In this document: positions 1 to 64,000 of the stretch, piece by piece
How positions within the stretch are numbered: position 1 is the first letter of the stretch
Layout of the letters: every line of letters begins with the position of its first letter
Source: Candidatus Levyibacteriota bacterium
GTDB lineage: Bacteria > Patescibacteriota > Microgenomatia > Levybacterales > UBA12049
Assembly (NCBI GenBank): GCA_038254115.1
Contig: JBBSGK010000003.1
Location: 9,624 to 73,623 of the forward strand
Length of the DNA stretch: 64,000 nt
Direction of reading: 5' to 3'
Notes under the pieces: model-generated
What the model was told of the DNA's origin: nothing
Seen by the model: the letters and a program-made list of their open reading frames with translations, nothing else
The model's database searches: none
Position numbers and translations under genes: made by a program

Positions 1-53
1 TACTTGTTTCAAGGTCTGATAAGATTCTTCTAAAAGCAAAAGGGATTTTCCCT

Positions 54-407
54 TTGGACTTTTTCCCAAACACTCTCATAATTGATGCCAATAAGGTCGA
101 TGTCATCATAAAGACCTTTTTCGCCACTGAAACCGTAACAAGTATAATGATTAAAGAAATTATGGATGTGCGGGTCGAAGCAACACTTTTTATGGGCAAA
201 TTAATTATTGACTATGGCCCACATCCGCTAAAGATATGGACAGTTTATATTCCGGCTCTTAAAAGGAGGGATGCTCTAAAAGCAAAAGAAATTATCGACG
301 GTATGCTTATTCTTTATAGAGGAGAGAACATAGATACAACCCGCCTCAAACCCGAGGATACAATTGATGAGATAAAAGAGGTTGGCAAAATCGAGGAAAG
401 GGAATAG
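54..407 (+). CDS. hypothetical protein
   Basis: 117-aa ORF with start codon; no recognisable motifs. Confidence 0.3.
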   Translation: MDFFPNTLIIDANKVDVIIKTFFATETVTSIMIKEIMDVRVEATLFMGKLIIDYGPHPLKIWTVYIPALKRRDALKAKEIIDGMLILYRGENIDTTRLKPEDTIDEIKEVGKIEERE

Positions 408-416
408 ATTTAGGTT

Positions 417-2258
417 TTAAGCTGCTTTTCTTATACCATAACCTCCAGCGCCCAAACCACCTGCTGCGCTAGCTGCGCCTGCCACTCCAAGACCGACAGG
501 AAGTGCTACAAGAGCAAGTCCTCCGCTAAATATCGCTGAGAGCAGCATAGCAGCAAAGGTCTTATTTGGGTGATTCTTTATCCAATCCATCACTCCATCA
601 CCCTTTAAGGCTCCTATGTCCCGCAATTGATCTATACTATTCTGGACTGCTGAGTTCTTGGCAATTGCCGTATCTATCACTTCGGCTCCCCATGGACTCG
701 TTCCTATGATAAATGCTTCGCTCTCTGTAATCTTTCCCGTCTTGATCTTTCGGGTTACGAGCTGCTCAACAAGCATATCTTGAGCTTGTTTCTTAAATTC
801 AGGATCTTTCATCTTCTCTTCAATCTCAGCAGCAGTAAAGCCTGAATTCTTGGATGAGAGAATCTCCCTCACTGTTGCTTCGGGACCTTCTGTTACTAAT
901 TTCGCAAAATCTCTGTCAACTACATCACTTTTAATCCTAACTGACTGCCGGTCAGGTCTGAGAATTCCATGCTTCGTATATTTCTCGTCCCATCTCTTAC
1001 CGCTGAATTGATCCATTATTTGTTTTTCAAGCCCATCTTTGGCCTTTTCTAATTCTTTGGCCAATACGGCATCCTGCGCAGCTTCTGCATTCTTTATCCT
1101 GTCATCATATAATTTCACAGCCGCATCTTTATATACATCCTCAAGGCTTAATAAAAATTCCCGCTCCTGCATTGAATGGGCTTTCTTTGCTCTGGCAAAA
1201 GCAACTTCCGCTTGAGCGGTCTGCTCATGTAGTTCATCTAACTCACTAATTACACGGTCCTCCTGTGGGTCAAGTTCACTTTTCCGCTGGCGCAAATCAT
1301 CTTTTTCCTGTATTAGCTGTTCCTTTTCACTTTTTGCTTCATCGTACGTATCGACTATTGCCTGTTGCTCGTCTCTCTGTTCTTCCAGATTTGCAATTTC
1401 TGTGTCCAGCTCACCTATTAGTTCTCCATAATTTGCTGCTTTAACTGCTCCTTTATCTATATGTGCTCGTGTTGTTTCTTGCGATTTTATCCTTCGGTCT
1501 AAATCTCTTATTTTAGCTTCTGCATTTTTACTATCTTTCTCGAGTTTTGGTATTTCAGTTTTAGTTAATTTATCAATTCTCTTGCTCTTTTCGCCCGGTG
1601 GAACTTCCGTACTGTCAAAACTTTTCAACCCTTTCCTGACCCCATCTGCTTCGCCTTTAAGCCTGTCATGCTCTCTTTGCTTGGCAGCTTCTGCTCTCTG
1701 TGCCTCTTTAAAAGCACTCTCTGCTCCGGGGTCTATTTCAGCTACCTTTTTGCCTTTAATTTCAGTCAGTCGTTCCTGAAGCTTTACACGGAATTCAGGA
1801 TCATTTAAGACACTATCCGTTATTGTTTCGCTCCCCAATTCTCTTATAATATCTTCGGCCCCGGGATACATCCTGAAAATTTCCCCTATGTCTGCCCGGA
1901 CTTGTACCTCGTTATCGGTAGAGACTTTACCCGTTTCTATGTATGCAAAAAGGTTATCAACACTTGTTATGGCAGTCTTATGCTCTGTCCTTTGTTTTCC
2001 CTTTCTTACCTTTTCTCCGTTTTCAGGATCTATCTCAGTGCCAAGATTTTCATCTATCAAGGCTGTTATCTCTCCTTTTTTAGGGGTCAAGCTAATAGTG
2101 TCTTCCAAAGTCTTCCTAGCACCTTTTTCGGCCATCTCCACGCGCAAAGTATTTGCTCTTTGTTGATCAACATTAGTCGGGCCCGGGCGGACTTTTTCTA
2201 CTTTTTCAGAAGCAGCCACTCTTACTACTGCTTCACTTGATGGGGTTGGTTCTGCCAT
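417..2258 (-). CDS. long coiled-coil protein with C-terminal Gly/Ala-rich transmembrane anchor (tail-anchored), function unknown
   Basis: 613-aa ORF; heptad-like E/K/R/L-rich stretches throughout; C-terminus LSAIFSGGLALVALPVGLGVAGAASAAGGLGAGG is hydrophobic/Gly-rich; GC higher than flanks. Confidence 0.6.
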   Translation of the reverse strand: MAEPTPSSEAVVRVAASEKVEKVRPGPTNVDQQRANTLRVEMAEKGARKTLEDTISLTPKKGEITALIDENLGTEIDPENGEKVRKGKQRTEHKTAITSVDNLFAYIETGKVSTDNEVQVRADIGEIFRMYPGAEDIIRELGSETITDSVLNDPEFRVKLQERLTEIKGKKVAEIDPGAESAFKEAQRAEAAKQREHDRLKGEADGVRKGLKSFDSTEVPPGEKSKRIDKLTKTEIPKLEKDSKNAEAKIRDLDRRIKSQETTRAHIDKGAVKAANYGELIGELDTEIANLEEQRDEQQAIVDTYDEAKSEKEQLIQEKDDLRQRKSELDPQEDRVISELDELHEQTAQAEVAFARAKKAHSMQEREFLLSLEDVYKDAAVKLYDDRIKNAEAAQDAVLAKELEKAKDGLEKQIMDQFSGKRWDEKYTKHGILRPDRQSVRIKSDVVDRDFAKLVTEGPEATVREILSSKNSGFTAAEIEEKMKDPEFKKQAQDMLVEQLVTRKIKTGKITESEAFIIGTSPWGAEVIDTAIAKNSAVQNSIDQLRDIGALKGDGVMDWIKNHPNKTFAAMLLSAIFSGGLALVALPVGLGVAGAASAAGGLGAGGYGIRKAA

Positions 2259-2260
2259 AA

Positions 2261-2599
2261 TTATTCCTCTGTCGCTTTCTTTGCAAGACCTAGCGCCTCC
2301 TCAATTCTTCCGCTTGTTGCCAGATCGCCTATCTTTTCAGCAGTCTGGAGTTCGTCATGCCTTTCGGCTACAGCTTTTTCAGAGGATTCAATGTGTTTGA
2401 AGACCGACCATTTGGTTGCGAGCTCTCCGACAAATAAAACAAGCTCGTCATGTGTCTGTATATTGTCAATTCGTGCTAGGACAAATTTACCGATTTCCGG
2501 AAGATCGGCCTCTGAAAGATTGCTGTTTTCAAGAGCTTGAATAATCGATTCAACAATACTTTTTATTACTTCTTCTTTATGATCAGCAGTAACACCCAT
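2261..2599 (-). CDS. hypothetical protein, probably co-transcribed with the coiled-coil protein
   Basis: 112-aa ORF ending 2 nt before the start of the 613-aa gene; TTGACA -35-like box upstream (2629-2634). Confidence 0.45.
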   Translation of the reverse strand: MGVTADHKEEVIKSIVESIIQALENSNLSEADLPEIGKFVLARIDNIQTHDELVLFVGELATKWSVFKHIESSEKAVAERHDELQTAEKIGDLATSGRIEEALGLAKKATEE

Positions 2600-2675
2600 T
2601 AATTATTTATCGCAGAATTAGGAGGCCTTGTCAATGATTGTGTGTAAAAATGAGGCTCAAAAAAAGATTTGCACT

Positions 2676-3149
2676 TTATCTCTTCGGTGACTGAAGTTTT
2701 CTTCTGGATTTTCCGCCCATACCTACTTTACGTCTTTGTCTTATGCGGGCATCCCGTGTCAAAAATCCTTTTTTCTTAAGAACGGCCCGGTGCTTGTCAC
2801 GGTCCAATTTATTCAAAACATTTGAAATTGCTGCAATAACTGCATCCAATTGTCCGCTTTTCCCGCCCCCCGTAACTCTTATGGTCACAGCGTAGTTTTG
2901 CTGATGAGTATTGGTGATGCGCATTGGCTCTGTGTAGAGTTTTCTCTGCACCTCACTTGGGAAATATTCAGCGATCGGATGCTCATTTACAAAAATCTCA
3001 CCCTTTTTTACCGGCTCTTTCCCAAATACCAAATCAGCTTTAACATGCTCGTAAAGTCTTGCACGCGCAACAGCAGACTTGCGCCTTCCGACAGCTGACA
3101 CATACTCTTTCTTAGTATTTTTTTTTGGTTTTTGTACTTCGTCTGCCAT
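2676..3149 (-). CDS. rpsI: 30S ribosomal protein S9
   Basis: GRRKSAVARARL...TGGGKSGQ...GFLTRDARIRQRRKVGMGGKSRRKLQSPKR C-terminal S9 signature. Confidence 0.95.
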   Translation of the reverse strand: MADEVQKPKKNTKKEYVSAVGRRKSAVARARLYEHVKADLVFGKEPVKKGEIFVNEHPIAEYFPSEVQRKLYTEPMRITNTHQQNYAVTIRVTGGGKSGQLDAVIAAISNVLNKLDRDKHRAVLKKKGFLTRDARIRQRRKVGMGGKSRRKLQSPKR

Positions 3150-3150
3150 A

Positions 3151-3240
3151 TTTTTATAGTTAAAATTTCAAAATTAAAAGTTAAAAGTCATAATGTAAGG
3201 TTAAAAAACTTTTCACTTTGCACTTTAGACTTTGAACTTA
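3151..3240. repeat. heptanucleotide tandem repeat arrays in inverted orientation (AAAAGTY units on the left, CTTTGMA x4 at 3207-3236 on the right) in the rplM-rpsI spacer; the right array overlaps the last codons of rplM
   Basis: 7-nt periodicity read directly from the sequence. Confidence 0.7.
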
Positions 3241-3653
3241 TCCTGATATTTATGTTCTTCTCCTGCAAAAACAAAAAGTCTCTTAAGCATCTTATCACGC
3301 AGCTTGTTTTGTGGAAGCATGCCTTTTACAGCGCGACTTACTATCTCCTCAGGTTTGCGTTCCCGTAACTCTTTAAGCGTTTCCTGCCTAAATCCTCCCG
3401 GATATCCTGAATGTCTGTAATAGTTTTTTTGTTCTTCTTTATTACCGGTTACTTTAATTTCCTTCGCATTAACGACCACCACATAATTTCCGCAGTCAAG
3501 ATTCCGGACAAAATAAGGCTCGCCTTTACCCATCAAAAGATGCGCTATCTCGGATGCGACTCGTCCCAATATCTTACCTTTCACATCAACAACGTGCCAG
3601 GACCGCTTGATGTCTGACGCTTTTGTTGCAACTGTAATACTTGCTTGATTCAT
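3225..3653 (-). CDS. rplM: 50S ribosomal protein L13
   Basis: SWHVVDVKGKILGRVAS...YYRHSGYPGG...MLPQNKL typical L13. Confidence 0.95.
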   Translation of the reverse strand: MNQASITVATKASDIKRSWHVVDVKGKILGRVASEIAHLLMGKGEPYFVRNLDCGNYVVVVNAKEIKVTGNKEEQKNYYRHSGYPGGFRQETLKELRERKPEEIVSRAVKGMLPQNKLRDKMLKRLFVFAGEEHKYQDKFKV

Positions 3654-3656
3654 AAT

Positions 3657-4199
3657 TTATTGCCCTTTTTTCTGTCGTGTAACTAATCTCTTGAAAATTC
3701 CCGGCTTTTGGACTTTTTCTTCCTTCTTACCGATAACCGGCTTAACTGCTTCAACCGTAGTGACTTTTACATTTTTTTTAGCTTTTACGGGTTTCTTTGT
3801 TTTTTTCTCGCTCTTTTCAGGCTTTGTGCTTATAACTTTTGTACTTTGTTCTGTCCACTCCAAATATACCATTTCCGCATTATCCGCAACACGCCTTTTG
3901 CCTATTTTTATAATTCGTGTGTATCCTCCGGCTCTTTTTGTAAAACGTGGCGCTATATCGTCAATTAATTTTACTACAGCTTCCTCATTTATGTCAGGGT
4001 GTAGACTTTTATATACATTGGCGCCTCCCTTTTTTGCTTTTGTTACCATTTTATCAGCAGCGCCCCGGATAGCCTTGGCTTTTGCCTCAGTTGTTTTTAT
4101 GCGCTCTTCCAAAACAAGAGACGTAAGCAAATTTTTAAATAATGCTTTACGCTCATTTGCATCTCTTTTAAATTTTCTTCCAAATACATTTTTTTTCAT
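3657..4199 (-). CDS. rplQ: 50S ribosomal protein L17 with C-terminal lysine-rich extension
   Basis: FGRKFKRDANERKALFKNLLTSLV...GGYTRIIKIG core L17; about 60 extra K/E/V-rich residues. Confidence 0.9.
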   Translation of the reverse strand: MKKNVFGRKFKRDANERKALFKNLLTSLVLEERIKTTEAKAKAIRGAADKMVTKAKKGGANVYKSLHPDINEEAVVKLIDDIAPRFTKRAGGYTRIIKIGKRRVADNAEMVYLEWTEQSTKVISTKPEKSEKKTKKPVKAKKNVKVTTVEAVKPVIGKKEEKVQKPGIFKRLVTRQKKGQ

Positions 4200-4200
4200 A

Positions 4201-4313
4201 AAAAAAAGTCAAAATACTAAAGGCAAAATTCAAAAATACAAGTAAAAATTCAAAACTTTATAGACTTTTTACTTTTGAATTGTGATTTTGACTTTTGAAT
4301 TCTAACTCTTAAC
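4201..4313. repeat. about 110-bp imperfect palindrome built from heptamer units (AAAAGTC/AAAATTC ... then their complements TTTGAAT/TTGACTT) in the rpoA-rplQ spacer
   Basis: left half is the reverse complement of the right half, centred near 4257. Confidence 0.7.
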
Positions 4314-5240
4314 TTAGGCAGACAATGTTACACCTTTTTCTTTAAGTTTTTCCTCAATAACAAAAATGGATTTGCCTCCCATGTTGCGCATACTTACCAA
4401 TTCTTTTCGCGGTACAGCCAAAAGCTGCTCAATTGTCTCGACGCCACCGTTTCTTAGGCTGTTGTAAATTCTTGTAGGAAGATCCAATTCATCAATTGTT
4501 GTTTTGAGGGTGCTTTGAGAAATTGTAGAGGCGGAAGGTAACCCTTCGGCAGCGACAGGCTGAGCCTTTGGTTCGTAAATCTGCGTGAAATGAGATGCCA
4601 AAATCTTTGAAGCTGTGTTCAGCGCATCTACAGGGCTTACTGATCCATTGGTCCAGATCTTAAGAATAAGCTTATCAAGATCAGTACGCCGCCCTACACG
4701 TGTTGCTGCAACTGTGTATGTGACCCGCCTGACCGGTGTGAATACCGCATCAACTGAAATATTACCAAGAGAGGCTGCTTTTCTGTCTTCTGAGAGTGAG
4801 TAGCCAAACCCTTTCTCAATAGTGAGTTCCATTTCCAATTTTGACTTATCTCCTGATAGAGAACCAATGTATTGGTCTTTGTTGACAACCTCAATTCCCT
4901 CTGTCAATTCCAAATCTTTTGCGGTTATTTTTTTGCTTCCTTTAACCGAAAGCTTGATTGTCTCGCTTGTTTTGCTTCCAACAATCCGGAAATTTAGCTC
5001 TTTAATATTAAGAAGAAGATCAATGATATTTTCTTTGAGGCCGGGGAGTGTTGAGAATTTGTGCTTTACATTACTGATCCTAACTGATGTAACAGCAGCT
5101 CCAGGAATGGTTGTGTAGAGAACACGGCGCAAGCTATTACCCATCGTGTGACCGTATCCCGGCTCCAATGGTTCAATAGAAAATTCTCCAAAATCGGCGG
5201 TTGAGCTTATTTCTTTTACTTTAAAAATGTATTCGTCCAT
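4314..5240 (-). CDS. rpoA: DNA-directed RNA polymerase alpha subunit
   Basis: GYGHTMGNSLRRVLYTTIPGAAVTSVRI N-terminal domain and C-terminal alpha-CTD (LDLPTRIYNSLRNGGVETIEQLL). Confidence 0.95.
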   Translation of the reverse strand: MDEYIFKVKEISSTADFGEFSIEPLEPGYGHTMGNSLRRVLYTTIPGAAVTSVRISNVKHKFSTLPGLKENIIDLLLNIKELNFRIVGSKTSETIKLSVKGSKKITAKDLELTEGIEVVNKDQYIGSLSGDKSKLEMELTIEKGFGYSLSEDRKAASLGNISVDAVFTPVRRVTYTVAATRVGRRTDLDKLILKIWTNGSVSPVDALNTASKILASHFTQIYEPKAQPVAAEGLPSASTISQSTLKTTIDELDLPTRIYNSLRNGGVETIEQLLAVPRKELVSMRNMGGKSIFVIEEKLKEKGVTLSA

Positions 5241-5261
5241 AGTAATCTACCTATTGTATCA

Positions 5262-5867
5262 TTATCTCGAGTAATATTCAATGATTTGTCTTGTACTAAA
5301 AGGCGGCATAATGTCATCTGGCGTAGGCATGCGCTTTAATTTGCCTACAGGTCCTTTTTTCTCAAGGAATGCAATTGGCTCAAGCTTTTCCTCCAACAAT
5401 TTTATAATATCAGGATTTTTTTGCATTGTGTCACTAATTGAAACAACATCCCCTTCTTTGACTGTATATGATGGAATCGTCATTCTCTTGTTGTTAACCA
5501 ACACATGTCCGTGTACTACGATTTGGCGGGCCATCATCCTGGACTTTGAAAGACCCAGTCTATAAACAATATTATCAAGCCGTCTCTCAAGAGTTGAAAG
5601 AAGCAGCTCTTCCGTATCACCAATTTGTGCTGTAACAGCTTGCACCAGCTGCTTAAACTGCTTTTCGAACAATCCGTACATTACTTTTGCTTTCTGTTTC
5701 TCGCGAAGCTGCATTCCATATTCAGATGGTCTACGTCTACCCTTTTTTCCGGCGTGCACACCTGGTGGTATATTAAGCCTTCGCATTAAAGACGCTGAAT
5801 TTTTGTCCAGAATATTTATTCCTTCGCGTCTTGCTAATTTATGTTTTGGTCCTGTATATCTAGCCAT
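5262..5867 (-). CDS. rpsD: 30S ribosomal protein S4
   Basis: MARYTGPKHKLARREGINI..., S4 RNA-binding domain (RLDNIVYRLGLSKSRMMARQIVVHGHVLVNNK). Confidence 0.95.
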   Translation of the reverse strand: MARYTGPKHKLARREGINILDKNSASLMRRLNIPPGVHAGKKGRRRPSEYGMQLREKQKAKVMYGLFEKQFKQLVQAVTAQIGDTEELLLSTLERRLDNIVYRLGLSKSRMMARQIVVHGHVLVNNKRMTIPSYTVKEGDVVSISDTMQKNPDIIKLLEEKLEPIAFLEKKGPVGKLKRMPTPDDIMPPFSTRQIIEYYSR

Positions 5868-5913
5868 AATATTATGTGATTTAAGATTTATGATTCAAGA
5901 TTAAAGAATTCTT

Positions 5914-5964
5914 ATTGCCGACAGGCAATTCTTAAATCTTACTTCTTAAATCATTAATCTTCTA
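5914..5964. repeat. hairpin ATTGCC-GACA-GGCAAT followed by five tandem TCTTAAA-type heptamers in the rpsK-rpsD spacer, running into the rpsK stop
   Basis: TCTTAAA TCTTACT TCTTAAA TCATTAA TCTTCTA at 5930-5964. Confidence 0.65.
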
Positions 5965-6399
5965 TACCCTTCTCTTCTTTTTAGCCCTTGGCCCATTGTG
6001 CGGCATAGGCGTTATATCTGATATTGAATTGATAAATACTCCTGAAGTTCGGATGCCACGGAGTGAGCTGTCGCGTCCGTTTCCAGGGCCCTTGATAAAT
6101 ATATCGACTGATTTTAAGCCTTTTTCAACAATCCGCTTCACAACCTCCTCAGCTGCAAGACTCGCAGCATATGGAGTAGACTTACGTGTACCTTTAAAAC
6201 CGCGAGCTCCTGCTGAGCTCCATCCGAGCGTGTCGCCTTTATCATTTGTAACTGTTACAAGAGTATTGTTAAATGTAGAAGTTACATAAACACGGCCGCG
6301 CTCTGTGATGTTGCTTATTTTTTTGCGTGCTGCACCTATCTTAACTTTGGTCTTTTTCTCTTTCTCTTTGACTATTTTTTTATCTGCTTTTTTTGCCAT
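5962..6399 (-). CDS. rpsK: 30S ribosomal protein S11
   Basis: TFNNTLVTVTNDKGDTLGWSSAGARGFKGTRKSTPYAA...KGPGNGRDSSLRGI. Confidence 0.95.
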   Translation of the reverse strand: MAKKADKKIVKEKEKKTKVKIGAARKKISNITERGRVYVTSTFNNTLVTVTNDKGDTLGWSSAGARGFKGTRKSTPYAASLAAEEVVKRIVEKGLKSVDIFIKGPGNGRDSSLRGIRTSGVFINSISDITPMPHNGPRAKKKRRV

Positions 6400-6411
6400 A
6401 TGTTCCTTTCA

Positions 6412-6510
6412 GTCAAGTTTAAAATTCAAAGTTTAAAATGCAAAGTTATTTATTAAAATTTTTTAACTTTCAACAGCAACTTTTAACTTTTCACTTTGAA
6501 CTTTTAACTT
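6412..6510. repeat. inverted heptamer arrays (CAAAGTT-type left, AACTTTT/CACTTTG-type right) in the rpsM-rpsK spacer
   Basis: CAAGTTT AAAATTC AAAGTTT AAAATGC AAAGTTA ... CAACTTT TAACTTT TCACTTT GAACTTT TAACTT. Confidence 0.7.
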
Positions 6511-6916
6511 ATTTCCCCTTAGCCTTTGCCGCTACCTCCATCTTTGCTGCAACTTCTTTCTTTATTGCTCCGATTGTTACTCTCTTTCCTCTTTTGGTTC
6601 TGGCATTTGAGCGTGTTCGCTGTCCGCGTGAGGGTAACCCACGTGTGTGACGGATACCGCGGTAACTTCCTGATTCCTTAAGCCTTCTAATGTCTGCTGC
6701 GACATCCGCTCTCAAATCTCCCTCTATTTTATATTTCTCAAGAATTTTTGTAATTCTTTTTATTTCTTCTTCTGTTAAGTCTTTTGCTTTTTTGGAAGGT
6801 TCTATTTTTGAATCCTTCAAGACAGGCAAAACATTGCTTCTGCCTATGCCATAAATATATGTTAAAGCGATATCGACTCTTTTATTGTCTGGTATTGTAA
6901 CACTTGAAATTCTCAT
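6509..6916 (-). CDS. rpsM: 30S ribosomal protein S13
   Basis: MRISSVTIPDNKRVDIALTYIYGIGRS... typical S13. Confidence 0.95.
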   Translation of the reverse strand: MRISSVTIPDNKRVDIALTYIYGIGRSNVLPVLKDSKIEPSKKAKDLTEEEIKRITKILEKYKIEGDLRADVAADIRRLKESGSYRGIRHTRGLPSRGQRTRSNARTKRGKRVTIGAIKKEVAAKMEVAAKAKGK

Positions 6917-6919
6917 AAA

Positions 6920-7033
6920 TTATCCTTGTCTTTGCTTGTGTCTTGGATTCTCACAAGTAACCCTCACGACACCTGAGCGTTTAATTATTTTACATTTTAT
7001 ACATCTTTTTTTTACACTTGCTTGTACTTTCAT
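6920..7033 (-). CDS. rpmJ: 50S ribosomal protein L36
   Basis: Not in ORF track (below its size cutoff); hand-translated minus strand gives [37 protein letters not shown] with the C-x2-C...C-x4-H zinc ribbon of L36, expected position between infA and rpsM. Confidence 0.85.
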
Positions 7034-7105
7034 ATTATTTAGCACTTAGCCTCTAGCGTTTAGGGTCTAGTACTTTCTAGACGCTAGCCGCTAAACCCTA
7101 GACGC
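7034..7105. repeat. CTAG-rich heptamer array (TAGCACT TAGCCTC TAGCGTT TAGGGTC TAGTACT ...) with internal dyad symmetry in the rpmJ-infA spacer; same family as 29075-29138
   Basis: shares CTAGCGTTTAG, GCTAGCCGCTA, CCCTAGAC with the second copy. Confidence 0.65.
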
Positions 7106-7324
7106 TTATCTATAGCGAAACATTATCCTGCCACGTGTTTGGTCATATGGCGTCATTTCAATTTTTACCCTGTCTCCCGGCAGAATTTTTATAAAATGCA
7201 TCCGCATTTTTCCTGATAAGTGACAAAGTACCAGAGATCCGTCTTCTAGCTTAACGCGAAACAATGTATTTGGCAGTGCTTCGACAACTTCCCCATCTGT
7301 TTCAAAAGACCCTTGATGAGCCAT
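7106..7324 (-). CDS. infA: translation initiation factor IF-1
   Basis: 72 aa, S1-like OB fold sequence [51 protein letters not shown]. Confidence 0.95.
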
Positions 7325-7396
7325 AATTCAATACAAGTCCTAGGTAAACCCTAAGGACCGTTCAGACATTATAGCAAAGCAGGCTCAAAAGCGCAA

Positions 7397-8161
7397 TCAA
7401 CTTGTTAATAAAAGCGGTCCGTTTTTTGTAATTGCAATTGAGCGCTCAAATAGACCTGCCATACTTCCATCTTTTGACCGAATTGTCCAGCCGTCATGAT
7501 CCAAAACCACATCTTTTAATCCCATATTGTAAATCACCTCCACCGCAATAGTCATACCTTCTTCCAGAAGCGGAGTTTTTTCTATTTTTCTATTTAAATA
7601 TCCTGGTACTTCCGGCTCTTCATGAAGCTCCCGTCCGACTCCGTGCCCGATCAAACTTCTTACGACTGAGTAGCCATTCTGTTTTTCGACAATGTCCTGA
7701 ATTGTTTTTGAAATATGCCCAACCCTGTTACCAATTACTGCCTGTTTTATTCCTTCCTCAAGCGCAAGTTTCCCAATCTCTAAAAACTTTTCTTCAGAGC
7801 TTTGAGCTTTGAGCTTTGAACTTTGAACTATTTTAGTTTCGGCCATATCGGTATGAAACCCTTTATAAAAAACGCCGCAGTCGACCCCTACAACATCTCC
7901 TTCTTTAAGTTTATAACTTCTCGGAATTCCGTGCACCACTGCATCGTTTGTGGACATGCAAATTGTGTGATGGTATCCTTTTACTCTTTTAAATCCTGAT
8001 TCCCCGCCTTTTTCTCTTATCAATTTCTCAGCCAAAATGTCTAGTTCTATTTCTGTAACGCCGGGCTTTATTGAGTCCATTACAGCAAATAAAACTTCAG
8101 ACAAAATATGTCCTCCGTGCTTCATTATTTCGATTTCCTGTTGCGACTTAATATCAATCAT
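7397..8161 (-). CDS. map: methionine aminopeptidase type I, carrying an in-frame heptamer-repeat insertion
   Basis: MetAP fold motifs (HGIP, GHGVG, metal ligands D/D/H/E/E); 4x TTTGARC tandem repeat at 7801-7828 encodes loop SSKLKAQSS. Confidence 0.9.
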   Translation of the reverse strand: MIDIKSQQEIEIMKHGGHILSEVLFAVMDSIKPGVTEIELDILAEKLIREKGGESGFKRVKGYHHTICMSTNDAVVHGIPRSYKLKEGDVVGVDCGVFYKGFHTDMAETKIVQSSKLKAQSSEEKFLEIGKLALEEGIKQAVIGNRVGHISKTIQDIVEKQNGYSVVRSLIGHGVGRELHEEPEVPGYLNRKIEKTPLLEEGMTIAVEVIYNMGLKDVVLDHDGWTIRSKDGSMAGLFERSIAITKNGPLLLTS

Positions 8162-8843
8162 AAATGAGTTTTCTCCTTCTCAACTCTATATTTATTGCAT
8201 CAAGCGTTTCGTCCTCTGTCATATCAGAATTATCCAATTTAAAATATCCCAACTCTTCAGGATTACGGGTCAGTGGACTTTCAGTCCTTTCTGTATCCCG
8301 CTGGTCGCGGCTTTTCAAACTCTCCAGTTCTTCATCCAGATTTTTTTCCGCATTTGCATACTGCTCCATCCTTCGCCTTGCGCGTACCTCCGGACGTGCG
8401 GTTAGGTAGATTTTTAAAGGAGCGTTTGGAAAAACCGTTGTTCCCATATCCCGTCCTTCTGCGACAACAATCATACCTTTATCTATTTCCCTTTTTGCTA
8501 GCTCTAGTTGTTTAGCGGCTAAGCTTTCCCTGACTCTTGGAAAAACTGCAACTACGGATGCGCCACTTGCGGTATCCGGCTCTTTTATTCGCTCCGTTAC
8601 ATCTTTTCCATTAAGTAAAACTTTACCGTCTGTAAACTCAATGCTCAGATCATGCAGAACGGATTCAGCTTCTTTCTCGTTTTCCGGACTTTTTCCACTT
8701 TCAATGCACAAAAGAGCAATACATCTATACATCGCTCCCGTGTACAAATAAAATCCATTTAGTTCTTCAGTAAGTTTTTGAGCAATTGTACCCTTACCTG
8801 AGGCAACAGGTCCATCTATTGCAATAACGAATCCTTTTGACAT
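8154..8843 (-). CDS. cmk: cytidylate kinase
   Basis: P-loop IAIDGPVASGKGT and CMP-kinase-like core; unusual position between adk and map. Confidence 0.85.
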   Translation of the reverse strand: MSKGFVIAIDGPVASGKGTIAQKLTEELNGFYLYTGAMYRCIALLCIESGKSPENEKEAESVLHDLSIEFTDGKVLLNGKDVTERIKEPDTASGASVVAVFPRVRESLAAKQLELAKREIDKGMIVVAEGRDMGTTVFPNAPLKIYLTARPEVRARRRMEQYANAEKNLDEELESLKSRDQRDTERTESPLTRNPEELGYFKLDNSDMTEDETLDAINIELRRRKLIYD

Positions 8844-9388
8844 TATTTTAATTTCCTTATTATCTCTTTGTTAATATTTTCTGGAGCCTGTTCACCGCTT
8901 ATCTCAATCAAAGCTCTTTTATTTTTGTAGTATTCAAGAAGCGGTTTTGTAAATTTATGAAAAATTCCGATTCTTCTTGTAATCGCCTCCGGGGTATCAT
9001 CCGGGCGGGTCTGTTCTTTATTATCATTTCTTCCTTCAATTCTTCGTCTTGCCTCCTCATCTGACACATTTATATACACGACCTTGTCAATACCTGTCGG
9101 GAATGATTCTGCTTGGGAAAGATTACGGGGATATCCGTCAAGAATAAACCCGTTCTGATATTCAGGGCGGCTTAAGTAATCCGTCACTATTTCAAGTGTT
9201 TTATCATCAGGGATAAGATATCCTTTGGTCATTAGCTTTTTTATTTCCTTTCCCAGTGGGGTATCTTCTTGTGCGAGCTGCCGGAAAATATGACCTGTTG
9301 AAAGATATGGAACTTTTAAGGATTCTGAGAGAAGATTTCCTTGAGTCGACTTACCTGATCCTTGTACTCCTAAGAGGATAATCTTCAT
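8843..9388 (-). CDS. adk: adenylate kinase (short form, no zinc LID)
   Basis: MKIILLGVQGSGKSTQ P-loop, YLSTGHIFR, short LID. Confidence 0.9.
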   Translation of the reverse strand: MKIILLGVQGSGKSTQGNLLSESLKVPYLSTGHIFRQLAQEDTPLGKEIKKLMTKGYLIPDDKTLEIVTDYLSRPEYQNGFILDGYPRNLSQAESFPTGIDKVVYINVSDEEARRRIEGRNDNKEQTRPDDTPEAITRRIGIFHKFTKPLLEYYKNKRALIEISGEQAPENINKEIIRKLK

Positions 9389-9389
9389 A

Positions 9390-10679
9390 TTATTTGTTGA
9401 GAAATCCCTCGTAGTTACGCATTACTAGATTTGCTTCAATTGCTTTAAAGGTTTCGAGGACAACGCTGACCACAATTAATATACTAGTGCCCCCAAGAAG
9501 AAGGGTTTGCACACCGGTCAGGACACGCGCAATTGTTGGAAGGATGGCCACCAGACCCAAAAATGACGCTCCAACCAATGTAATTCTGGTTAAAATATAG
9601 TTGAGATATTTTGTGGTTGGAGTGCCCGGTCTGATTCCCGGAATAAATCCACCATGTTTTTGTATCTCCTCAGCTATTTTTTTAGGATTAAAAACAATTG
9701 CTGTATAAAAATAAGTAAACCCAACAACCAAAAGAAAATATAATAAGTTGTAGGGAACTCCCGTAGGACTAAACCAAATATTTACGTTTTGCGCAAAACC
9801 GGACAATACAGGATTGTGGGAGGATCTGAAAAAATTAGCAAGAAGTGACGGCAGAAGAACAATTGAAACAGCAAAGATAATCGGAATCACTCCTGCCTGG
9901 TTTAGTCGGAGCGGAAGATGAGTTGACTCCCCGCCATACATCTTGTTTCCCCGGACCCTTTTGGCATAAAACACTGTAATTTGACGCGTTGCCTCAGTCA
10001 TAACTATAACAGCGGCAATTACCACCAACCCAAGAACTAGAAAAGTGATTGTGTTCACTGTTGTTTCAGGCGTCGCGGTTGAGAGGGTTTGTCCCAAAAG
10101 AACAGGGAAACGGCCTACAATTCCGGCAAAAATCATAAGTGAAATTCCATTCCCAACTCCGCGTTCTGTAATCAGCTCACCCAGCCAAACGAGAAACATA
10201 GTCCCGGCAACCATAGTTACTATAAATGATATAAATGAAACCGGCGCAAGCGTTGTTATAATTCCCTGGGATCTTAAAAGAGCGTACATACCTATTGCCT
10301 GAAGAGAGGCCAGCGGGATTGTCAAAAATCTCGTGTATTGATTAATTTTGCGCTGTCCCGATGCTCCTTCTTTTGAGAGTTCCTCAAGCTTAGGAAATAC
10401 CATCGTTAAAAGCTGAAGTATAATTGAAGCATTTATATACGGGTTAAGCCCAAGCGCCATTATCGAGAAATTGGCAAGAGTTCCGCCTGAAAAGATGTCC
10501 AAAAGCCCCAGAAATTGATTTCCTGCAAAAAGATTTTTCAGCTGAGCTACATTAACACCTGCTACTGGAACGTGCGCCAAGAATCTAAATACCAAAAAAA
10601 TACCAAGAGTGAAAAGAATCTTTTTTCTTATCTCAGGTGACTTAAAGCTGCTACGAAGGGTTTTTATAAAGCTGTCCAT
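9390..10679 (-). CDS. secY: preprotein translocase subunit SecY
   Basis: 429 aa, 10 TM helices, conserved SecY segments ([24 protein letters not shown]). Confidence 0.95.
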
Positions 10680-10689
10680 GTGAATTTAT

Positions 10690-11127
10690 TTACGCTACAG
10701 TTCCGCCTGCTTTTGTTATTTTCTCACTTGCTCCTTTTGATACCGGAACTTTAACGGTAAGAGGAATCTGCAGCTCCCCCATACCTAATATCTTAACACC
10801 TGATAGGCGAGCTTCGTCAAGCTTTACCAGCTTTGCCTTTGCCAGACTTGCAACATCAACAACAGTATTTTTGGGAAGATTATTTAAAAGACCGACATTG
10901 ATACCTATTAGTCTTCTTTTAAAATGCTTGTTTCTTCCTTTTCCGCGTAAAAACGGAAGCCTCTTGATAAGAGGAAGAGCTCCTCCTTCAAAATCTAATG
11001 GAACATCTCCACGGGCCTTCTGTCCTTTTGTTCCACGTCCTGCTGTTTTTCCGCGTCCTGAGCCATGCCCCAGACCGATCCGTTTCTTCTTTTTAGTTAT
11101 TATTTTTTCAAGATTACTTAAATTCAT
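10690..11127 (-). CDS. rplO: 50S ribosomal protein L15
   Basis: GLGHGSGRGKTAGRGTKGQKARG glycine-rich N-terminus typical of L15. Confidence 0.9.
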   Translation of the reverse strand: MNLSNLEKIITKKKKRIGLGHGSGRGKTAGRGTKGQKARGDVPLDFEGGALPLIKRLPFLRGKGRNKHFKRRLIGINVGLLNNLPKNTVVDVASLAKAKLVKLDEARLSGVKILGMGELQIPLTVKVPVSKGASEKITKAGGTVA

Positions 11128-11143
11128 ATTGATTTGAAATAAA

Positions 11144-11650
11144 TTATCCTTTCATTGCGGATTTTCTATCTTTTTGTTTTTGTCCACGCTCACTTAATCT
11201 CCTTAAAGCTTCAAGAGTTGCATAGATGTTGCTTATTTTGTTTCTTGTGCCAAGAACCTTTGATGAGATGTTCTCAATTCCGGCAGCTGTTACCACGCTT
11301 CTGACAGCCCCACCTGCAATAACACCTGACCCGTGAGGAGCGGGCTTGAGCATAATTCTTGCAGCGCCCAGCTTAATATCGATTCTAAAAGGTATAGTTC
11401 CGTTTACAAGGGGAGCTGAGACCAAATGTTTTTTTGCATAACTTATACCTTTTCTAATTGCTGAAGCAACATCAGGGGCTTTTCCAAGCCCAACGCCGAC
11501 TCTTCCTTTTTTATCACCTACTACAGTAAGAGCTGAGAAACCTACCTTATTTCCGCCTTTTGTTTTTTTAGATACTCTGTTGATTTGCACAATTTGCTCC
11601 TCAAACTCGCTTTGCTGATTGGGCATCCTGTTCATTGACCGTTGTCTCAT
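11144..11650 (-). CDS. rpsE: 30S ribosomal protein S5
   Basis: INRVSKKTKGGNKVGFSALTVVGDKKGRVGVGLGKAPDVASAIRKG; no L30 gene between it and rplO. Confidence 0.95.
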   Translation of the reverse strand: MRQRSMNRMPNQQSEFEEQIVQINRVSKKTKGGNKVGFSALTVVGDKKGRVGVGLGKAPDVASAIRKGISYAKKHLVSAPLVNGTIPFRIDIKLGAARIMLKPAPHGSGVIAGGAVRSVVTAAGIENISSKVLGTRNKISNIYATLEALRRLSERGQKQKDRKSAMKG

Positions 11651-11994
11651 TAGAACTGTAACCCTCCTTCCCTTGCGCCTTCGGCGATTGCTTTAACCCG
11701 TCCGTGGTAAGAAAATCGTCCCTTATCAAAAACCACTTCTTTGATCTTTTTCTCTTTAGCCATTTTTGCAATTTCGGCGCCTAATTTTCTGGCTTTTTCA
11801 ATTGGAGTTGCTTTTTCTTTCCCGGAAATTGCTTTATCTGAAAGCCCGATAAGCGTGTCTCCTGCATTATTAATTATTTGAGCGTAGCAGTAATTGTTTG
11901 AGCGGAATACAGTAAGTCTTGGCCTGGTTGTTACTATACCGATTTTCTTTCTGATTCTTGTTTGTCTTTGAAATTTTTTATCTGAGTTATTCAT
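11650..11994 (-). CDS. rplR: 50S ribosomal protein L18
   Basis: 114 aa, RPRLTVFRSNNYCYAQIINNAGDTLIG...RFSYHGRVKAIAEGAREGGL. Confidence 0.9.
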   Translation of the reverse strand: MNNSDKKFQRQTRIRKKIGIVTTRPRLTVFRSNNYCYAQIINNAGDTLIGLSDKAISGKEKATPIEKARKLGAEIAKMAKEKKIKEVVFDKGRFSYHGRVKAIAEGAREGGLQF

Positions 11995-11996
11995 AG

Positions 11997-12551
11997 TTAT
12001 TTAGTTGCTCCTGCAGCTTTTGCTGCCTTTCCTGCTTTCCTTCTTACATATTCTCCCTGATACTTAATCCCTTTTCCTTTGTATGGCTCAGGAGGCCTTA
12101 CTGCACGGATCTCAGCTGCCATTTCCCCAACCATTGCCTTATCAATTCCCGATACGGATATTACATTGTCCGCAACTGAAAGCTTAATTCCGTCTTTTGG
12201 TGTAAATTTCACGGGATGAGAAAATCCTACCGATAGAACCAAATCCGCCCCCTGCATTTGCGATCTATAACCAACTCCTGCCATTTCAAGCTTTTTCTCA
12301 AATCCGCTGTCCACTCCTTTTATTGCGTTTGCAAGGTTTGCCCTAAACATTCCAAAAAGCGCTCTTATTTTCTTATCCTCACTATTTACAGCAGAGACAG
12401 TTGCAAGTCCTTCACTAAGTGCCACTTGAATACCTTCCGGTAAACTGACTGTTGCCGCTCCTTTTGGACCGTTAACCTGGGCCTGGTGCCCTTGTACCGA
12501 TACATTTACTCCGTTTGCAATCACAATTGGAACTTTACCTACTTTTGACAT
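11997..12551 (-). CDS. rplF: 50S ribosomal protein L6
   Basis: MSKVGKVPIVIANGVNVSV...; start trimmed from ORF-track 12620 to ATG at 12549-12551, so it no longer overlaps rpsH. Confidence 0.9.
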   Translation of the reverse strand: MSKVGKVPIVIANGVNVSVQGHQAQVNGPKGAATVSLPEGIQVALSEGLATVSAVNSEDKKIRALFGMFRANLANAIKGVDSGFEKKLEMAGVGYRSQMQGADLVLSVGFSHPVKFTPKDGIKLSVADNVISVSGIDKAMVGEMAAEIRAVRPPEPYKGKGIKYQGEYVRRKAGKAAKAAGATK

Positions 12552-12552
12552 A

Positions 12553-12933
12553 TTACCAAATCTTAAAAAGAAGTTCGCCTCCGACTCCTTTTTTGATTGC
12601 CTCCTTTCCAGAAAGTACACCTATGTTTGTTGATATTATTGCTGTTGATGCCCTGCCCTGAATTTTTCCAACCTCCGAAGCCCCTATATATTTTCTAAGC
12701 GACGGTTTTGAGATAAGAACGAGATCTGTTATCGCTGGTTTGCGGCTCTGATAGCGGAGTCGTATTCCTAGTAACCTTTTCCCGTCAACAATCTCCTCCT
12801 TTGCTGTTTCCAAAAATCCCTCTTTTATAAGCGCCTTTGCTATCGCTTTATTTAAATTAGCGTAAGGCACCAATATATCTTTTTTGCGGGCCATTGCCGC
12901 ATTTTTTAATTGAATAACAAAATCGTAATACAT
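12553..12933 (-). CDS. rpsH: 30S ribosomal protein S8
   Basis: 126 aa, ...ASEVGKIQGRASTAIISTNIGVLSGKEAIKKGVGGELLFKIW C-terminus typical of S8. Confidence 0.9.
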   Translation of the reverse strand: MYYDFVIQLKNAAMARKKDILVPYANLNKAIAKALIKEGFLETAKEEIVDGKRLLGIRLRYQSRKPAITDLVLISKPSLRKYIGASEVGKIQGRASTAIISTNIGVLSGKEAIKKGVGGELLFKIW

Positions 12934-12948
12934 AATATTTAGCTGTTT

Positions 12949-13134
12949 CTACCAGCTTGCTTTAAGAACACCCGGTAATTCTCCTTTAAGAGCGCGCTCG
13001 CGGAAACAAATCCTGCACAACCCAAACCTACGGAAATATCCTCGGTAACGGCCGCAAATTGCGCATCTATTCACAACCCGCGTTGTGAATTTTTGTTTTT
13101 TTCTTGATTGAACTACATTTGATAATTTAGCCAT
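12949..13134 (-). CDS. rpsZ: 30S ribosomal protein S14 type Z (zinc-binding)
   Basis: 61 aa, [23 protein letters not shown] four-Cys motif. Confidence 0.9.
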
Positions 13135-13182
13135 ATTTTTTATATTGTACTAGCCTTGAATTATACCACACTTCACGCATAA

Positions 13183-13737
13183 TTACTCTTTCGCTCTTTC
13201 TTTCGTGAATGGCATTCCCATTGCTTCAAGAAGTGCAAGTGATTCATCATTTTTTTTGGCGCTTGTTACGATCACTACTTCCATACCCTGAAGTTTTTCA
13301 ACTGATCCTGGATCAATCTCCGGGAAAACTGAATATTCATAAAGTCCCAGCGTATAATTCCCTGTTTTATCAAAACTTGTTCTCTTAACTCCTCTAAAAT
13401 CTTTTATGCGGGGGAGAACAATCTTGACGACCTTATCATAAAAATCATACATCCGCTCACCTCTTAAAGTAACAACCAGTCCGATTGGATCACCTATTCT
13501 GAGCTTAAAACTCGCAATAGCCTTTTTTGCTTTCGTTATCTTAGCTTTTTGACCTGTGATTTGTGACATGATTGCTGCCATCTTCTCAATATTTTTCTTA
13601 TCAGCAACTGCATCTTTAACCCCCATGTTGACAACAATTTTTGAAATCCTTGGCACACTCATCGGGTTTTTAAGAGTTAACTTTTTTTGTAACTCCGGAA
13701 TTACTTCTTCTTTATATTTTTTTTGTAAATCTGTCAT
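13183..13737 (-). CDS. rplE: 50S ribosomal protein L5
   Basis: MSVPRISKIVVNMGV...GLYEYSVFPEIDP typical L5. Confidence 0.95.
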   Translation of the reverse strand: MTDLQKKYKEEVIPELQKKLTLKNPMSVPRISKIVVNMGVKDAVADKKNIEKMAAIMSQITGQKAKITKAKKAIASFKLRIGDPIGLVVTLRGERMYDFYDKVVKIVLPRIKDFRGVKRTSFDKTGNYTLGLYEYSVFPEIDPGSVEKLQGMEVVIVTSAKKNDESLALLEAMGMPFTKERAKE

Positions 13738-14039
13738 ATTTGTGCGCTACACTTTCTGCATATTCTCACTTTGCTATCTTTCAGCATCTTGTATCCAACG
13801 CGTGTTGGTTTTTTACACTTGGGACACAATAAAGCAATATTGCTCATAGGCAAAGGCTTTGTGATTATGACAATTTCTGACTTCTGCTGCGCCGTTTTTG
13901 CCTTGATATGTCTTTTGTATTGATTGATTCCCTCAACAACTGCCTTACCAGCTTTTGGATAAATTTTCTCAATCTTTCCTGTCTTACCACTATCTTTTCC
14001 TTTAATGATTTTAACTGTATCTCCTTTTATCAATTTCAT
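13734..14039 (-). CDS. rplX: 50S ribosomal protein L24 with C-terminal CxxC...CxxC zinc-ribbon extension
   Basis: KOW motif [20 protein letters not shown]; extra C-terminus [32 protein letters not shown]. Confidence 0.9.
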
Positions 14040-14410
14040 AGTACCTCCGTTGCCATACTGGCAATCTTTGTAAATCCGCGGTCTTTAACTTCCCTCGCAA
14101 TGGGTCCAAAGATTCTTGTTCCCCTTACATTTTTATCTTTTGGATTATCAATAACAACTGCGGCATTATCTGAAAATCGTATATATGATCCATCTGCCCG
14201 CCTAAACTCTTTTCTTGTTCTCACAATTACCGCCTTTACCATCTCGCTGTCCTTTACCTGGCCATTTGGCGCAGCCTCTTTCACTACGCAATGTATGACG
14301 TCACCGATCCGGGCAAATTTTCTCTTTGAGCCGCCATACATGTGGATAACAATCAATTGCTTTGCTCCGGAATTATCTGCGCTAACTAAAATACTTCTCT
14401 GCTGAATCAT
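14036..14410 (-). CDS. rplN: 50S ribosomal protein L14
   Basis: [23 protein letters not shown]... Confidence 0.95.
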
Positions 14411-14655
14411 GCTTTACCTCCTATTTTTAGAACTTCGATCACTTTAAAGTGCTTATCTTTTGACACAGGCTTTGTCTCCTCAATTCTTACCTGGTCCCCG
14501 GCAACTACAGTCTGTCCATTTATCGCAACTTTGTATTTCTTACTCAGTCTCATTAGCTTCCCATAAAGCTTGTGAGGCGTTCTGCGTACAACTTCAACAA
14601 GTACTGTGTCCTGCATTTTCACTGATACTACTTTTCCAGTTAATACTTTACTCAT
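14407..14655 (-). CDS. rpsQ: 30S ribosomal protein S17
   Basis: 82 aa OB-fold, [29 protein letters not shown]. Confidence 0.9.
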
Positions 14656-14975
14656 GCTTTTTTACCTCCTTCTTTGTCCGCTTTATTTTCCACCTTAGAT
14701 TTAGTGGCAGCGGCTGGCTTATCTTTTACTTTGGTTTCTTTTTTTTCATCTTTTTTTACTTCTTTAGCAACCGGCTCTTCAGCTAATTTTTCATTAAGAA
14801 TTGTGCTGATTACAGCAATCTCAACTCTCTTGCTAGTTAGAGAGCTTGTATTTTTAAGCTTGCCCATTTCCTGATCAAGTCTCATTGTCCGCTGTTCTTC
14901 ATGCGCTGCAACCAATTGCTTTCTAAGCTCGGAGGCAGTTTTTGCGTGTAATTCTTTTTTAATTTGTATTTTCAT
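14652..14975 (-). CDS. rpmC: 50S ribosomal protein L29 with C-terminal K/E-rich tail
   Basis: N-terminal 65 aa L29-like (ELHAKTASELRKQLVAAHEEQRTMRL); about 40 extra lysine-rich residues. Confidence 0.8.
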   Translation of the reverse strand: MKIQIKKELHAKTASELRKQLVAAHEEQRTMRLDQEMGKLKNTSSLTSKRVEIAVISTILNEKLAEEPVAKEVKKDEKKETKVKDKPAAATKSKVENKADKEGGKKA

Positions 14976-14976
14976 A

Positions 14977-15390
14977 TTATTGATCTAATTTTGAAACAAA
15001 TCTAGTTTTAACCGGTAATTTGTGAGAGGCCAGTCGCAGGGCCTCTTTGGCAACCTCATGCGTTACTCCTGCAATTTCAAATAACATTCTTCCCGGTCTG
15101 ACTGGTGCTACATACTCATGCGTATCACCTTTTCCGCCTCCCATTCTAACTTCAGCCGGTTTCTTACTAATTGGTTTGTCCGGAAAAATACGGATCCAGA
15201 CTCTTCCTCCTCTTTGGGTGTAATGGGTAATTGCCCGTCTCGCTGCTTCAATTTGCCTTGCTGATATCCATGCCATCTCAAGCGTCTGCAAACCAAAATC
15301 TCCGAAAGAAAGTTTAATGCCTCGGTTTGCAACGCCCTTCATGCTGCCTCTTTGCTGTTTTCTGTATTTTTGTCTTTTTGGTATTAACAT
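14977..15390 (-). CDS. rplP: 50S ribosomal protein L16
   Basis: [15 protein letters not shown]... Confidence 0.95.
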
Positions 15391-15392
15391 AA

Positions 15393-16037
15393 TTATTTCT
15401 CCTCAGGCTTGTTGATCCAAACCTTAATCCCGATATACCCTTTTTTTGTTAAAGATGGATAGCTTACATAGCTTATATTTTCCCTGATCGTTGAAAGCGG
15501 GACTGTGCCCAGATGAATCTTTTCCCGTCTAGCAATTTCCGATCCTGCAATTCTCCCGGTTAATAAAATCTTGACACCCTTTGCTCCGCTTGACATAACA
15601 CGCTCTGCTGTTGAGGCCAATATTCTCTTATATGGCAATCTTCTGATTAGTTGATCTGAGATATTTATTGCTACAAGATAAGAATCAAGATTTGGATCCT
15701 TAACAGGTTCAACCCGTATATCAAGCTTGGGCAGGCCTGAACCAGCTTTTTGGCTAAAGAATTTTGTAATTGTCTTTTTCAAATCCTCAAGACCTGATCC
15801 GCCGCGCCCGATAACAATTCCGGGGCGAGAAACAAATATAATAACTTTCAAACTATTAATAGAGCGCTCAATTTCAACCTTGGCAATTCCGGCCGGTCTC
15901 AACTTACTCATAAGCATATTACGGAGAGTATAGTCCTGAAATAAAGTTTCCTTGTACTTTTTTTCATCAAACCATCGGCTGCTCCAGCTAAAAACAGTTC
16001 CCAATCTTATGATATGCGGATTAACTTTTTGTCCCAT
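15393..16037 (-). CDS. rpsC: 30S ribosomal protein S3
   Basis: [13 protein letters not shown]... KH domain, [12 protein letters not shown]. Confidence 0.95.
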
Positions 16038-16477
16038 TATTTTTTACCTCCTTTTGTCGTCTGTTTTTTTACAAATGCTGTCTCTTTTTTATCATCATTT
16101 TTTTGCTTCTTATCATTTGTCTGTGCAACTGAGACCTTTTTAACAGCTTTTTCCTTCAGAACAATTGTTATGTGACTGCTTTTTTTCTTGTATGGGTGGA
16201 CGCGGCCACGAGATGATGGATGAAACCTTTTCAGGGCTTGTCCTTCATTTACCAAAATACTATCAATAATAAGATTGTCACGGTCCAAATTGTTATTCGT
16301 CGTCGCATTGGCAACTGCGCTCTGAAGCGTCTTTGCAAGAGGGCCGGCGGCTCTATTTTGTGTGGCTTCAAGAACAATAAAAGCCTGCTCAATTGAAAGC
16401 TGCCTGATCGCATCCGCAACTAACCGCACTTTTCTTGGACTCATTCTGACTGATTTTGCTATTGCATGTACTTTCAT
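16037..16477 (-). CDS. rplV: 50S ribosomal protein L22 with C-terminal basic extension
   Basis: MKVHAIAKSVRMSPRKVRLVADAIR...; K-rich tail. Confidence 0.9.
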   Translation of the reverse strand: MKVHAIAKSVRMSPRKVRLVADAIRQLSIEQAFIVLEATQNRAAGPLAKTLQSAVANATTNNNLDRDNLIIDSILVNEGQALKRFHPSSRGRVHPYKKKSSHITIVLKEKAVKKVSVAQTNDKKQKNDDKKETAFVKKQTTKGGKK

Positions 16478-16479
16478 AA

Positions 16480-16764
16480 CTAAGTTTTGCTTACCTCACG
16501 CGCTACAACTTTTCCGTGTCCTCTAAATGTCCGTGTTGGCGAAAACTCACCGAGACGGTATCCCACCATATTTTCACTGACAAGCACTTTAATAAAGTTT
16601 TTTCCGTTATGCACCATGAATGTATGCCCAACAAACTCAGGTGGGATCTGGCAAGCCCTTGCCCATGTCTTGATTCCATCACGGTTACTGCCCGCTTTTT
16701 GCATCATGACCTTTTTCATCAATTTTTCGTCTATGTATGGACCTTTTTTTGTACTTCTTCCCAT
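16480..16764 (-). CDS. rpsS: 30S ribosomal protein S19
   Basis: [19 protein letters not shown]...[10 protein letters not shown]...[12 protein letters not shown]. Confidence 0.95.
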
Positions 16765-16765
16765 A

Positions 16766-17521
16766 TTATTTTTGTCCTCTCTTAGTTTTTCTCCTCTTTA
16801 AGATATATTTATCCGAATATTTTTTCTTTTTTCTTGTGTTACCTACTGCTGCGCGTCCTGCAAAAGTTTTGGGCCCCGGCATACCGATACCGGATCTTCC
16901 TTCTCCTCCTCCATGAGGATGAGATCTTGGATTCTGTGCAACTCCCCGGACAGTCGGTCGCCTACCCATATTCCTTGCTCTTCCCGCTTTTCCTATTTGC
17001 TCATTTTTCCAATCTTCATTTCCAAGCTGCCCAACTGATGCAAAACACTCAACCCGAATTTTGCGCATCTCGCCGGATGGCATCTTTAAGTGAACGTAAA
17101 CTCCTTCTTTTGCTGTAACAATTGCTGATGCCCCAGCACTTCTCGCAATTTGCCCTCCTTTACCTGGCGTTAATTCAACATTGTGAACAATAGTACCAAG
17201 GGGCATGTTAGACAAGGGGAGTGAATTGCCCAAAACTGCATCAACCGTCTTACCCGATACTATTATATCATCTTTCTTAAGTCCAACTGGTGCGAGAATA
17301 TAACGCTTGTCCCCATCTGTGTATTGAACAAGAGCAATATCAGATGTTCTATTCGGATCATACTCAATTCCCAAAACTTTCCCGACAATGTCAAATTTAT
17401 CTCTTTTAAAATCAATGCTTCTGATAAATCTCTTGTGCTGACCACCCTGATGCCTGACAGATACTTGTCCGCTTGCGTCGCGTCCTGAATGTTGTTTTTT
17501 AATTGTTTTAAGTCGTTTCAT
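16766..17521 (-). CDS. rplB: 50S ribosomal protein L2
   Basis: ...[31 protein letters not shown] typical L2 C-terminus. Confidence 0.95.
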
Positions 17522-17533
17522 AAATTTCTAATT

Positions 17534-17851
17534 TTATTTCTTCTTTTTTTTCTTTTCTTCATCAGTTCCTGATTCAAAAAGAGAGATTTTTTCTCCTTTT
17601 CTTAACTGGACTGTTGCTTTCTTTGCTGTTGTCTCGGATACCTCAACTCTTCTTGCCCCAATTCTTTTTCTTTTTCCTTTAATCTTGCTCGTTGTAACGG
17701 ATACAACATTTACCCCAAATGCATCTTTTAATGCCTTTTTAATATCTGTTTTTGTAGCATATGCTGCTACCATAAAAGTAAATTTTACAGGGCCTGAGCT
17801 TTGCATTGATTTCTCGGTTACAACCGGTTTTATAATCACGGTACTGTTCAT
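17534..17851 (-). CDS. rplW: 50S ribosomal protein L23
   Basis: 105 aa, IKPVVTEKSM...FMVAAYATKTDIKKALKDAFGVNVVSV. Confidence 0.85.
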   Translation of the reverse strand: MNSTVIIKPVVTEKSMQSSGPVKFTFMVAAYATKTDIKKALKDAFGVNVVSVTTSKIKGKRKRIGARRVEVSETTAKKATVQLRKGEKISLFESGTDEEKKKKKK

Positions 17852-18672
17852 TTTGTTACTCCTTTTTTCAAAAAATATGTCTCCATTTCAGTAATTGCTT
17901 CTTTAGAAATTAAGAGATTCTTACTGCTTAACACTTCAAGAGCGTTTAATCTAAGAGCCGATGTATTTGTTATGCCTGTCAAATTCCTTGATGCCCGCTT
18001 TGCGTTCTCAAAACTATCAGGCGCAACAACAAGCAGCTTTTTATTTGTTCCCTCAAATGCCAATTTTTCCAAAACAGCAGCAAATTGCTTTGTCTTGGGT
18101 GTAATATTTTCAAGACCTGATAGAACTTTTATTTCTCCATCCATCAACTTCCCAGAAAGAGCTGAAAATAGTGCCTTCCTCTTCATTTTTTTAGGTAAAT
18201 CAAGGCCAAAATCACGTGAACGTGGTCCGTGAACTATTCCCCCTTTAACAAAAATCGGCGCACGTAGTGATCCATGTCTTGCTTTTCCCGTCCCTTTTTG
18301 GCGGTAAATTTTTCTTGTTGATCCATCAACCTCACCCCGGGTTTTGGTATTGGCGTTTCCCTGTCTTTTATTTGCCTGATAAACCCTTACAGCTTGCGCT
18401 AAAAGTTTTTTGTTGACCGTCTCTCCAAAAATTTCTTTGGGAAGAGACACTTTTCCACTAACTTTTCCATCCAGTCCGTAAACACTAACTGTTAGATTGG
18501 CTGTTGTCGTTGGAGCAGTTTTTGGAACAGGCCTTACCGTTTTAACTGCCAATTCTTTTTTTTCAACTTTCCTCACAGGGCTTGCTTTAGCTTTCTTAAC
18601 AACAGGCTTGACTATTCCTGGCTTCTTATTAGCTACGACTTTTTTAACTGATTTTGCTTTAACTGTTGGCAT
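17848..18672 (-). CDS. rplD: 50S ribosomal protein L4 with N-terminal basic extension
   Basis: YRQKGTGKARHGSLRAPIFVKGGIVHGP core; start trimmed from ORF-track 18711 to ATG at 18670-18672, just after rplC. Confidence 0.9.
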   Translation of the reverse strand: MPTVKAKSVKKVVANKKPGIVKPVVKKAKASPVRKVEKKELAVKTVRPVPKTAPTTTANLTVSVYGLDGKVSGKVSLPKEIFGETVNKKLLAQAVRVYQANKRQGNANTKTRGEVDGSTRKIYRQKGTGKARHGSLRAPIFVKGGIVHGPRSRDFGLDLPKKMKRKALFSALSGKLMDGEIKVLSGLENITPKTKQFAAVLEKLAFEGTNKKLLVVAPDSFENAKRASRNLTGITNTSALRLNALEVLSSKNLLISKEAITEMETYFLKKGVTK

Positions 18673-19609
18673 TTTCCTCCTTTTTATCAGTTGCTTTTGG
18701 CTCGGGCTCACTCACGCCTTCAGCAGTATCTGCCTTTGTTTTGTTCGTGTCTTCAGAAACCTTAACCTCTTCTGCTGGTGTTTCAACTGTTTCTGTAGCT
18801 GTAGCAACAGTATCTTTTGCTTCCTCAACAGTTTCTGGTGCTGTCTTAACTTCTTCCTCAGGTGTAACTACTGGTTGAGCTTCAGCTTTGGACTCTTCCT
18901 GAACTTCCGGAGCTGATTCCGCAACTTCAGCTACTGTTTCTTTATCACTAATTAATGGAACGAACTTTTTATTCTCGCCGGTTCTTGTTATATAAACCCA
19001 TGAATTTCTGTGTCCCGGAATCAGTCCTGAAACGTAAAGCAATTTAGCCTCCGCGTCAACATCAACAACAACCAAATTCTTAACGGTCACTGTATCACTA
19101 CCCATTCTCCCGGCCATTCTTTTTCCTTTATAGACTCTTCCCGGAGTCGTTGACTGCCCGATTGATCCAGGAGCTCTGTGTCTGTCGGATTGTCCGTGAG
19201 TTTTGGGACCGCCTCTGAAGTTATAACGCCGTACAACACCTGCAAAACCTTTTCCTTTTGAAGTGCCTGTTACCTGAACAATATCCCCTGGCTTAAATAC
19301 AGAATCAAGCGTTAACATATCTCCTGTTTTGGGCAAATCCTCATCGCTCAAGCCTTTAACTGAGATTTCTTTAATTTTTATAGAAGCTTCCTTAAGGCCT
19401 GCTTTTTTTGCGTGTCCCAAATAGGCTTTAATCGGTTTTTTCTTAACGCCTGCTCCCAACTGAATTGCAGAATAGGAATCTTTGTCCATAGTTTTCACTT
19501 GTAAAACCACGTTGTCAGAAACCGCAATTCCTGTAACGGGAACACGGAGTCCGTTTTCCAGAAAATTCTGAGTCTGTTCCATTTTTTGTCCGATAAGTGT
19601 TGTAATCAT
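18659..19609 (-). CDS. rplC: 50S ribosomal protein L3 with about 100-aa acidic low-complexity C-terminal tail
   Basis: TSKGKGFAGVVRRYNFRGGPKTHGQSDRHRAPGSIGQSTTPGRVYKGKRMAGRMG core; tail rich in E/T/V/A/P (AEVAESAPEVQEESKAEAQPVVTPEEEVK...). Confidence 0.95.
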   Translation of the reverse strand: MITTLIGQKMEQTQNFLENGLRVPVTGIAVSDNVVLQVKTMDKDSYSAIQLGAGVKKKPIKAYLGHAKKAGLKEASIKIKEISVKGLSDEDLPKTGDMLTLDSVFKPGDIVQVTGTSKGKGFAGVVRRYNFRGGPKTHGQSDRHRAPGSIGQSTTPGRVYKGKRMAGRMGSDTVTVKNLVVVDVDAEAKLLYVSGLIPGHRNSWVYITRTGENKKFVPLISDKETVAEVAESAPEVQEESKAEAQPVVTPEEEVKTAPETVEEAKDTVATATETVETPAEEVKVSEDTNKTKADTAEGVSEPEPKATDKKEENANS

Positions 19610-19614
19610 AAGTC

Positions 19615-19640
19615 AAAAAAAATAGCCCTTAAGGCTATTT
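19615..19640 (-). terminator. terminator-like hairpin (8-bp stem, 5-nt loop) followed by U8 tract ending 5 nt before the rplC start; possible attenuator
   Basis: minus strand reads AAATAGCC-TTAAG-GGCTATTT then TTTTTTTT GACTT ATG. Confidence 0.4.
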
Positions 19641-19763
19641 CATAATTCACAAATATTTGTGATCAGATCCCCTCTAAACGGGGTAGCTACGCTTAAGCAT
19701 TTTTAATCGATCTATCATTTTAATATTCAATTGTTGTTTGGGCATTTAAATTAAAATGTAAAA

Positions 19764-20072
19764 CTACATTTTTAGCTCTACATCGACTCCTGCCGGTAGT
19801 GCTAAATTTGTCAAACTGTCAATTGTTTTGTCTGTTGGTGACATAATATCAATCAGTCGCTTGTGAACCCGTATCTCAAAATGGTCTTTTGCATTTTTAT
19901 CAATAAAAGGTGATTTGTTCACAGCGTAGAGTGATCTATCAGTCGGAAGGGGAACCGGACCGACTACTTTGGCGCCAGTTCTTATGACCGAGTCAAGAAT
20001 TTGCTGACAACACGCATCCAAGACGCGCGCATCATAACTTTTTAATCTGACTCTGATTCTTCCTTTCGGCAT
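19764..20072 (-). CDS. rpsJ: 30S ribosomal protein S10
   Basis: MPKGRIRVRLKSYDARVLD... Confidence 0.95.
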   Translation of the reverse strand: MPKGRIRVRLKSYDARVLDACCQQILDSVIRTGAKVVGPVPLPTDRSLYAVNKSPFIDKNAKDHFEIRVHKRLIDIMSPTDKTIDSLTNLALPAGVDVELKM

Positions 20073-20132
20073 ATATCTCCTAACAAACTTTTAAAGAACA
20101 AACCCCCATTTCTGGGAGTACTTTTAAATTTC

Positions 20133-21314
20133 TTACTTAATTATCTTTGTAATAACTCCGGCTCCGACTGTCTTTCCACCTTCACGTATTGCGTATCGGA
20201 GCCCTTCTTCAAGAGCAACAGGCACAATAAGCTTTACTGTCATCTTTGTGTTGTCGCCAGGCATAACCATTTCAACACCTGTTGGGAGAGTTGCTGTTCC
20301 TGTAACGTCAGTTGTTCTGATATAAAATTGTGGGCGGTATCCTGTAAAGAATGGTGTGTGACGTCCGCCTTCTTCTTTTGTGAGGATATATGCTTCTGCT
20401 TCAAATTCTGTGTGAGGAGTGATACTACCTGGCTTTGCAATAACCTGACCGCGCTCTACGTCAGTTTTTTCAAGACCGCGGAGAAGAAGCCCTACATTGT
20501 CTCCTGCTTGTCCGTCATCAAGCTGTTTCTTAAACATCTCGACTCCGGTTACAACTGATTCTTTATTTTTATCAAGTCCTACTACTGATACAGCTTCATT
20601 TACCTTAACAACTCCTCTTTCAATTCTTCCTGTTACTACGGTTCCGCGTCCCTTGATTGAGAAAACATCCTCAACAGGCATCAGGAAAGGCTTATCAAGC
20701 GCGCGCTCCGGAGTTGGAATATATTCATCTACTTTATTCATAAGCTCTGTGATAGCTTTTTCAGCATCTGCATCTCCTTCAAGAGCTTTAAGAGCAGATC
20801 CACGGATTATAGGAGTCGTTTCGCCTGGATATTCATATTTCGTGAGGAGTTCGCGGACTTCCATTTCGACCAAATCCAAAAGTTCCTCATCTTGTACCAT
20901 ATCGCATTTGTTAAGAAAAACAAGAATTGAAGGAACACCGACTTGCTTTGCAAGAAGGATATGCTCTCTTGTCTGAGGCATAGGTCCATCCGGTGCACTG
21001 ACAACCAAAATCGCTCCGTCCATCTGAGCGGCACCCGTAATCATGTTTTTAACATAATCTGCGTGACCCGGAGCGTCAATGTGTGCGTAGTGACGTTTTT
21101 CTGTTTCGTATTCTAAGTGGGAAATGTTAATCGTGACTCCGCGGGCTTTTTCTTCAGGGGCGTTATCAATATCCTCATACTTCATCGCCTTTGATCCTCC
21201 GGTTTTGGAAAGAACTGTTGCGATAGCAGCAGAAAGAGTGGTCTTGCCGTGATCGACGTGACCGATTGTTCCTATGTTTACGTGTGGTTTGTTTCTATTA
21301 AATTTGTCAGCCAT
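20133..21314 (-). CDS. tuf: elongation factor Tu
   Basis: [23 protein letters not shown]-motifs; full-length 393 aa. Confidence 0.97.
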
Positions 21315-21371
21315 ATGGTTTTTGTTACAAAAAAATAAATCTCATCTCTCGATGAGAGTGAATGTAGGAAT

Positions 21372-21400
21372 ATAATACAATATTTTCCCCGCACCGTCAA
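21372..21400 (-). promoter_or_regulatory. sigma70-like promoter for tuf (TTGACG-N17-TATTAT); the -35 box lies in the loop of a 7-bp hairpin (21383-21409) that may terminate the upstream gene
   Basis: minus-strand TTGACG at 21395-21400, TATTAT at 21372-21377, 17-nt spacer. Confidence 0.45.
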
Positions 21401-21411
21401 GAGGGAAAATA

Positions 21412-22515
21412 TCAAAAATACGAATAGGCCCAGAAGCTAAAGTTATTTATCCCTTTTTCCTGAAGATACTTTTTTTTCTTTGCTACAGATTCAAGATCTT
21501 CAAACCACAGAATATGCTTTTTATTATCTCCATCTGTATATGTAATTTCTGTCTCCACAGAATCATTTTTTCTTTTAATATCACAATCTTTATGTTTACA
21601 ACCATTTAAAAATTCTTTTTTAATCTGCTGGTATGTCTTTGCCTCACCCGATGACGCAGCGCTTCCTTTATCATCAACTGTCCAGTCGTATCCAAATAGC
21701 CCAAACGCAACGCTTGTCTTTTCAGGAGGCAAGAATTGTAAAAAGTCCTCACTCATGCGGGCCATATCATATCCATAAATCTCTTTGCCTTTTAATGGAA
21801 AATTGGGCCCTGGATTACCGCGGGACTTACTGAAATCATAAGCCATGATAAGAAAGCTATCTGCATTCTTTGATAAAGCTTTTATATCAAACGGGCGTAG
21901 CCGGTAAAAAGAATCGCCATAAAGCATAAGGGAAAAATGCAGGTTTTTATTTTTTGCTTCCCCATAAAACCTATTTGTAAATTCATTTATTTGCTTGATT
22001 AATGAATCAAATGGAACTGCCGATACTTCCAAGTCTAGGACAATGCCTGAAAATCCATTTTCCTTTGCAATAGAAATAGAATCTTTGATGATAGAACTCT
22101 GCCTTGCCTGGTCTTTTAAAATTGCAAAATTTGTATTTGAATCAATCATTCGGATCACCAGTTCTGTCCGGTGCCCATTGGGCACTGATGCTACAAATTT
22201 ATCAATTCCCGTATATCCTGCTTCGGTTTTATTGATGCCATTGGTGCCTGGGGTAATACCAAAATAAAGAATATTTTTAAAATCTCCTGCATCAATTTTG
22301 TCACTACCAACGGCCCAATAGGGCACAAATAGAGACTGAGATATATCAATGCTCTTCGCTCCTTTTACCTGTTTTAGTGAGGGCGCCGGGCTTGGGGTTG
22401 AAGAAGGAAGAGAAACAGGCTTTGCCAAGTCATTGCTTACGCTTTGACGGACATATTTAAACCCCAAAAAAGCGATAATACCGAATACGATAAGCAGGAA
22501 AAAGAGCTTCCGCAT
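21412..22515 (-). CDS. membrane-anchored GH18-like (chitinase-like) domain protein with degenerate catalytic motif
   Basis: N-terminal TM; FSGIVLDLE resembles GH18 DGxDxDWE with the first two Asp replaced; LIMAYDF resembles the GH18 MxYD motif. Confidence 0.5.
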   Translation of the reverse strand: MRKLFFLLIVFGIIAFLGFKYVRQSVSNDLAKPVSLPSSTPSPAPSLKQVKGAKSIDISQSLFVPYWAVGSDKIDAGDFKNILYFGITPGTNGINKTEAGYTGIDKFVASVPNGHRTELVIRMIDSNTNFAILKDQARQSSIIKDSISIAKENGFSGIVLDLEVSAVPFDSLIKQINEFTNRFYGEAKNKNLHFSLMLYGDSFYRLRPFDIKALSKNADSFLIMAYDFSKSRGNPGPNFPLKGKEIYGYDMARMSEDFLQFLPPEKTSVAFGLFGYDWTVDDKGSAASSGEAKTYQQIKKEFLNGCKHKDCDIKRKNDSVETEITYTDGDNKKHILWFEDLESVAKKKKYLQEKGINNFSFWAYSYF

Positions 22516-22567
22516 CTCCCTATTATACCTAATCTATCTTTCGCCCACAAACTGCCAGCAAGCCATG

Positions 22568-23233
22568 TTATTTTTTAATAATTTGGAAATTTTCTTCTTT
22601 GGGGAGATTTTCAAAACGCGAAAGAATGCGATCCACATCATGCCTTTGAGATGCATGGGCATGCATTGCCCTAACTTTTGTCTCCCAGATGCTTTCAATA
22701 TCAATCTTTTTTGAGATTTCAGATTCTCCGTATCCCGGGGGCCAATAAATAAAGTATTCCTTTACTTTTTTCCGCTGCTCTTCTGTGTAGCAGAAATACC
22801 AAAGCTCCTTTACTGATTTTGCCCTTTCAAAAACATATGATGTGATCATAGAAGTCGCCACGTGATCAATGTGTCCCGTGACTCCGCGGGGTTCAAATGT
22901 GATAAGAATTTCCGGCTTTAAATCATCAACTAAATTCTTAATTTTCCCAGCTATTTCATGGTAGAGATTGTTGGAGAGAGTCCCGTCTTTGTAGCCTAGA
23001 AAAAAAGTCTTTTTAATTCCAAGTATTTTCGCTGCCTCCAATAATTCCGCTTTCCGAATTTCCTCCAAACTCAATTGCTCAGAATCTGACTTATCCAAAC
23101 TATTCTCCCCTGCATCGCCATTGGTAATACAAATTGTATAGACGTCATGATCCTGGGCAAGAGTAGCGATGGTCCCGCCTGTAAAAAAAGCTTCATCATC
23201 CGGATGCGCAAAAACCCCAAGAACAGTACTCAT
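22568..23233 (-). CDS. PIG-L/LmbE family N-acetylglucosaminyl deacetylase
   Basis: N-terminal AHPDDE motif and HxDH signature of the LmbE-like family. Confidence 0.8.
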   Translation of the reverse strand: MSTVLGVFAHPDDEAFFTGGTIATLAQDHDVYTICITNGDAGENSLDKSDSEQLSLEEIRKAELLEAAKILGIKKTFFLGYKDGTLSNNLYHEIAGKIKNLVDDLKPEILITFEPRGVTGHIDHVATSMITSYVFERAKSVKELWYFCYTEEQRKKVKEYFIYWPPGYGESEISKKIDIESIWETKVRAMHAHASQRHDVDRILSRFENLPKEENFQIIKK

Positions 23234-23278
23234 GTGGATATTATAACAAACCTTACATTCTATAATGTAGAGTTATAA

Positions 23279-23827
23279 TTAATCTTCAAGGAAATAAACA
23301 TTATCCACTCTGTTATCATAAGCTTTGGTAGCAGTTTTTTTAAAACCTACGGATTCATACAAGTTTTGTACATAATTATTCCAATCTTCTGAATTGGTCT
23401 GAACTGCAAATTTTAATTTACCAGAGAGTTCTTTAAAGCCCAGAGGCGAATTATAGGAAATAAAAGTTTGAAGTAAAAATTTTCCAAGACCTTGTTTTTG
23501 ATAATTACTGTTTACCGCAAAACTATTTATGTATATGCAATTTTCCGAATACTGCTCGTTATTCTCTTTTTCCCTTTCTGACGCTATTATAACTCCTGCC
23601 AATTTTTGGTTTTCATCAAACCCAATAAGGCTATGTTTCCATTTTTCATGCAATTTACGCTCACCTTTAAAATCAGAAAGTAATTCTTCTCTTGTTTGAG
23701 ACGCAGAAAGAGGAATCTGATTCACCACAGAATTAATCTGGGCTGCATATTCTTCAGCTAGATCACGAGTAAGAAGATATATTTGGAATTGTTTGTATTC
23801 AGCTACGATTGGGGGCTTAAGACTCAT
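23279..23827 (-). CDS. GNAT family N-acetyltransferase
   Basis: acetyl-CoA binding motif region IYINSFAVNSNYQKQGLGKFLL (Q/RxxGxG/A). Confidence 0.7.
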   Translation of the reverse strand: MSLKPPIVAEYKQFQIYLLTRDLAEEYAAQINSVVNQIPLSASQTREELLSDFKGERKLHEKWKHSLIGFDENQKLAGVIIASEREKENNEQYSENCIYINSFAVNSNYQKQGLGKFLLQTFISYNSPLGFKELSGKLKFAVQTNSEDWNNYVQNLYESVGFKKTATKAYDNRVDNVYFLED

Positions 23828-23853
23828 GAGAATATTATAGCTGAAATTCGAGC

Positions 23854-25980
23854 TTACTCAACTCTTCCCGTAAATGTGGATTTTGCGAGGAGACCCTCGA
23901 CGATGTTTTTGGGGACTGGGTCATAGTGCGATGGCTCCATGTAGTAATGCGCTCTTCCCTGAGTCAAACTCCGAAGCTGTGTCGCATATCCTGAGAATTC
24001 TGCAAGCGGGACCATGGCCATGATAATCGTAGCTTTGTTTTTTTCTTCAGATCCCAAAATTTGCGCGCGCTTTGATGATAAATCTCCGATTACTTCTCCC
24101 ATGTATTCAGAAGGAGTTGTCACTTCAACCTTCATGATTGGTTCCAAAAGTGTAATTCCTGATTTTTTGGTGGCTGCTTGAATTGCTTGTGACGCTGCGA
24201 TTTTAAATGCAATTTCTGAGCTATCAACATCATGGTACGAGCCGTCGTAGCAAGTAACCTGCACATCAATCAACGGATATCCAAGAAGTACTCCATTCTC
24301 AAGTGTTTCTTTAGCTCCTTTTTCGACTGCTTTGACAAATTCGGCAGGAATGGCCCCACCTTTTATAGCATTAACAAACGAATAGCCCTCGCCTCTTGGT
24401 ACAGGTGAAACTCTCAGATAACAATGCCCGTATTGTCCGCGTCCTCCTGATTGCTTGATGTATTTTCCTTCAGCTTCAGCTTCCTGCTCAATTGTTTCTT
24501 TATATGCAACTTGTGGCGCTCCGACATTGGCCTCAACGCCAAACTCACGCTTCATCCTATCAACCATGATCTCAAGCTGCAATTCTCCAATTCCTGAAAT
24601 AATTGTTTGTCCTGTTTCGTGATTTGACTTAACAGAAAATGTCGGGTCTTCCTCAGTCAATCTTTTAATTGAGAACCCGAGTTTCTCCTGATCGGATTTT
24701 GTCTTTGGTTCAATAGCAAGTGAGATAACGGGCTCAGGGAAGGTGATCTGTTCAAGAACAATAGGCTTTGCCTCATCACAAAGAGTGTCTCCGGTTATTG
24801 TCTCTTTAAGACCAACAATCGCGACAATTTCACCGGCATATGCTTCTTTTATCTCCTCGCGGTTATTGGCATGCATCAGAAGAATCCTGCCTACCCGCTC
24901 TTTGACACCCTTTGTACTATTATATATGTATGATCCCGATACAAGCGTTCCCGAATAAACCCGGAAATATGAAAGCTTACCAACATGCGGGTCATTTTGG
25001 ATTTTAAAAGCAAGTCCTGAGAAAGGGGCATCAGGAACAAGTTGGCGGATTTCCTCGTCGCCCGTTTTTGGATTTTTTCCTTTTACTTCTTTCAAATCAA
25101 CAGGTGATGGAAGATAATCAACAACTGCATCCAAAAGAGGCTGGACTCCTTTATTTCTAAGACTTGTTCCTGCATAAATTGGGACGAGTTTATAATCAAT
25201 AACAGCTTGTCTTAATGCTTTTTTGAGCTCCTCGACTGTCGGCTCTTCACCTCCAAGGTATTTCTCCAAAAGCGTGTCATCAGTTTCTGAAATCTTCTCA
25301 ATCAATTTTGAGCGGTACTCCTCGACTTTATCCTTCAAATCCTCTGGTACTTCGTCTTTTACTTCATATTTTGCCCCCAACTCTTCTGAACCCCAAATAT
25401 ATGATTGGCGTGTGAGTAGATCAACATTTCCGACATATGTGTTTTCAGCACCAATCGGGATAACCATGATTGCGCAATTTGCGCCAAGTCTGTCCTCAAT
25501 AGTGCCAACAGTATAGAGAAAATCAGCACCGAGCTTATCCATTTTATTAACGAAACAAATTCTAGGCACTTTATATTTATCGGCTTGACGCCAGACTGTT
25601 TCTGATTGAGACTGGACTCCTTCTTCTGCATCCAAAACCGTAACTCCACCGTCAAGAACACGGAGAGATCTCTCAACTTCTGCTGTAAAATCAACGTGTC
25701 CCGGGGTATCGATAATGTTTATACGGTATGGATCAGTCGGGTTTTGTGAGTGTGTCCAGAAAGCAGTCGTTGCGGCTGACACAATAGTAATTCCGCGCTC
25801 TTTTTCCTGCTCCATCCAGTCCATCTGCGTATTTCCCTCGTCAATATCTCCGATTTTATAGGTTTTGCCGGTATAGAAAAGAATGCGCTCGGTAGTTGTG
25901 GTTTTACCGGCGTCAATATGGGCAATTATTCCGATGTTGCGGATCTTATCTAGTGGTACGTTTCGTGATTGCTCAGCCAT
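23854..25980 (-). CDS. fusA: elongation factor G
   Basis: [25 protein letters not shown]-motifs and EF-G domains II-V; start trimmed to ATG at 25978-25980 (MAEQSRN...); no rpsL/rpsG upstream. Confidence 0.95.
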
Positions 25981-25985
25981 AATAA

Positions 25986-26100
25986 AAAAGTTAAAAGTGC
26001 AAAGTGAAAAGTCCAAAGTTACAATGAAAAATTAAAAAACTCAACTTCAAACCGTAACTTTTAACTTTTAATTTTGAACCTTTAACTACTGAGAGTATAA
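25986..26100. repeat. inverted heptamer arrays (AAAAGTT AAAAGTG CAAAGTG AAAAGTC CAAAGTT ... AACTTTT AACTTTT AATTTTG AACCTTT) in the fusA leader; shares the 19-mer AAAGTGCAAAGTGAAAAGT with the 3193-3211 spacer
   Basis: read directly from the sequence. Confidence 0.7.
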
Positions 26101-26102
26101 CA
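26094..26102 (-). promoter_or_regulatory. extended -10 promoter element (TGtTATACT) for fusA
   Basis: minus-strand TGTTATACT about 110 nt upstream of the fusA ATG; the leader contains the heptamer palindrome. Confidence 0.3.
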
Positions 26103-26146
26103 CATCTATAGCTTGTTTTCCAGAAAAGAAACACTGTTTGTTTTCT

Positions 26147-26175
26147 TTGACTTTTTTCCCTTGATTACATATGCT
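26147..26175 (+). promoter_or_regulatory. sigma70-like promoter for the pilN operon (TTGACT-N17-TATGCT)
   Basis: TTGACT 26147-26152, TATGCT 26170-26175. Confidence 0.35.
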
Positions 26176-26210
26176 AAAAGTAGTCGCAAGAAACTTGCGA
26201 TTTTATTGGT

Positions 26211-26747
26211 ATGGCAGAGAAAGTTAAATCCATAAATTTGCTTCCCCATAAAGGAGAAGGTTTCCTTGACCAATTTTTCAACTGGGCCCTGACCATAGGA
26301 CGTCTCTTGATCATACTTACAGAAACTCTCGCTCTTGGAACTTTTCTTTACAGGTTTTCTCTGGATATGAAAATCACAGATCTACACGATGTGATAAAAA
26401 ATCAACGGGCTATTGTTGAACAATTCAAAGGCACTGAGGAGACTGCCCGCAATCTTCAGTTGAGGCTTGCTTTTGCCCAAAAGTATGATGCAGTTGGAGG
26501 GATGACACCTAGTATATTTGCCGAAATTGTTGAGATGGGACGCGGTATTATCACTTTTAAGATTCTTACTGTCGCAACGGGTGATATAAAAATCGAGGCA
26601 CAAGCGCCAAACAGCAGCAACCTTAGTCTCTTTGTAAACAAACTTAAAAATTCACCTGAAATAGCATCTGTAAGCGTTGATGGTGTTGAAAATAAAACAA
26701 GCAGCTCGCTGATTATTATGAATATAACAGCACATTTAAAAAAATGA
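26211..26747 (+). CDS. pilN: type IV pilus assembly protein PilN-like
   Basis: N-terminal INLLP motif followed by a single TM helix and a periplasmic domain; size 178 aa. Confidence 0.6.
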   Translation: MAEKVKSINLLPHKGEGFLDQFFNWALTIGRLLIILTETLALGTFLYRFSLDMKITDLHDVIKNQRAIVEQFKGTEETARNLQLRLAFAQKYDAVGGMTPSIFAEIVEMGRGIITFKILTVATGDIKIEAQAPNSSNLSLFVNKLKNSPEIASVSVDGVENKTSSSLIIMNITAHLKK

Positions 26748-26762
26748 CGTTATAATTAAATT

Positions 26763-27377
26763 ATGAAACTTCCAAAAAATTATTTTGAAAATTTAACAGT
26801 AAGCAGATACCGTCAATATCTAAAACTTTTGCCGGACATGCACCAGGAAAATACAAGAATTATAACAACGCTCATTCTCACTTTTGCGGCTATGTCATTT
26901 TTTGGAGTTTTTGCCATTAACCCGACGCTTTCAACTATTGTGACGCTTAAAAAACAACTTTCAGATAGTCAATTGGTTCATGAAAAATTGGGAATAAAAA
27001 TTAACAATCTCAGCTCACTTCAGCAGCAGTATGGTCAATTGACTCCTGATTTACCGGTTGTTTTTGACGCCATCCCGGAGTCCCCACAAGCCCCAGGTCT
27101 AATGGGAAAAATTTTTGCCTTATCTCAAAAGATGAAGGTGCAGACAACATCTCTGGCCGTATCAAACGTACAAATAATAGGAGGGAAAGCACTTGATGAG
27201 CCATCATATGCTTTTTCTTTGCAAGCACAAGGTCCGTACGCGGATCTTATAAATTTTTCAAAAGCATTAACAAAAATTAACCGTATAATAAGCGTTGAGT
27301 CGCTTTCTATAAATAAAGACCCTAAACTGAATATCCTTATTCTAGATATTCACGGCCGGGGATATTTCAAAAAATGA
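26763..27377 (+). CDS. pilO: type IV pilus assembly protein PilO-like
   Basis: N-terminal TM, coiled-coil (LKKQLSDSQLVHEKL), periplasmic domain; adjacent to pilN. Confidence 0.5.
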   Translation: MKLPKNYFENLTVSRYRQYLKLLPDMHQENTRIITTLILTFAAMSFFGVFAINPTLSTIVTLKKQLSDSQLVHEKLGIKINNLSSLQQQYGQLTPDLPVVFDAIPESPQAPGLMGKIFALSQKMKVQTTSLAVSNVQIIGGKALDEPSYAFSLQAQGPYADLINFSKALTKINRIISVESLSINKDPKLNILILDIHGRGYFKK

Positions 27378-27381
27378 TCTT

Positions 27382-27693
27382 ATGAAAAAAAATAGAGCTC
27401 AAAAAGACATACTTTATCTTTCAATTTCATCTTTTGTGTTAGTTGTTTTATGGATTGGTTTTAATCTATATCATAACTACGTAACAACCACCATAGCACC
27501 TGATCTGCAACTTGAAATTGCGCCGATTGAGCCATCATTTAATACCGAAATAATCAATAATCTTAAGGCGCGCACGCGAATTGAGCCCCTTTATGAGTAC
27601 AAGAATAATCAAGCCAGCCCAACAGTAAGCCCTGATCCTGCCACTCAAGAAACATCTAAAGCAACTAATTCTGGCGAAAGGCGCGGACAATGA
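27382..27693 (+). CDS. small single-pass membrane protein (possible PilP-like accessory)
   Basis: 103 aa, one TM (LYLSISSFVLVVLWIGF), S/T/P-rich tail. Confidence 0.35.
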   Translation: MKKNRAQKDILYLSISSFVLVVLWIGFNLYHNYVTTTIAPDLQLEIAPIEPSFNTEIINNLKARTRIEPLYEYKNNQASPTVSPDPATQETSKATNSGERRGQ

Positions 27694-29069
27694 CATATAC
27701 ACGAAATACTATCTGGAATAAACGCCTACCAAGAGGACTGGGCTTTGCAGTGTTGCTCTTTGCGCTGGCAACAATTTTTTGGCTAAGCCGCAACGCAGTA
27801 TTGCTTGGGAGTAAGGCAGCAGCGGATAATACTCCCAAAGATCTACAAATAAGCAATATTACAAATAACACTTTTACTGTTTCATACCTTACTGATCAGA
27901 GTATTACCGGAAGCATAGCTTATGGAAATGATCCAAAATTTGGAAAAGTTGCATTTGATACCAGGGATACTACAACTCCTATGCCCCACATTATTCATTA
28001 TGCAACAGTAAAAGGGTTGTCGCCTTCAACCAAATATTTTTTCTCAATTGTTTCCGGCGATGCCTCTTTTTTAAAGAATGGAATTCCCTACGAAATTACG
28101 ACAGCAGCAGTTACTGCTACAGCATCTGCCCAGCAACCGATATCAGGAAAAGCAACCCTTGATGGGGGCAATATCCCAACCGAAGCAGTTGCTTATACAG
28201 AATCAGACAACTCCCAATTACTATCATCCCTTCTTCTACCTGGTGGGAGCTATAAACTTCCCCTTGATACAATACTTAAAAAAGATTTAACCGGAGGTTT
28301 GATTATTACTCCCTCTACAGTACTTCATATAAATATCGTTAATTCAACGCTTAAATCCCGTATTTCTACTCTGGCCTCCCAAACCAATCCAATTCCTCCG
28401 GTAATTCTTTCCAAGGACTATGATTTTAGCATAAGCAATGAACCTCTCTCGTCTCCATCTTCATCTGAGTCTGCTAAGATTTCAGGATTTCCAACGTCAG
28501 GGGACACTTCTCAACCAGTTCCGCAAATTTTAACTCCCCAAACATCACAGGAATTTAAAGATCAACAGCCTCAATTTAGCGGAAAGGCGCTTCCCGGGAA
28601 TGATGTTGAAATCACAATACAATCAAATCAGGAAATAACTACTACTGTTCAGGCAGACAACTCCGGTAATTGGAAGTACCGCCCGGACACAAAGCTTGCC
28701 CCAGGTCAACACACACTCACTATTAAAACCCTAGATGCATCAGGTATCATCAAAACACTTTCCCAATCATTTACAGTATTTGCTGAAGGCAGTCAGTTTG
28801 TTGAACCTTCTATTTCGCCATCGCTACTTCCATCGCCTACCGCAAGTCCAACTGCTGTTCCCACAATAGCCCCAACAAGTTCCCCCTCGGCAATTCCAAC
28901 GCCAATTGTGATCATAACAACTCCAATTGTTTCGACTCCGTCTGCGACTACTATACCCCACATCACAACTCCACCAATTCCAAAAAGCGGAAGCTCAGTC
29001 TTGACTTTTGGTATTATTGGAACTATTCTATCAATCGGGGTTGGGGGATTACTCTTCCTATTGCTCTAA
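27690..29069 (+). CDS. cell-surface protein with FN3-like (purple-acid-phosphatase-N-like) and bacterial Ig-like domains, S/T/P-rich stalk and C-terminal hydrophobic anchor
   Basis: N-terminal signal anchor; ISNITNNTFTVSYLTD...HYATVKGLSPSTKYFFSIV FN3-like; ALPGNDVEITIQ...NSGNWKYRPD...GQHTLTIKT Ig-like; PSPTASPTAVPT stalk; ends GIIGTILSIGVGGLLFLLL. Confidence 0.55.
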   Translation: MTYTRNTIWNKRLPRGLGFAVLLFALATIFWLSRNAVLLGSKAAADNTPKDLQISNITNNTFTVSYLTDQSITGSIAYGNDPKFGKVAFDTRDTTTPMPHIIHYATVKGLSPSTKYFFSIVSGDASFLKNGIPYEITTAAVTATASAQQPISGKATLDGGNIPTEAVAYTESDNSQLLSSLLLPGGSYKLPLDTILKKDLTGGLIITPSTVLHINIVNSTLKSRISTLASQTNPIPPVILSKDYDFSISNEPLSSPSSSESAKISGFPTSGDTSQPVPQILTPQTSQEFKDQQPQFSGKALPGNDVEITIQSNQEITTTVQADNSGNWKYRPDTKLAPGQHTLTIKTLDASGIIKTLSQSFTVFAEGSQFVEPSISPSLLPSPTASPTAVPTIAPTSSPSAIPTPIVIITTPIVSTPSATTIPHITTPPIPKSGSSVLTFGIIGTILSIGVGGLLFLLL

Positions 29070-29074
29070 ACTGG

Positions 29075-29138
29075 CTTCTAGCGTTTAGCGCTTAGCGTTT
29101 AGTTTTCTAGCCGCTAGGCCCTATACCCTAGACCCTAA
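29075..29138. repeat. second copy of the CTAG-rich heptamer element (CTAGCGT TTAGCGC TTAGCGT TTAGTTT TCTAGCC GCTAGGC CCTATAC CCTAGAC CCTAAAA)
   Basis: between the surface-protein gene and the oxidoreductase gene. Confidence 0.65.
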
Positions 29139-29141
29139 AAT

Positions 29142-30425
29142 ATGAAAGTAGCAATTATTGGCGCCGGCTTTACCGGTCTTACAGCAGCGTACCAGCTTAC
29201 TAAAAAAGGCCATGGTGTTACAGTATTTGAAAAAGACTCAAACCCCGGTGGACTGGCAATAGGTTATAAAGAGAGATCATGGAACTGGAGCCTTGAGAAG
29301 CATTACCACCACTGGTTCACGAATGATAAATTTATACTTAATTTGGCTGAGGAGATTGGACACAAAGTCCTTATAAAACGGCCAAAAACATCAGTATATA
29401 CTGAGGGCGAGATTTTTCAGTTTGATTCCCCCAAGGATGTTTTGCTCTTTCCAAAGTTATCCATTTTGGAGCGCTTGAGAATGGCAGCTGTTATAGGCGC
29501 TATGCGCTACAACCTTTTTTGGAAACCTCTTGAGAAAATAAATGCAAGCACTTTCCTTCCCAAAATGATGGGTAAAAATCCATACAAAATGATCTGGGAG
29601 CCACTTTTTGCCAATAAGTTTGGCGAGTACGCAACCGATGTTTCCCTTGCATGGTTTTGGGCCAGGATTACCAAACGCACTCCATCTCTTGCGTATCCTG
29701 AGGGAGGATTTCTGGATTTTGCCAATCACCTCGTATCAGTAATTCAAAAAAACGGAGGCAAAATATTTTTCAATACAGAAGTAACTGAAGTAAATGATAG
29801 CGACACAACATACGTTTCGTATCTATTACAAAACGGAAAAACTAAAACTGAAAATTTTGACGTTATCATATTTACCCTTCCCTCATTCCTTTTTATAAAA
29901 ATTACCAAAAATCTTCCGGATTCATATAAAGATAAACTGGTAAGACTAAAAGGGCTTGGCGCAACAAATCTTGTTTTGAGACTCAAAAAACCTTTCTTTA
30001 AAGACAACACTTACTGGCTAAGCGTTTGCGACAAAACCTCACCAGTCATGGCAGTTGTGGAGCATACCAACATGATGGACAAAAAAAATTACAACAACGA
30101 GCACCTTCTGTATCTCGGCAATTATTTGCCTGCCGATAGCCCGGAATTTCTGATGGGTAAAGAGCAAAAGCTACAATTATTTGATCCGTTCCTTAAAAAA
30201 TTAAATCCGGATTACAAGAAAAGTTTGATTGGATATGAGCTCTTTAAGGCACCCTTTGCCCAACCAATTATCCCGACAAATTATTCAAAAATGGTACCGG
30301 CAATGAAAACACCTCTTAAAAATGTTTTTCTTGCGAATATAGAGCAAGTTTATCCGTGGGATAGGGGTACCAATTATGCGGTTGAGCTGGGAGAAAAAGT
30401 AGCAGAATTAGTTGAGGATGAGTAA
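29142..30425 (+). CDS. FAD-dependent oxidoreductase (amine oxidase / protoporphyrinogen oxidase / UDP-galactopyranose mutase-like Rossmann family)
   Basis: MKVAIIGAGFTGLTAAYQL dinucleotide-binding motif followed by E(x)GG motif (FEKDSNPGGLA). Confidence 0.75.
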   Translation: MKVAIIGAGFTGLTAAYQLTKKGHGVTVFEKDSNPGGLAIGYKERSWNWSLEKHYHHWFTNDKFILNLAEEIGHKVLIKRPKTSVYTEGEIFQFDSPKDVLLFPKLSILERLRMAAVIGAMRYNLFWKPLEKINASTFLPKMMGKNPYKMIWEPLFANKFGEYATDVSLAWFWARITKRTPSLAYPEGGFLDFANHLVSVIQKNGGKIFFNTEVTEVNDSDTTYVSYLLQNGKTKTENFDVIIFTLPSFLFIKITKNLPDSYKDKLVRLKGLGATNLVLRLKKPFFKDNTYWLSVCDKTSPVMAVVEHTNMMDKKNYNNEHLLYLGNYLPADSPEFLMGKEQKLQLFDPFLKKLNPDYKKSLIGYELFKAPFAQPIIPTNYSKMVPAMKTPLKNVFLANIEQVYPWDRGTNYAVELGEKVAELVEDE

Positions 30426-30435
30426 TGTTTGGTAT

Positions 30436-31251
30436 TTAAATACGCTGTGGCCGGAAAAAAATTAACGCAGTTGCTGCCCCAATATGGGGAACGTGTATAC
30501 CGCCGTGCCTCTCAGAAGCCAAAAATGGTCCGTCTGGATCAAGACGGCCGACCGCTGTCCTGTAGCTGCTCGAGGGATCATCCAGAACCGCAGTAAAACT
30601 ATCTGCAGGAAAGAGTCCCCGCCCATCGTTTCTATCAGCGCATTCCATATCTGCTGCTGCCCAAAATGTGGCAGGAAGAAGTACTTTTTTAATTCCTTCT
30701 AAATGTGGCTCAACCTCCTCCTTAGAGTCATCTTCAGTCCTGTTCAGTTGGGTTGTAAGAGATTGCCCAAAACTTCGTTGCAGAAATAGATCGGTCCGAT
30801 GAACAGCGATTATTGTTTCAACCGGTGGACAATAATCTCTTAAATCTGATTCTCCCATTCTAGTAAAGTACGCTAGGTCATCACTCGGAAAATGACCTGG
30901 TTTTTTAGCAATACGCTCGCCGAGGGTTAGCCTGTCGACAAAAAAAAGGTCAAAATGGGGTTCAAGGATTTTCCTCTCATCACGGGTAGGCATTCGGGCC
31001 CGCTTTAGCAGTCTATATATATTGTCGCGAACCTCAAGGGCTGATTCTTTTTCTTTTTCTGAATCTTCATGATCTTGGCCTTCATCCTTAGTCAAATTAC
31101 TTATTGCGAGTCCTACCCTGTGCCTCCACTCTGGTGTTGAACCTTTCATTTTACGCACATCTTGGAGGGTTCTCCGTACTCTCACTGCTGCTTTTTCCAT
31201 CGCTGTTGGAACTGGTAACTCCCTATGCTCAACGGTCATTAAGCAAATCAT
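30436..31251 (-). CDS. hypothetical protein encoded in a GC-rich (about 50%) segment
   Basis: 271-aa ORF; no recognised motifs; GC much higher than neighbouring genes; convergent with the oxidoreductase gene. Confidence 0.45.
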   Translation of the reverse strand: MICLMTVEHRELPVPTAMEKAAVRVRRTLQDVRKMKGSTPEWRHRVGLAISNLTKDEGQDHEDSEKEKESALEVRDNIYRLLKRARMPTRDERKILEPHFDLFFVDRLTLGERIAKKPGHFPSDDLAYFTRMGESDLRDYCPPVETIIAVHRTDLFLQRSFGQSLTTQLNRTEDDSKEEVEPHLEGIKKVLLPATFWAAADMECADRNDGRGLFPADSFTAVLDDPSSSYRTAVGRLDPDGPFLASERHGGIHVPHIGAATALIFFRPQRI

Positions 31252-31304
31252 ACACTACTATAAGTCATTTGTCAACGGAGGTCAAAGCAATTACAATTAA
31301 TATT

Positions 31305-32951
31305 GTGTCTAGTTTGCTGAAAACTCATAAAGCTGCCTTTGGTGTCGCTTTTCTTATATTAATCGGCGCGTTTCTCCGTTGCTATAATTTAAATTGGGGG
31401 GCTCCATTTTATTTCCATCCGGATGAGCGCAATATCGCATCAAGCATTACTCAGCTTGTATTCCCGACTCAGATGAACCCTCATTTTTTTGCATACGGCT
31501 CTTTGCCAATCTACATCATTTATTTTAGCGGTATGGTTACGAATTTTTTTTCTTCGTGTCACTTATCAATTACAAATTGCAAATTGTATAATGTCGAATT
31601 TGGGCACGCAATAATTATCAGCCGTTTTTATTCTGCTTTATTCTCCACCTTACTTATTCCTTTTATTTTTCTACTTGGAAAAAAAATGCACGGTCCCAAA
31701 ACAGGCCTTACAGCAGCTTTCCTTGCAACCTTTAGCGCAGGATTTATTCAGTTTGCCCACTTCGGAACCTTTGAAATGTGGCTTACATTTTTCAGTGTTC
31801 TCCTTTTTTGGTTTTGCCTTGAAGAATTAAATAAAAAAAATATCCATCACCTTTTTATTCTGCCAGCTATTTTTGCAATACTTTTGGCAATCAAAGTATC
31901 GTCCATTGCGCTACTGCCTCTTCCGCTTCTTATGATACTAATAAAAAAGCAAAACTCCTCCAAAAAACTTAAAGAGATAATTTTATTTATTGTTACTTTA
32001 TCGATAGTTTACGCAGTGACCAATCCTTTCGTCTTTTTGACAACACAAGAATTTCTCTCAAGTATAAGATATGAAGGCGGCGTTGTATTGGGCACGCTGG
32101 ACGTTTTCTACACACAATCTTTTTATAACACTATGCCAATAGTTTTCCAATTTCTCAATATTTTCCCATTTCTATTAAATCCTCTTTTTACTATTATATT
32201 CATCCCTGCCTTTTTTTATCTAATCTATAAAGGGATTAAAACAAAAAACCTATTGTTTTTATTTCTTATTTCTTACTTCTTACTTCTTTTCCTCCCCCAA
32301 GCTTTTCTTTTTGCGAAATGGACACGATACATGGTGCCGACATTGCCATTTATCTACCTTATAGTTGCAATAGCATCTATTGATTTTCTCAATATGTTAT
32401 CTAAATCCAAACGAGTATTTAGTATAAAGTATTTCGTATTAAGTATTTTCATATTGTTCACTATTGCATTCGGGATTTCTTATTTCATAACCGCATTTGT
32501 AAAACCTGATACCCGAATCGAAGCAGGCAAATTTACTCAAGCCAAAATCCAGCAAACCAGAAGAGTTTTGACTGAGCCTTATGACTTAGGAATAATCCCT
32601 TTCAATTCCCATCTCCAATATATTAACTCATTCAATTTCTACAATTTGGATCCAGAAAATAATGCTTTAAATGAAGAACTAAAAACAAAAATTTTCCAAT
32701 CTGACTATATTATATTACCAAGCCAAAGGCTTTTAAAATCCCGTTTATTAAATCCAAATAAATTCCGAAAAGGTCATGGAATTTACTCTTTATTAACAAA
32801 AGAGGCGCTTGGCTACCAAAAAATTTATGAAACACCTTGTGATATTTTCTGCAAAATCACTTACCTAAATAGTCCGGTTTTTTCATTTGAGGAGACAGCA
32901 AGTGTATTTGAAAGACCCACTGTTTTTATATTTAAAAAAGTTGCCAAATGA
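31305..32951 (+). CDS. GT-C superfamily membrane glycosyltransferase (ArnT/PMT, GT39/GT83-like)
   Basis: multi-TM; N-terminal NWGAPFYFHPDERNIAS loop paralogous to the next gene; start set at in-frame GTG 31305 because ORF-track start 31104 would overlap the convergent gene. Confidence 0.55.
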   Translation: MSSLLKTHKAAFGVAFLILIGAFLRCYNLNWGAPFYFHPDERNIASSITQLVFPTQMNPHFFAYGSLPIYIIYFSGMVTNFFSSCHLSITNCKLYNVEFGHAIIISRFYSALFSTLLIPFIFLLGKKMHGPKTGLTAAFLATFSAGFIQFAHFGTFEMWLTFFSVLLFWFCLEELNKKNIHHLFILPAIFAILLAIKVSSIALLPLPLLMILIKKQNSSKKLKEIILFIVTLSIVYAVTNPFVFLTTQEFLSSIRYEGGVVLGTLDVFYTQSFYNTMPIVFQFLNIFPFLLNPLFTIIFIPAFFYLIYKGIKTKNLLFLFLISYFLLLFLPQAFLFAKWTRYMVPTLPFIYLIVAIASIDFLNMLSKSKRVFSIKYFVLSIFILFTIAFGISYFITAFVKPDTRIEAGKFTQAKIQQTRRVLTEPYDLGIIPFNSHLQYINSFNFYNLDPENNALNEELKTKIFQSDYIILPSQRLLKSRLLNPNKFRKGHGIYSLLTKEALGYQKIYETPCDIFCKITYLNSPVFSFEETASVFERPTVFIFKKVAK

Positions 32952-34684
32952 AACTTATATTTTCAAAAGAAAAATTGATTTTATTCTTAATCCTAATTCT
33001 TGCCGCTTTTTTCCGCTTCTATAACGTCAATTGGGATGGCGGACACCAACTGCATCCTGACGAGAGGGCTATTGTCATGACAGTTGATAAGCTTCAAATT
33101 CCAAAAAACTTTTCTGATTTTTTGAGACCGGAAAGCTCGTGGAATCCGAAATTTTTTGCTTATGGTAGTTTTCCGATGTATCTACTTTTTGCTACAGGAA
33201 ACATTGCCGGTATTTTCAATCCGCTGCTTGCGCACTACGGTTCAATTAACCTAATCGGGCGGATACTCTCAGCTTTTGCGGATATTGTTACGGTTTTTTT
33301 GATTTTCAAAATTTCACGCAAACTTTTTAATTCCTCAATTGGTTACCTAGCAGCATTTTTTTATACTGTAAGCGTTCTACCCATTCAGCTTTCGCATTTT
33401 TTTGCTGTCGATACCTTATTAACCTGCTTTATAACTGCAACTCTTTATTTGCTGATCTTGTTTTATGAAAAACCCACATCTTATAAATCTCTCCTAATTG
33501 GTCTTTTTTTCGGCCTTGCGCTTGCCACCAAAATTAGCGCGCTGGTTTTATTGGTTTCAATAGGTACTGCGCTTATTGCCGATTTTATTCTGATTTTTAT
33601 AAAAAATCCCCATAAGCCAACGCATTGGTTGCCGAATTTGCCTGCTTTTTTAAAACACCTACTGCAATACGCGTTTCTTATTTTCTCAACTACTTTTATT
33701 GCTTTTATTTTTTTTGAGCCTTATGCCGTAATTGATTTTAAAAATTTTTGGGTCCAAACGCTCCAGCAATCGGCATTGACCAAGGATCCTTTTTACTTTC
33801 CATACACCCTTCAATATGTCGGTAAAATCCCCTATGCCTATGAATTCAAAAATGTTTTTCTTTGGGGACTTGGGCCAGTATTGGGAATACTAACGTTACT
33901 GGGAATGTTTTATTTTATTTATCTAAATTTTAAAAAAGGCCGGAGCCCACAGTTTACAAAGGCATTAATTATCTTAATATTTGTGGTTTCTTATGTTGCT
34001 GTTGTTGGCCGCTTTGCCGTTGGATTTATGCGCTATATGTTACCCGTATATCCTTTTTTTGCCCTCTTTGCATCTTTGCCCTCCTACCACTTTTATCAAA
34101 TTCTAAATAACCGCATAAAAAATATTTACACGCTTTTGGTTATTAGTTATTTGTTATTCGTTATTGTTTTAATCTGGCCTCTTAGCTTTATGCATATATA
34201 TAGCAAAAATAATACCAGAGTTGATGCCACTCTCTGGATAAATCAATTCATTCCGAAAGGCAAAACTGTGGCAATTGAACATTGGGACGATGGATTACCT
34301 CTGACTGATCAATCAAACTATAACATCCTTACATTGACTCTGTATGACCCTGATACGCAGCAAAAGTGGGAAACGATCAATCAACAGCTTAGGCATTCTG
34401 ACTACATAATTATAGCCTCAAATAGACTCTATACTCCTCTTCTGAGATTAACAGATTGTCAAGCACTACCACCTGATAGATGCTATCCTAAAACTTCTGC
34501 TTATTATAAAGATCTATTTGCTGAAAAACTTGGATTTCAAAAAGTTGCTGAATTCACAAACTATCCAACTGTTCCTATGCTAAATCTTCCTATAGATGAT
34601 CAGGTTGCAGACGAATCTTTTACTGTCTACGATCATCCAAAAGTAATGATCTTTCAAAAAACTGCCTCTCGTAGTAGAATATAG
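32948..34684 (+). CDS. GT-C superfamily membrane glycosyltransferase, paralogue of the preceding gene
   Basis: 578 aa, >10 TM; YNVNWDGGHQLHPDERAIVM loop motif; 4-nt overlap with upstream gene. Confidence 0.55.
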   Translation: MKLIFSKEKLILFLILILAAFFRFYNVNWDGGHQLHPDERAIVMTVDKLQIPKNFSDFLRPESSWNPKFFAYGSFPMYLLFATGNIAGIFNPLLAHYGSINLIGRILSAFADIVTVFLIFKISRKLFNSSIGYLAAFFYTVSVLPIQLSHFFAVDTLLTCFITATLYLLILFYEKPTSYKSLLIGLFFGLALATKISALVLLVSIGTALIADFILIFIKNPHKPTHWLPNLPAFLKHLLQYAFLIFSTTFIAFIFFEPYAVIDFKNFWVQTLQQSALTKDPFYFPYTLQYVGKIPYAYEFKNVFLWGLGPVLGILTLLGMFYFIYLNFKKGRSPQFTKALIILIFVVSYVAVVGRFAVGFMRYMLPVYPFFALFASLPSYHFYQILNNRIKNIYTLLVISYLLFVIVLIWPLSFMHIYSKNNTRVDATLWINQFIPKGKTVAIEHWDDGLPLTDQSNYNILTLTLYDPDTQQKWETINQQLRHSDYIIIASNRLYTPLLRLTDCQALPPDRCYPKTSAYYKDLFAEKLGFQKVAEFTNYPTVPMLNLPIDDQVADESFTVYDHPKVMIFQKTASRSRI

Positions 34685-34687
34685 GCA

Positions 34688-35725
34688 ATGATTAAAAAGG
34701 TCCTCATTACCGGCGGAACCGGATTTTTGGGTGTCCATCTGGCAAGATATTTATTAAAAAAAGGCTATAAGGTTACGCTTTTTGACTTAAGCGAGCTGGA
34801 TGCGAAAGATCTAATTGGAAAAGTAAATGTAATATTAGGCGACATAAGAAATAGTAAAGCAGTCGACAAAGCGCTTACAGGACAAGATTATGTTGTTCAT
34901 GCTGCTGCTGCCCTACCAATACAACTGGATAAAAAAATAATCTTCGGTGTAAATATTGACGGCACAAAAAATATCCTAAGAGCAGCTCTTAAAAATAAGG
35001 CTAAGCGCTTGGTCTTTATTTCATCAACCGCAGTTTATGGTGTCCCAAAACATCTTCCCGAAACAGAAACAGCACCGCTTGATCCAATAGGTAATTATGG
35101 GGTCTCAAAAATTGAGGGAGAAAAACTATGTTTGGAGTATCAGAAAAAGGGATTACAAGTAAATATTATCCGCCCCAAAACTTTTTTGGGAACGGAAAGG
35201 CTCGGGGTATTTGAATTATGGTTTGAGGCTATATACAGCAATAAAAGAGTATTTATTTTGGGCGATGGACATAATAAATACCAACTTCTTGCAGTGACAG
35301 ATGTCATAGCTGCAATAGAAAAAGCTTTAATTTCAAAGGCAAATGGAGAAATATTCAATATCGGAGCAGAAAAATTTGGGACCTGGAGATCGGATCTTGG
35401 CTTTGTCGTAAAACATGCAAAATCAAAATCAAAAATCACCTCGCTCCCAACTCTGCCTTCTCAACTTATTTTACAATTGCTTGAGACACTTAGACTTTCG
35501 CCAATTGCCGCTTGGCATTACAAAACCATGCCTGTTGACTCGTATGTTTCAATTGATAAAGCAAAAAAGCTTCTAAAATGGGCTCCTAAAAAATCAAATC
35601 AGGATTTGTTCCTTGAAAGTTACATATGGTATAAACAAAACAGAGGGAAAGTTTTGGGCCGGACCGGCAACACGCATAGAGTCGGCTGGAATTTTAAGAT
35701 ACTCAATTTAATTTCAAGGTTTTAG
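34688..35725 (+). CDS. NAD-dependent sugar epimerase/dehydratase (extended SDR)
   Basis: VLITGGTGFLGVHL Rossmann motif; YGVSK catalytic YxxxK. Confidence 0.85.
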   Translation: MIKKVLITGGTGFLGVHLARYLLKKGYKVTLFDLSELDAKDLIGKVNVILGDIRNSKAVDKALTGQDYVVHAAAALPIQLDKKIIFGVNIDGTKNILRAALKNKAKRLVFISSTAVYGVPKHLPETETAPLDPIGNYGVSKIEGEKLCLEYQKKGLQVNIIRPKTFLGTERLGVFELWFEAIYSNKRVFILGDGHNKYQLLAVTDVIAAIEKALISKANGEIFNIGAEKFGTWRSDLGFVVKHAKSKSKITSLPTLPSQLILQLLETLRLSPIAAWHYKTMPVDSYVSIDKAKKLLKWAPKKSNQDLFLESYIWYKQNRGKVLGRTGNTHRVGWNFKILNLISRF

Positions 35726-35736
35726 GCTTCAGCAAT

Positions 35737-36312
35737 ATGAATATTGGTTTTGATTTAGATAAAATTTTTATTGATTATCCGCCTTTTGTGTCACCCCGTG
35801 TAATGGACAAACTTTATAAAAAGAAGGACAACGGCGTACTGCTTTATAGAATCCCGTCTTACCCTGAGCAGCTATTAAGACGCGCATCTCACATGCCATT
35901 TCTTAGGCCTGCAATTAAACAAAATTTGGAGTTTCTAAGAAGAATTTCTAAAAAAGATAATAAGCTCTATCTTATATCTAGCCGTTTTAAGTTCCTCGAG
36001 AAACGTACTGCCAAGCTCATAAAGCGGTACGAATTAGATCAAATATTTGATGAGATGTTTTTTAACTATGCCAACTTTCAGCCCCATATCTTCAAGCAGG
36101 AAATTATCAACAACTTGAATCTTGATATCTATGTGGATGATGACCTTTCTTTAATAAGGCACGCAGCAAAAACTAATGTTAAAACTAAATTCTTCTGGCT
36201 AAATACTTTCGGGGAAAAACATATTTTGCCCCAAAACATATTCGAAATCTCAACACTCGAAGAAATATTTAAATTACAAAATCAGAAATCCGAATATCGA
36301 AATCCGAAATAA
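35737..36312 (+). CDS. HAD-superfamily-like hydrolase (tentative)
   Basis: N-terminal GFDLDKIF resembles HAD motif I (DxD); YVDDD near C-terminus resembles motif IV; 3' end encoded by a CCGAAAT heptamer array. Confidence 0.35.
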   Translation: MNIGFDLDKIFIDYPPFVSPRVMDKLYKKKDNGVLLYRIPSYPEQLLRRASHMPFLRPAIKQNLEFLRRISKKDNKLYLISSRFKFLEKRTAKLIKRYELDQIFDEMFFNYANFQPHIFKQEIINNLNLDIYVDDDLSLIRHAAKTNVKTKFFWLNTFGEKHILPQNIFEISTLEEIFKLQNQKSEYRNPK

Positions 36313-36420
36313 TTTTCGTAATTACAATTTCATAACTGTTGAATGATTTGAGGATTTGAGATTGTTTCGAATTCCTGCCTGCCGGAAGGCAAGGTCGAGC
36401 TTTGTGCTTCGAATTTGAGT
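36283..36420. repeat. heptamer arrays (CAGAAAT CCGAATA TCGAAAT CCGAAAT; ATTTGAG units) plus a GC-rich bulged hairpin (36378-36394) in the HAD-like/DUF2298 spacer
   Basis: first array encodes the C-terminus of the HAD-like gene. Confidence 0.55.
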
Positions 36421-36427
36421 ATAACTT

Positions 36428-38632
36428 ATGATTCCATCTGATATTCACGCAGTTTTGCAGTGGTGGTTGATCATCCTTCTTTTGGGAAGTGGTTTTTTGC
36501 CTCTCACCTTTCTGCTGTTTGATAAATTTTTTGACCGGGGATATATTTTTTCAAAAATCTTTGGAATTGCTTTTACCTCTTATGCAATTTTTTTACTTGG
36601 AGTTTTACATATAGCACCGTTTAATCAACTCTTCTCTATCATTATATTTCTCGTTATTTCAGCTTGGTTTTTTGCGCTGAGTCCAATAAGATTGGAGTTG
36701 ATTTCGATTTTAAAATCAAATTTAAAAATATTTATTTTTGAAGAACTACTTTTTCTAGCGGCTCTGTTTTTCTGGGCATATATTCATACGTTTAATCCCG
36801 ACATTCATGGCCTTGAAAAATTCATGGACTTTGGTTTTATAAACTCATTACTTAGGTCCAATTATTTCCCGCCTAAAGACATGTGGTTTACCCCATACCC
36901 TATCAACTATTATTATTTTGGGCACTTATCAACGGCTGTATTAACCAAGTTATCAGGTGTTCCTGCAAGAATTACTTTCAATCTAATGCTCTCAACTATA
37001 TTTGCGTTTTGTCTGAGCGAGACTTTTTCTTTGGGGGCAAATCTTTATGTTTTTATGCAAAATAATAAAAAGGTGTCACTTATCAAATCTTTTGTCACAG
37101 GCCTTTTGACAGCCTCTCTTGTTACTTTTTCAGGAAATCTTCATATCCTTTATACATTCTTCAAGCCTTACACCGGAGAAAATCCGGTTCCCTTATGGCA
37201 GTTGCCTTTTATGCCCTTTAGTTTTCCCAACTCTTATTGGTACCCAAATGCAACCCGCTTTATCCATAACACGATTCATGAATTCCCCATTTACTCCTGG
37301 GTAGTTGCGGACCTGCACGGACATGTTTTGGATATTCCTTTCGTTCTGCTAACAGTCGCCGTGCTGCTTTCAATATTTATATCCAAATCTGAAACAAGCC
37401 CAGCTACTCTAAATGCAAACAACAAACATTCTTTGAATTTAAAATATTTTAATTTTGATATTGTTTCAAGTTTAAATATTAAAATTCCATATTTACTACT
37501 AATTGGTTTCCTTCTCGCAATCATGTATATGACCAATGCGTGGGACGGAGGAATTTATCTGCTGCTTGCCTCCCTTGTGCTTTTTTCACTCTATTACAAG
37601 AGACTATCTACGTTCTTTTTTTCTCTTTTTGTAGTTTTTATAAGCTTGATTGCATTTTCCATGCCATATAGTTATTTTTTTAAGCCCTTTGCCTCAGGGA
37701 TAGGCGTACTTTGTGCGCCTAACTTTCTAACTAAAATAGGTAAACTGGGTCCATTTCTTTTTGAGAAGGAACATTGTCAGCATTCATTCTGGTGGCAATT
37801 ACTTATTCTTTACAGCTTTTTCTATTTTTTTGTTATTTCTTTCGGAATTTTTGCATATCGCGCAAAAAAATTCTTAAAAACAGATATATTTATATTTCTT
37901 CTTATCATTCTGTCTACATTTCTTATAATCTTGCCTGAATTCATTTACCTCAAAGATATTTATCCCGCACACTATAGAGCCAATACGATGTTCAAGCTGG
38001 TTTTTCAATCGTTCATCATGCTCTCTATTTCAACGGGATATATTATTACAAGAATAGTGTCCAATATTAGATTGAAATCTTTACGTGCTGGTAAAAAAGT
38101 ACTATTTATTAGTTATCTATTATTAGTTAGCGGTTTAATCTCCCTTGTTCTGACTTATCCATTCCTCGCAATTAGATCCTATTATGGTGATCTGAAAACA
38201 CAAAAAAATCTTGATGGGACTGTCTATCTTCAAACACTTTATCCTTATGATTACGAAGCAATTTCGTATATAAACAAAAATATAAAAAGCCAGCCCGTCA
38301 TTCTTGAAGCGCAAGGTGACTCATATACAGATTTTGGGAGGATTTCAGCAAATACAGGACTCCCAACTGTCCTCGGCTGGACTGTGCATGAATGGCTCTG
38401 GCGGGGAACATATGATATTCCTGCACCAAGAATTGATGAGATCAAAATAATGTATGAAACTCAGGATTTAAATATTGCTAAAAACCTGCTCAAGAAATAC
38501 AAGATCACATATATATTCATAGGGTCAATGGAATTTCAAAAATACCCTACGCTTTCTGAACCCAAATTTCAAAAGCTTGGAAAACTAATTTACCAAAATC
38601 AGAACACTAAAATCTACAAAATCTCCTATTGA
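36428..38632 (+). CDS. DUF2298 (Chlor_Arch_YYY domain) polytopic membrane protein, putative GT-C-like glycosyltransferase
   Basis: 734 aa, >15 TM helices; conserved PINYYYFGH triple-Tyr motif; family size and topology match. Confidence 0.55.
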   Translation: MIPSDIHAVLQWWLIILLLGSGFLPLTFLLFDKFFDRGYIFSKIFGIAFTSYAIFLLGVLHIAPFNQLFSIIIFLVISAWFFALSPIRLELISILKSNLKIFIFEELLFLAALFFWAYIHTFNPDIHGLEKFMDFGFINSLLRSNYFPPKDMWFTPYPINYYYFGHLSTAVLTKLSGVPARITFNLMLSTIFAFCLSETFSLGANLYVFMQNNKKVSLIKSFVTGLLTASLVTFSGNLHILYTFFKPYTGENPVPLWQLPFMPFSFPNSYWYPNATRFIHNTIHEFPIYSWVVADLHGHVLDIPFVLLTVAVLLSIFISKSETSPATLNANNKHSLNLKYFNFDIVSSLNIKIPYLLLIGFLLAIMYMTNAWDGGIYLLLASLVLFSLYYKRLSTFFFSLFVVFISLIAFSMPYSYFFKPFASGIGVLCAPNFLTKIGKLGPFLFEKEHCQHSFWWQLLILYSFFYFFVISFGIFAYRAKKFLKTDIFIFLLIILSTFLIILPEFIYLKDIYPAHYRANTMFKLVFQSFIMLSISTGYIITRIVSNIRLKSLRAGKKVLFISYLLLVSGLISLVLTYPFLAIRSYYGDLKTQKNLDGTVYLQTLYPYDYEAISYINKNIKSQPVILEAQGDSYTDFGRISANTGLPTVLGWTVHEWLWRGTYDIPAPRIDEIKIMYETQDLNIAKNLLKKYKITYIFIGSMEFQKYPTLSEPKFQKLGKLIYQNQNTKIYKISY

Positions 38633-38669
38633 CTTGCTTTTTTGTCTTTCCATTTGTTAATCTGGATAT

Positions 38670-38996
38670 ATGTTTCAACCTTGGGGAAATTGTGTTCAAG
38701 ATGGAGTTGCAACGCTCCGGTGCCTTCCTGTCATTTTTCATAACGTAGTAAACGGTGCTTTAATATTTGTAGGAGTTGTTGCTCTATTTCTTATAATTTA
38801 TTCCGGTATCAGGCTGATCCTATCAGGCGGTGATCCCAAACAAGTCGAAGCAGCCCGGAAAATTATGAACTACGCAATACTGGGCGCCATACTTGTCCTA
38901 TCTTCTTTTGCAATTTTGTACTTTATCGCCTATGTTACCAACTCTAAAGACTGCATTAGCAATATTGAATCTATCAGCACGGGGGGATGCAAATAA
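38670..38996 (+). CDS. VirB2/TrbC-like T4SS pilin (tentative)
   Basis: 108 aa: leader, then two hydrophobic helices separated by a short polar loop (SGGDPKQVEAARK), the VirB2/TrbC architecture; located immediately upstream of VirB3/VirB4-like genes. Confidence 0.45.
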   Translation: MFQPWGNCVQDGVATLRCLPVIFHNVVNGALIFVGVVALFLIIYSGIRLILSGGDPKQVEAARKIMNYAILGAILVLSSFAILYFIAYVTNSKDCISNIESISTGGCK

Positions 38997-39100
38997 TTAT
39001 CCATAAGTTTTCACAAGCGAGCCTTACCATGTATTCCGTTTGACCTACTTTGTAGGAGTTGCATTGCTATTTTTCACGTTATACACTTTTTGTACTAGCA

Positions 39101-40387
39101 ATGGACCAACACCCAATACCACAAAACGTAACAGGGTTTCAATTTAAACTTATAGGGGCGATGACTGTCAAACAATTTGGCTATGTTGCAGTAGGAGTAA
39201 TTGCGGCATTCGTTACTTACTATATACCTATACATGGATTCTTTGCGATAATTTTTAAAATCTTTATGATTCCTCTCCTAGGAGCAAGCGGACCCGTGCT
39301 GGCATTTGTTCCTGTTGACGGCAGACCAATCGATGTAATGACAGGCAATTTTGTAAAAGCTCTTTTATCTCCAAATCAATATGTGTATCACAAGGGTGTT
39401 AAAAAGTTTAGCTTTTCAACCGTATCCCTCTCCAAGCCAAAGCCCACATCGGCTGAACACAAAGCGCCCAGTACCCCAAAGCAAAAAATGATTAATGAAA
39501 GAGGACATGAATTACAAAAACTTTTAATAAGAAGTTCCGGGACAAAAATAAAAAACGCTCAGGATGAACATGAAGCTGCATTTCTTAACTCTATTTTGTC
39601 AACCCAACCGGCAGCTGCGCCTCTCCCTGCCTCAACTCATTCTCCTCTGCCCACAGTCTCTGTGGAATTACCAACTCCCGAGCCTAAAGTTGCGGAAACT
39701 AAGCCACTAATTATTTCACCGCCTACAAATAAACCGACTCCAGAGATTCTTTCCGAAAAGGAGGAAGCTCTAAAAAAACAATTGGATTTTACCAAGCGGG
39801 AAGAGACATCTCCGCATTCTACAACGGATCTTTCCGCAATTCATCAAAAAGCGGGTATTTTAGAAAAACAGGTTCAGGAAATTCATACGCAGAAACAGGC
39901 GCTCGAGGAAGAAATTCTGCAATTAAAAAAACAGCTTTCAACTCAGCAAACAACGACTACTTCCCCAGCTGCAAAAAACGCTATCGTAAGCACGCCTACT
40001 CCCTTCCCCCCCCTTAAGCAACAACCCCCACATGTACGAAGCGTCCCAAAAGAACAAAACAAGCGCCTTGGAATTTTTGTATCTGATACTCCAAATGTAG
40101 TCTCGGGCATGGTTAAGGATGCGCGGGGAAATGTGCTACCCAACATTCTTGTTGAAATAAAAGACAAGGCGAGCAATCCAGTTAGGGCATTCAAAACAAA
40201 CGCTCTTGGCAACTTTGCATCGGCAACGCCACTTGCAGCAGGAACTTATACGATTACGCTTGAAGATTTGAAAAAGCAGCATACATTTGATTCAATTCAG
40301 ATTACAGCAAATGACCAAATTATGCTTCCTATTGAAATCATATCTTATGACAAACGTGAAGCCCTGCGAAAGGATTTGTTTAGCTAA
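39101..40387 (+). CDS. PrgI/VirB3-like membrane domain fused to a coiled-coil, Pro-rich linker and a C-terminal carboxypeptidase-regulatory-like (Cna-B-type) beta-sandwich domain
   Basis: N-terminus FQFKLIGAMTVKQFGYVAVGVIAAF... resembles PrgI family (IIGPLTLRQ.IYL.IGGG) two-TM module; C-terminus GMVKDARGNVLPNILVEIKD...TNALGNFAS...AGTYTITL; start chosen at ATG 39101. Confidence 0.45.
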   Translation: MDQHPIPQNVTGFQFKLIGAMTVKQFGYVAVGVIAAFVTYYIPIHGFFAIIFKIFMIPLLGASGPVLAFVPVDGRPIDVMTGNFVKALLSPNQYVYHKGVKKFSFSTVSLSKPKPTSAEHKAPSTPKQKMINERGHELQKLLIRSSGTKIKNAQDEHEAAFLNSILSTQPAAAPLPASTHSPLPTVSVELPTPEPKVAETKPLIISPPTNKPTPEILSEKEEALKKQLDFTKREETSPHSTTDLSAIHQKAGILEKQVQEIHTQKQALEEEILQLKKQLSTQQTTTTSPAAKNAIVSTPTPFPPLKQQPPHVRSVPKEQNKRLGIFVSDTPNVVSGMVKDARGNVLPNILVEIKDKASNPVRAFKTNALGNFASATPLAAGTYTITLEDLKKQHTFDSIQITANDQIMLPIEIISYDKREALRKDLFS

Positions 40388-40390
40388 GCT

Positions 40391-41068
40391 ATGAGCGCTG
40401 CCCAAAAAATTCATGCGTCAACCCAAAAGTTTACTGAGATAGTAGACTTTGTTGAAAACGTGGTTGTTATGGAGGGAGGCAGCGCATGTCTTGTAATTGA
40501 AATTACAGCAAGTAATTTTGCTCTTTTGTCCAAAAGGGAACAGGACAGCAGAATTTTTTCATACGCATCTCTTCTTAATTCCCTATCCTTCCCTATTCAA
40601 ATATTAATACGCAATAAAAGAATTGACATTACCTCATACATAAAGGACCTTGAGGATGTTATTAAAAGCAGCAAAAATCCACGGCTTCAGACATATATCG
40701 GTTATTACCGTGATTTTGTTCAGGAGATGGTAACTGTCAACGTTGTTTTAAACAAGTCTTTTTACATAATTATTCCTTTTTCTTCGCTTGAGATGGGGAT
40801 CTCAGGCGCAAAACAAGCGACGCAAAAAAATCAAAAAACAAATGCACAGACGAAGAATCTACCTGAAGGAGCAGCAAAAAGCCTGCAGTCAAAGGCCCAA
40901 ACAGTACTTACACAATTGCAAAAATTTGCAGTGTCTGCGAAAATTCTCGAGCGCGAAGATTTAATTAAACTCTTTTATGACATTTACAATAATGGGGCAA
41001 ATATCGAAGTCGAGCAGATTGAGCCGGCTGGCGGAGCATCAATTGTAACCGGAGGAGCAAAAACATGA
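40391..41068 (+). CDS. hypothetical protein resembling the extreme N-terminal module of Gram-positive-type VirB4 ATPases (possible split VirB4, part 1)
   Basis: VVMEGGSACLVIEITASNFALLSKREQDSRIFSYASLL...QILIRNKRID resembles the start of PrgJ/Tn916-Orf16-type VirB4 proteins; stop overlaps next start (ATGA). Confidence 0.35.
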   Translation: MSAAQKIHASTQKFTEIVDFVENVVVMEGGSACLVIEITASNFALLSKREQDSRIFSYASLLNSLSFPIQILIRNKRIDITSYIKDLEDVIKSSKNPRLQTYIGYYRDFVQEMVTVNVVLNKSFYIIIPFSSLEMGISGAKQATQKNQKTNAQTKNLPEGAAKSLQSKAQTVLTQLQKFAVSAKILEREDLIKLFYDIYNNGANIEVEQIEPAGGASIVTGGAKT

Positions 41069-43245
41069 AATTGCCTTTTTTTAAAAAATCATCAACCCTC
41101 CCCGCAGGTACACCTTCTGCTGCTAGCGGCATGAAGCAAACCGCAGCCCCTACCAAAACCGCCGGGGCAAGCAAATCTATTGAGTCTGTAGAAAAAGGCC
41201 TAACTTCCATAATTGATATTATTGCTCCTTCGTCAGTTGAGGTTGATTTTCGCTACATCCGCGTTGGAGACTCTCTATACACAACGCTTTTTATCGCAGG
41301 GTATCCCCGCTATGTTTCCCCTGGTTGGCTTCAGCCAATTATTGATTACGATCACACATTGGACATTTCTATGTTCTGTTACCCAACGTCGTCATCAGAC
41401 GTTCTCACAGATTTGAAGCGGAAAATTGGGGAAATGCAGGCAACGCTTTCATCTGATGCGGAGTCGGGAAAAGTAACGGATCCCACTGTTGAAGCGGCGC
41501 TTGAGGATGCTCTGGGACTTCAGGAGGAACTTGCGAAAGGAATTGAGAGATTTTTCCAGTTTGGATTTTACATTACTGTCTCTGCTCTCGACCTGCCCGA
41601 ACTTCAGCAAACTGTAAAAGAACTTCAAACCACCCTTGGCTCTCTTCTTCTTGCTGCAAAAACAGCAACTCTTCAAATGGAAGAAGGATTCAAGTCAACC
41701 TTGCCCTTGGGACTTGATAGACTCTATATTACCCGCAATATGGACACATCATCCCTTGCGTCAACCTTTCCTTTTACCTCGGCTATTCTGACGCAGAATA
41801 AAGGGGTAATGTATGGTGTTAACCAGCAAAATGGATCCCTGATTATTTTTGACCGTTTTTCTTTGGAAAACGCCAATGAGGTAGTCTTGGGTAAATCAGG
41901 TGCCGGAAAATCTTATTGCATTAAACTTGAGATTGCGCGGCAATTTATGCTTGGGGCTGAGGTAATTGTAATTGATCCCGAGGGTGAATACGAGACATTA
42001 ACGCCTGCATTAGGTGGGGAAGTTGTTGATTTCTCATCAAGTTCTGAGATAAAAATTAATCCTTTTGACCTTTCTGATGTTTACGAGGAAGGCGAGAATG
42101 AATTGGGACTCAAAATCTTGTCTTTGCATGGATTATTAAAACTGATTACTGGCGATTTAGACGCAGAACATGACGCAATTTTGGACAGGGCGCTTATTGA
42201 GTGCTACCGCCAAAAAGGAATTACGACAGATCCACTGACACAAAGAAAGCAACCTCCACTTATGGAAGACTTATACAAAACTCTTTTGGGAATGGAGACC
42301 CAACCGGCAAAAGATCTCGCATATAGATTAGAAAAATTCATCAAAGGATCAGCTGCCGGTATATTTAACCAGCAGTCAAATTTTGAGATCAATAACCCGC
42401 TTACTGTTTTTTCAATCCGCAATCTGGAAGAGGAACTCCGCCCTGTTGCTATGCATATTATTCTTGATTTTGTCTGGACAAAGATAAAAAAGAATTTAAA
42501 AAAGCGTATTCTAATTCTGGACGAAGGCTGGTATATGATGAAGTATCAGGATTCTGCCTCATTTGCATACTCTATCGCCAAGCGGGCCCGAAAATACTAC
42601 CTCGGCATGACAACCGCAACGCAGGATGTTGAGGATTTTCTTAAAAATGAATATGGAAAGGCTGTTTTGACCAATTCTTCAATCCAAATCCTTTTAAAAC
42701 AAGGCACTGCTGAGGTTGACATGATTGCCAATACTTTTTACCTTTCCGAAGGTGAGAAAGCGTTACTTTTATCATCAGATGTAGGGGAGGGATTATTTTT
42801 TGCAGGACAGAACCATGTAGCTATGAAAGTTTTTGCTGCTCCTTTTGAACATGAATTAATCACATCAAACCCAATTGAGCTTTTAAAGCGCCAAGAGGAC
42901 AAAGAAGCTGCTATTACCCAGTCCAGACTTGAAGATGGCGGACCCGTTCAGGCTACTATCCCTCACGCAGAACCACCCATTCCTCCTACGCCAGCGCCTT
43001 CCGCTCCCATTAATCCTGCTATAGCTTCAATTGACACGCCCCCGGTGGTTACAAATGGACCCACAGCATTACCTTCTCAATCACCATATAGCGCTTCGAA
43101 TCCACATGCATCACCAGTTTCTCCCGTTGCTTCATCACCGCCTGATACACATCCCTCGCCTGAAATTATTCCACCCGTTATGTCAACTTCTACACAATCA
43201 CCCACCGCCCCCATTGTGACAACGCCAGTTTTACCAAAGGTTTAA
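41065..43245 (+). CDS. VirB4/TrbE/CagE-family T4SS ATPase with Pro/Ser/Thr-rich C-terminal extension
   Basis: Walker A VLGKSGAGKSY, Walker B ILDEGWYMM (DEAW-type), motif C RKYYLGMTTATQDVEDF; N-terminal CagE_TrbE_VirB-like region IIAPSSVEVDFRYIRVGDSLYTTLFIAGYPRYV. Confidence 0.85.
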   Translation: MKLPFFKKSSTLPAGTPSAASGMKQTAAPTKTAGASKSIESVEKGLTSIIDIIAPSSVEVDFRYIRVGDSLYTTLFIAGYPRYVSPGWLQPIIDYDHTLDISMFCYPTSSSDVLTDLKRKIGEMQATLSSDAESGKVTDPTVEAALEDALGLQEELAKGIERFFQFGFYITVSALDLPELQQTVKELQTTLGSLLLAAKTATLQMEEGFKSTLPLGLDRLYITRNMDTSSLASTFPFTSAILTQNKGVMYGVNQQNGSLIIFDRFSLENANEVVLGKSGAGKSYCIKLEIARQFMLGAEVIVIDPEGEYETLTPALGGEVVDFSSSSEIKINPFDLSDVYEEGENELGLKILSLHGLLKLITGDLDAEHDAILDRALIECYRQKGITTDPLTQRKQPPLMEDLYKTLLGMETQPAKDLAYRLEKFIKGSAAGIFNQQSNFEINNPLTVFSIRNLEEELRPVAMHIILDFVWTKIKKNLKKRILILDEGWYMMKYQDSASFAYSIAKRARKYYLGMTTATQDVEDFLKNEYGKAVLTNSSIQILLKQGTAEVDMIANTFYLSEGEKALLLSSDVGEGLFFAGQNHVAMKVFAAPFEHELITSNPIELLKRQEDKEAAITQSRLEDGGPVQATIPHAEPPIPPTPAPSAPINPAIASIDTPPVVTNGPTALPSQSPYSASNPHASPVSPVASSPPDTHPSPEIIPPVMSTSTQSPTAPIVTTPVLPKV

Positions 43246-43264
43246 ATTTTGTTACTATTAAAAT

Positions 43265-45088
43265 ATGGATGACACAGATACATTGGAACCCGAAGCAGGA
43301 GAGGAGGCCTCAGATTCAACCCCTGAAGAAAGTCAGGAGCCTGACCAAAGTAGCAACAGTAGCCAAGAAACTCAAACAAATCAAAGCCCACAATCCAGTG
43401 GATCTGGCCAAAAAGACCAAACGAGGCAAAAACCCGGCGGCATGAGTAGATTGGGAAAGCAGTTTACAAAAGGAGCCGGCGGTCCCGGCGGAGGAGGGGG
43501 CCCTGGAAAGGACATAGCCAAAAAGGGGCTAGGTAAACTTGGGATTGGCAAGAAAGATAGCGGGGAATCCCGTGGGCAAGAGTTAAAAAACCGCGGGAAA
43601 GAAGCCGGGAAGAAGATGGGGAAAAAAGCGGGAAAAAAAGTTGGAAATTTTGCTGCCCAGCTTGGAAAGAAAGGGGTTGCTGCAGCTGTAGAAAATCCTT
43701 ATGTTGCAGGAGCACTAGCCATTATACTACTTATTGTTGTCCTAATATTTATTATTATCCAAGGTAACGCTGCAGCAGGAGATGAGGCAAATCCATTAAC
43801 TATTACCAAATCAGGTCCCGCTGAGGCAAAAGTAAATGATAAGCTTACTTACCAAATTGCTGTTGCGTATGCAGGAACCGTACAGGACATAACTGTCACT
43901 GACCATGTCCCTGACGGAGCTGAATTTGATCCCTCAACTCCTCCCCCCGCCCACTATGATCCTGCAACGAGGACTGTTACATGGAGCATAAAAGAAATAA
44001 GTCCTCCTAACGCTGGAGGTGGTAACCCTTCAGCGAACCAAGTAAACATCATAGGCGACTCTCTAACCGATCAATCAAGGGCTGATATACAAGATCAGCT
44101 CCCCGGAGCTGTTATTGACGCGAAGACTAGCCGTCCATGGAGCGCTGGTGTAAGCATAGTTTCCGACCTTAAAAATAGCAATAAGCTGACTCCCGTCGTT
44201 GTATTTGCTCTTGGCACAAATAACTCTTCTTTGTCCACTGGGGATATAGATAATCTTTTAAATGCTTCCCAGGGCAGTCAGATCATTCTTGTTACTACTT
44301 ATAACCTCGTTCACACCGATTGGGCGAACAATGTAAATAGCACTTTAAAGGCTGCAGCAAGCGCTCATGCCGACAGGATAAAGATTGCTGATTGGGCTGC
44401 AGTAGCCAACCCCGGACTTATTGATAATTCTGATGGGCTTGGAGTGCATCCAACGATTCCATCCGGTAATCAGGCATTTGCAAAGGTTATTGCAAGCGCA
44501 GTATCAGGCGGCGCAAGCGGAGGAATAAGCCATCCAAACACTACCCTCACTCTTAACTTAAAAGCGACCACAGATAATACTTATGTAATCAACCAAGCAG
44601 TGGCAACAGCTATAGGCGGCGTGCCAGACAGCAGCGGTGGGGGTGGAGGCGGCGGGGGTGGGCCTGTTGACGGAAATTATGTTCCCCCGAACCAAAACGA
44701 TTGTGGCGGAAAGTACAAATTTAACAATCCTGTTGGAAACTTCGGTGATCCGAATTGCAACTTTGACAAAAATGCCCTTCATGAAATGCTGACGCAGCAA
44801 GATCCCGCAAATGCTGATTTTTGGTTTTTAAAAGTCATTCCTTGCGAGAGCAGTTATGATCCCAACTCATATTCTTCGCATCAGTCAATCGGCACACCTG
44901 ATCTAGCGGGAGCGTGGGGATTATATCAAATGGGAAGCAGTAAGCCTCCAGGCAGTCCGCCGCCCTCGCCTGGCAATAACGGACCTAATGATCGGGGGGA
45001 TGTTAATTGGCCTGTTCAGACAAGCAACGCTGTTACATACAGTAAGAAAATCAGTAGCATAGGAGCATATTGGGCCTGTGGAAGATGA
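43265..45088 (+). CDS. multidomain envelope protein: disordered cytoplasmic N-terminus, TM, DUF11 repeat domain, SGNH/GDSL esterase domain, C-terminal family-1 lytic transglycosylase (SLT)-like domain
   Basis: TM AGALAIILLIVVLIFIII; DUF11-like LTITKSGPAEAKVNDKLTYQIAV...ITVTDHVPDGAEF; GDSL motif IIGDSLTD plus DGLGVHPT (DxxH); SLT motif CESSYDPNSYSS...AGAWGLYQM (ES...AGAxGLMQ). Confidence 0.65.
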   Translation: MDDTDTLEPEAGEEASDSTPEESQEPDQSSNSSQETQTNQSPQSSGSGQKDQTRQKPGGMSRLGKQFTKGAGGPGGGGGPGKDIAKKGLGKLGIGKKDSGESRGQELKNRGKEAGKKMGKKAGKKVGNFAAQLGKKGVAAAVENPYVAGALAIILLIVVLIFIIIQGNAAAGDEANPLTITKSGPAEAKVNDKLTYQIAVAYAGTVQDITVTDHVPDGAEFDPSTPPPAHYDPATRTVTWSIKEISPPNAGGGNPSANQVNIIGDSLTDQSRADIQDQLPGAVIDAKTSRPWSAGVSIVSDLKNSNKLTPVVVFALGTNNSSLSTGDIDNLLNASQGSQIILVTTYNLVHTDWANNVNSTLKAAASAHADRIKIADWAAVANPGLIDNSDGLGVHPTIPSGNQAFAKVIASAVSGGASGGISHPNTTLTLNLKATTDNTYVINQAVATAIGGVPDSSGGGGGGGGGPVDGNYVPPNQNDCGGKYKFNNPVGNFGDPNCNFDKNALHEMLTQQDPANADFWFLKVIPCESSYDPNSYSSHQSIGTPDLAGAWGLYQMGSSKPPGSPPPSPGNNGPNDRGDVNWPVQTSNAVTYSKKISSIGAYWACGR

Positions 45089-45129
45089 CAATTTGTGTTA
45101 ATCAAATATAGTGTATAAATAAATCATAT

Positions 45130-45699
45130 ATGAAAATCAAAAAAGAACATCTGATCTTGATTATATTCTCAGCAGTGATGCTTCTTATAGTTTTTGCTAT
45201 TGCGTACTTGGCATTGACAACTCCCACGAAACCGAATAATAAACCTATTGGTACTATTTCTCCTTCCCCTGTTTACACTGGCCACATTGCTATTTCTCCT
45301 ACTCCTGTAAATCCAGGAGTACCACCTGTCTCTTACAGTTCTGATGCAACTGATAGGCTAATAGAAAAAGTCCAAAACCATCCGCAGCTTTCGGATTCTG
45401 ATATTGCTGCAAAGCAAAAAATACTCTCTTTTTTGCCACAGGGCAAAACATCCGGATATGTATATCAGTCCTCAACTGTTCAAATTGAATACCTCAAATC
45501 CCCGGACGCTTTCCTGGCCGAAATCCTGACCATTGATATCGCGCAATCTAAAAAAGACGCAGTCAACTGGTTTAAGGTACAAGGAATGAGTCAAAAGGGT
45601 ATTTGCGACCTCCCTGTTTCTTTTTATCTCAATTCTAGAGTCGCAAATCAATTAAGAAATTTAAATATTAAATTTAGTCCGTTGGCTGAAGGGTGTTAA
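45130..45699 (+). CDS. secreted/membrane-anchored hypothetical protein
   Basis: 189 aa, N-terminal signal anchor, Pro-rich linker. Confidence 0.4.
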   Translation: MKIKKEHLILIIFSAVMLLIVFAIAYLALTTPTKPNNKPIGTISPSPVYTGHIAISPTPVNPGVPPVSYSSDATDRLIEKVQNHPQLSDSDIAAKQKILSFLPQGKTSGYVYQSSTVQIEYLKSPDAFLAEILTIDIAQSKKDAVNWFKVQGMSQKGICDLPVSFYLNSRVANQLRNLNIKFSPLAEGC

Positions 45700-53466: not shown

Positions 53467-54969
53467 ATGGAACATCTCCTTTTTTACCTTTTAATCCTCT
53501 TTTTACCGACACAACTGGGTCTTCATTTTTGGCCAAACTTTTCATCCGTCTTGGGAATACGGGTTGATTACCTCTCCCCCACTGTTTACGTTACTGATGT
53601 CCTAGTAGGTTTATTGATTATTAGTTGGGTATTTAGAAAGTTAAGTAGCAGATATTCAAGGAACTCAAAACTCAAAACTCCAAAGTCAAAATTACAATTC
53701 AAAATTCAAAATTATTGGCCGATTTTAATGTGGTTATTAGTTATCGGTTATTTGTTATTAGTTGTTCTTTTATCCCGCAGGATAGAAGGCGGGCTGTATA
53801 GTCTACTCAAATTCATAGAAATGTCCTTTGTAGCTTATTACACAGCCAAATTTATAGACTTCACGAAAGCATTCCAAAAAATAATTATTCTTTTGTCTTT
53901 TGGTGTAATCAGTGAATCAGCTATCGCTATTTTTCAATTTATTTTTCAGGGATCAATCGGCGGCCAACTTTATTATTTGGGAGAGCGGAGTTTTACTTCT
54001 TCAACCCCAGGAATCGCAAACGCCTCGCTAAATGGAGAGCTTGTTCTTCGTCCCTACGGCACATTCCCCCATCCAAATGTGCTTGCAGGCTATTTAGTGG
54101 TTACAATGATATTGATCTTGTTTTCACTGAGCTTTCGAAAAGCTAATAAAGAATTAAGAATTAAGAATAGAGAATTAAGGCTTATGAAAAGTATGTCTCC
54201 CGCCGTAATTCGTAATTCGTTATTCATAATTCAAGTAACTGCTCTTGTTCTTGGCACAATAGCGCTGTTTTTAACAATGAGCAGAGTGGCGACACTGATA
54301 TGGATATTAATTGCTACTTACTTCTTTTTTAAATTGTCATTCCGAGCACTTCGACTTCGCTCAGCATTAACTCCGCCGAGAAATCTCGTTAATTCTAAAC
54401 TTGTCAAAAATAGATCCCTCCATGCATTTCATTTAGTCGGGATGACAATAGTTTTATTATTGGCAATTTTTTTCTTTACCCCGCTTGGCTACAGGTTTAC
54501 AAATATTAGAAGCGGTGACGAAGCAATTGTTCAGAGACAAATGTTAATAGATAGCTCAATAAAAATGATAAAAACTAGTCCCCTACTTGGGGTAGGCTTA
54601 GGAAATTTTATTCCTACCCTTGCAAAAATTCAAAAACCACTATCTCTTGGATTATATCTTCAACCTGTACACAATATATTTTTACTTGTAGCAGCAGAGA
54701 CTGGATTAATAGGACTAGGATTTTTCACGTGGTTCTTGTGGAAGACGTATAAAAGAATTAAGAAGCATGCTTCGCTCCCGCTCAGCACAAGCGAATTAAG
54801 AATAAAGGAAAGTTTAGTATTAGGGCTAAGTACTATTCTAGTCCTTGGTCTATTTGATCACTACTGGCTTACTCTTCAGCAGGGACAACTTTTTATTGCC
54901 TTTATTATTGGTCTTTGCTGGACAAATTCCAAACAGAAAGCTTCCACCCCCGTGAGTAGAAAAATTTAG
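53467..54969 (+). CDS. O-antigen ligase-like (Wzy_C/WaaL family) polytopic membrane protein with heptamer-repeat-encoded basic loops
   Basis: about 12 TM; C-terminal Wzy_C-like block RSGDEAIVQRQMLIDSSIKMIKTSPLLGVGLGNF...QPVHNIFLLVAAETGLIGLGFF; start moved from ORF-track 53377 (repeat-encoded) to ATG 53467. Confidence 0.6.
   Translation: MEHLLFYLLILFLPTQLGLHFWPNFSSVLGIRVDYLSPTVYVTDVLVGLLIISWVFRKLSSRYSRNSKLKTPKSKLQFKIQNYWPILMWLLVIGYLLLVVLLSRRIEGGLYSLLKFIEMSFVAYYTAKFIDFTKAFQKIIILLSFGVISESAIAIFQFIFQGSIGGQLYYLGERSFTSSTPGIANASLNGELVLRPYGTFPHPNVLAGYLVVTMILILFSLSFRKANKELRIKNRELRLMKSMSPAVIRNSLFIIQVTALVLGTIALFLTMSRVATLIWILIATYFFFKLSFRALRLRSALTPPRNLVNSKLVKNRSLHAFHLVGMTIVLLLAIFFFTPLGYRFTNIRSGDEAIVQRQMLIDSSIKMIKTSPLLGVGLGNFIPTLAKIQKPLSLGLYLQPVHNIFLLVAAETGLIGLGFFTWFLWKTYKRIKKHASLPLSTSELRIKESLVLGLSTILVLGLFDHYWLTLQQGQLFIAFIIGLCWTNSKQKASTPVSRKI
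53662..53710 (+). repeat. in-frame coding heptamer array AACTCAA x2, AACTCCA, AAGTCAA, AATTACA, ATTCAAA x2 inside the O-antigen-ligase-like gene (encodes NSKLKTPKSKLQFKIQN loop)
   Basis: 7 consecutive heptamers. Confidence 0.7.
54149..54231 (+). repeat. two further in-frame heptamer arrays in the same gene: AAGAATT x4 (54149-54176) and CGTAATT CGTAATT CGTTATT CATAATT (54204-54231)
   Basis: encode KELRIKNRELRL and AVIRNSLFII. Confidence 0.7.
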
Positions 54970-55125
54970 AAAGATTATCTTGTCAGGACAATCCATTCTA
55001 GTATTTTTTATTAATATCCCAACCTGTTACTCAATATTTTTTGCATCTAGCAACATGAAAACAAGTTTATAAAACATTAAACTTATCACTTATAACTTCC
55101 CTTTGTTTGTTGTATTATTAAGGAA

Positions 55126-57810
55126 GTGAAACAGGACCGCCCACACCTTATTGCAAGCGAGGAAAACAACAGTCTGCCGATATTAATTATTGACAAAAAA
55201 GGCATTATCGGCACTGCCTTGGCAAACAAGCTAAAAGATCAATTCCTGGTTGTACTGGTGAGCGGTAAGCAGCTGGAATTTCATAACAATATAGTCCATA
55301 TCCCCTACCGCAAGAAAATTCCTGTAATTCCGGACAACTCTTATTCACACATTTTTGTTTTTTATCACGGCGAGGAAGAGATTTTGGAAATACTTTTACC
55401 TCTTATTAAGAAAGCAAATGAAACAGCCGCCCGGTTATTTTTCTTTGCAAGTTTGATAAATAGCAGCGAGCAGCTTTTTAGGCGTTTGTCCAATCATGCT
55501 TATCACAGGACAAAAGTTGTTTTATACGGGGAGGTATTTGATGAAAAGATCCAGAACCCAAATATGGTAAATCTTTTCATCCATCAGGCACGAACATATG
55601 GGCGGGTTGTGATACCAAATGAAGGAATAGGGAAATTATATCCGATCTATCTTGAAGATTTATTAATCGTTATTGTCGCTGCTTCGTTCTCGATGGAGGC
55701 AAAAGGAGGAAATCTTTTTGTTTTCCCACGCCACCCGTTTACAGAAATTACAGTTGCCCGGGTTTTTCAAAAAATAAATCCTGATCTTAAAATAGATTTT
55801 AGTAAAAGAAGGATCCGAAATTATAACTACTACATTCCGGCAGTTGGTGATTACGCTTTTACCAATTACAACTTGGAGGAAGGGCTTAAGAAAATAAATA
55901 TATCTTCATCAAATACGGCATCGTTTGCGCCGGAAAAAAGCATCTCTCTTCCAAGACAGAAAATCAATTATAATAAGAAGTTTTTTTTACTGTTGCTTGT
56001 TGCGCTTTTACTACTGCCCATTCTGTTTGTTTTATTGACAGCGGGAGCGGGGGCATCTTTTGTTTCCCAATCAATTAAACAGGCAGAAAAAGGCAATTTT
56101 CAGTCAGCAAGCAGGCTTGGTACATATGGAAGTGTTGCTTTTAATGCTGCCTCGGCGATTGGGGGAGCCTATTTGCCGGGTGAGATCATCGCAAAGGAAG
56201 CAAAAGATAAGTTTGTCGGCAATCTTAGAACAGGAAAAGAAGTTGCAGATATAGAATCAGATTTATTCAAGTCCGCAAGCACCTTTTCAGACATATACAA
56301 AAATAAAGGTGCAAATATATCCAAAGAAGATTTTGTCAGGGCTCTGGCAAATATAAAAAATAATCTCCTTAAGATAGATCAAATGAAAGCGCAAGATCAA
56401 CTGCCCAAAGATTTTCAAGATAAGCTTAATAAAGAAAGTTATATGTTAACAACTCTTGAAAACACGATAGATTCGTTACCTCAAATTCTGGGGTTTGTTG
56501 GGAAAAAGCAATACCTGGTACTTTTTCAAAATAATATGGAGCTAAGGCCGGGTGGGGGATTTATCGGATCATACGCAATTTTAGCGGTTGAAAAAGGAAG
56601 GATTGAAAAATTTGAAATACATGATGTTTATGACGCGGACGGCAAATTGAAGACCCATATTGAGCCACCCTATGGCCTGAGACGTTACGGAGGGGTATCA
56701 CATTGGTTTTTGCGGGATAGCAACTTTGACGTTGATTTCACGACAAATGCTGCGGCAGCAGCTGATATCCTAAAGCGTGAAACAAATGAGCGGGTAGACG
56801 GCGTAATCGCGCTTGACACCAATTTCATAAAAAACATTTTGGAATCCGTTGGCCCTGTTGAGGTAGTAGATTATAAAGAGCAAGTGAGCGCTGCCAATTT
56901 TTATTTGCTGACTCAAAAGCATGCAGAGGACAATTTCTTTGCCGGGTCAACTCAAAAAAAAGATTTCCTAAGATCGCTTATGAGCAGCATGCTCTCCTCG
57001 TTTAGCGCAAATAAAGATATATCATACATAGATCTTTCAAAGCAGGTTGAAAAATCTCTCAAGGAAAAACACATCCTTTTTGCTTTTGCAAGCCCTGCAT
57101 TACAAAAGGTTTTTACAGTTAATAGCTTGTCGGGTGCGCTTTATGACGCCCGAGCTAAAAAGGAGAATTCAATTCAGGACTTTTTGGGGACATCGGATGC
57201 AAATATAGGGGCTAATAAAGATAATTATTATCTCAAACGTTCCATATCTCAAAACACAACGATAACAGAAAGTGGGGGAGTCACCGAGGAGGTGGCAATT
57301 AATTATATAAACACAAGTACAAAAGGAAGTGTTTTCGGGGGGGATTACAAAAATTATCTCCGCTTTATTTTGCCCAAAGGATCGGAGCTTAAGTCAATTA
57401 AGATTGACGGTCAGGATAAAGCTTTCATAGTAGCAGTGACAAATCCTTCTCAGTTCGGCGCGTCCGGTTATGTTCCCCCACAAGAACTGGAAGTTGAAAC
57501 TACAGAGGCAGGCGGCAAAGAAGTTATAGCGTTTCTGTTGATGGTCCCACAGCTTACAAGTAGGCAAGTGACAATTTCTTACACAATTCCGGAGAGTGTT
57601 AATCTCAATAATCCATCCTTTTCTTATGACTTAAGGGTCACCAAGCAGCCGGGAACCGACACGGATCCTTATGCGTTTAGCCTTTCATATCCATCAAGGT
57701 TCAAGCCAATCGGGCTCGGCAAGGACATTGTGGATCTGGGTGGAAAAGTAACACATGAGACAAATCTGAGCGAGGATAGGAATATAAGAATAAACTTCTC
57801 CCAGAAATAA
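55126..57810 (+). CDS. large membrane protein: N-terminal Rossmann-like cytoplasmic domain, single TM, extracytoplasmic DUF4012-like domain
   Basis: 894 aa; TM FFLLLLVALLLLPILFVLL; MELRPGGGFIGSYAIL...HWFLRDSNFDVDFTTNAAAAADIL...VDGVIALDTNFI resembles DUF4012. Confidence 0.5.
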   Translation: MKQDRPHLIASEENNSLPILIIDKKGIIGTALANKLKDQFLVVLVSGKQLEFHNNIVHIPYRKKIPVIPDNSYSHIFVFYHGEEEILEILLPLIKKANETAARLFFFASLINSSEQLFRRLSNHAYHRTKVVLYGEVFDEKIQNPNMVNLFIHQARTYGRVVIPNEGIGKLYPIYLEDLLIVIVAASFSMEAKGGNLFVFPRHPFTEITVARVFQKINPDLKIDFSKRRIRNYNYYIPAVGDYAFTNYNLEEGLKKINISSSNTASFAPEKSISLPRQKINYNKKFFLLLLVALLLLPILFVLLTAGAGASFVSQSIKQAEKGNFQSASRLGTYGSVAFNAASAIGGAYLPGEIIAKEAKDKFVGNLRTGKEVADIESDLFKSASTFSDIYKNKGANISKEDFVRALANIKNNLLKIDQMKAQDQLPKDFQDKLNKESYMLTTLENTIDSLPQILGFVGKKQYLVLFQNNMELRPGGGFIGSYAILAVEKGRIEKFEIHDVYDADGKLKTHIEPPYGLRRYGGVSHWFLRDSNFDVDFTTNAAAAADILKRETNERVDGVIALDTNFIKNILESVGPVEVVDYKEQVSAANFYLLTQKHAEDNFFAGSTQKKDFLRSLMSSMLSSFSANKDISYIDLSKQVEKSLKEKHILFAFASPALQKVFTVNSLSGALYDARAKKENSIQDFLGTSDANIGANKDNYYLKRSISQNTTITESGGVTEEVAINYINTSTKGSVFGGDYKNYLRFILPKGSELKSIKIDGQDKAFIVAVTNPSQFGASGYVPPQELEVETTEAGGKEVIAFLLMVPQLTSRQVTISYTIPESVNLNNPSFSYDLRVTKQPGTDTDPYAFSLSYPSRFKPIGLGKDIVDLGGKVTHETNLSEDRNIRINFSQK

Positions 57811-58659
57811 TTAATGGATGAATAGAATTTTGAATACTTCGTAGAATCCGTATAGGGCCAATATGATAAAGGCGATGCTTCCCAGAATAGAAACAGCAGG
57901 GTTTTTGACAACTTTGGTAGTTGTCTTGGGGGATAGGAAGAGAAATATATTAAGTACCATATGTCCCAGTATCACGCCGATTGAAAAGCCCAACACATTG
58001 ACGACATTAAATAAGGGGACATAACCCGCGAAATCATCAAGACCCAGGATAAAGGGAATTGTAAAAGAAAGCCCGACCAAGCTCCAAAACGATAAACCTT
58101 TTTTAGGTTTCATCGAAAGATTTGGAATAATGTATTTCAAGAATCGGTTGAAAAAGTTGTTAACCGGGGAGAGGATTGTTGTGATTTGGGAAGAAAGTAA
58201 AGAAAGTCTTCCCCTTGCTCCCTTTTCCTCACCTCTTATGTGTTCAAGGCTTTCCTCAGCAAGCTTGAGGAGAACGATCGCAGCAACAAGGATCATGACG
58301 GCAAGGAGGGGCTTAATTTCTTTGAAAAAATCCCAGACCGCAAGAATGAGAATTGTCCCAAGAGCGTTTCCTGCAGCTGTACCGATTTCAATTGCAATCC
58401 GGTTTTTGAGGCCTTTGTACCCTGCCATCAGATTACCGATAAATATTGCAAAATCCACAGATGTCTTGAGATAAATCGTAAGACCGATCAGCACATCGCT
58501 GATTTGTATTTTTCTGTGAATGTTGTCGGGAATCAATTTGTTAAGAAATATCACCTCAAGATATACAAGAAGTATCAGTATCCCGGCTGTGATGACTGTT
58601 AAGACAAGTGGAATAAGCTGATTTTTTCCTTGGTTTTTTGTAACATTTAAATTTTTCAT
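57811..58659 (-). CDS. polytopic membrane protein (putative permease), family unassigned
   Basis: 282 aa, 7-8 predicted TM helices. Confidence 0.4.
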   Translation of the reverse strand: MKNLNVTKNQGKNQLIPLVLTVITAGILILLVYLEVIFLNKLIPDNIHRKIQISDVLIGLTIYLKTSVDFAIFIGNLMAGYKGLKNRIAIEIGTAAGNALGTILILAVWDFFKEIKPLLAVMILVAAIVLLKLAEESLEHIRGEEKGARGRLSLLSSQITTILSPVNNFFNRFLKYIIPNLSMKPKKGLSFWSLVGLSFTIPFILGLDDFAGYVPLFNVVNVLGFSIGVILGHMVLNIFLFLSPKTTTKVVKNPAVSILGSIAFIILALYGFYEVFKILFIH

Positions 58660-58704
58660 AGGTAAATTCTAGAACAAAAACATATTTTAACACATAAGAG
58701 GGAA

Positions 58705-59346
58705 CTAAGAGGATTTTATTTTTAAAAACTTAAGTATCTTCTTGCGGTTTTCTTTGGTTTTAAGCGCCTCATATGCTGCCGGCATTAGAGACAATATAAT
58801 TACCAAAATAACAATTGGCTCAAAAAATTTATCAGGAATCAATTTTCCGACAAAAAAACCAAGAAGCGTTATCCCAATTGCCCATAACACGCTTCCTACA
58901 AAGTTGTAGATCATGAATGTTGAAAAATCCATTTCAGCAACTCCTGCAACAATTGGCGCAAAAGTTCTGACGATCGGGACAAAACGCGCAAGAATTATTG
59001 CTTTACCGCCGTGGCGATCATAAAAAGCACGCGCATGATGCAGATGCCTTTTCTTGAAAAGCCTGGAGTCCTCCCTGGTAAATAGATTTTTGCCTACATG
59101 TTTGCCAAACAAATATCCAAGCATATTTCCCAGGACCGCAGCAGTTGCAAGAATAATTAGAAGAACAAATATATTCATATCTCCTCTTGCTGCGAAGATT
59201 CCGGCTGCAAGGAGAAGGCTGTCTCCCGGGAGAAAAAAACCTAGGAAAAGGCCGGTCTCAGCAAATATTATTGCAAATAATCCAGGGTATCCAAATGTCG
59301 AGATGAGAAAGTGCACGTTGAGGTAGGTCTTGAGTGTTTCCAGCAT
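58705..59346 (-). CDS. DedA/SNARE-associated (TVP38) family membrane protein
   Basis: GYPGLFAIIFAETGLFLGFFLPGDSLLLAAG DedA signature. Confidence 0.8.
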   Translation of the reverse strand: MLETLKTYLNVHFLISTFGYPGLFAIIFAETGLFLGFFLPGDSLLLAAGIFAARGDMNIFVLLIILATAAVLGNMLGYLFGKHVGKNLFTREDSRLFKKRHLHHARAFYDRHGGKAIILARFVPIVRTFAPIVAGVAEMDFSTFMIYNFVGSVLWAIGITLLGFFVGKLIPDKFFEPIVILVIILSLMPAAYEALKTKENRKKILKFLKIKSS

Positions 59347-59421
59347 AAGGATTCAATTATAGATTATAAAGCAAAGATAAGTCCAGAAGTTTGCGAAGAA
59401 ATAAAACACAAAGAGTTGTAT

Positions 59422-60603
59422 TTATTTTGAATTTGCTTTTTCCAAAGCCTCGAGGCCGGGGACTGTGCCGTTTTCAATGTAAAAAAGCATAGCACCTCCG
59501 CCTGTTGAGATCCAGGTAATTTTACTCAGATAATCCTTTTTGGCAATTGCCGCAAGAGTATCGCCTCCTCCGACAACGGATTCAGCTTCATCATTTTGGG
59601 CGATTGCGTAGTATAGAAAATCTGTTCCTCTTTTGAAAATGGGATTTTCCATGTACCCAACCGGCCCATTCCAGATAATTGTTCTCGCGCTATTTATTAT
59701 TGCCCCAAAGTCGGCTTGAGTCTCAGGACCGATATCCAGTATCTCATCCTGCGTCGCAACGGAATCAATTTTTTTGACTTCACTTGTCTTGCCATCTCTG
59801 TCACTCGCAACAACAGCATCTTTAGGGAGCACGAAGCGGGTTTTTTCTTTTCTTGCAAGAGATAGAATATGCTTAGCAACTTTTATGTCCTCTTCCTCAA
59901 ACAAGCTATTCCCCAGATCATAGCCTTCAGCGGCCAAAAATGTATTTGCAAGCCCGCCTCCTAAGAGTAGAAAATCCGCAACCGATGTGAGTTTACTTAT
60001 AAACTTTATTTTGGTTCTTATTTTTTTGCCTCCTATGATTGCGACAAAGGGCTTTTTGTGATTCTTCATTATCTGGTCCAGAATGGTTGTTTCTCTTTTC
60101 AGCAAAAGCCCGCCGTAGGAGGGGAGAAGTTTGGGAAGCCCGACGATAGATGCGTGTTCCCTGTGCGAGACACCAAACGCGTCATTTACATAGACTTCAC
60201 CCAATGATGCTAATTGGCGGGCAAACTCCGGATCATTTTTCTTCTCGCCGGGATAATATCTTATATTTTCAAGCATTAAAATTTGCGCATCTGTGTTTTC
60301 TGTCACCAATTGCGGATGTTTCAGTGCGTCTTCAACAAATGTAATTTTGTGATCAGGCAAATATGAGGCGAGACGGTTTTTGACACGGATCAGCGAGTCC
60401 TCAGGGTCATGGTCTTTGGGATTATTTAAGTGAGCGATTATGATAATTTTATTTTTGTGTTTTAGAAGAAGTTGAATTGTCGGAATAGATTGGCGGATTC
60501 TAAGATCATCCGCAATTGTGAGATTTGCATTCAGGGAAACATTGAAGTCAACGCGGAGAAGAACGGTTTTATTTTTTATCTCGACTTCATCAACAAATTT
60601 CAT
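59422..60603 (-). CDS. pgk: phosphoglycerate kinase
   Basis: 393 aa; N-terminal VLLRVDFNV, hinge and C-terminal nucleotide-binding GGGD/GGGAML motifs. Confidence 0.95.
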   Translation of the reverse strand: MKFVDEVEIKNKTVLLRVDFNVSLNANLTIADDLRIRQSIPTIQLLLKHKNKIIIIAHLNNPKDHDPEDSLIRVKNRLASYLPDHKITFVEDALKHPQLVTENTDAQILMLENIRYYPGEKKNDPEFARQLASLGEVYVNDAFGVSHREHASIVGLPKLLPSYGGLLLKRETTILDQIMKNHKKPFVAIIGGKKIRTKIKFISKLTSVADFLLLGGGLANTFLAAEGYDLGNSLFEEEDIKVAKHILSLARKEKTRFVLPKDAVVASDRDGKTSEVKKIDSVATQDEILDIGPETQADFGAIINSARTIIWNGPVGYMENPIFKRGTDFLYYAIAQNDEAESVVGGGDTLAAIAKKDYLSKITWISTGGGAMLFYIENGTVPGLEALEKANSK

Positions 60604-60614
60604 CGGGCAAATTT

Positions 60615-60661
60615 AGTATAACATATTAAAACATGGTGTTGGCAAGAGGCCATGTTATACT
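60615..60661. promoter_or_regulatory. divergent promoter region with 10-bp perfect inverted repeat AGTATAACAT...ATGTTATACT providing TATACT -10 boxes for pgk (minus) and the AlkD-like gene (plus)
   Basis: 10/10 inverted repeat 60615-60624 / 60652-60661 with inner CATGG...CCATG; the pgk -10 sits about 12 nt from its ATG (near-leaderless). Confidence 0.35.
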
Positions 60662-60694
60662 CAATTTAAAATTGCCAAGAAAGTAAACTACTAC

Positions 60695-61408
60695 ATGAAA
60701 AAACAAAACAATTTACTTGCCCAGCTTACAAAAGAACTTCTTGGTTTTAAGGATCCGGAGAAGGCATTGTCAGTTTCTAATTACTTCAAAACAGGAAAAG
60801 GGCAGTATGGAGAGGGGGATGTGTTTTTGGGAATCAATGTGCCGGATCAGAGGAAAATTGCCGGGAAGTACAAAGAGTTGCCGCTTAGCGATATTAAAAC
60901 GCTTCTTAGAAATAAAATCCATGAGTTCCGGCTTACTGCTCTCATACTATTAGTTGCCAAATACAAAAATACAGACGGGTTGGGAAGGAGAGAGATAGCA
61001 AAGCTGTATATTAAGAACGCCAAGCGAGTAAACAATTGGGACTTAGTTGATTTATCAGCAGGATACATTCTTGGGGATTATTTGCTGGACCGGGAAAAAT
61101 CAATTCTTTATAAGCTCGCAATATCGGAAAACATATGGGAGAGAAGAATCGCAATTATCTCAACTCAGGGATTTATCAGAAATAGTAAATTTGACGATAC
61201 CCTTAGGATCGCTGAAATGCTTTTGGCAGACAAACACGATTTGATCCACAAAGCAGTAGGCTGGATGCTCAGAGAAGTGGGTAATAGGGATTTGGAAACA
61301 GAGTTGAAATTCCTGGATAAGCATTATCAAAAAATGCCAAGAACTATGCTGCGTTATGCGATAGAGAAGTTGAAAAAAAGCAAGCGCGAGTTTTATATGA
61401 AGAAGTAG
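60695..61408 (+). CDS. DNA alkylation repair enzyme family (AlkD-like HEAT-repeat glycosylase)
   Basis: 237 aa helical-repeat protein; NNWDLVDLSAGYILGDYL and ADKHDLIHKAVGWMLRE match the AlkC/AlkD family. Confidence 0.65.
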   Translation: MKKQNNLLAQLTKELLGFKDPEKALSVSNYFKTGKGQYGEGDVFLGINVPDQRKIAGKYKELPLSDIKTLLRNKIHEFRLTALILLVAKYKNTDGLGRREIAKLYIKNAKRVNNWDLVDLSAGYILGDYLLDREKSILYKLAISENIWERRIAIISTQGFIRNSKFDDTLRIAEMLLADKHDLIHKAVGWMLREVGNRDLETELKFLDKHYQKMPRTMLRYAIEKLKKSKREFYMKK

Positions 61409-61482
61409 AGAGTTAGCCCTGTGGATTATTAATTTGACAATTACAGCCAAAAAGTATTATGGTTATAAAGTTATATTAATAT

Positions 61483-62373
61483 ATGGCAAGAAGCAAGTCG
61501 CAAACCACATCTAAAATTCATAAACACTCAAAATCTATTACCACCGGAATTTTATTTCTGTTGCTTTTGGTCATACCCACAGTAATTATTGGGCAAAATA
61601 GACAAGATATCAGGCAAAGAGCGGCAACTAGCGCCCCTATTCACCCAACTGGCACATATACAGATTGGAATTGGCCTGCAAATCCTAAGGGATACACAAC
61701 CTTTGTATGGCAGGTTACTCCGCTTGTTGATCCCACGCCTGCTGGCTATTTCTGGGCGCATCAGTACGGTTTTAAAAATGGGGATGGGGGCTATACTGGT
61801 TTACAATCACAAGGATCAAGACGCAAGGATGGGAGCATTGGGAAGCTTGCAATTTTTTCCCTATGGGATACCACAGTTTCCCAAGGTCCGGCATGCGGTA
61901 ATTTCAGTGGAGAAGGGATAGGTCAAAGCTGCAGCATCGCATATGATTGGATTGCGGGGCGTACATATTCCCTGAGGGTTGCCCGAATGTCGGCAGATTC
62001 AACCGGTACGTGGTGGGGGTCTTGGGTTAAGGATACAGTCACTCAGACAGAAACTTTTATTGGGCAGATCAAGCTGCCTCTGGCCTGGGGTAAATTAAAT
62101 GAATGGTCTGTTGTATGGACTGAGAATTTTGCCCCTTCTATAACAGATTGTAGCCAGTTGATCCATTCCTCTGTCCGGTTTGGTACGCCTATTGCCGATG
62201 GTAATGTCCGTCCATCATCCCGCCTTAATCATCTATCTAATCCGCCTGGATGTCCCGGTTCATCAATTACAAACGTTCCGGCTGGTGTGCAACAGGACAT
62301 GGGAGCTGGTTCGGGTGGGATTAAACAGCTTATCCCTAGTCCAAGTCCGACTAGATCTCTCCGCGCCAGATAG
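61483..62373 (+). CDS. secreted hypothetical protein (GC-richer gene)
   Basis: 296 aa, N-terminal TM/signal (ITTGILFLLLLVIPTVIIG), W/G-rich beta-like body. Confidence 0.4.
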   Translation: MARSKSQTTSKIHKHSKSITTGILFLLLLVIPTVIIGQNRQDIRQRAATSAPIHPTGTYTDWNWPANPKGYTTFVWQVTPLVDPTPAGYFWAHQYGFKNGDGGYTGLQSQGSRRKDGSIGKLAIFSLWDTTVSQGPACGNFSGEGIGQSCSIAYDWIAGRTYSLRVARMSADSTGTWWGSWVKDTVTQTETFIGQIKLPLAWGKLNEWSVVWTENFAPSITDCSQLIHSSVRFGTPIADGNVRPSSRLNHLSNPPGCPGSSITNVPAGVQQDMGAGSGGIKQLIPSPSPTRSLRAR

Positions 62374-62382
62374 GCCTCTTTA

Positions 62383-62412
62383 TTGAATACAGATCGCAAG
62401 CTGTGTTAGAAT
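62383..62412 (+). promoter_or_regulatory. sigma70-like promoter with extended -10 for valS (TTGAAT-N18-TGtTAGAAT)
   Basis: TTGAAT 62383-62388; TGT TAGAAT 62404-62412; ATG at 62420. Confidence 0.4.
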
Positions 62413-62419
62413 CAGGTTC

Positions 62420-64000: not shown

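What the first reader, a model, noticed from the sequence alone, without database searches (positions are those of the whole stretch)
3151..6510. Genome-style family of heptanucleotide tandem repeats forming long AT-rich palindromes in every spacer of the ribosomal-protein operons
The spacers rplM/rpsI, rpoA/rplQ, rpsK/rpsD, rpsM/rpsK and the fusA leader (25986-26100) are unusually long (75-115 bp).

They are built almost entirely from 7-nt units of the family (A/C)AAAGT(T/C/G) on one side and the complementary (A/G)ACTTT(T/G) on the other. Each spacer is therefore a pair of inverted heptamer arrays, i.e. a roughly 100-bp imperfect palindrome.

A 19-mer, AAAGTGCAAAGTGAAAAGT, is shared between the 3.2-kb spacer and the fusA leader. 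Several arrays run into the last codons or stop codon of the upstream gene (rplM, rpsK).

Such arrays resemble the cyanobacterial short tandemly repeated repetitive (STRR) heptamers, but are not an expected feature of Patescibacteria-like r-protein operons. They could be RNase III-type processing hairpins, attenuators or selfish micro-repeats.
Basis: seen in the sequence. Interest (0 to 1): 0.75.

Follow-up and report, generated by a model that had tools for sequence, protein, structure and literature searches.

The report
Seven-base-repeat hairpin elements between ribosomal genes
The long gaps between ribosomal-protein genes in this tiny-genome bacterium (Candidatus Levybacteria) are filled by fast-evolving hairpin-forming insertions built from 7-base tandem repeats, which are gained, lost and copied like small selfish DNA and resemble the heptamer repeats known from cyanobacteria.

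Summary
In the 64-kb window only lag 7 gives strong tandem self-similarity: 14 arrays against 0.02 in local shuffles, and none at other lags. Most arrays come as inverted pairs that fold into 60-115 nt hairpins (z -2.7 to -5.8).

It is not "every spacer", and it is not one motif. Units differ by locus (AAAAGTN, GATTTAA, YTAGNNN).

The organism is a Levybacteria (Patescibacteria). About 130 related loci show the same period-7 arrays. More than 50 unit types occur.

Orthologous spacers are bimodal: 1-5 nt or 50-160 nt. Presence is patchy even between close relatives. The same element recurs at different loci. In-frame copies sit inside map and membrane-glycosyltransferase genes.

Best reading: STRR-like heptanucleotide repeats organised as REP/MITE-like palindromes. 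They probably arise by 7-nt slippage and by copy-paste, and are transcribed as intercistronic or leader hairpins.

At map→infA, rpoA→rplQ and the fusA leader, a hairpin plus U-run abuts the start codon in most Levybacteria. That is probably an attenuator or stabiliser.

A sense-strand G·U excess and enrichment in ribosomal operons hint at RNA-level constraint. Why the period is 7 remains unexplained. Verdict: new variant of a known kind.

The parts
3150..3245 (-). Element A, rplM→rpsI junction. Inverted heptamer arrays 3158-3188 and 3208-3239 (AAAAGTN / NACTTTT). Its 5' end overlaps the last four codons and the stop codon of rplM (3225-3239).
   Evidence: TRF, lag-7 scan, exact 19-mer, alignment with B, D and F. 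The RNA fold is weak, z -0.6.
4200..4313 (-). Element B, rpoA→rplQ junction. Arms 4204-4251 and 4263-4310. In the transcript the hairpin starts 3 nt after the rpoA TAA and is followed by U8 directly before the rplQ AUG. No SD-like motif.
   Evidence: Inverted repeat I1. Fold -23.3 kcal/mol, z -2.7. The homologous element is present in L001. A long hairpin sits at this junction in 49 of 49 long spacers in Levybacteria.
5868..5961 (-). Element C, rpsK→rpsD junction. Arrays 5877-5907 (GATTTAA) and 5927-5958 (TTAAATC) around a GC-rich apex hairpin at 5915-5928 (TTGCC-GACA-GGCAA).
   Evidence: Fold -27.0 kcal/mol, z -5.8. The junction is empty (3 nt) in L051 and holds unrelated heptamer elements in L001, L002 and L003.
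6400..6508 (-). Element D, rpsM→rpsK junction. Arms 6415-6460 and 6465-6510. The rpsM TAA is the first triplet of the element. An SD-like AAAGGA lies between the hairpin and the rpsK AUG.
   Evidence: Fold -26.6 kcal/mol, z -4.8. The junction is 1-4 nt in L051, L002, L003, L004 and L005, so this is a recent gain.
7034..7105 (-). Element E, infA→rpmJ junction. Inverted arrays of YTAGNNN units (about 7040-7106).
   Evidence: Fold -27.5 kcal/mol, z -2.9. The same unit type occurs at 29079-29137 and in L001, L002, L003, L009, L025 and L050 at other junctions.
25981..26092 (-). Element F, fusA leader in a divergent intergenic region. Arms 25986-26030 and 26055-26087. On the fusA strand, read by eye: an extended -10-like TGTTATACT, then the hairpin, then UUUUUUAUU, then AUG. 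Same family as A, B and D but in the opposite window orientation to A.
   Evidence: Fold -32.1 kcal/mol, z -5.6.
29070..29141 (+). Element G, between a Big_13/fn3-domain protein gene and an amine-oxidase gene. Arrays 29079-29102 and 29114-29137 (YTAGNNN family).
   Evidence: Fold -27.0 kcal/mol, z -4.1.
36279..36365 (+). Arrays H (GAAATCC units, then GATTTGAG), followed by a small GC-rich hairpin. No significant long hairpin.
   Evidence: z 0.2. The adjacent stretch 36360-36425 has z -2.1.
53347..53440 (+). Arrays I, khpB→Wzy_C junction (TTTTCAA... / AAATTAA...). About 91% identical to part of the rplM→rpsI spacer element of L003 and to an element elsewhere in L051 (2121-2237), i.e. the same element at non-orthologous loci.
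   Evidence: The RNA fold is weak, z -1.0.
7797..7826 (-). In-ORF heptamer array (AAAGYTC x about 4.3) in map, encoding the loop VQSSKLKAQSSE.
   Evidence: The loop is short (VGKxx) in distant Patescibacteria and in some Levybacteria. In most Levybacteria it is an array of about four units whose unit differs by species.
53665..53763 (+). In-ORF arrays in the Wzy_C-family gene (53467-54969). 53665-53713 encodes the Lys-rich loop SKLKTPKSKLQFKIQNY. 53733-53763 (GTTATTA) encodes the following transmembrane segment.
   Evidence: The segment is absent from distant homologues. Orthologous arrays occur in L280 and L281.
54145..54232 (+). In-ORF inverted heptamer pair (GAATTAA... / CGTAATT...) in the Wzy_C-family gene, encoding about 30 residues (RKANKELRIKNRELRLMKSMSPAVIRNSLFII).
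   Evidence: Fold -20.5 kcal/mol, z -3.7. The segment is missing from about half of the aligned orthologues.
32259..34165 (+). In-ORF arrays in two PMT_2-family glycosyltransferase genes: 32259-32288 (TTACTTC), 32414-32448 (AGTATTT) and 34139-34165 (GTTATTA).
   Evidence: No complementary partner within 150 nt.

Best explanation
The spacers hold members of a clade-wide class of heptanucleotide tandem arrays, the same kind of thing as cyanobacterial STRR and bacterial heptamer simple-sequence repeats. In Levybacteria these are commonly arranged as two inverted arrays, so the DNA is a 60-115 bp imperfect palindrome.

SHOWN
- The period-7 arrays themselves.
- The inverted arrangement and the predicted hairpins.
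- Presence or absence at orthologous junctions.
- The same element at several loci.
- In-frame copies inside genes.
- A clade-wide distribution with unit turnover.

INFERRED
- Arrays are generated and kept uniform by slipped-strand events in 7-nt steps. Palindromy would be maintained by intrastrand templating.
- Whole elements are copied between gene junctions by an unidentified mechanism, much like REP/MITE-type selfish DNA.
- The elements lie between co-oriented cistrons separated by 1-5 nt in relatives, so they are transcribed with the operon. They fold into a long AU-rich hairpin that starts within about 4 nt of the upstream stop codon and ends about 8 nt before the next start codon.
- That compaction would explain why they are tolerated in tightly coupled operons.
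- Most copies (rpsM→rpsK, rpsK→rpsD, rplM→rpsI, infA→rpmJ) are recent, nearly neutral passengers.
- At rpoA→rplQ, at map→infA in relatives and in the fusA leader, a hairpin followed by a U-run abuts an SD-less start codon in most Levybacteria. There it most likely acts as a terminator-like attenuator or an RNA-end-protecting stem.

The cause of the strict 7-nt unit is unknown.
For: REALITY OF THE SIGNAL
- Period 7 is unique in the window.
- The same holds in relatives: in 79 genome loci nearly all arrays detected are at lag 7. In 80 metagenome loci there are 95 lag-7 arrays against 0-9 at other lags.
- Lag 7 is the best self-match lag in 95 of 135 long ribosomal-operon spacers.
- About 60 of 170 arrays have a complementary partner within 150 nt, against 9 in a reversed-sequence control.
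- Hairpins are significant for elements B to G.

ELEMENT-LIKE BEHAVIOUR
- Spacer lengths are bimodal. For rpsK→rpsD there are 33 spacers of 10 nt or less, none of 11-39 nt, and 20 of 40 nt or more.
- The same junction is empty or filled by unrelated units in close relatives. For rpsM→rpsK it is 109 nt here and 1-4 nt in L051, which has 93% identical RpoA, and in L002-L005.
- A, B, D and F align end to end at 70% column identity. A fifth copy lies just outside the window (L283 9905-10010).
- L046 8370-8443 is 94% identical to L046 9302-9375. L002 carries three copies of one element. Window 53391-53440 matches elements at other loci in L003 and L051.
- In-frame insertions are present in map and in the Wzy_C-family gene.

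SLIPPAGE AND HOMOGENISATION
- Units are near-identical within an array but differ between species at the same site.
- One 7-nt unit indel separates the homologous elements of L040 and L056.

RNA LEVEL
- The sense strand folds more stably than the antisense in 106 against 24 spacers.
- In sense-strand stems there are 50 G·U against 15 A·C single mismatches.
- The hairpin base lies a median 4 nt after the stop and 8 nt before the start at rpoA→rplQ.
- A T-run of at least 4 sits just before the ATG in 76-78% of map→infA and rpoA→rplQ long spacers, against 0-5% at infA→rpmJ and rpsK→rpsD.

PRECEDENT
- Heptanucleotide repeats are reported as over-represented in prokaryotes, with a polymerase-slippage proposal, as summarised in PMC4679880 and PMC4692102.
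- Several heptamer arrays occur in operon spacers of Nostoc (PMC2408588).
Against: - No transposase or RAYT gene is seen in the window or its extension. No target-site duplication could be defined. The copy mechanism is therefore unknown.
- Direct evidence for 7-nt slippage is a single indel. Most indels between homologous elements are not multiples of 7.
- Perfect arrays pile up at about 4 units: 16 have at least 4 units but only 1 has at least 5. Simple slippage does not predict this.
- Arrays are 15-27 times denser per non-ORF kb in ribosomal operons than in the flanking non-ribosomal genes of relatives. In the dnaA-wzy regions of three other genomes, 9 of 11 arrays sit in one gene. Such clustering suggests selection or targeting rather than neutral spread.
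- Synonymous sites inside the Wzy_C array are more conserved than in the rest of the gene: 0.82-0.93 against 0.45-0.52. The sample is small and there is a codon-bias caveat.
- The near-universal hairpin at rpoA→rplQ argues that at least some copies are functional rather than passengers.
- The consensus terminator scan did not call these stems.
Confidence: 0.55

Rival explanations
1. All of these hairpins are dedicated RNA regulatory or processing elements of the ribosomal operons. They would be RNase III sites, exonuclease barriers or attenuators, maintained by selection on structure. The 7-nt period would be only a by-product of how long AU-rich stems are lengthened.
For: - The sense strand is more stable than the antisense, and G·U mismatches exceed A·C on the sense strand.
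- Arrays are 15-27 times enriched in ribosomal operons.
- A long hairpin is present in every long rpoA→rplQ spacer despite complete sequence turnover.
- U-runs follow the hairpin at two junctions.
- The hairpin spans the distance from stop codon to start codon.
Against: - Four of the junctions are empty in most relatives, including a genome with 93% identical RpoA.
- Copies lie inside ORFs and upstream of unrelated genes.
- About 60% of arrays have no complementary partner.
- Elements A, H and I do not fold significantly.
- Alignable sets showed no both-sided compensatory change in one set and only 2 of 16 pairs in the other.
- The G·U bias could also come from transcription-linked C→T change on the non-template strand.
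Confidence: 0.2
2. The arrays are phased binding sites for a protein with a 7-nt or 7-bp footprint. One candidate class is a single-strand-binding OB-fold protein (cold-shock protein, IF1 or S1 type) that melts the hairpins. The other is a DNA-binding repressor that reads heptad repeats in direct and inverted orientation, like the omega repressor of inc18 plasmids.
For: - The period is strict, and perfect arrays plateau at about 4 units.
- A-rich and U-rich units of the type AAAANTC / GANTTTT are preferred.
- Arrays associate with translation-factor and ribosomal operons, including the infA leader in relatives.
- PMC4679880 discusses CspB binding one protein per heptamer as an explanation for TAACTGA repeats.
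- The omega-repressor heptad precedent is from my own knowledge, not from a tool result.
Against: - More than 50 different units occur, including GC-rich YTAGNNN and GGGTNCA, often several in one genome. No single sequence-specific protein fits.
- Arrays inside ORFs and transmembrane-segment codons are hard to reconcile with operator function.
- No candidate protein was identified.
Confidence: 0.1
3. They are classical non-autonomous transposable elements (MITE or REPIN type). A dedicated transposase encoded elsewhere in the genome, for example an IS200/IS605-type or RAYT HUH enzyme that recognises hairpins, would move them.
For: - The same element recurs within one genome and at non-orthologous loci in different genomes.
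- Junctions are either filled or empty.
- The termini TAAGTT...AACTTA are inverted.
Against: - No transposase was found in about 68 kb of this genome.
- No target-site duplication could be resolved.
- Elements at one junction differ completely between close relatives, and unit types are very numerous. That is unlike a family with conserved transposase-recognition ends.
- Solitary direct arrays are common.
Confidence: 0.1
4. The pattern is chance low-complexity AT-richness or an assembly artefact.
For: The spacers are AT-rich, and the sequences come from metagenome-assembled genomes.
Against: - Local shuffles give 0.02 arrays against 14 observed, and other lags give none.
- GC-rich units also occur.
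- The same trait appears in well over 100 independently assembled loci, including a closed chromosome.
- A separately assembled contig is 100% identical to the window over 7,235 nt.
Confidence: 0.01

Closest known systems
Cyanobacterial STRR (short tandemly repeated repetitive heptamers) and related heptamer arrays in Nostoc/Anabaena operon spacers
   Same: - Tandem 7-nt units, a few copies per array, dispersed at many mostly intergenic sites, several unit types per genome.
- Arrays lie inside operons between cistrons (PMC2408588).
- Some occur as inverted pairs (PMC4692102).
- In relatives, small GC-rich palindromes are found nested inside heptamer arrays. From memory this resembles the small dispersed repeats of Nostoc described by Elhai et al. 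2008, a paper not held in the library.
   Different: - A different phylum, with a genome of about 1 Mb.
- Many more unit types, mostly AT-rich.
- Arrays are short (about 4 units), whereas a 26-unit array is reported in Anabaena.
- About a third or more are paired into hairpins that span stop-to-start junctions of ribosomal operons.
- In-frame copies occur in essential genes.
Over-represented heptanucleotide simple-sequence repeats of prokaryotes (Mrázek et al. 2007, as summarised in PMC4679880 and PMC4692102; also TAACTGA repeats of Beggiatoaceae and GGGAATC repeats of Xanthomonas)
   Same: - Excess specifically of 7-nt units and an intergenic bias.
- Arrays lie directly upstream of start codons.
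- Length and sequence vary between close relatives while the position is kept.
   Different: Those systems are dominated by one unit per genome and by direct repeats. Here the unit is locus-specific and inverted pairing is common.
REP/REPIN, ERIC, Correia and other small palindromic dispersed repeats (MITE-like)
   Same: - An imperfect palindrome of 60-115 bp in many copies.
- Located between co-transcribed genes just after stop codons, transcribed as a hairpin.
- Patchy presence among relatives.
   Different: - No conserved sequence family or head motif.
- Arms are internally 7-nt periodic.
- No associated RAYT or IS was found, and no target-site duplication was resolved.
Rickettsia palindromic elements (RPE)
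   Same: Palindromic repeats that also insert in frame into protein-coding genes, adding a tolerated peptide segment. Here this is seen in the map loop and in the Wzy_C 30-residue segment.
   Different: No sequence relationship, shorter, heptamer-periodic, and many in-ORF copies are single arrays rather than palindromes. The RPE comparison rests on my own knowledge.
Intrinsic terminators/attenuators and phage T7-type intercistronic RNase III hairpins
   Same: A stem-loop between cistrons or in a leader. At rpoA→rplQ and in the fusA leader it is followed by a U-run.
   Different: Stems are 30-50 bp, AU-rich and interrupted. The U-run abuts the start codon. The consensus scan did not call them. 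No cleavage or termination data exist.

Membership tests
Heptanucleotide SSR / STRR-type tandem repeats | Head-to-tail copies of a 7-nt unit, significantly more frequent than chance and than other unit lengths | tested here: met
   - 14 arrays in the window against 0.02 in shuffles, and none at lags 3-6 or 8-15.
- 25 perfect arrays of at least 3 units at period 7, against 3 or fewer for periods 5, 6, 8 and 9.
Heptanucleotide SSR / STRR-type tandem repeats | Dispersed at many loci, mainly intergenic | tested here: met
   19 arrays lie across the 64-kb window. Of 170 arrays, 93 are non-ORF, 51 are in ORFs and 26 straddle ORF boundaries.
Heptanucleotide SSR / STRR-type tandem repeats | A small set of characteristic unit sequences per genome (STRR1-3 in Calothrix; recalled from my own knowledge) | tested here: not met
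   There are 54 canonical units in the first set of loci and at least 8 in this window alone.
Heptanucleotide SSR / STRR-type tandem repeats | Copy-number change by whole units between strains (slippage) | tested here: inconclusive
   One 7-nt indel separates L040 and L056. Other indels are not multiples of 7. No strain-level relatives were found: the best map identity is 80%, and L283 is identical to the window.
REP/REPIN | Short palindromic unit with a conserved head (GTAG/CGTC type) in hundreds of near-identical copies | tested here: not met
   No conserved head was seen. The families are small and divergent.
REP/REPIN | A cognate RAYT (Y1 HUH transposase) gene in the genome | not tested
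   None appeared among the ORFs scanned in the window or in the Pfam families on record for the L283 extension. The rest of the genome could not be examined.
MITE (Correia/ERIC-like) | Terminal inverted repeats plus a target-site duplication, with filled and empty sites | tested here: inconclusive
   Filled and empty sites are clear. The termini TAAGTT/AACTTA are inverted. No target-site duplication could be defined.
Rickettsia palindromic elements | In-frame insertion of a palindromic repeat into ORFs | tested here: met
   The pair at 54145-54232 encodes a 30-residue segment that is absent from about half of the orthologues.
Rickettsia palindromic elements | Sequence homology to RPE families and occurrence in Rickettsiales | not tested
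   No comparison with RPE sequences was run. The taxon is different (Levybacteria), and Rfam gave no match to any family in the window.
Intrinsic terminator | Stable stem-loop immediately followed by a U-tract | tested here: inconclusive
   - Elements B and F have U8 and U6 tails.
- 76-78% of map→infA and rpoA→rplQ long spacers have a T-run of at least 4.
- The stems are atypical, the consensus scan did not call them, and C, D and E lack U-runs.
RNase III processing hairpin | Demonstrated double-strand cleavage in a stem of about 20 bp or more | not testable with these tools
   Stems of 30-50 pairs with internal loops are predicted. No RNA data are available.
Phase-variation contingency locus | An SSR whose unit gain or loss switches a gene on or off, seen as frame-shifted alleles | tested here: inconclusive
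   In-ORF arrays lie in surface-glycan genes (Wzy_C, PMT_2) but also in essential map. All copies examined are in frame. No population data are available.
Known structured RNA families (Rfam) | A match to a curated covariance model | tested here: not met
   No match at gathering threshold anywhere in the window.

The most novel reading that the evidence does not exclude
The heptamer arrays are phased landing sites for an abundant single-strand RNA-binding OB-fold protein with a footprint of about 7 nt (IF1, cold-shock protein or S1 type). Cooperative binding to one arm would melt the terminator-like hairpins in front of infA, rplQ and fusA and at the intercistronic junctions. Expression of the translation apparatus would then be tied to the free pool of that protein. 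This would be a clade-wide, sequence-independent and period-dependent regulon, and would also explain the strict 7-nt unit and the plateau at about 4 units.
Probability: 0.08. Interest if true: 0.8.

Novelty: new variant of a known kind. Interest (0 to 1): 0.55.

Why it matters
- Patescibacteria genomes are about 1 Mb and tightly packed, with 1-5 nt between ribosomal cistrons. Finding that one clade repeatedly inserts 60-115 nt heptamer-periodic palindromes into those junctions, and in frame into an essential gene (map) and surface-glycan enzyme genes, shows that streamlined genomes can still host a proliferating repeat class.
- The material is a large comparative series of more than 130 loci with filled and empty sites. 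It could be used to attack an old unexplained fact: heptanucleotide repeats are the favoured long-unit repeat of prokaryotes.
- Gene callers will mis-set starts in such regions. Here a 530-aa ORF call runs through the arrays upstream of the Wzy_C-family gene, whose likely start is 30 codons downstream.
- Spacer length should not be read as evidence of regulation.
- If the conserved hairpin-plus-U-run elements prove regulatory, they would be a first handle on operon control in an uncultivated phylum.

Tried and rejected
- Rfam and tRNA scans of the window: nothing.
- Idea that stems have a regular '6 pairs + 1 mismatch' architecture: helix spacings show no dominant 7. Dropped.
- Idea of a conserved mRNA hairpin just upstream of the map array, with synonymous-site covariation: it looked striking in about 8 species. 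In 102 sequences the shuffle tests give only p = 0.03, 0.13 and 0.03, and the effect is confounded by GC content and phylogeny. Dropped.
- RNAalifold on alignable element sets: no both-sided compensatory change in one set, and only 2 of 16 pairs in the other. The sequences are either too similar or not alignable.
- Order of A-rich and T-rich arms: no consistent asymmetry.
- Target-site duplication at filled against empty junctions: not resolvable.
- Consensus promoter/terminator scan: counts close to shuffles, and none of the heptamer stems called as terminators.
- Metagenome scan for strain-level variants: the nearest has only 80% identical MetAP. An independent contig of the same organism is identical. 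Copy-number polymorphism therefore could not be tested.
Uninformative.
- Elhai et al. 2008 could not be read.
- Synonymous-site conservation inside the Wzy_C array is suggestive, but the sample is small and confounded by A-ending codon bias. It is not used as a main argument.

Full report
WHAT IS THERE

Pfam confirms the gene order on the minus strand: rpsI, rplM, rplQ, rpoA, rpsD, rpsK, rpsM, (rpmJ), infA, map, and further along fusA.

Tandem Repeats Finder reports period-7 arrays in each of them and in the fusA leader. A sliding lag-k self-match scan shows that the signal is specific. Windows with at least 22 of 28 matches number 48 at lag 7 and zero at every other lag from 3 to 15. The 14 arrays found at a 21/28 threshold compare with a mean of 0.02 in 300 local shuffles.

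The arrays come as inverted pairs. As sense-strand RNA they fold into long hairpins, with these z-scores against dinucleotide shuffles:
- rpoA→rplQ: -2.7
- rpsK→rpsD: -5.8
- rpsM→rpsK: -4.8
- infA→rpmJ: -2.9
- fusA leader: -5.6
- element at 29.1 kb: -4.1
- rplM→rpsI: only -0.6

The 19-mer is exact at 3208-3226(-) and 25994-26012(+).

CORRECTIONS TO THE OBSERVATION

It is not every spacer. rplQ/rplM and rpmJ/rpsM are 3 nt, rpsD/rpoA is a 21-nt promoter-like spacer, and no array was detected between 7837 and 25983.

It is also not one motif.
- Elements A, B, D and F are one family of AAAAGTN/NACTTTT arms. They align end to end at 70% column identity.
- rpsK→rpsD uses GATTTAA/TTAAATC around a GC-rich apex hairpin.
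- infA→rpmJ and the 29.1-kb element use YTAGNNN.
- Other arrays lie at 36.3 kb and 53.3 kb.
- Several lie inside ORFs: map, two PMT_2 glycosyltransferase genes and a Wzy_C-family gene.

What the loci share is the 7-nt period.

WHOSE GENOME, AND HOW GENERAL

RpoA-based retrieval places the window in Candidatus Levybacteria (Microgenomates, Patescibacteria). The best match is a closed 1.14-Mb chromosome at 93% RpoA identity.
- Most of the loci from this clade carry lag-7 arrays, while other lags give almost none. More distant Patescibacteria mostly lack them.
- A second, independent set of 80 metagenome loci gives 95 lag-7 arrays against 0-9 for other lags.
- Units are very diverse: 54 canonical units in the first set. 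There is a preference for A3-4NTC-type units such as AAAAGTC, AAAAATC and AAATCTC.
- Lag 7 is the best self-match lag in 95 of 135 long ribosomal-operon spacers.
- Among perfect arrays, 25 have at least 3 units and 16 have at least 4, but only one has at least 5.
- Roughly a third or more of arrays have a complementary partner within 150 nt: about 60 of 170, against 9 in a reversed control. The rest are solitary direct arrays.

THEY BEHAVE LIKE INSERTIONS

Orthologous junction lengths are bimodal. rpsK→rpsD has 33 spacers of 10 nt or less, none of 11-39 nt and 20 of 40 nt or more. rplM→rpsI has 30, 4 and 13.

The window's 109-nt rpsM→rpsK element is absent from L051, L002, L003, L004 and L005, where the junction reads TAA-N1-4-ATG. 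At rpsK→rpsD the window, L001/L003 and L002 carry three unrelated heptamer elements, and L051 carries none.

The same element occurs at different places.
- Four copies lie in the window. A fifth lies 3 kb beyond its left end, upstream of a response-regulator-like gene (L283).
- Two 94%-identical copies occur in L046, and three copies in L002.
- The window's 53.3-kb element matches the rplM→rpsI spacer element of L003 and an element at another locus in L051.

Elements begin at, or supply, the upstream stop codon. In rplM the element replaces the last four codons.

COPIES INSIDE GENES

In MetAP the loop after GFHTDM-ET..V is short (VGKxx) in distant Patescibacteria and in some Levybacteria. In most Levybacteria it is about 10 residues longer and is encoded by about four heptamer units. 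The unit differs between species: AAGTCAA, AAATCTC, AAAAGCA, AGAGCAA, GTTCAGA, GGGTNCA and others. Within an array the units are near-identical. That is the signature of array homogenisation rather than independent point mutation.

In the Wzy_C-family protein the array-encoded Lys-rich loop is missing from distant homologues. The 30-residue segment encoded by the inverted pair 54145-54232 (fold z -3.7) is missing from about half of the orthologues.

In the dnaA-wzy regions of three other Levybacteria, 9 of 11 arrays sit inside that one gene.

HINTS OF RNA-LEVEL CONSTRAINT AND OF FUNCTION AT SOME SITES

- In 136 long spacers the sense strand folds more stably than the antisense in 106 cases against 24 (Wilcoxon 8e-14).
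- In Watson-Crick-only stems, single mismatches are G·U 50 times and A·C 15 times. Composition alone predicts about 59%.
- Arrays are 2.7-4.7 per kb of non-ORF sequence in the ribosomal operons of relatives, against 0.17 in the downstream non-ribosomal genes. In this window, however, the two halves are similar.
- The rpoA→rplQ junction holds a long hairpin (30-50 pairs, mean z -4.8) in all 49 long spacers examined. Its base lies a median 4 nt after the stop and 8 nt before the start, yet the sequences are not alignable between species.
- At rpoA→rplQ and at map→infA, 76-78% of long spacers end in a T-run of at least 4 directly before an SD-less ATG. The figure is 0-5% at infA→rpmJ and rpsK→rpsD.
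- Read by eye from the sequences, the window's fusA leader has the same layout: an extended -10-like TGTTATACT, then the hairpin, then UUUUUUAUU, then AUG.
- In relatives with an empty map→infA site, the -10 box is followed almost at once by the ATG. The insertion therefore converts a leaderless-type start into a hairpin leader.

INTERPRETATION

The weight of evidence favours a repeat class, not a conserved regulator. These are STRR-like heptanucleotide arrays that in this clade are commonly organised as palindromes. They are generated and homogenised in 7-nt steps, copied between junctions by an unknown route, and transcribed as part of the operon. The steps of slippage, templated palindrome maintenance and tolerance through compaction are inferred.

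Direct support for slippage is thin: one 7-nt indel between homologous elements. No transposase or target duplication was found.

A subset with U-runs at conserved junctions is probably functional, as a terminator-like attenuator or an end-protecting stem. This too is inferred from anatomy.

The strict unit length, the plateau at about 4 units and the strong clustering in particular operons and genes are not explained. They keep protein-binding models alive.

COMPARISON WITH WHAT IS KNOWN

- Over-representation of heptanucleotide repeats in prokaryotes, with a proposed polymerase-slippage cause, is described in papers I could read (PMC4679880, PMC4692102).
- Several heptamer arrays lie in Nostoc operon spacers (PMC2408588).
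- Inverted pairs occur in Xanthomonas and Anabaena.
- A cold-shock-protein idea has been put forward for TAACTGA repeats.
- No paper in the searchable library links such repeats to Patescibacteria.

The Levybacteria case differs in five ways: the locus-specific units, the frequent pairing into stop-to-start hairpins, the concentration in ribosomal operons, the in-frame copies in essential genes (reminiscent of Rickettsia palindromic elements, from my own knowledge), and the host with a minimal genome. I therefore file it as a new variant of a known kind.

ARTEFACT CHECK

The trait is seen in well over 100 independently assembled loci, including a closed chromosome. A separately assembled contig of the same organism is 100% identical to the window over 7,235 nt, including elements A to D.

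Noticed in passing
window 54335-54447 (+), inside the Wzy_C-family ORF; also L112, L125 and L157/L158 (map loop), and spacers of L003, L008, L018, L038 and L044: A second class of small GC-rich palindromic insertions. In the window, an 11-nt terminal inverted repeat (TGTCATTCCGA ... TCGGGATGACA) brackets about 90 nt that encode an extra protein segment present in only a few orthologues. In relatives, similar GC-rich hairpins interrupt the heptamer array inside map (e.g. L125 CCGCCTGCCAAAGCCTGGCACCGGCGGGCAGG) and sit in ribosomal spacers. From memory this resembles small mobile hairpins nested in heptamer repeats in Nostoc.
   Followed up: partly
window 5241-5261 (rpsD→rpoA) and 7325-7396 (map→infA), minus strand; L003-L005 map→infA: Promoter-like boxes sit directly against start codons. 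TGATACAAT lies about 11 nt before the rpoA ATG and is conserved in relatives. TTGCGC-N17-TGCTATAAT lies before infA. In L003-L005 the infA ATG follows the -10 box by 5-6 nt, suggesting leaderless mRNAs.
   Followed up: no
L013 9340-9385, L017 9340-9385, L018 about 9335-9380, L006 about 9345-9377 (rpsK→rpsD spacers): A conserved hairpin CCATAGATTGGAGGYYAATCTATGG puts the SD (GGAGG) in the loop and the rpsD start codon in the stem, just downstream of a (GGAAATT)4 array. It is a candidate translational operator for S4.
   Followed up: no
window 48639-53343: dnaN and dnaA on the minus strand diverge from yidC and a KhpB/Jag-like gene on the plus strand. The replication origin is probably near 51.3-52.0 kb. 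The gene-strand switch at about 26.1 kb (fusA against a PilN-like gene) is therefore not the origin.
   Followed up: no
window 38670-47591: A type-IV-secretion-like cluster: a T4SS pilin, a PrgI-family protein, a TraG/VirB4-like ATPase, a DUF11 protein and an M23 peptidase. It is syntenic in three other Levybacteria.
   Followed up: no
window 43593-43640 (+): A tandem repeat with an 11-12 nt unit (GCGGGAAAAAA, about 4 copies) lies inside the DUF11-domain ORF. It is the only notable non-heptamer tandem array in the window.
   Followed up: no
window 53377-53466: The mechanical ORF for the Wzy_C-family gene starts at a GTG inside the upstream heptamer arrays. The likely true start is the ATG at 53467 (MEHLLFYLL...), which matches the homologues. 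Such arrays can mislead start-codon calling.
   Followed up: yes
L280 11231-11279, L282 11245-11288, L281 11152-11195: Near the C-terminus of the Wzy_C orthologues, another in-ORF array (GGCAAAT x4, peptide ANGKWQMANG; or AGTCAGA x4) is present in some genomes and absent from the window's gene. This gene is a recurrent hot spot for heptamer arrays.
   Followed up: partly

What the first reader, a model, noticed from the sequence alone, without database searches (positions are those of the whole stretch)
7034..7105. A second, CTAG-rich heptamer element present in two copies (7034-7105 and 29075-29138)
Both loci are tandem heptamers of the form TAGNNNN / CTAGCGT / CCTAGAC. They share the strings CTAGCGTTTAG, GCTAGCCGCTA and CCCTAGAC, and are internally dyad-symmetric.

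One copy sits between infA and rpmJ, which are normally adjacent. The other lies between an unrelated surface-protein gene and an oxidoreductase gene.

In an AT-rich genome, where CTAG is usually rare, this looks like a small dispersed palindromic element (REP/MITE-like) or a protein-binding array.
Basis: seen in the sequence. Interest (0 to 1): 0.55.

Follow-up and report, generated by a model that had tools for sequence, protein, structure and literature searches.

The report
Heptamer-built hairpin repeats between genes
The two CTAG-rich stretches are real copies of one small palindromic repeat whose arms are strings of 7-base units. It is one flavour of a much wider habit of this candidate-phylum bacterium (Levybacteria) and its relatives of filling the tiny gaps between genes with such hairpins; what the hairpins do is not known.

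Summary
Windows 7041-7107 and 29072-29137 align at 47/58 nt, far beyond shuffles. They hold 9 of the window's 71 CTAG sites. Each folds into a ~28-bp interrupted hairpin of about -27 kcal/mol.

CTAG is not the point. The organism is a Candidatus Levybacteria (CPR) genome in which period-7 tandem arrays cover about 12% of intergenic DNA against 0.7% of coding DNA. Other periods cover about 0.1% of intergenic DNA. The arrays usually come as two reverse-complementary arms.

In most relatives the infA-rpmJ junction is empty (-4 to 15 nt). In some lineages it is filled by heptamer hairpins with quite different units.

The CTAG type is a true sequence family. Another Levybacteria genome (L007) has three copies in neighbouring ribosomal-protein spacers, 84-89% identical to the window copy, while the flanking genes are 67-80% identical.

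These are dispensable, dispersed, co-transcribed palindromic insertions that also change by 7-nt slippage. They are not intrinsic terminators and match no Rfam family. REP or MITE membership is not established.

The closest precedents are the unexplained intergenic heptamer arrays and inverted pairs of Xanthomonas, Nostoc and Beggiatoaceae. I rate this a new variant of a known, poorly understood kind, of moderate interest.

The parts
7041..7107 (-). CTAG-type heptamer hairpin, copy A. The family-forward orientation is on the minus strand. The 5' arm is 7077-7105, the loop 7071-7076 and the 3' arm 7041-7070. The infA stop codon (7106-7108) serves as the first TAA heptad.
   Evidence: Sequence. 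Heptad parse. Family profile: 67.9 bits on the minus strand against 34.5 on the plus. RNA fold -27.5 kcal/mol, z -3.0. As ssDNA, -15.2 on the minus strand against -10.6 on the plus.
29072..29137 (-). CTAG-type heptamer hairpin, copy B. The family-forward orientation is on the minus strand, which is antisense to the flanking plus-strand genes. The arms are 29078-29102 and 29107-29137, with the loop at 29103-29106.
   Evidence: Sequence. Profile: 55.1 bits on the minus strand against 30.2 on the plus. RNA fold of the mRNA (plus) strand -27.0, z -3.8; minus strand -29.2. As ssDNA, -15.1 on the minus strand against -9.1 on the plus.
7106..7324 (-). infA (IF-1), the gene upstream of copy A.
   Evidence: ORF. 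PF01176 on the identical protein in L001.
6920..7033 (-). rpmJ (L36), the gene downstream of copy A. Its start codon lies 14 nt after the foot of the hairpin.
   Evidence: ORF. PF00444 on the identical protein.
27690..29069 (+). Big_13/fn3 surface protein with a C-terminal transmembrane anchor, upstream of copy B.
   Evidence: Pfam. Conserved synteny.
29142..30425 (+). FAD-dependent oxidoreductase (amine oxidase/DAO type), downstream of copy B. Its start codon lies 4 nt after the foot of the hairpin.
5873..5959 (-). Heptamer hairpin of another unit (GATTTAA / TTAAATC) filling the rpsK-rpsD spacer.
   Evidence: RNA fold -26.6, z -6.1. The same junction is 3 nt long in L002.
6415..6515 (-). Heptamer hairpin (AAAGTTN / NAACTTT) filling the rpsM-rpsK spacer.
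   Evidence: Fold -26.6, z -4.8. The junction is 3 nt long in L002 and carries a different unit in L001.
3156..3241 (-). Heptamer array pair (AAAGTNN / ACTTTNN) in the rplM-rpsI spacer. The predicted fold is weak.
   Evidence: Fold z -0.6.
25979..26087 (-). Heptamer hairpin (AAAGTNN / NNACTTT) immediately upstream of fusA, in a divergent intergenic region. This position is not that of a terminator.
   Evidence: Fold -32.1, z -5.7.
4261..4314 (.). Heptamer array (GACTTTT) between convergent genes.
53396..53440 (+). Heptamer array (AAATTAA) upstream of the O-antigen-ligase-like gene.
53656..53774 (+). Two heptamer arrays inside the O-antigen-ligase-like CDS. They encode SKLKTPKSKLQFKIQN...; they do not form a hairpin.
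   Evidence: Fold z -0.4.
54136..54236 (+). In-frame heptamer hairpin inside the same CDS. It sits in a loop that is absent from many orthologues.
   Evidence: Fold -20.5, z -3.3.

Best explanation
**What it is (shown).** The two loci are copies of one family of imperfect palindromes about 65-70 bp long. Each arm is four or five tandem heptamers.
- The 5' arm reads TAGCGNN / TAGGGNN.
- The loop is A/T-rich.
- The 3' arm reads TAGACCC / TAAMCGC / TAGARGC.

They belong to a much broader class found in Levybacteria and other Microgenomates. In that class, hairpins whose arms are heptamer arrays of many unrelated sequences occupy the short gaps between stop and start codons, and some loops of membrane-protein genes.

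**How it arises (inferred).** The elements are dispensable additions to spacers that are 0-15 nt long in most relatives.
- The CTAG family has spread between spacers and genomes. It is therefore a dispersed, probably non-autonomously mobile or horizontally exchanged, repeat.
- All arrays also grow, shrink and homogenise by 7-nt replication slippage.

**What it does (inferred).**
- The elements are transcribed inside polycistronic mRNAs.
- There they fold into a long bulged stem-loop that puts the upstream stop codon and the downstream start codon at the foot of the stem.
- I take the hairpin form to be what makes the insertion tolerable in tightly coupled operons.
- Any effect on expression, such as mRNA stability, processing or damping of translational coupling, is probably modest and secondary.

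The elements are not transcription terminators.
For: **The copies are related.**
- A against B is far above shuffles.
- A family profile finds exactly these two places in the window.

**The family is dispersed.**
- L007 has copies in three successive spacers: infA-rpmJ, rpsM-rpsK and rpsK-rpsD.
- Further copies: L001 after rpmJ; L016, L020 and L003 after rpsK; and about 20 metagenome contigs.
- Window copy A is 62/70 identical to L007b and 58/69 to L007a. The surrounding map, infA, rpmJ, rpsM, rpsK, rpsD and rpoA genes are only 67-80% identical at the nucleotide level.

**The element is dispensable and variable.**
- The infA-rpmJ junction overlaps (ATGA) in L001, is 1 nt in L003 and holds 28 nt of other sequence in L002.
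- Across about 66 relatives the spacer length is bimodal. Most are -4 to 15 nt; 15 are 42-227 nt, and 9 of those 15 have strong period-7 arms.
- The orthologous B spacer is an overlap in L086, 43 nt without repeats in L084, and holds other hairpins in L082 and L083.

**The class is general.**
- Period 7 is the only over-represented period: 175 positions against 0-2 in the window, and 868 against 0-74 in 81 loci (L001 plus 80 relatives' loci).
- Arrays cover 11.8% of intergenic DNA against 0.74% of coding DNA.
- The two arms of an element match each other across unit families: self MFE -21.6 against chimeric -11.1, permutation p < 5e-5.

**Slippage.** Perfect runs such as CTAAGAA x6 in L007 and TGATAGC x4 in L079 point to recent slippage.

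**Hairpin.** Folds are about -27 kcal/mol with z from -3 to -3.8.

**Not a terminator or a known RNA.**
- No T-tract follows the stem.
- There is no Rfam match.
Against: **Mobility is inferred, not shown.**
- No transposase, RAYT or IS lies in the 64-kb window.
- The possible target duplication at A, (A)TAA...(A)TAA, is too short and A/T-rich to count.
- No strain-level filled/empty pair was found. L158 is 100% identical to the window.

**No covariation within the family.** An element's own arms pair no better than chimeras of different copies (p = 0.79). There is thus no compensatory evidence that the structure itself is selected.

**An in-situ origin remains possible.** The huge diversity of units (more than 60 among 100 arrays) fits local generation by slippage at least as well as many mobile families.

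**Conservation could mean function.** The element is better conserved than the flanking genes, and about 14 of 15 scorable copies share one orientation (a crude count). Both facts could equally indicate a sequence-specific function.

**No expression data exist.**
Confidence: 0.6

Rival explanations
1. The elements arise purely in place, with no mobility. Heptamer slippage expands a 7-nt seed at the stop codon. Template switching within the nascent hairpin (quasi-palindrome correction) copies the expansion to the other arm. The resemblance among CTAG copies would then be convergence from similar seeds, for example the rpsK 3' end ...CGT AGG GTT TAG, which already contains TAGGGTTTAG.
For: - Only period 7 is enriched, and more than 60 different units occur among 100 arrays.
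- Perfect one-arm expansions are present.
- The upstream stop codon is the first TAG/TAA of the array in A, L007a-c, L001, L003 and L020.
- The rpsK C-terminal codons read TAGGGTT TAG in L003, L006 and L007c.
- The rpsM-rpsK spacers of the window and L001 carry related but different units, GTTNAAA against GATNAAA, next to a conserved Shine-Dalgarno (ribosome-binding) segment.
- The literature proposes polymerase slippage as the cause of the bacterial heptamer excess (Rehm 2015, PMC4692102, citing Mrazek 2007).
Against: - There is 84-89% identity over about 70 nt, variable positions included, between copies at different junctions and in genomes whose ribosomal-protein genes are only 67-80% identical.
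- Copy B, behind an unrelated gene whose 3' end offers no TAGGG seed, has the same arms.
- The spacer-length distribution is bimodal rather than graded.
Confidence: 0.2
2. The hairpin is a functional cis-acting RNA element kept by selection. It could be an RNase III or other processing site, a 3'-5' exonuclease block that sets the relative stability of cistrons (as REP does in E. coli), or an attenuator of translational coupling.
For: - It sits exactly between the stop and start codons of co-transcribed genes.
- The stem is stable, about -27 kcal/mol.
- It is better conserved than the neighbouring genes.
- Orientation is biased with respect to flanking genes, about 14:1 where scorable.
- Heptamer arrays next to start codons altered reporter expression in Nostoc (bioRxiv 10.1101/2022.06.06.494920). 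A translational role was proposed for the Beggiatoaceae arrays (PMC4679880).
Against: - It is absent from the same junction in the closest relatives L001-L003 and in most of the other relatives.
- There is no compensatory covariation.
- Copy B is inverted relative to its mRNA.
- Other junctions use unrelated sequences, or nothing at all.
Confidence: 0.12
3. The element is an intrinsic (Rho-independent) transcription terminator or attenuator.
For: A strong stem-loop lies downstream of a stop codon. One array (4261-4314) lies between convergent genes.
Against: - No T-run follows either stem.
- A lies inside the conserved infA-rpmJ-rpsM-rpsK-rpsD-rpoA operon.
- Hairpins of the same class sit upstream of fusA in a divergent region and inside coding sequences.
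- The stems are long, bulged and only moderately G+C-rich.
Confidence: 0.03
4. The element is a double-stranded DNA array of binding sites for a regulator or nucleoid protein. TAG would be read every 7 bp, and three units span two helical turns.
For: TAG/TAA is invariant at 7-bp spacing in both arms. The sequence is conserved across genomes. An unidentified binding partner was postulated for the Nostoc heptamer repeats.
Against: - Other arrays of the class share no motif.
- No regulator gene is associated in the window.
- The positions are between cistrons rather than at promoters.
- No promoter-like signal exceeds chance.
Confidence: 0.05

Closest known systems
Xanthomonas GGGAATC heptamer repeats, including 70-75 convergent (inverted) pairs per genome (Rehm et al. 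2015, PMC4692102)
   Same: - Intergenic tandem heptamers with conserved and variable positions within the unit.
- Frequently paired as inverted repeats that can form stem-loops.
- Mostly transcribed.
- Length and sequence differ between close relatives at the same junction.
   Different: - One G-rich unit dominates there, and G-quadruplex formation was shown in vitro.
- Here dozens of mostly A/T-rich units occur. The CTAG type has too few GGG runs for a G4.
- Here the elements fill stop-to-start gaps inside operons of a genome of about 1 Mb (size taken from the closest complete relative, L002).
Cyanobacterial heptamer repeats: STRR of Calothrix and Nostoc; the GGGGAYT and TTTTGAA/TTCAAAA arrays of Nostoc PCC 7120
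   Same: - Over-representation of period 7 in intergenic DNA.
- Arrays close to or overlapping start codons.
- Function unresolved.
   Different: - Few inverted pairs are reported in Nostoc.
- The organisms have large genomes.
- No link to the CTAG-type sequence.
TAACTGA direct repeats of marine Beggiatoaceae, some Cyanobacteria and Bacteroidetes (MacGregor 2015, PMC4679880)
   Same: - Heptamer arrays that end a few nucleotides upstream of start codons.
- Occasional in-ORF copies read through in frame.
- Patchy phylogenetic distribution suggesting transfer.
   Different: - There it is essentially one unit, as direct repeats; only one inverted case was found.
- Here inverted pairs are the rule and the units are many.
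REP/BIME elements and their RAYT transposases (from my own knowledge; reviewed by Delihas, PMC3184786, listed but not read)
   Same: - Small extragenic imperfect palindromes.
- Co-transcribed.
- Dispersed.
- Strand-asymmetric hairpins.
   Different: - REPs are 20-40 nt, carry a conserved GTAG/GGAG head, occur in hundreds of copies and go with a RAYT gene.
- The element here is about 70 nt, is built of heptads and has no GTAG head.
- Only 2 copies occur in 64 kb, and no RAYT gene is seen.
Bacterial MITEs (Correia/NEMIS, RUP, ERIC, Nezha) and Rickettsia palindromic elements (my own knowledge)
   Same: - Non-coding palindromic insertions with presence/absence among relatives.
- Co-transcribed hairpins.
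- Rickettsia palindromic elements also insert in frame into genes, as the 54136-54236 hairpin appears to do.
   Different: - Those elements have defined terminal inverted repeats, target-site duplications and, often, a parent IS.
- None of these could be shown here.
- They lack internal heptad periodicity.

Membership tests
Intergenic heptamer SSR arrays / inverted heptamer pairs (STRR-like, Xanthomonas-like) | Unit of 7 nt repeated in tandem at least 3 times | tested here: met
   TRF reports period 7 at 7077-7106, 29079-29102 and 29114-29137. The heptad parse shows 4-5 units per arm.
Intergenic heptamer SSR arrays / inverted heptamer pairs (STRR-like, Xanthomonas-like) | Period 7 specifically over-represented in the genome and enriched in intergenic DNA | tested here: met
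   175 positions for period 7 against 0-2 for periods 5, 6, 8, 9 and 10. 11.8% of intergenic DNA against 0.74% of coding DNA. 868 against 0-74 across 81 loci (L001 plus 80 relatives' loci).
Intergenic heptamer SSR arrays / inverted heptamer pairs (STRR-like, Xanthomonas-like) | Two arrays in convergent orientation able to form a stem-loop | tested here: met
   Inverted repeats. Folds with z from -3 to -6. Own arms against chimeric arms, p < 5e-5.
Intergenic heptamer SSR arrays / inverted heptamer pairs (STRR-like, Xanthomonas-like) | Length and sequence vary between relatives at the same junction | tested here: met
REP (repetitive extragenic palindrome) / RAYT system | Imperfect palindrome of 20-40 nt with a conserved 5' GTAG/GGAG head | tested here: not met
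   The element is about 65-70 nt. Its ends read TAAGCGTC... and ...GCTAARYGC, with no GTAG head.
REP (repetitive extragenic palindrome) / RAYT system | A RAYT (Y1 HUH transposase) gene in the genome | tested here: inconclusive
   Of about 70 window ORFs, 40 were scanned against Pfam and none matched a transposase family; the remaining ORFs were not scanned. The rest of the genome cannot be reached with these tools.
REP (repetitive extragenic palindrome) / RAYT system | High copy number, often clustered in alternating orientation | tested here: inconclusive
   Two copies in 64 kb, in the same orientation. Three copies within 1.2 kb in L007, all in the same orientation. The genome-wide count is unknown.
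MITE | Several dispersed copies of high mutual identity | tested here: met
   76% identity between A and B. 84-89% between A and the L007 copies, above the 67-80% of flanking genes.
MITE | Target-site duplication flanking the insertion | tested here: inconclusive
   At A, AGATAA|element...AAATAA|TATG compares with the empty site TATAAATAAT ATG in L003. The 3-4 nt A/T repeat is not distinguishable from chance. Nothing recognisable is seen at B or the L007 copies.
MITE | Terminal inverted repeats shared with an autonomous IS | not testable with these tools
   The whole element is a palindrome. No IS lies in the window, and the whole genome is not available.
Intrinsic terminator | G+C-rich stem followed directly by a U/T tract | tested here: not met
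   No T-tract after either stem. The scans find nothing at the full hairpins.
Any curated RNA family (Rfam 15) | Score at or above the gathering threshold | tested here: not met
   No hit at gathering threshold in the window. Only chance-level hits at E 0.2-0.7.

The most novel reading that the evidence does not exclude
The heptamer-arm hairpins of Microgenomates may be a lineage-wide mobile or maintained system that acts on single-stranded DNA hairpins. A host- or element-encoded enzyme, of the HUH/RAYT type or something new, would read a 7-nt register.

**Leads in its favour.**
- Both window copies have their better-folding strand on the lagging-strand template. This holds even for copy B, which is antisense to its genes. 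Orientation would then follow replication, not transcription.
- The same process inserts in-frame hairpins into loops of surface-glycosylation genes.

**Consequence if true.** The 35-year-old puzzle of why bacteria over-use heptamer repeats would have a mechanistic answer in a genome of about 1 Mb.
Probability: 0.1. Interest if true: 0.75.

Novelty: new variant of a known kind. Interest (0 to 1): 0.45.

Why it matters
**An old, unexplained pattern.** Intergenic heptamer repeats have been noted since 1990 in cyanobacteria, and later in Xanthomonas and Beggiatoaceae. No accepted origin or function has emerged.

**What this case adds.** The same phenomenon appears here in a compact form, in an ultra-small CPR genome.
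- Hairpins built from heptamer arms make up about an eighth of the scarce intergenic DNA.
- They sit between translationally coupled ribosomal-protein genes.
- They come and go between close relatives.
- At least one sequence family among them is better conserved than the genes around it.

**Why that helps.** The clean filled/empty junctions in a universally conserved operon give a good comparative system. They can be used to separate slippage from mobility and selfish spread from RNA function.

**A practical point.** These repeats can be mistaken for regulatory motifs. If assemblers stumble on them they could also break metagenome assemblies, though this was not examined here.

Tried and rejected
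- **Chance resemblance: rejected.**
- **Arrays as pads of stop codons in all three frames: rejected as a general rule.**
  - This holds for A and B.
  - Across 100 arrays, 59 units contain a stop triplet against 60.3 +/- 3.8 in composition-matched shuffles.
- **Compensatory covariation within the CTAG family: not found.** Own-arm against chimeric-arm folding gives p = 0.79.
- **Intrinsic terminator: rejected.** No T-tract follows the stems.
- **Known RNA family or tRNA-derived element: none.**
- **G-quadruplex, as in Xanthomonas: unlikely.** Read directly from the sequence, A has a single GGG run per strand and B has three.
- **Phage origin: not supported.** The one viral-contig match is a chance hit with no heptads.
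- **Metagenome pattern scan: mostly off target.** About 45 of 70 hits belong to an unrelated dispersed repeat (WNFR01 / Ga0137359 contigs) that happens to contain the core. They were discarded.
- **Strain-level variation: no data.** The only contig with the identical S13 protein is 100% identical to the window.
- **Orientation against local GC skew across family members: inconclusive.** Half of the copies score nearly equally on both strands.
- **Transposase or RAYT in the window: none found among the 40 ORFs scanned.**
Full report
**1. The observation**

Both loci exist as described.

Copy A fills the 72-nt gap between infA (7106-7324, minus strand) and rpmJ (6920-7033, minus strand). Copy B fills the 72-nt gap between a Big_13/fn3 surface protein (27690-29069, plus strand) and an FAD oxidoreductase (29142-30425, plus strand).

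Read in heptads:
- A, minus strand: TAA GCGTC TAGGGTT TAGCGGC TAGCGTC TAG-AAAGTAC-TAGACCC TAAACGC TAGAGGC TAAGTGC TAAATAAT ATG.
- B, plus strand: TAA ACTGGCTTC TAGCGTT TAGCGCT TAGCGTT TAG-TTTTC-TAGCCGC TAGGCCC TATACCC TAGACCC TAAAAT ATG.

Tests of the observation:
- TRF finds period 7 in both.
- A and B align at 47/58 nt, score 59. Dinucleotide shuffles give 18 +/- 3, and 0 of 1000 reach the observed score. Nothing else in the window scores above 27.
- The strings CTAGCGTTTAG and CCCTAGAC are unique to the two loci.
- Nine of the window's 71 CTAG sites lie in these 136 nt.
- Both fold into long interrupted hairpins. As RNA, A (minus) gives -27.5 kcal/mol, z -3.0, and B (plus) gives -27.0, z -3.8.

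**2. The wider context changes the reading**

*Period 7 stands alone.* Period-7 self-similarity is the only periodic signal in the window. With a threshold of at least 16 of 21 matches, period 7 gives 175 positions against 0-2 for periods 5, 6, 8, 9 and 10.

*The arrays are intergenic.* At a slightly lower threshold, 22 arrays cover 11.8% of the 4.3 kb of intergenic DNA but 0.74% of coding DNA. Other periods cover about 0.1% of intergenic DNA.

*Most arrays come in reverse-complementary pairs.*
- rpsK-rpsD spacer: GATTTAA / TTAAATC, fold -26.6, z -6.1.
- rpsM-rpsK spacer: AAAGTTN / NAACTTT, fold -26.6, z -4.8.
- Upstream of fusA: fold -32.1, z -5.7.

The finding is therefore the CTAG-flavoured case of a general architecture: stop codon, heptamer array, short loop, complementary array, a few A/T, then ATG.

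**3. Organism and relatives**

The S13 protein places the window in Candidatus Levybacteria (Microgenomates, CPR). The best match is OY970292.1 at 95%. The window also carries dnaA and dnaN (48.6-51.3 kb) and the cumulative GC-skew minimum, so the replication origin lies to the right of both copies.

In L001 plus the 80 relatives' ribosomal-protein loci, period 7 again stands alone: 868 positions against 0, 30, 74 and 53 for periods 5, 6, 8 and 9. The signal is patchy across Levy-, Davies- and Gottesmanbacteria.

**4. The elements are dispensable and variable**

*The infA-rpmJ junction.*
- It is an ATGA overlap in L001, which has an identical IF-1 protein.
- It is 1 nt in L003 and 28 nt of unrelated sequence in L002.
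- Over about 66 relatives the spacer length is bimodal. Most are -4 to 15 nt.
- Fifteen spacers are 42-227 nt. Nine of these have strong period-7 arms, each lineage with its own unit: AACCATT, AATATAA, TAAATAG, GAGATGA, GTCATCA/TGATAGC and others.

*The B junction.*
- It is an overlap in L086 and 43 nt without repeats in L084.
- It carries other hairpins in L082 and L083.
- The gene order is conserved throughout.

*Neighbouring junctions.* The rpsM-rpsK and rpsK-rpsD junctions are 3 nt in L002 but 109 and 94 nt in the window.

*Arm matching across unit families.* Each element's arms match each other far better than arms of other elements: mean MFE -21.6 against -11.1, permutation p < 5e-5.

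**5. The CTAG type is a genuine sequence family**

L007 (JACDET010000006.1, S13 76% identical) has copies in three successive spacers. Window copy A is 62/70 identical to L007b and 58/69 to L007a, but 52/68 to window copy B. Between the same two genomes the map, infA, rpmJ, rpsM, rpsK, rpsD and rpoA genes are 67-80% identical in nucleotides.

Further copies:
- L001 has one after rpmJ rather than before it, with a duplication of about 100 nt of flanking gene ends.
- L016, L020 and L003 have copies after rpsK.
- About 20 of the 70 metagenome matches to the core TAGCGTCTAG-N(4-14)-CTAGACCC are true heptad hairpins. Two of them end ...CTAGACCCTAATAAA(A/G)ATG, much like B.

A profile built from eight copies finds only A and B in the window, both best on the minus strand: 67.9 against 34.5 bits and 55.1 against 30.2 bits. 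An element better conserved than ribosomal-protein genes, yet missing from the same junction in closer relatives, is most simply explained by spread between sites or genomes.

**6. What argues for caution**

- The 40 window ORFs scanned against Pfam include no transposase.
- The (A)TAA...(A)TAA flanks of A are too short to call a target duplication.
- Within the family, own arms pair no better than chimeras (p = 0.79). The stem comes from the family consensus, not from compensatory change.
- Perfect one-arm runs (CTAAGAA x6 in L007, TGATAGC x4 in L079) show that slippage is active.
- The rpsK 3' end (...CGT AGG GTT TAG) already contains the TAGGGTT TAG seed. An origin in place is therefore conceivable for some copies.
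- Units are extremely diverse, with more than 60 among 100 arrays. Their stop-codon content is exactly what composition predicts (59 against 60.3 +/- 3.8). The attractive idea of an all-frame stop pad therefore fails as a general rule.

**7. Function**

*What the elements are not.*
- Neither stem is followed by a T-tract. A lies inside an essential operon, and hairpins of the same class lie upstream of fusA and inside genes. These are not intrinsic terminators.
- There is no Rfam match.

*Geometry.* In both copies the stop codon is at the foot of the stem, and the start codon lies 4 nt (B) or 14 nt (A) beyond it.

*My inference.* Hairpin-forming insertions are the ones tolerated between translationally coupled genes, because folding restores the proximity of stop and start codons. 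Any effect on stability or coupling would be secondary. This is inferred, not shown.

*Orientation.* About 14 of 15 scorable family copies are forward with respect to their flanking genes; this count is crude. Copy B is the exception.

*A possible replication link.*
- As single-stranded DNA the minus strand folds better in both copies: A -15.2 against -10.6, B -15.1 against -9.1.
- With the origin to the right, the minus strand is the lagging-strand template for both copies.
- This hints that orientation follows replication, as it does for REP/IS200-type elements.
- It rests on one discriminating case, and a skew survey was inconclusive.

**8. Comparison with what is known**

The closest precedents are the intergenic heptamer arrays that remain unexplained:
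- Xanthomonas GGGAATC repeats, with 70-75 inverted pairs per genome, mostly transcribed and varying between close species (PMC4692102).
- Calothrix and Nostoc heptamers, including arrays at start codons with reporter effects (bioRxiv 10.1101/2022.06.06.494920).
- TAACTGA arrays of Beggiatoaceae, which end just upstream of start codons (PMC4679880).

All defining features of that kind were met here. REP membership fails on the missing GTAG head and on size. MITE membership is unproven.

Three full-text searches using Candidate Phyla Radiation, Patescibacteria, Microgenomates and Levybacteria as terms returned no report of such elements in CPR bacteria. A further heptamer-repeat search also listed none. 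I therefore rate it a new variant of a known, poorly understood kind.

**9. Verdict**

The element is a dispersed palindromic repeat, but it is not specifically a CTAG element, and it is not shown to be a REP, a MITE or a protein-binding array.
- Interest is moderate. It lies in the class as a whole rather than in the two CTAG copies.

Noticed in passing
window 54136-54236 (inside the O-antigen-ligase-like CDS 53467-54969, plus strand): An in-frame heptamer hairpin, (GAATTAA)n / (CGTAATT)n, with RNA fold -20.5 and z -3.3. It encodes KELRIKNRELR...VIRNSLFIIQ in a loop that is present in some orthologues (P0122, P0124) and absent, as a 17-24 aa gap, in many others. It looks like an insertion into a gene, as with Rickettsia palindromic elements.
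   Followed up: partly
window 53656-53716: A (TCAAAAN)n array inside the same gene encodes SKLKTPKSKLQFKIQN. Many orthologues carry SKIKNQKSKLQFKIQNH, which is what (AAAATCA)n gives when read through all three frames. The in-gene array is therefore widespread at this loop.
   Followed up: partly
window 31555-31601, 32250-32293, 32413-32448, 34130-34171 (two PMT_2-like glycosyltransferase genes) and 7790-7835 (map): More heptamer arrays lie inside coding sequence, mostly in surface-glycosylation membrane proteins. The map array sits in a loop with indels among relatives. A gain or loss of one 7-nt unit would shift the reading frame, so these could act as contingency (phase-variable) loci. The units are imperfect.
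   Followed up: partly
L001 475-770: In a relative with an identical IF-1 protein, the CTAG element lies after rpmJ. It is followed by a diverged duplicate of about 100 nt containing the rpsM start and the rpmJ 3' end. This could be a rearrangement linked to the element or a chimeric metagenome assembly.
   Followed up: partly
window 48639-51263 and about 44-52 kb: dnaN and dnaA (minus strand), followed by yidC and a KhpB/Jag-like KH-R3H gene (plus strand), coincide with the cumulative GC-skew minimum. The replication origin is probably in the window. About 22 kb of plus-strand genes (26-48 kb) would then be transcribed head-on to replication.
   Followed up: partly
window 30436-31251 (minus strand): A 271-aa ORF with no Pfam match lies between the oxidoreductase and the PMT_2 genes. 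Relatives have nothing or a different small gene at this spot (L084, L083, L082), so this is a variable slot.
   Followed up: no
window 7325-7396: A TATAAT-like box is followed by a small hairpin (GTCCTTAGGG...CCTAGGAC) just upstream of infA. It is conserved in L001 and is a likely promoter or leader for infA. It is not a heptamer element.
   Followed up: no
window 38670-45088: A cluster resembling a type IV secretion system: T4SS pilin, a PrgI-like protein and a TraG/VirB4-like ATPase. It is followed by an M23 peptidase gene at 46311-47591.
   Followed up: no
window 7059-7065 and 29133-29139; also L003 and L006: The CTAG-type arms contain TTTAGGG / CCCTAAA, the plant-type telomere heptamer. 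L006 has runs such as GGTTAGGGTTTAGG. This is probably coincidence, but such contigs could be mistaken for eukaryotic contamination.
   Followed up: no
L088, L090, L093-L096 and about 40 other WNFR01 / Ga0137359 contigs: An unrelated dispersed repeat of more than 100 nt and high copy number (...CCTTGTTGGCACGAGCCCAAGG...TAGCGTCTAGTTGGCACGAGCCCTAGACCC...GTGACTTGTGCAAATCGTCTAAGTCAGACG) matched the search core by chance. It occurs in soil metagenomes and was not identified.
   Followed up: no

What the first reader, a model, noticed from the sequence alone, without database searches (positions are those of the whole stretch)
38670..43245. Type IV secretion-like module immediately next to the replication origin: VirB2-like pilin, PrgI/VirB3-like fusion, split VirB4
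Four consecutive plus-strand genes encode:
- a 2-TM pilin-like protein with VirB2/TrbC architecture
- a protein whose N-terminus resembles the PrgI (VirB3 analogue) two-TM module but is extended by coiled-coil, Pro-rich and CarboxypepD_reg-like domains
- a 225-aa protein resembling the first about 100 residues of Gram-positive VirB4 (PrgJ-type)
- a clear VirB4 ATPase (GKSGAGKS, DEGW, TATQ motifs)

No relaxase, coupling protein (VirD4) or VirB6 is seen in the window. The module could serve DNA uptake or host interaction rather than conjugation, as proposed for some ultra-small bacteria.

GC content of 38.7-47.6 kb is visibly higher than the flanks, consistent with acquisition.
Basis: partly seen in the sequence, partly recalled or inferred. 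Interest (0 to 1): 0.7.

Follow-up and report, generated by a model that had tools for sequence, protein, structure and literature searches.

The report
Patescibacteria-type type IV secretion gene cluster

Summary
All four genes exist and carry the proposed signatures:
- a VirB2-like pilin (PF18895)
- a PrgI/VirB3-like protein with a C-terminal CarboxypepD_reg domain
- a TrsD-like protein equivalent to the detached VirB4 N-terminal domain
- a CD1110-type VirB4 ATPase

They head a nine-gene plus-strand block (38670-48648) that also encodes cell-wall hydrolases and membrane-anchored accessory proteins. The block ends against dnaN-dnaA and the rpmH-rnpA-yidD-yidC-jag origin region.

No relaxase, coupling protein or VirB6 was found among the window ORFs scanned.

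The cluster matches the Patescibacteria T4SS published in 2023-2025, including the origin proximity, the TrsD gene and the missing relaxase.

The "acquired island" reading fails:
- GC3 and codon usage equal the rest of the window.
- The extra GC sits at codon positions 1 and 2, reflecting Pro/Gly/Ala-rich proteins.
- The gene order recurs next to dnaN/dnaA in about 30 Levybacteria genomes.
- VirB4 is more conserved than DnaA in 35 of 35 genomes.

Small additions:
- The PrgI-beta-sandwich fusion is found in most Microgenomatia relatives sampled.
- The Levybacteria pilins share four conserved cysteines.
- The same pilin-PrgI-TrsD-VirB4-hydrolase order occurs on Bacillota megaplasmids.

The parts
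38670..38996 (+). VirB2-like T4SS pilin (108 aa). It has two TM helices joined by a conserved SGGDPK loop, no leader peptide, and four conserved Cys (two in the N-tail, two in the C-tail).
   Evidence: PF18895 scores 34.2 bits against a cut-off of 26.6. TM scan. Alignment of 36 homologues shows the Cys and loop motifs. It is the only pilin-like ORF in the window.
39101..40387 (+). PrgI/VirB3-like two-TM protein (428 aa) extended by a coiled-coil/Pro-rich linker and a C-terminal CarboxypepD_reg beta-sandwich. The longest ORF starts at a TTG at 39059; the conserved start is the ATG at 39101.
   Evidence: PrgI scores 32 bits (cut-off 27) and CarboxypepD_reg 38 bits (cut-off 32.3). Start position. 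Among 48 homologues, 47 have the PrgI domain and 42 have CarboxypepD_reg.
40391..41068 (+). TrsD-like protein (225 aa), equivalent to a detached VirB4 N-terminal domain. Its stop overlaps the virB4 start (ATGA).
   Evidence: NF045975 model positions 104-238, E 3e-7; NF041427 TrsD, E 8e-4. Natural fusions: L038 (832 aa), P0200 (787 aa) and Carboxydocella (754 aa). The ATGA overlap is also seen in 19 related loci.
41065..43245 (+). VirB4 ATPase (726 aa) lacking its N-terminal domain. It has a low-complexity N-linker and a Pro/Ser/Thr-rich C-terminal tail of about 110 aa.
   Evidence: NF045971 scores 385.6 bits (cut-off 325) over model positions 179-734. 4ag5 matches at E 2.5e-46. More than 8000 homologues were found, 70-90% identical across Levybacteria.
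43265..45088 (+). Membrane-anchored multidomain cell-wall enzyme (607 aa): a Lys/Gly-rich N-terminal region, one TM, a DUF11 repeat, an OatA-type SGNH domain (aa 258-414) and a C-terminal lysozyme-like domain. It is the likely functional equivalent of VirB1.
   Evidence: DUF11, E 5e-5. 5ug1/5ufy OatA SGNH, E 1.4e-7. A profile of the C-terminal domain hits C-type lysozymes at E 1e-5, with an invariant Glu in the conserved ES motif aligned to the lysozyme ES motif. The C-terminal domain is conserved directly after virB4 in about 22 loci.
45130..45699 (+). Accessory protein (189 aa): N-terminal TM, Pro-rich linker and a domain of about 120 aa with two invariant Cys. Function unknown.
45693..46304 (+). 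Accessory protein (203 aa): N-terminal TM plus a beta-rich domain of about 120 aa. The same domain occurs twice in 47593-48648.
46311..47591 (+). Secreted M23 peptidoglycan endopeptidase (426 aa) with a Gly/Pro linker and a C-terminal HExxH metallopeptidase-like region. In the relatives examined it is seen at this position only in this lineage.
   Evidence: PF01551 scores 68.1 bits. HELGH can be read. tblastn finds no counterpart in the closest relatives L033 and L034.
47593..48648 (+). Accessory protein (351 aa): N-terminal TM plus two copies of the domain found in 45693-46304. Its 3' end overlaps the dnaN stop (convergent genes).
48639..51304 (-). Context: dnaN (48639-49748) and dnaA (49899-51263), with perfect DnaA boxes at 49830-49838 and 51296-51304. 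rpmH-rnpA-yidD-yidC-jag runs divergently from 51360.
   Evidence: Translations. Pfam YidC and Jag. DnaA boxes. The cumulative GC-skew minimum lies at about 45-50 kb.

Best explanation
The region is the chromosomal, vertically inherited type IV secretion system of a Candidatus Levybacteria (class Microgenomatia, Patescibacteria/CPR) genome. It belongs to the published Patescibacteria T4SS, which derives from the monoderm MPF-FATA conjugation machinery.

Shown here:
- Nine co-directional, tightly packed genes encode the system.
- They are a VirB2-like pilin, a VirB3/PrgI membrane subunit carrying a conserved C-terminal beta-sandwich, the VirB4 motor split into a TrsD-like N-domain protein and the ATPase, a membrane-anchored lysozyme-like/SGNH wall enzyme, an M23 endopeptidase, and three single-pass membrane proteins of unknown fold family.
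- The start/stop overlap between the TrsD-like gene and virB4 suggests translational coupling.

Inferred:
- TrsD and VirB4 reassemble into a VirB4 hexamer docked on the VirB3 hairpin in the membrane.
- The hydrolases open the cell wall locally.
- The ATPase drives assembly of a VirB2 pilus or channel that contacts a host cell. This supports the epibiotic lifestyle by delivering or importing macromolecules, not by relaxase-dependent conjugation.
- The position beside oriC is ancestral and may raise expression through gene dosage.
For: Family hits above the curated cut-offs for pilin, PrgI, CarboxypepD_reg, VirB4 and M23.

Evidence that VirB4 is split:
- ORF3 maps to VirB4_plasma model positions 104-238 and ORF4 to 292-893.
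- Concatenating the two raises the score from 250.8 to 290.8 bits.
- Unsplit versions exist in L038, P0200 and Carboxydocella.
- TrsD lies directly upstream of virB4 in 57 of 61 loci, and the ATGA overlap is the commonest arrangement.

Taxon and inheritance:
- Most of the closest loci whose record names a lineage are Levybacteria/Levyibacteriota; several others carry generic or inconsistent MAG titles.
- Gene order up to dnaN-dnaA is conserved.
- VirB4 identity exceeds DnaA identity in 35 of 35 genomes and the two correlate.
- GC3 and codon usage are native.

Literature:
- The same component set, the absent relaxase and the dnaA/dnaN proximity are described in PMC12102498.
- The T4SS and its pilins are essential for epibiotic growth of Southlakia epibionticum (PMC10633639; review PMC12857230).
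- Tubular structures that may be T4SS pili were seen between parasite and host (bioRxiv 10.64898/2026.06.21.733656).
Against: - No VirB6-like channel protein, T4CP or VirB8-like protein was found in the 64 kb. The two accessory proteins modelled show no VirB8/NTF2-type match, so the membrane translocon is incomplete as seen here.
- 14 other Levybacteria loci carry a TrbL/VirB6-like gene upstream of their pilins that has no counterpart in the window.
- Function is extrapolated from Saccharibacteria. There are no experimental data for Microgenomatia, and even in Saccharibacteria the substrate is unknown (PMC11665869).
- The positive-inside rule (read from the sequence) puts the beta-sandwich of the PrgI fusion in the cytoplasm. 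That is unexpected for this domain type and remains unexplained.
- No VirB4 phylogeny was computed here.
Confidence: 0.82

Rival explanations
1. A horizontally acquired genomic island or decayed integrative conjugative element inserted next to the origin.
For: Bulk GC of 38.7-47.6 kb is 0.428 against 0.395 for the window, and the immediate flanks are 0.31-0.36. The machinery descends from conjugative T4SSs (PMC12102498).
Against: - GC3 is 0.335 against 0.346, and codon usage equals other blocks.
- There is no integrase, relaxase, tRNA or tandem-repeat array.
- The locus is syntenic next to dnaN/dnaA across Levybacteria and other Microgenomatia, and lies near dnaA/dnaN in Paceibacteria.
- VirB4 divergence tracks DnaA divergence.
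- Any transfer would have been ancient, at the root of the phylum.
Confidence: 0.03
2. A DNA-uptake machine, like the H. pylori ComB or archaeal Ced T4SS-like importers, that supplies nucleotides or DNA to an auxotrophic cell.
For: - There is no relaxase or T4CP.
- A weak CedB hit was found (NF041017, E 5e-11, far below the cut-off).
- The idea is raised in the literature (PMC11665869).
- Host RNA acquisition was reported for a cultivated Patescibacterium, and its authors associate VirB4 with macromolecule transfer.
Against: - In Southlakia, deleting comEC abolishes transformation but not viability, whereas the T4SS is essential. The essential role is therefore not transformation.
- No DNA-binding or nuclease component was identified in the module.
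- The direction of transport cannot be read from sequence.
Confidence: 0.12
3. A non-secretory use of a HerA/FtsK-type ATPase, such as an anti-phage defence module.
For: PADLOC mad8 hit at 86 bits and weak DndH/HerA hits on the ATPase domain.
Against: The VirB4-specific model scores 385.6 bits. The other eight proteins have no PADLOC hit. The pilin, PrgI and TrsD partners are T4SS-specific.
Confidence: 0.01

Closest known systems
Patescibacteria-clade T4SS (Quinonero-Coronel et al. 2025, PMC12102498; Southlakia epibionticum SEML1_0006-0019, Wang et al. 2023, PMC10633639)
   Same: - VirB4 of MPF-FATA ancestry.
- TrsD homologue next to virB4.
- PrgI-type VirB3 and PF18895 VirB2-like pilin.
- Lysozyme and peptidase genes downstream of virB4.
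- No relaxase.
- Location beside dnaA/dnaN in Microgenomatia and Paceibacteria.
- VirB6 scarce in Microgenomatia.
   Different: - There is one pilin at the locus rather than an array. Two more pilin genes lie about 41-43 kb away, just outside the window.
- PrgI carries a conserved extension of about 330 aa ending in a CarboxypepD_reg domain. A text search of the 2025 paper finds no mention of it.
- The Levybacteria pilins have four conserved Cys.
- The accessory proteins are lineage-specific.
T4SS-like loci on Bacillota megaplasmids (Geobacillus pGspE55-1, C. perfringens pJFP838A, a Pontibacillus plasmid, B. cereus plas2)
   Same: - The gene order is the same: PF18895 pilin(s), PrgI, TrsD-like protein, DUF87/CD1110 VirB4, a large protein, M23 peptidase.
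- Most of these plasmids are typed non-mobilizable, meaning no relaxase.
   Different: - They are plasmid-borne.
- PrgI is short (about 100-116 aa) with no beta-sandwich.
- The TrsD-like protein is longer (274-318 aa).
- A TrbL/VirB6-like polytopic protein is present at the locus in Pontibacillus, with a weaker match in B. cereus.
- Sequence identity is only about 22-31%.
Gram-positive conjugative MPF-FATA systems (pGO1/pSK41 Trs, pCF10 Prg, pIP501 Tra, CTn2 CD1110)
   Same: VirB4 meets the CD1110-family cut-off. A PrgI family VirB3, a remote TrsD/TraD homologue and cell-wall hydrolases with M23 and lysozyme-like domains are present.
   Different: No relaxase, T4CP, VirB6 (PrgH) or VirB8-like (PrgL/TraM) subunit was detected. 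It has a VirB2-like pilin, which these systems are reported to lack (PMC12857230). It is chromosomal and fixed in the lineage.
Mycoplasma ICE T4SS (Mbov_0395 pilin-like protein, Mbov_0397 VirB4; NCBIfam NF045849 and NF045975)
   Same: A pilin-like two-TM protein is paired with a VirB4. The window pilin, ORF3 and ORF4 all hit these models.
   Different: The hits fall far below the equivalog cut-offs (19.3 against 40; 250.8 against 590). VirB4 is a single polypeptide in the model. The ICE carries mobility genes.

Membership tests
Patescibacteria-clade T4SS (PMC12102498) | VirB4 of MPF-FATA type that falls inside the Patescibacteria clade | tested here: inconclusive
   The MPF-FATA-type CD1110 model is met at 385.6 bits (cut-off 325). 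Where the records of the nearest homologues name a lineage, it is mostly Levybacteria or another Patescibacteria group. No phylogeny was computed, so clade placement is inferred.
Patescibacteria-clade T4SS (PMC12102498) | TrsD homologue encoded next to virB4 | tested here: met
   ORF 40391-41068 overlaps the virB4 start and hits TrsD and the VirB4 N-terminal region.
Patescibacteria-clade T4SS (PMC12102498) | PrgI-type VirB3 and VirB2-like pilin (PF18895) near virB4 | tested here: met
   Both exceed the Pfam gathering scores and lie directly upstream.
Patescibacteria-clade T4SS (PMC12102498) | No relaxase associated; chromosomal, near dnaA/dnaN | tested here: met
   No relaxase family hit among the window ORFs scanned. 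dnaN abuts the block. The rest of the genome was not available.
Patescibacteria-clade T4SS (PMC12102498) | VirB6-like polytopic subunit (essential in Southlakia; scarce in Microgenomatia) | tested here: not met
   No polytopic protein occurs in the block. There is no TrbL/VirB6 Pfam hit in the window. The VirB6-like proteins of related loci have no tblastn counterpart in the 64 kb.
Conjugative MPF-FATA T4SS (pCF10/pIP501/pGO1/CTn2) | Relaxase and type IV coupling protein | tested here: not met
   None found among the ORFs scanned in the window. Elsewhere in the genome could not be tested.
Conjugative MPF-FATA T4SS (pCF10/pIP501/pGO1/CTn2) | VirB8-like (NTF2-fold) subunit such as PrgL or TraM | tested here: not met
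NCBIfam NF045971 VirB4-like ATPase, CD1110 family | Score at or above the curated cut-off of 325 bits | tested here: met
   385.6 bits, but only model positions 179-734 of 752 are covered.
NCBIfam NF041427 TrsD/TraD family | Score at or above the curated cut-off of 200 bits | tested here: not met
   19.3 bits, E 8e-4, although the alignment is end to end (model 12-200 of 201). It is a remote homologue, not a member by the curated threshold.
Genomic island / ICE | Atypical synonymous composition, an integrase, a tRNA or repeat boundary, patchy distribution | tested here: not met
   GC3 and codon usage are native. There are no tRNAs, no integrase, and the locus is conserved and syntenic across the lineage.

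The most novel reading that the evidence does not exclude
The pilin-VirB3-TrsD-VirB4-wall-hydrolase block may be a distinct, pilus-bearing, relaxase-independent subclass of monoderm T4SS shared by Patescibacteria chromosomes and Bacillota megaplasmids. If so, the VirB2-like pilin would be ancestral to that subclass. It would be neither a Patescibacteria-only exception nor a co-option from diderm systems, as recent papers leave open. Within Levybacteria the VirB3 subunit has also gained a conserved beta-sandwich extension, predicted to be cytoplasmic, that could stand in for a missing partner such as the coupling protein.
Probability: 0.35. Interest if true: 0.5.

Novelty: new member of a known kind. 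Interest (0 to 1): 0.27.

Why it matters
The Patescibacteria T4SS is one of the few machines shown to be essential for the epibiotic life of these ultra-small bacteria, and its substrate is still unknown. This locus adds no new kind of system. It is a clean Microgenomatia example that shows three things:
- The cluster is a slowly evolving core feature; its VirB4 is more conserved than DnaA.
- The split VirB4 can be tied to natural fused forms.
- The nearest non-CPR counterparts, on Bacillota megaplasmids, already carry VirB2-like pilins. This bears on where the pilus of this system came from.

Tried and rejected
- Sequence and profile searches of the TrsD-like protein against PDB chains found nothing. 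Homology to the VirB4 N-domain therefore rests on NCBIfam alignments and natural fusions.
- The afdb50 fold library was unavailable.
- Promoter and terminator scans were no better than shuffled sequence.
- DnaA-box counts were not enriched window-wide (24 against about 17 expected), although perfect boxes flank dnaA.
- Rfam, tandem repeats and tRNA searches found nothing.
- PADLOC gave only generic ATPase hits.
- Exact look-up of the VirB4 contig failed. A neighbouring gene gave an overlapping contig that extends 4 kb beyond the window.
- The island hypothesis was considered and rejected.
- DUF2298 (36428-38632) was considered as a VirB6 substitute and rejected. It belongs to the YYY membrane-protein family and is linked to the locus only in the three closest relatives.
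Full report
**Observation.** The four plus-strand ORFs exist as described.
- The 108-aa protein has two hydrophobic helices. It exceeds the Pfam gathering score for PF18895 T4SS_pilin (34.2 against 26.6). It does not hit PF04956 TrbC.
- The second ORF exceeds the cut-offs for PrgI (PF12666) at its N-terminus and for CarboxypepD_reg (PF13620) at its C-terminus.
- Its real start is the ATG at 39101. The motif MDQHPIPQ(D/N)VTGFQFKLIG begins the protein in relatives, several of which have a stop codon just upstream. This exact 428-aa product is on record in the public protein collection.
- The 225-aa ORF aligns to positions 104-238 of the NCBIfam Mycoplasma-ICE VirB4 model (E 3e-7). It aligns end to end to TrsD/TraD (E 8e-4).
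- The 726-aa ORF meets the CD1110-family VirB4 cut-off (385.6 against 325 bits), but covers only model positions 179-734.
- Its ATPase domain matches the solved Thermoanaerobacter VirB4 domain 4ag5 at E 2.5e-46.

**Split VirB4.** ORF3 and ORF4 map to consecutive parts of one VirB4 model (104-238 and 292-893).
- Concatenating them raises the score from 250.8 to 290.8 bits.
- Natural unsplit forms exist:
  - An 832-aa ORF in a Microgenomates genome (L038) aligns continuously to model positions 104-889.
  - A 787-aa representative, P0200, combines the TrsD region with a VirB4 that is 59% identical to the window's.
  - The 754-aa protein of Carboxydocella plasmid pCCELLA01 matches ORF3 over its first 171 residues (E 2e-15) and ORF4 over the rest (E 1e-73).
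- The split form is the rule. TrsD sits directly upstream of virB4 in 57 of 61 related loci. The ATGA stop/start overlap seen in the window is the commonest arrangement.
- A scan of 1.84 billion cluster representatives found 1505 TrsD-like proteins. Nearly all of the best 150 are stand-alone.

**Extent of the module.** The four genes head a nine-gene block, 38670-48648, with gaps of -7 to 104 bp.
- The gene after virB4 (607 aa) has one TM helix and a DUF11 repeat.
  - It has an SGNH domain like the C-terminal domain of the peptidoglycan O-acetyltransferase OatA (5ug1, E 1.4e-7).
  - It has a C-terminal domain whose family profile hits C-type lysozymes. An invariant Glu in the conserved ES motif aligns to the lysozyme ES motif (E 1e-5).
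- A single-pass 189-aa protein follows.
- A single-pass 203-aa protein and a 351-aa protein with two copies of the same domain are also present.
- An M23 endopeptidase with an HExxH region lies between them.
- AF2 models of the 189-aa and 203-aa proteins are confident (pLDDT 81.5 and 79.4). Neither gives a VirB8/NTF2-type match.
- None of the nine proteins is polytopic.
- No relaxase, T4CP or VirB6 family was detected among the window ORFs scanned.

**Origin context.** The block ends convergently against dnaN. Beyond it lie dnaA and the divergent rpmH-rnpA-yidD-yidC-jag genes. Perfect DnaA boxes lie on both sides of dnaA. The cumulative GC skew is at its minimum here.

**Taxon and inheritance.** A scan of one genome per species returned 61 loci. 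Most of the closest ones whose record names a lineage are Levybacteria/Levyibacteriota; several others carry generic or inconsistent MAG titles.
- The order pilin, PrgI fusion, TrsD, VirB4, lysozyme-like gene, 189-aa gene, then dnaN and dnaA recurs in about 30 of them.
- TrsD-VirB4 near dnaA/dnaN extends to other Microgenomatia and to Paceibacteria.
- In 35 genomes carrying all the markers, VirB4 identity to the window (median 77%) exceeds DnaA identity (median 62%) every time. The two are correlated (Spearman 0.79, p 2e-8).
- This is the pattern of a slowly evolving, vertically inherited core gene.

**Island test.** Bulk GC is higher (0.428 against 0.395), but GC3 is not (0.335 against 0.346; p 0.8).
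- Per-gene and pooled codon-usage distances are typical. 28 of 41 other nine-gene blocks deviate at least as much.
- The excess lies at codon positions 1 and 2. It matches Pro/Gly/Ala enrichment (22.8% against 17.9%) from low-complexity tails in VirB4, the PrgI fusion and the 607-aa protein.
- The island interpretation is rejected.

**Comparison with the literature.** Quinonero-Coronel et al. 2025 (PMC12102498) describe this system across 3,035 Patescibacteria genomes.
- They report a monophyletic VirB4 clade nested in MPF-FATA.
- TrsD is the most abundant associated component and a remote homologue of the VirB4 N-terminus.
- They also report PrgI-type VirB3, PF18895/VirB2-like pilins and rare relaxases.
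- VirB6 is scarce in Microgenomatia, and the locus lies close to dnaA/dnaN in Microgenomatia and Paceibacteria.
- Wang et al. 2023 (PMC10633639) showed that the Saccharibacteria T4SS and its pilins are essential for epibiotic growth, and that relaxase and coupling proteins are not recognisable.
- Reviews state that the function is still unknown.
- A 2026 preprint reports tubular structures at the host interface that may be T4SS pili.
- Every headline feature of the finding is therefore already published.

**Small additions from this work.**
1. The PrgI-CarboxypepD_reg fusion is standard in Levybacteria and other Microgenomatia (PrgI in 47 of 48 homologues, CarboxypepD_reg in 42 of 48). The Paceibacteria loci sampled have short PrgI proteins of 133-194 aa. 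The 2025 paper does not mention this domain. By the positive-inside rule both termini should be cytoplasmic, which is odd for this beta-sandwich.
2. Levybacteria pilins share two Cys in the N-tail and two in the C-tail, plus an SGGDPK loop.
3. The genome has at least two more PF18895 pilin genes just beyond the window's left edge.
4. Fourteen other Levybacteria loci have a sub-threshold TrbL/VirB6-like polytopic gene about 5 kb upstream of their pilins. It has no counterpart in this window.
5. Bacillota megaplasmids carry the same order: PF18895 pilin(s), PrgI, TrsD-like protein, VirB4, a large protein, M23 peptidase.
   - Most of these plasmids are typed as non-mobilizable.
   - This suggests that the pilin belongs to a monoderm subclass and is not unique to Patescibacteria.

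**Mechanism.**
- Shown: the gene content, the split motor and its fused counterparts, the wall-hydrolase domains, and conservation and native composition.
- Inferred:
  - TrsD and VirB4 reassemble on the VirB3 hairpin.
  - The hydrolases breach the wall.
  - A VirB2 pilus or channel is built and used for host interaction, not for relaxase-dependent DNA transfer.
  - The origin position may boost expression by gene dosage.
- Not determinable here: the direction of transport and the cargo (effector export, or nucleic-acid or nutrient import).

**Verdict.** The system is a new member of a known and recently well-described kind, so interest is modest.

Noticed in passing
L062 9083-9484 (-) and 9541-9864 (-); about 1.8-2.6 kb beyond window position 1: Two more PF18895 T4SS pilin genes in the same genome: 133 aa with a Sec-type leader and a CPVGNFNPLC N-tail, and 107 aa without Cys. 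They lie on the far side of the ribosomal-protein operon, about 41-43 kb from virB4, next to a PDDEXK nuclease gene and a Trans_reg_C regulator gene.
   Followed up: partly
L063, L064, L065, L066, L067 (Bacillota plasmids): Geobacillus, C. perfringens, Pontibacillus and B. cereus megaplasmids carry pilin (PF18895)-PrgI-TrsD-like-VirB4-large protein-M23 in the same order as the window. Most are typed non-mobilizable. Carboxydocella has TrsD and VirB4 as one 754-aa protein. Reviews state that Gram-positive T4SSs lack VirB2-like pilins.
   Followed up: partly
L002-L012, L017, L030 and other loci, about positions 1-2000 of each locus: 14 other Levybacteria loci have a polytopic protein of 480-716 aa with a sub-threshold TrbL/VirB6 hit (E 5e-5, 23 bits against a cut-off of 25.9) about 5 kb upstream of their pilin genes. 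Two large minus-strand genes lie in between. None of these has a counterpart in the 64-kb window.
   Followed up: partly
window 38670-38996: Levybacteria pilins have four conserved cysteines: C..ATLxCxP in the N-tail and C-I...C in the C-tail. These could form disulfides that staple the two extracellular tails. A more distant Microgenomates homologue (L038) lacks them.
   Followed up: partly
window 42900-43245 and 43265-43700: VirB4 ends in a Pro/Ser/Thr/Ala-rich tail of about 110 aa. The next protein begins with a Lys/Gly/Ser-rich low-complexity region of about 140 aa before its TM helix. These segments account for the local GC peak (0.47-0.48).
   Followed up: partly
window 46311-47591: The M23 + HExxH peptidase gene has no counterpart at this position in the closest relatives (L033, L034). 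It looks like a lineage-specific insertion into the variable region between virB4 and dnaN.
   Followed up: no
window 47593-49748: The last module gene and dnaN have unusually low GC3 (0.188 and 0.230 against about 0.34 elsewhere), forming a local AT-rich patch where the two convergent genes overlap.
   Followed up: no
window 26211-29069: A PilO-like gene (26763-27377) lies with small neighbours and a 459-aa Big_13/fn3 surface protein. This is probably part of a type IV pilus cluster, the other envelope machine reported as essential in Saccharibacteria.
   Followed up: no
window 417-2258 (-): A 613-aa ORF at the end of the ribosomal-protein operon has no Pfam hit. The public gene call for it likewise carries no annotated family.
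   Followed up: no
window 31104-38632 and 53377-57810: Envelope glycosylation and polymer genes flank the module: two PMT_2 glycosyltransferases, an epimerase, a DUF2298/YYY membrane protein, a Wzy_C ligase-like protein and a DUF4012 protein. The upstream set is shared only with the three closest relatives.
   Followed up: no

What the first reader, a model, noticed from the sequence alone, without database searches (positions are those of the whole stretch)
40391..43245. VirB4 ATPase apparently split into two translationally coupled ORFs, with a Pro/Ser/Thr-rich C-terminal tail on the ATPase
The 225-aa ORF (VVMEGGSACLVIEITASNFALLSKREQDSRIF...QILIRNKRID) matches the pattern at the very start of PrgJ/Tn916-Orf16-type VirB4 proteins.

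The next ORF begins, after a 45-aa S/T/A-rich leader, at the point where canonical VirB4 continues (IIAPSSVEV...YTTLFIAGYPRYV).

The ORFs overlap by ATGA (41065-41068). This is either a genuine two-subunit VirB4, a frameshift/pseudogenisation, or an assembly error.

The ATPase also ends with about 110 residues of PxP/S/T-rich low complexity (42900-43245), odd for a cytoplasmic motor.
Basis: inference. Interest (0 to 1): 0.55.

Follow-up and report, generated by a model that had tools for sequence, protein, structure and literature searches.

The report
Two-gene VirB4 secretion motor (TrsD + ATPase)
The secretion-system motor protein VirB4 really is encoded here as two adjacent genes. This is a stable, widespread and already published arrangement in these tiny bacteria (the TrsD/"TraC-like" protein next to VirB4), not a sequencing error or a dead gene.

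Summary
ORF1 (40391-41068, 225 aa) and ORF2 (41065-43245, 726 aa) overlap by ATGA, and a GGAGG lies inside the end of ORF1.

- **ORF2** is a VirB4 ATPase that lacks the first ~180 profile positions of full-length CD1110-type VirB4.
- **ORF1** supplies that missing piece. It is a TrsD/"TraC-like" (PF26593) protein. Its predicted fold matches only R388 VirB4 in the PDB.
- **Fused relatives** exist: natural 783-897 aa proteins in related Patescibacteria are colinear with ORF1 + ORF2.

The split is not an error. All 34 informative Levybacteria loci keep two genes, mostly with the same ATGA overlap. Non-synonymous change is low while synonymous sites are saturated. Staphylococcal pSK41 TrsD/TrsE breaks at the same profile position.

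The proline-rich C-terminal tail and the N-terminal leader are predicted to be disordered. They vary in length and sequence but are present throughout the clade.

The arrangement is published: Quiñonero-Coronel et al. 2025 reported 2,272 TrsD homologues in Patescibacteria, 1,664 of them next to virB4. The cluster sits next to dnaN and dnaA, as that paper describes.

Small extras are interleaved fused and split forms and conserved short end motifs.

The parts
40391..41068 (+). ORF1, 225 aa: a TrsD/TraD-family ('TraC-like', PF26593) protein, equivalent to the first subdomain of the VirB4 N-terminal domain. The folded part is aa ~10-203 and the C-terminal ~20 aa are flexible.
   Evidence: NCBIfam gives VirB4_plasma profile 104-238/894 (E 3e-7) and TrsD 12-200/201 (E 8e-4). 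hhalign against pSK41 TrsD gives 95% probability, E 3.6e-8. The AF2 model has pLDDT 84, and its top 14 PDB hits are all R388 TrwK/VirB4. It is 39% identical to aa 6-199 of the fused protein P0170. There are 1573 homologues, and the 120 best-scoring listed are mostly ~220-225 aa.
41047..41068 (+). Junction: GGAGGA Shine-Dalgarno sequence inside the ORF1 3' end, followed by the ATGA stop/start overlap.
   Evidence: Sequence. The ATGA overlap occurs in 19 of 34 related loci and a 1-nt overlap in 4 more. An SD core of at least 4 nt occurs in 21 of 34.
41065..41199 (+). ORF2 leader (aa 1-45): a conserved N-terminal octapeptide MKLPFFKK followed by a hypervariable low-complexity linker.
   Evidence: pLDDT is about 30. 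The motif M-[KN]-L-P-F-x-K-K is conserved in 118 relatives. Leader pN is 0.36-0.47, against 0.04-0.08 for the core.
41200..42936 (+). ORF2 core (aa ~46-624): the second half of the VirB4 N-terminal domain plus the C-terminal P-loop ATPase domain.
   Evidence: NCBIfam conju_CD1110 179-734/752, E 4.6e-115. Pfam P-loop_TraG, DUF87 and AAA_10. PDB 4ag5 (VirB4 C-terminal domain), E 2.5e-46, over aa 242-601. Core identity to relatives is about 90-97% in the rows shown.
42937..43245 (+). ORF2 C-terminal tail (aa ~625-726): Pro/Ser/Thr/Ala-rich, predicted disordered, ending in ...PVLPKV.
   Evidence: pLDDT 30-50. Tails in 120 relatives have a median of 75 aa and a maximum of 202 aa. Tail pN is about 0.5. 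A P-x-V-L-P-K-x C-terminal motif is seen in the closest relatives.
38670..38996 (+). VirB2-like T4SS pilin gene, part of the same cluster.
   Evidence: Pfam T4SS_pilin PF18895, E 2.7e-8.
39059..40387 (+). PrgI/VirB3-like membrane protein with a long linker and a CarboxypepD_reg domain, immediately upstream of ORF1.
   Evidence: Pfam PrgI, E 2e-7, and CarboxypepD_reg, E 2.3e-9. The same gene precedes the TraC-like/VirB4 genes in L037 and L039.
46311..47591 (+). M23 peptidase, a candidate cell-wall hydrolase of the cluster in the VirB1 role.
   Evidence: Pfam Peptidase_M23, E 7.7e-19. It is syntenic in L037 and in the Pontibacillus plasmid.

Best explanation
ORF1 and ORF2 are the two subunits of a naturally split VirB4 motor. 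It belongs to the chromosomal, oriC-proximal type IV secretion system of a Candidatus Levybacteria (Patescibacteria, Microgenomatia) bacterium. ORF1 (TrsD/'TraC-like') carries the first ~200 residues of the VirB4 N-terminal domain. ORF2 carries the rest of that domain plus the ATPase domain. The genes are co-transcribed, and ORF2 is translated from an SD sequence and an ATGA stop/start overlap inside ORF1, which should favour roughly equimolar synthesis (inferred). The two polypeptides are inferred to reassemble non-covalently into a VirB4-like protomer. By analogy with R388, that protomer uses its N-terminal domain to bind the VirB3/PrgI-like membrane protein encoded just upstream and to oligomerise at the membrane. 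The low-complexity leader and tail of ORF2 are flexible, fast-evolving extensions with short conserved end motifs. Their role is unknown; docking or tethering is a guess. Shown here: homology, complementarity of the two parts, colinearity with fused orthologues, conservation of the split, and purifying selection. Inferred: physical association, stoichiometry, coupling, and interaction with PrgI.
For: The two ORFs cover complementary parts of VirB4. ORF2 matches CD1110-family VirB4 only from profile position 179. ORF1 matches the preceding part of VirB4 models and the full TrsD model.

A fused relative is colinear with both. P0170 (787 aa) aligns to ORF1 over aa 6-199 (39% identity) and to ORF2 over aa 213-774 (59%), and covers the CD1110 profile 3-735 in one stretch. 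Of 240 related VirB4 sequences, 43 carry the domain fused. The fused locus (L037/L038) and the split locus (L039) share the synteny PrgI - [VirB4 parts] - ... - dnaN - dnaA.

Structure prediction agrees. The ORF1 model's top 14 PDB hits are all TrwK/VirB4, after which probability drops to 0.3. The ORF1+ORF2 concatenate model (pTM 0.73) superposes on full-length TrwK with target-normalised TM 0.72-0.75 over about 890 alignment columns.

The split is stable. All 34 Levybacteria-type loci that include ORF2 have two genes, 19 with ATGA. ORF1 pN is 0.07-0.21 while pS is 0.75-0.86, which is saturated. ORF1 has 1505 clusters at 50% identity.

The same break point and gene order occur in pSK41, where TrsE matches CD1110 positions 183-730, and in a Pontibacillus plasmid.

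Literature: TrsD is the most abundant T4SS component in Patescibacteria, adjacent to virB4 in 1,664 cases and essential in S. epibionticum (PMC12102498). In R388 the VirB4 N-terminal domain binds VirB3 and mediates dimerisation (PMC9259494).
Against: No experiment or direct interface prediction shows that ORF1 and ORF2 bind each other. The concatenate model was built as one chain with fused homologues in its alignment, so the domain packing partly reflects those homologues. Sequence similarity of ORF1 to VirB4 and TrsD models is weak (E 3e-7 and 8e-4), and no PDB sequence hit was found even with a profile. According to PMC12102498, TrsD is not next to virB4 in Gracilibacteria, so an obligate 1:1 partnership is not universal. 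Thirteen of 34 loci lack a recognisable SD, and several have gaps of 25-150 nt, so translational coupling is not strictly conserved.
Confidence: 0.88

Rival explanations
1. A frameshift, recent pseudogenisation or assembly error has broken a single virB4 gene.
For: The two frames differ by one base. Fused full-length relatives exist. A 29-nt indel separates a fused from a split orthologue, so indels at this linker do occur.
Against: 34 of 34 independent species-level genomes have the two-gene form, and most share the same ATGA overlap and SD. Both parts are under strong purifying selection although synonymous sites are saturated. ORF2 has its own conserved N-terminal motif MKLPFxKK, which makes sense only if it starts at this ATG. 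There are 1573 stand-alone ORF1 homologues.
Confidence: 0.02
2. ORF1 is an independent accessory protein. It would be a TrsD-family paralogue of the VirB4 N-terminus, acting for example as a regulator or chaperone, rather than a structural piece of the motor.
For: The function of TrsD/TraD has never been determined (PMC12102498). Many TrsD-like proteins carry long extra tails of up to ~500 aa with their own C-terminal motif. TrsD is unlinked from virB4 in Gracilibacteria.
Against: ORF2 lacks exactly the segment that ORF1 resembles, and the break point is the same as in pSK41. Fused and split forms alternate among close orthologues at the same locus. The concatenate model matches an intact VirB4.
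Confidence: 0.08
3. Programmed -1 ribosomal frameshifting at the overlap makes a full-length fusion protein from the two ORFs.
For: ORF2 is in the -1 frame relative to ORF1, and an A-rich run (GCAAAAACATGA) precedes the stop.
Against: There is no canonical X XXY YYZ heptamer, and the A-run is not conserved in relatives (for example ...ggaccaaagacATGA and ...gaagttcaagcATGA). Several relatives have intergenic gaps of 25-150 nt. The ATG, the SD and the N-terminal motif of ORF2 are all conserved, which indicates independent initiation.
Confidence: 0.02

Closest known systems
TrsD + TrsE of staphylococcal conjugative plasmids pGO1/pSK41 (TraD + TraE of pIP501); MPF_FATA class, pGO1 subclass
   Same: A ~225-aa TrsD-family protein lies immediately upstream of a VirB4 that lacks its first ~180 profile positions: TrsE matches CD1110 positions 183-730 and ORF2 matches 179-734. 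The gene order is the same: pilin-like, VirB3-like, TrsD, VirB4, membrane protein, cell-wall hydrolase. TrsE also starts with a hydrophobic-basic peptide, MIMAFLKKKK.
   Different: Sequence similarity is remote (hhalign E 3.6e-8; NCBIfam TrsD score 19 bits against a cut-off of 200). In pSK41 the genes are separated by 14 nt rather than overlapping. The pSK41 system is plasmid-borne with a relaxase and a coupling protein for conjugation. Here the cluster is chromosomal, next to dnaN/dnaA, and no relaxase was looked for or seen nearby. TrsE has no long Pro-rich tail.
Patescibacteria T4SS as surveyed by Quiñonero-Coronel et al. 2025 (PMC12102498), including the essential T4SS of Southlakia epibionticum
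   Same: A TrsD homologue lies next to virB4. VirB2-like pilin and PrgI/VirB3-like genes are nearby, an M23 peptidase lies downstream, and the cluster is chromosomal and close to dnaA.
   Different: Nothing essential differs; this window is one instance of what the paper surveys. As far as the sections I read show, the paper does not state that the cognate VirB4 lacks exactly the TrsD-like segment, or that fused and split forms coexist in Microgenomatia.
Full-length monoderm VirB4 (CD1110 family of Clostridioides CTn elements; fused Patescibacteria VirB4 such as P0170)
   Same: The domain content and order are the same when ORF1 and ORF2 are read together.
   Different: These are one polypeptide with a linker of about 13 aa. 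Here there are two polypeptides, with about 25 and 45 extra flexible residues at the break, plus a C-terminal tail of about 100 aa.
TrwK/VirB4 of plasmid R388 (PDB 7O41-7O43, 8RTB, 8RTD)
   Same: The overall fold matches: target-normalised TM 0.72-0.75 for ORF1+ORF2, and the ORF1 model alone hits only this protein.
   Different: It comes from a diderm MPF_T system, is a single chain, and is 11-14% identical. The partner contacts (VirB3, VirB8 tails) are known only for R388 and are extrapolated here.

Membership tests
VirB4 family T4SS ATPase (ORF2) | C-terminal P-loop ATPase domain of the VirB4/TraC type, with a Walker A motif | tested here: met
   Pfam P-loop_TraG, E 4e-25, and DUF87/AAA_10. 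PDB 4ag5 VirB4 C-terminal domain, E 2.5e-46. GKSGAGKS is present in the sequence. NCBIfam conju_CD1110 scores 385.6 bits, above the cut-off of 325.
VirB4 family T4SS ATPase (ORF2) | Complete N-terminal domain on the same polypeptide | tested here: not met
   ORF2 starts at CD1110 profile position 179 of 752. The missing part is encoded by ORF1.
VirB4 family T4SS ATPase (ORF1 + ORF2 together) | Whole-protein architecture superposable on a solved full-length VirB4 | tested here: met
   The concatenate AF2 model against TrwK 8rtd_O gives E 9e-31 and target-normalised TM 0.74 over 892 alignment columns. This is a predicted single-chain model, so it indicates fold and architecture, not association of the two chains.
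TrsD/TraD family (NCBIfam NF041427) / Pfam PF26593 'TraC-like' (ORF1) | Sequence match to the family model | tested here: inconclusive
   NF041427 matches over its full length (12-200/201), but at 19.3 bits, far below the curated cut-off of 200. That model is built on Firmicutes plasmid proteins. hhalign of the ORF1 family profile against pSK41 TrsD gives 95% probability, E 3.6e-8. PF26593 is recorded for all listed homologues, including the 100%-identical P0001, and is named 'TraC-like'. It is absent from the local Pfam copy, so it could not be rescored.
TrsD/TraD family (ORF1) | Stand-alone ~200-230 aa protein encoded directly upstream of an N-terminally short VirB4 | tested here: met
Patescibacteria-clade T4SS (MPF_FATA-related) | virB4 with a TrsD homologue, a VirB3/PrgI-like gene and a VirB2-like pilin nearby, chromosomal, often near dnaA | tested here: met
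   Pfam hits for pilin and PrgI. dnaN and dnaA lie at 48639-51263. The closest genomes are Candidatus Levybacteria. The description is in PMC12102498.
Patescibacteria-clade T4SS | Phylogenetic placement of VirB4 inside the Patescibacteria clade of the published tree | not tested
   Only a rough NJ tree of close relatives was made. The published reference set was not available.
Functional two-subunit motor | Physical association of the two polypeptides and ATPase activity | not testable with these tools
   This needs biochemistry or a multimer structure prediction with interface confidence scores.

The most novel reading that the evidence does not exclude
The split may be an adaptive design rather than a neutral domain-boundary break. 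On this reading, the ATPase subunit's conserved N-terminal peptide (M-[KN]-L-P-F-x-K-K, shared in spirit with staphylococcal TrsE and absent from fused forms) and its conserved C-terminal end motif act as tethered docking peptides. These peptides would control when, and in what stoichiometry, the TrsD-like subdomain joins the motor. One possibility is that only the VirB3-bound 'central' protomers of a VirB4 double ring receive it.
Probability: 0.1. Interest if true: 0.5.

Novelty: already known. Interest (0 to 1): 0.2.

Why it matters
The finding is useful mainly for annotation. The 225-aa 'hypothetical protein' upstream of virB4 in Levybacteria and other Patescibacteria should be read as the N-terminal subdomain of VirB4 (TrsD/TraC-like), and the short VirB4 should not be flagged as truncated or frameshifted. 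The Patescibacteria T4SS is essential for epibiotic growth in the one tested species, and nobody knows what TrsD does. The complementarity shown here, together with natural fused and split orthologues at the same locus, gives a simple working hypothesis: TrsD is part of the motor's membrane- and VirB3-binding domain. It also provides ready-made constructs to test that hypothesis. None of this changes current understanding.

Tried and rejected
- Local Pfam found nothing for ORF1 except a chance CENP-I hit, even at E 10, because PF26593 is not in the local copy.
- Sequence searches of the PDB with ORF1 and with its family profile found nothing. Only fold comparison linked it to VirB4.
- The search for related loci with the diverse alignment A1 failed because no stretch was conserved enough. 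It was rerun with the single protein.
- An exact look-up of ORF1 in the assembly index found no record.
- That tree is rough, and one 'split' leaf (P0414) is a partial protein, so the count of at least 5 fusion/fission changes is only indicative.
- Programmed frameshifting was considered and rejected: there is no slippery heptamer, the A-run is not conserved, and ORF2 has a conserved independent start.
- The main text of Guglielmini et al. 2014 does not mention TrsD. The statement of remote homology is taken from PMC12102498, which cites that paper.
- The pELF plasmid paper's 'TraD' is a VirD4-like protein and is irrelevant here.
- A literature search for PF26593 found nothing.
Full report
**1. 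What is in the sequence**

ORF1 runs 40391-41068 (+) and encodes 225 aa. ORF2 runs 41065-43245 (+) and encodes 726 aa. They overlap by ATGA, and ORF2 is in the -1 frame relative to ORF1. GGAGGA lies 8 nt upstream of the ORF2 ATG. It encodes the Gly-Gly of the ORF1 C-terminal '...IVTGGAKT', a motif conserved among ORF1 relatives.

**2. What the two ORFs are**

- ORF2 is a VirB4 ATPase. Pfam finds P-loop_TraG, DUF87 and AAA_10.
  - NCBIfam conju_CD1110 gives E 4.6e-115, above its curated cut-off. The match starts only at profile position 179 of 752.
  - The solved VirB4 C-terminal domain 4ag5 matches aa 242-601 at E 2.5e-46.
- ORF1 matches the part of VirB4 that ORF2 lacks.
  - NCBIfam VirB4_plasma covers profile 104-238/894 (E 3e-7).
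  - The TrsD/TraD family model is covered end to end (12-200/201) but weakly, at E 8e-4.
  - A profile of 39 diverse ORF1 relatives (A1) aligns to pSK41 TrsD with 95% probability, E 3.6e-8.
- Sequence searches of the PDB with ORF1 found nothing.
- Fold comparison did link ORF1 to VirB4. An AlphaFold2 model of ORF1 (pLDDT 84, pTM 0.73-0.74) hits R388 TrwK/VirB4 chains in the top 14 places (probability 1.0, query-normalised TM 0.43-0.51, about 185 alignment columns). The next hit has probability 0.3.

**3. A fused relative shows the two ORFs are one VirB4**

Among ORF1's distant relatives, P0170 (787 aa, Patescibacteria) is a natural fusion. Its aa 6-199 align to ORF1 aa 7-200 at 39% identity, and its aa 213-774 align to ORF2 aa 53-613 at 59%. 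It covers the CD1110 profile 3-735 in one stretch.

A search with P0170 added more sequences to those already held from the ORF2 search, giving 240 related VirB4 proteins. Of these, 43 (783-897 aa) carry the TrsD-like domain N-terminally; the rest are short, split-type proteins.

P0170 is encoded in two independent assemblies with the gene order PrgI - fused VirB4 - M23 peptidase - ... - dnaN - dnaA. A close relative, P0415, has an ATPase-core distance of 0.11 from P0170. Its gene order is PrgI - 198-aa 'TraC-like' (PF26593) - 584-aa VirB4 with a 4-nt overlap - ... - dnaN - dnaA. The two junctions differ by a 29-nt indel in the linker.

A rough NJ tree interleaves fused and split forms in the Amesbacteria-like part. 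The 120 window-like sequences are all split. The tree is only indicative.

A model of ORF1 and ORF2 joined as a single chain has pLDDT 79 and pTM 0.73 (alignment A2, which includes fused homologues). It superposes on full-length TrwK with target-normalised TM 0.72-0.75 over about 890 alignment columns. This shows that the two ORFs together make up a complete VirB4 architecture. It does not prove that the two chains associate.

**4. Error, pseudogene or stable split?**

The evidence points to a stable split.

- ORF1 has 1573 homologues in the 90%-clustered database. The 120 best-scoring ones listed are mostly ~220-225 aa. At 50% clustering there are 1505 clusters.
- A scan of one genome per species returned 35 loci, mostly labelled Candidatus Levybacteria, with ORF1 identity of 49-89%.
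- In all 34 loci that reach ORF2 the two genes are separate. Nineteen have the ATGA overlap, four have a 1-nt overlap, and the rest have gaps of 1-150 nt or an uncertain ORF2 start call (two loci). Twenty-one keep an SD core.
- Against six relatives, pN is 0.07-0.21 for the ORF1 core. Against the five of these with a complete ORF2, pN is 0.04-0.08 for the ORF2 core. pS is 0.75-0.86, which is saturated. This means long-term purifying selection on both genes.
- Programmed frameshifting is unlikely: there is no slippery heptamer, the A-run is not conserved, and ORF2 has a conserved independent start.

**5. The leader and the tail**

In 120 ORF2 relatives the core is about 90-97% identical in the rows shown. 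The leader has a median of 58 aa and the tail a median of 75 aa (maximum 202 aa), and both vary in length and sequence. The tails are rich in P, A, T, S and Q. Both regions are predicted disordered in the model. Tail pN is about 0.5.

The tail is therefore a regular feature of this clade, not an anomaly of this assembly. Similar low-complexity segments occur in 5 of 59 window ORFs, and three of those are in the T4SS cluster. TrsD-like proteins of other Patescibacteria carry tails of up to ~500 aa.

Two small features stand out. The ATPase subunit begins with a conserved M-[KN]-L-P-F-x-K-K, which is absent from fused forms and echoed by pSK41 TrsE (MIMAFLKKKK). The closest relatives' tails end in P-x-V-L-P-K-x. 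The function of these motifs is unknown.

**6. Context**

The cluster reads as follows:

| Coordinates | Gene | Evidence |
|---|---|---|
| 38670 | VirB2-like pilin | |
| 39059 | PrgI/VirB3-like protein | |
| 40391 | ORF1 | |
| 41065 | ORF2 | |
| 43265 | 607-aa protein with a hydrophobic stretch (probable transmembrane segment, read by eye), DUF11 hit just below Pfam's cut-off | |
| 45130-46304 | two small ORFs (189 and 203 aa): no significant Pfam family for either | |
| 46311 | M23 peptidase | |
| 47593 | 351-aa ORF, no Pfam family | |
| 48639-49748 (-) | dnaN | |
| 49899-51263 (-) | dnaA | |

The order pilin, VirB3-like, TrsD, VirB4, membrane protein, hydrolase matches pSK41. There, TrsE matches CD1110 positions 183-730, the same break point as ORF2. 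A Pontibacillus megaplasmid shows the same split and synteny, at 37% identity to P0170.

**7. Comparison with the literature**

Quiñonero-Coronel et al. 2025 (PMC12102498) report that TrsD is the most abundant T4SS component in Patescibacteria. [quoted passage not shown] They found 2,272 homologues, 1,664 of them associated with virB4, and TrsD is essential in Southlakia epibionticum. They also report VirB2-like pilins, PrgI homologues, M23 peptidases and proximity to dnaA.

In R388 the VirB4 N-terminal domain (residues 15-400) mediates dimerisation and is wrapped by VirB3 (PMC9259494). From this I infer that ORF1 contributes to PrgI binding and membrane-proximal assembly. This inference was not tested.

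**8. Verdict**

The error and pseudogene alternatives are excluded. The arrangement is already described and named, so novelty is 'already known' and interest is low.

This analysis adds four modest points:

- The two genes are explicitly complementary, with the same break point as TrsD/TrsE.
- Fused and split orthologues coexist at the same locus in Microgenomatia.
- The SD-encoding Gly-Gly at the end of ORF1 serves two purposes.
- Conserved terminal peptides flank the disordered extensions of the ATPase subunit.

Noticed in passing
window 41065-41088 (ORF2 aa 1-8); relatives P0271-P0390; L036 26584 (pSK41 TrsE): Split-type VirB4 proteins begin with a conserved hydrophobic-basic octapeptide, M-[KN]-L-P-F-x-K-K (L3 83%, P4 75%, F5 75%, K8 69% of 118 sequences), followed by a hypervariable linker. 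pSK41 TrsE starts MIMAFLKKKK. The motif is absent from 43 fused VirB4 and 266 TrsD-like proteins.
   Followed up: partly
window 43222-43245 (ORF2 C-terminus); P0272-P0301; P0414-P0466; P0185-P0261: The variable disordered tails end in short conserved peptides. These are P-x-V-L-P-K-x in the closest ORF2 relatives, (K/M)-[VI]-R-L-[VI] near the C-terminus of Amesbacteria-like VirB4, and LPPI(A/P)EI at the end of long-tailed TrsD-like proteins of other Patescibacteria.
   Followed up: partly
L037 5001-7364 versus L039 4408-6755: Orthologous loci with identical synteny carry VirB4 either fused (787 aa) or split (198 + 584 aa, ATGA overlap). The junctions differ by a 29-nt indel. Fused and split forms interleave in a rough tree.
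   Followed up: partly
proteins P0428, P0429, P0432, P0438, P0439, P0480, P0482, P0491, P0507: Some Patescibacteria VirB4 homologues are 1158-1215 aa and carry intein/LAGLIDADG domains (PF14890, PF14528) inside the ATPase.
   Followed up: no
L030, from 6654: In one Levybacteria-type locus the VirB4 reading frame is 1336 aa long. This could be a very long tail or a fusion with the downstream gene.
   Followed up: no
window 48639-51263 (- strand): dnaN and dnaA lie immediately downstream of the T4SS cluster, so the cluster abuts the replication origin region, as reported for some Patescibacteria (PMC12102498).
   Followed up: yes
L040 (Pontibacillus sp. ALD_SL1 plasmid NZ_CP062975, 355436-358115): A Bacillota megaplasmid has the same split and gene order: pilin-like protein, then further upstream genes, then a 274-aa hypothetical protein, then a 621-aa CD1110-family VirB4 with an 11-nt overlap, then an M23-type peptidase. 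It is 37% identical to the fused Patescibacteria protein.
   Followed up: partly
window 39059-40387 and 43265-45088: The PrgI/VirB3-like protein is unusually long (442 aa), with a Pro/Thr/Glu/Lys-rich linker and a C-terminal CarboxypepD_reg domain. The gene after virB4 encodes a 607-aa protein with a Gly/Ser/Lys-rich N-terminus, one hydrophobic stretch (probable transmembrane segment, read by eye), a DUF11 hit just below Pfam's cut-off and a GDSL-like motif seen by eye. No VirB6 homologue was recognised.
   Followed up: no
window 31104-38632: Upstream of the cluster lie two PMT_2-type glycosyltransferases, an NAD-dependent epimerase and a large DUF2298 membrane protein. These are probably cell-envelope glycosylation genes.
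   Followed up: no
L001 6678-6733: In the closest relative (89% identity to ORF1), the two genes are in the same frame, separated by a stop codon. VirB4 starts at a TTG 54 nt downstream and lacks the MKLPF motif, so the junction has been remodelled even within the genus-level group.
   Followed up: no
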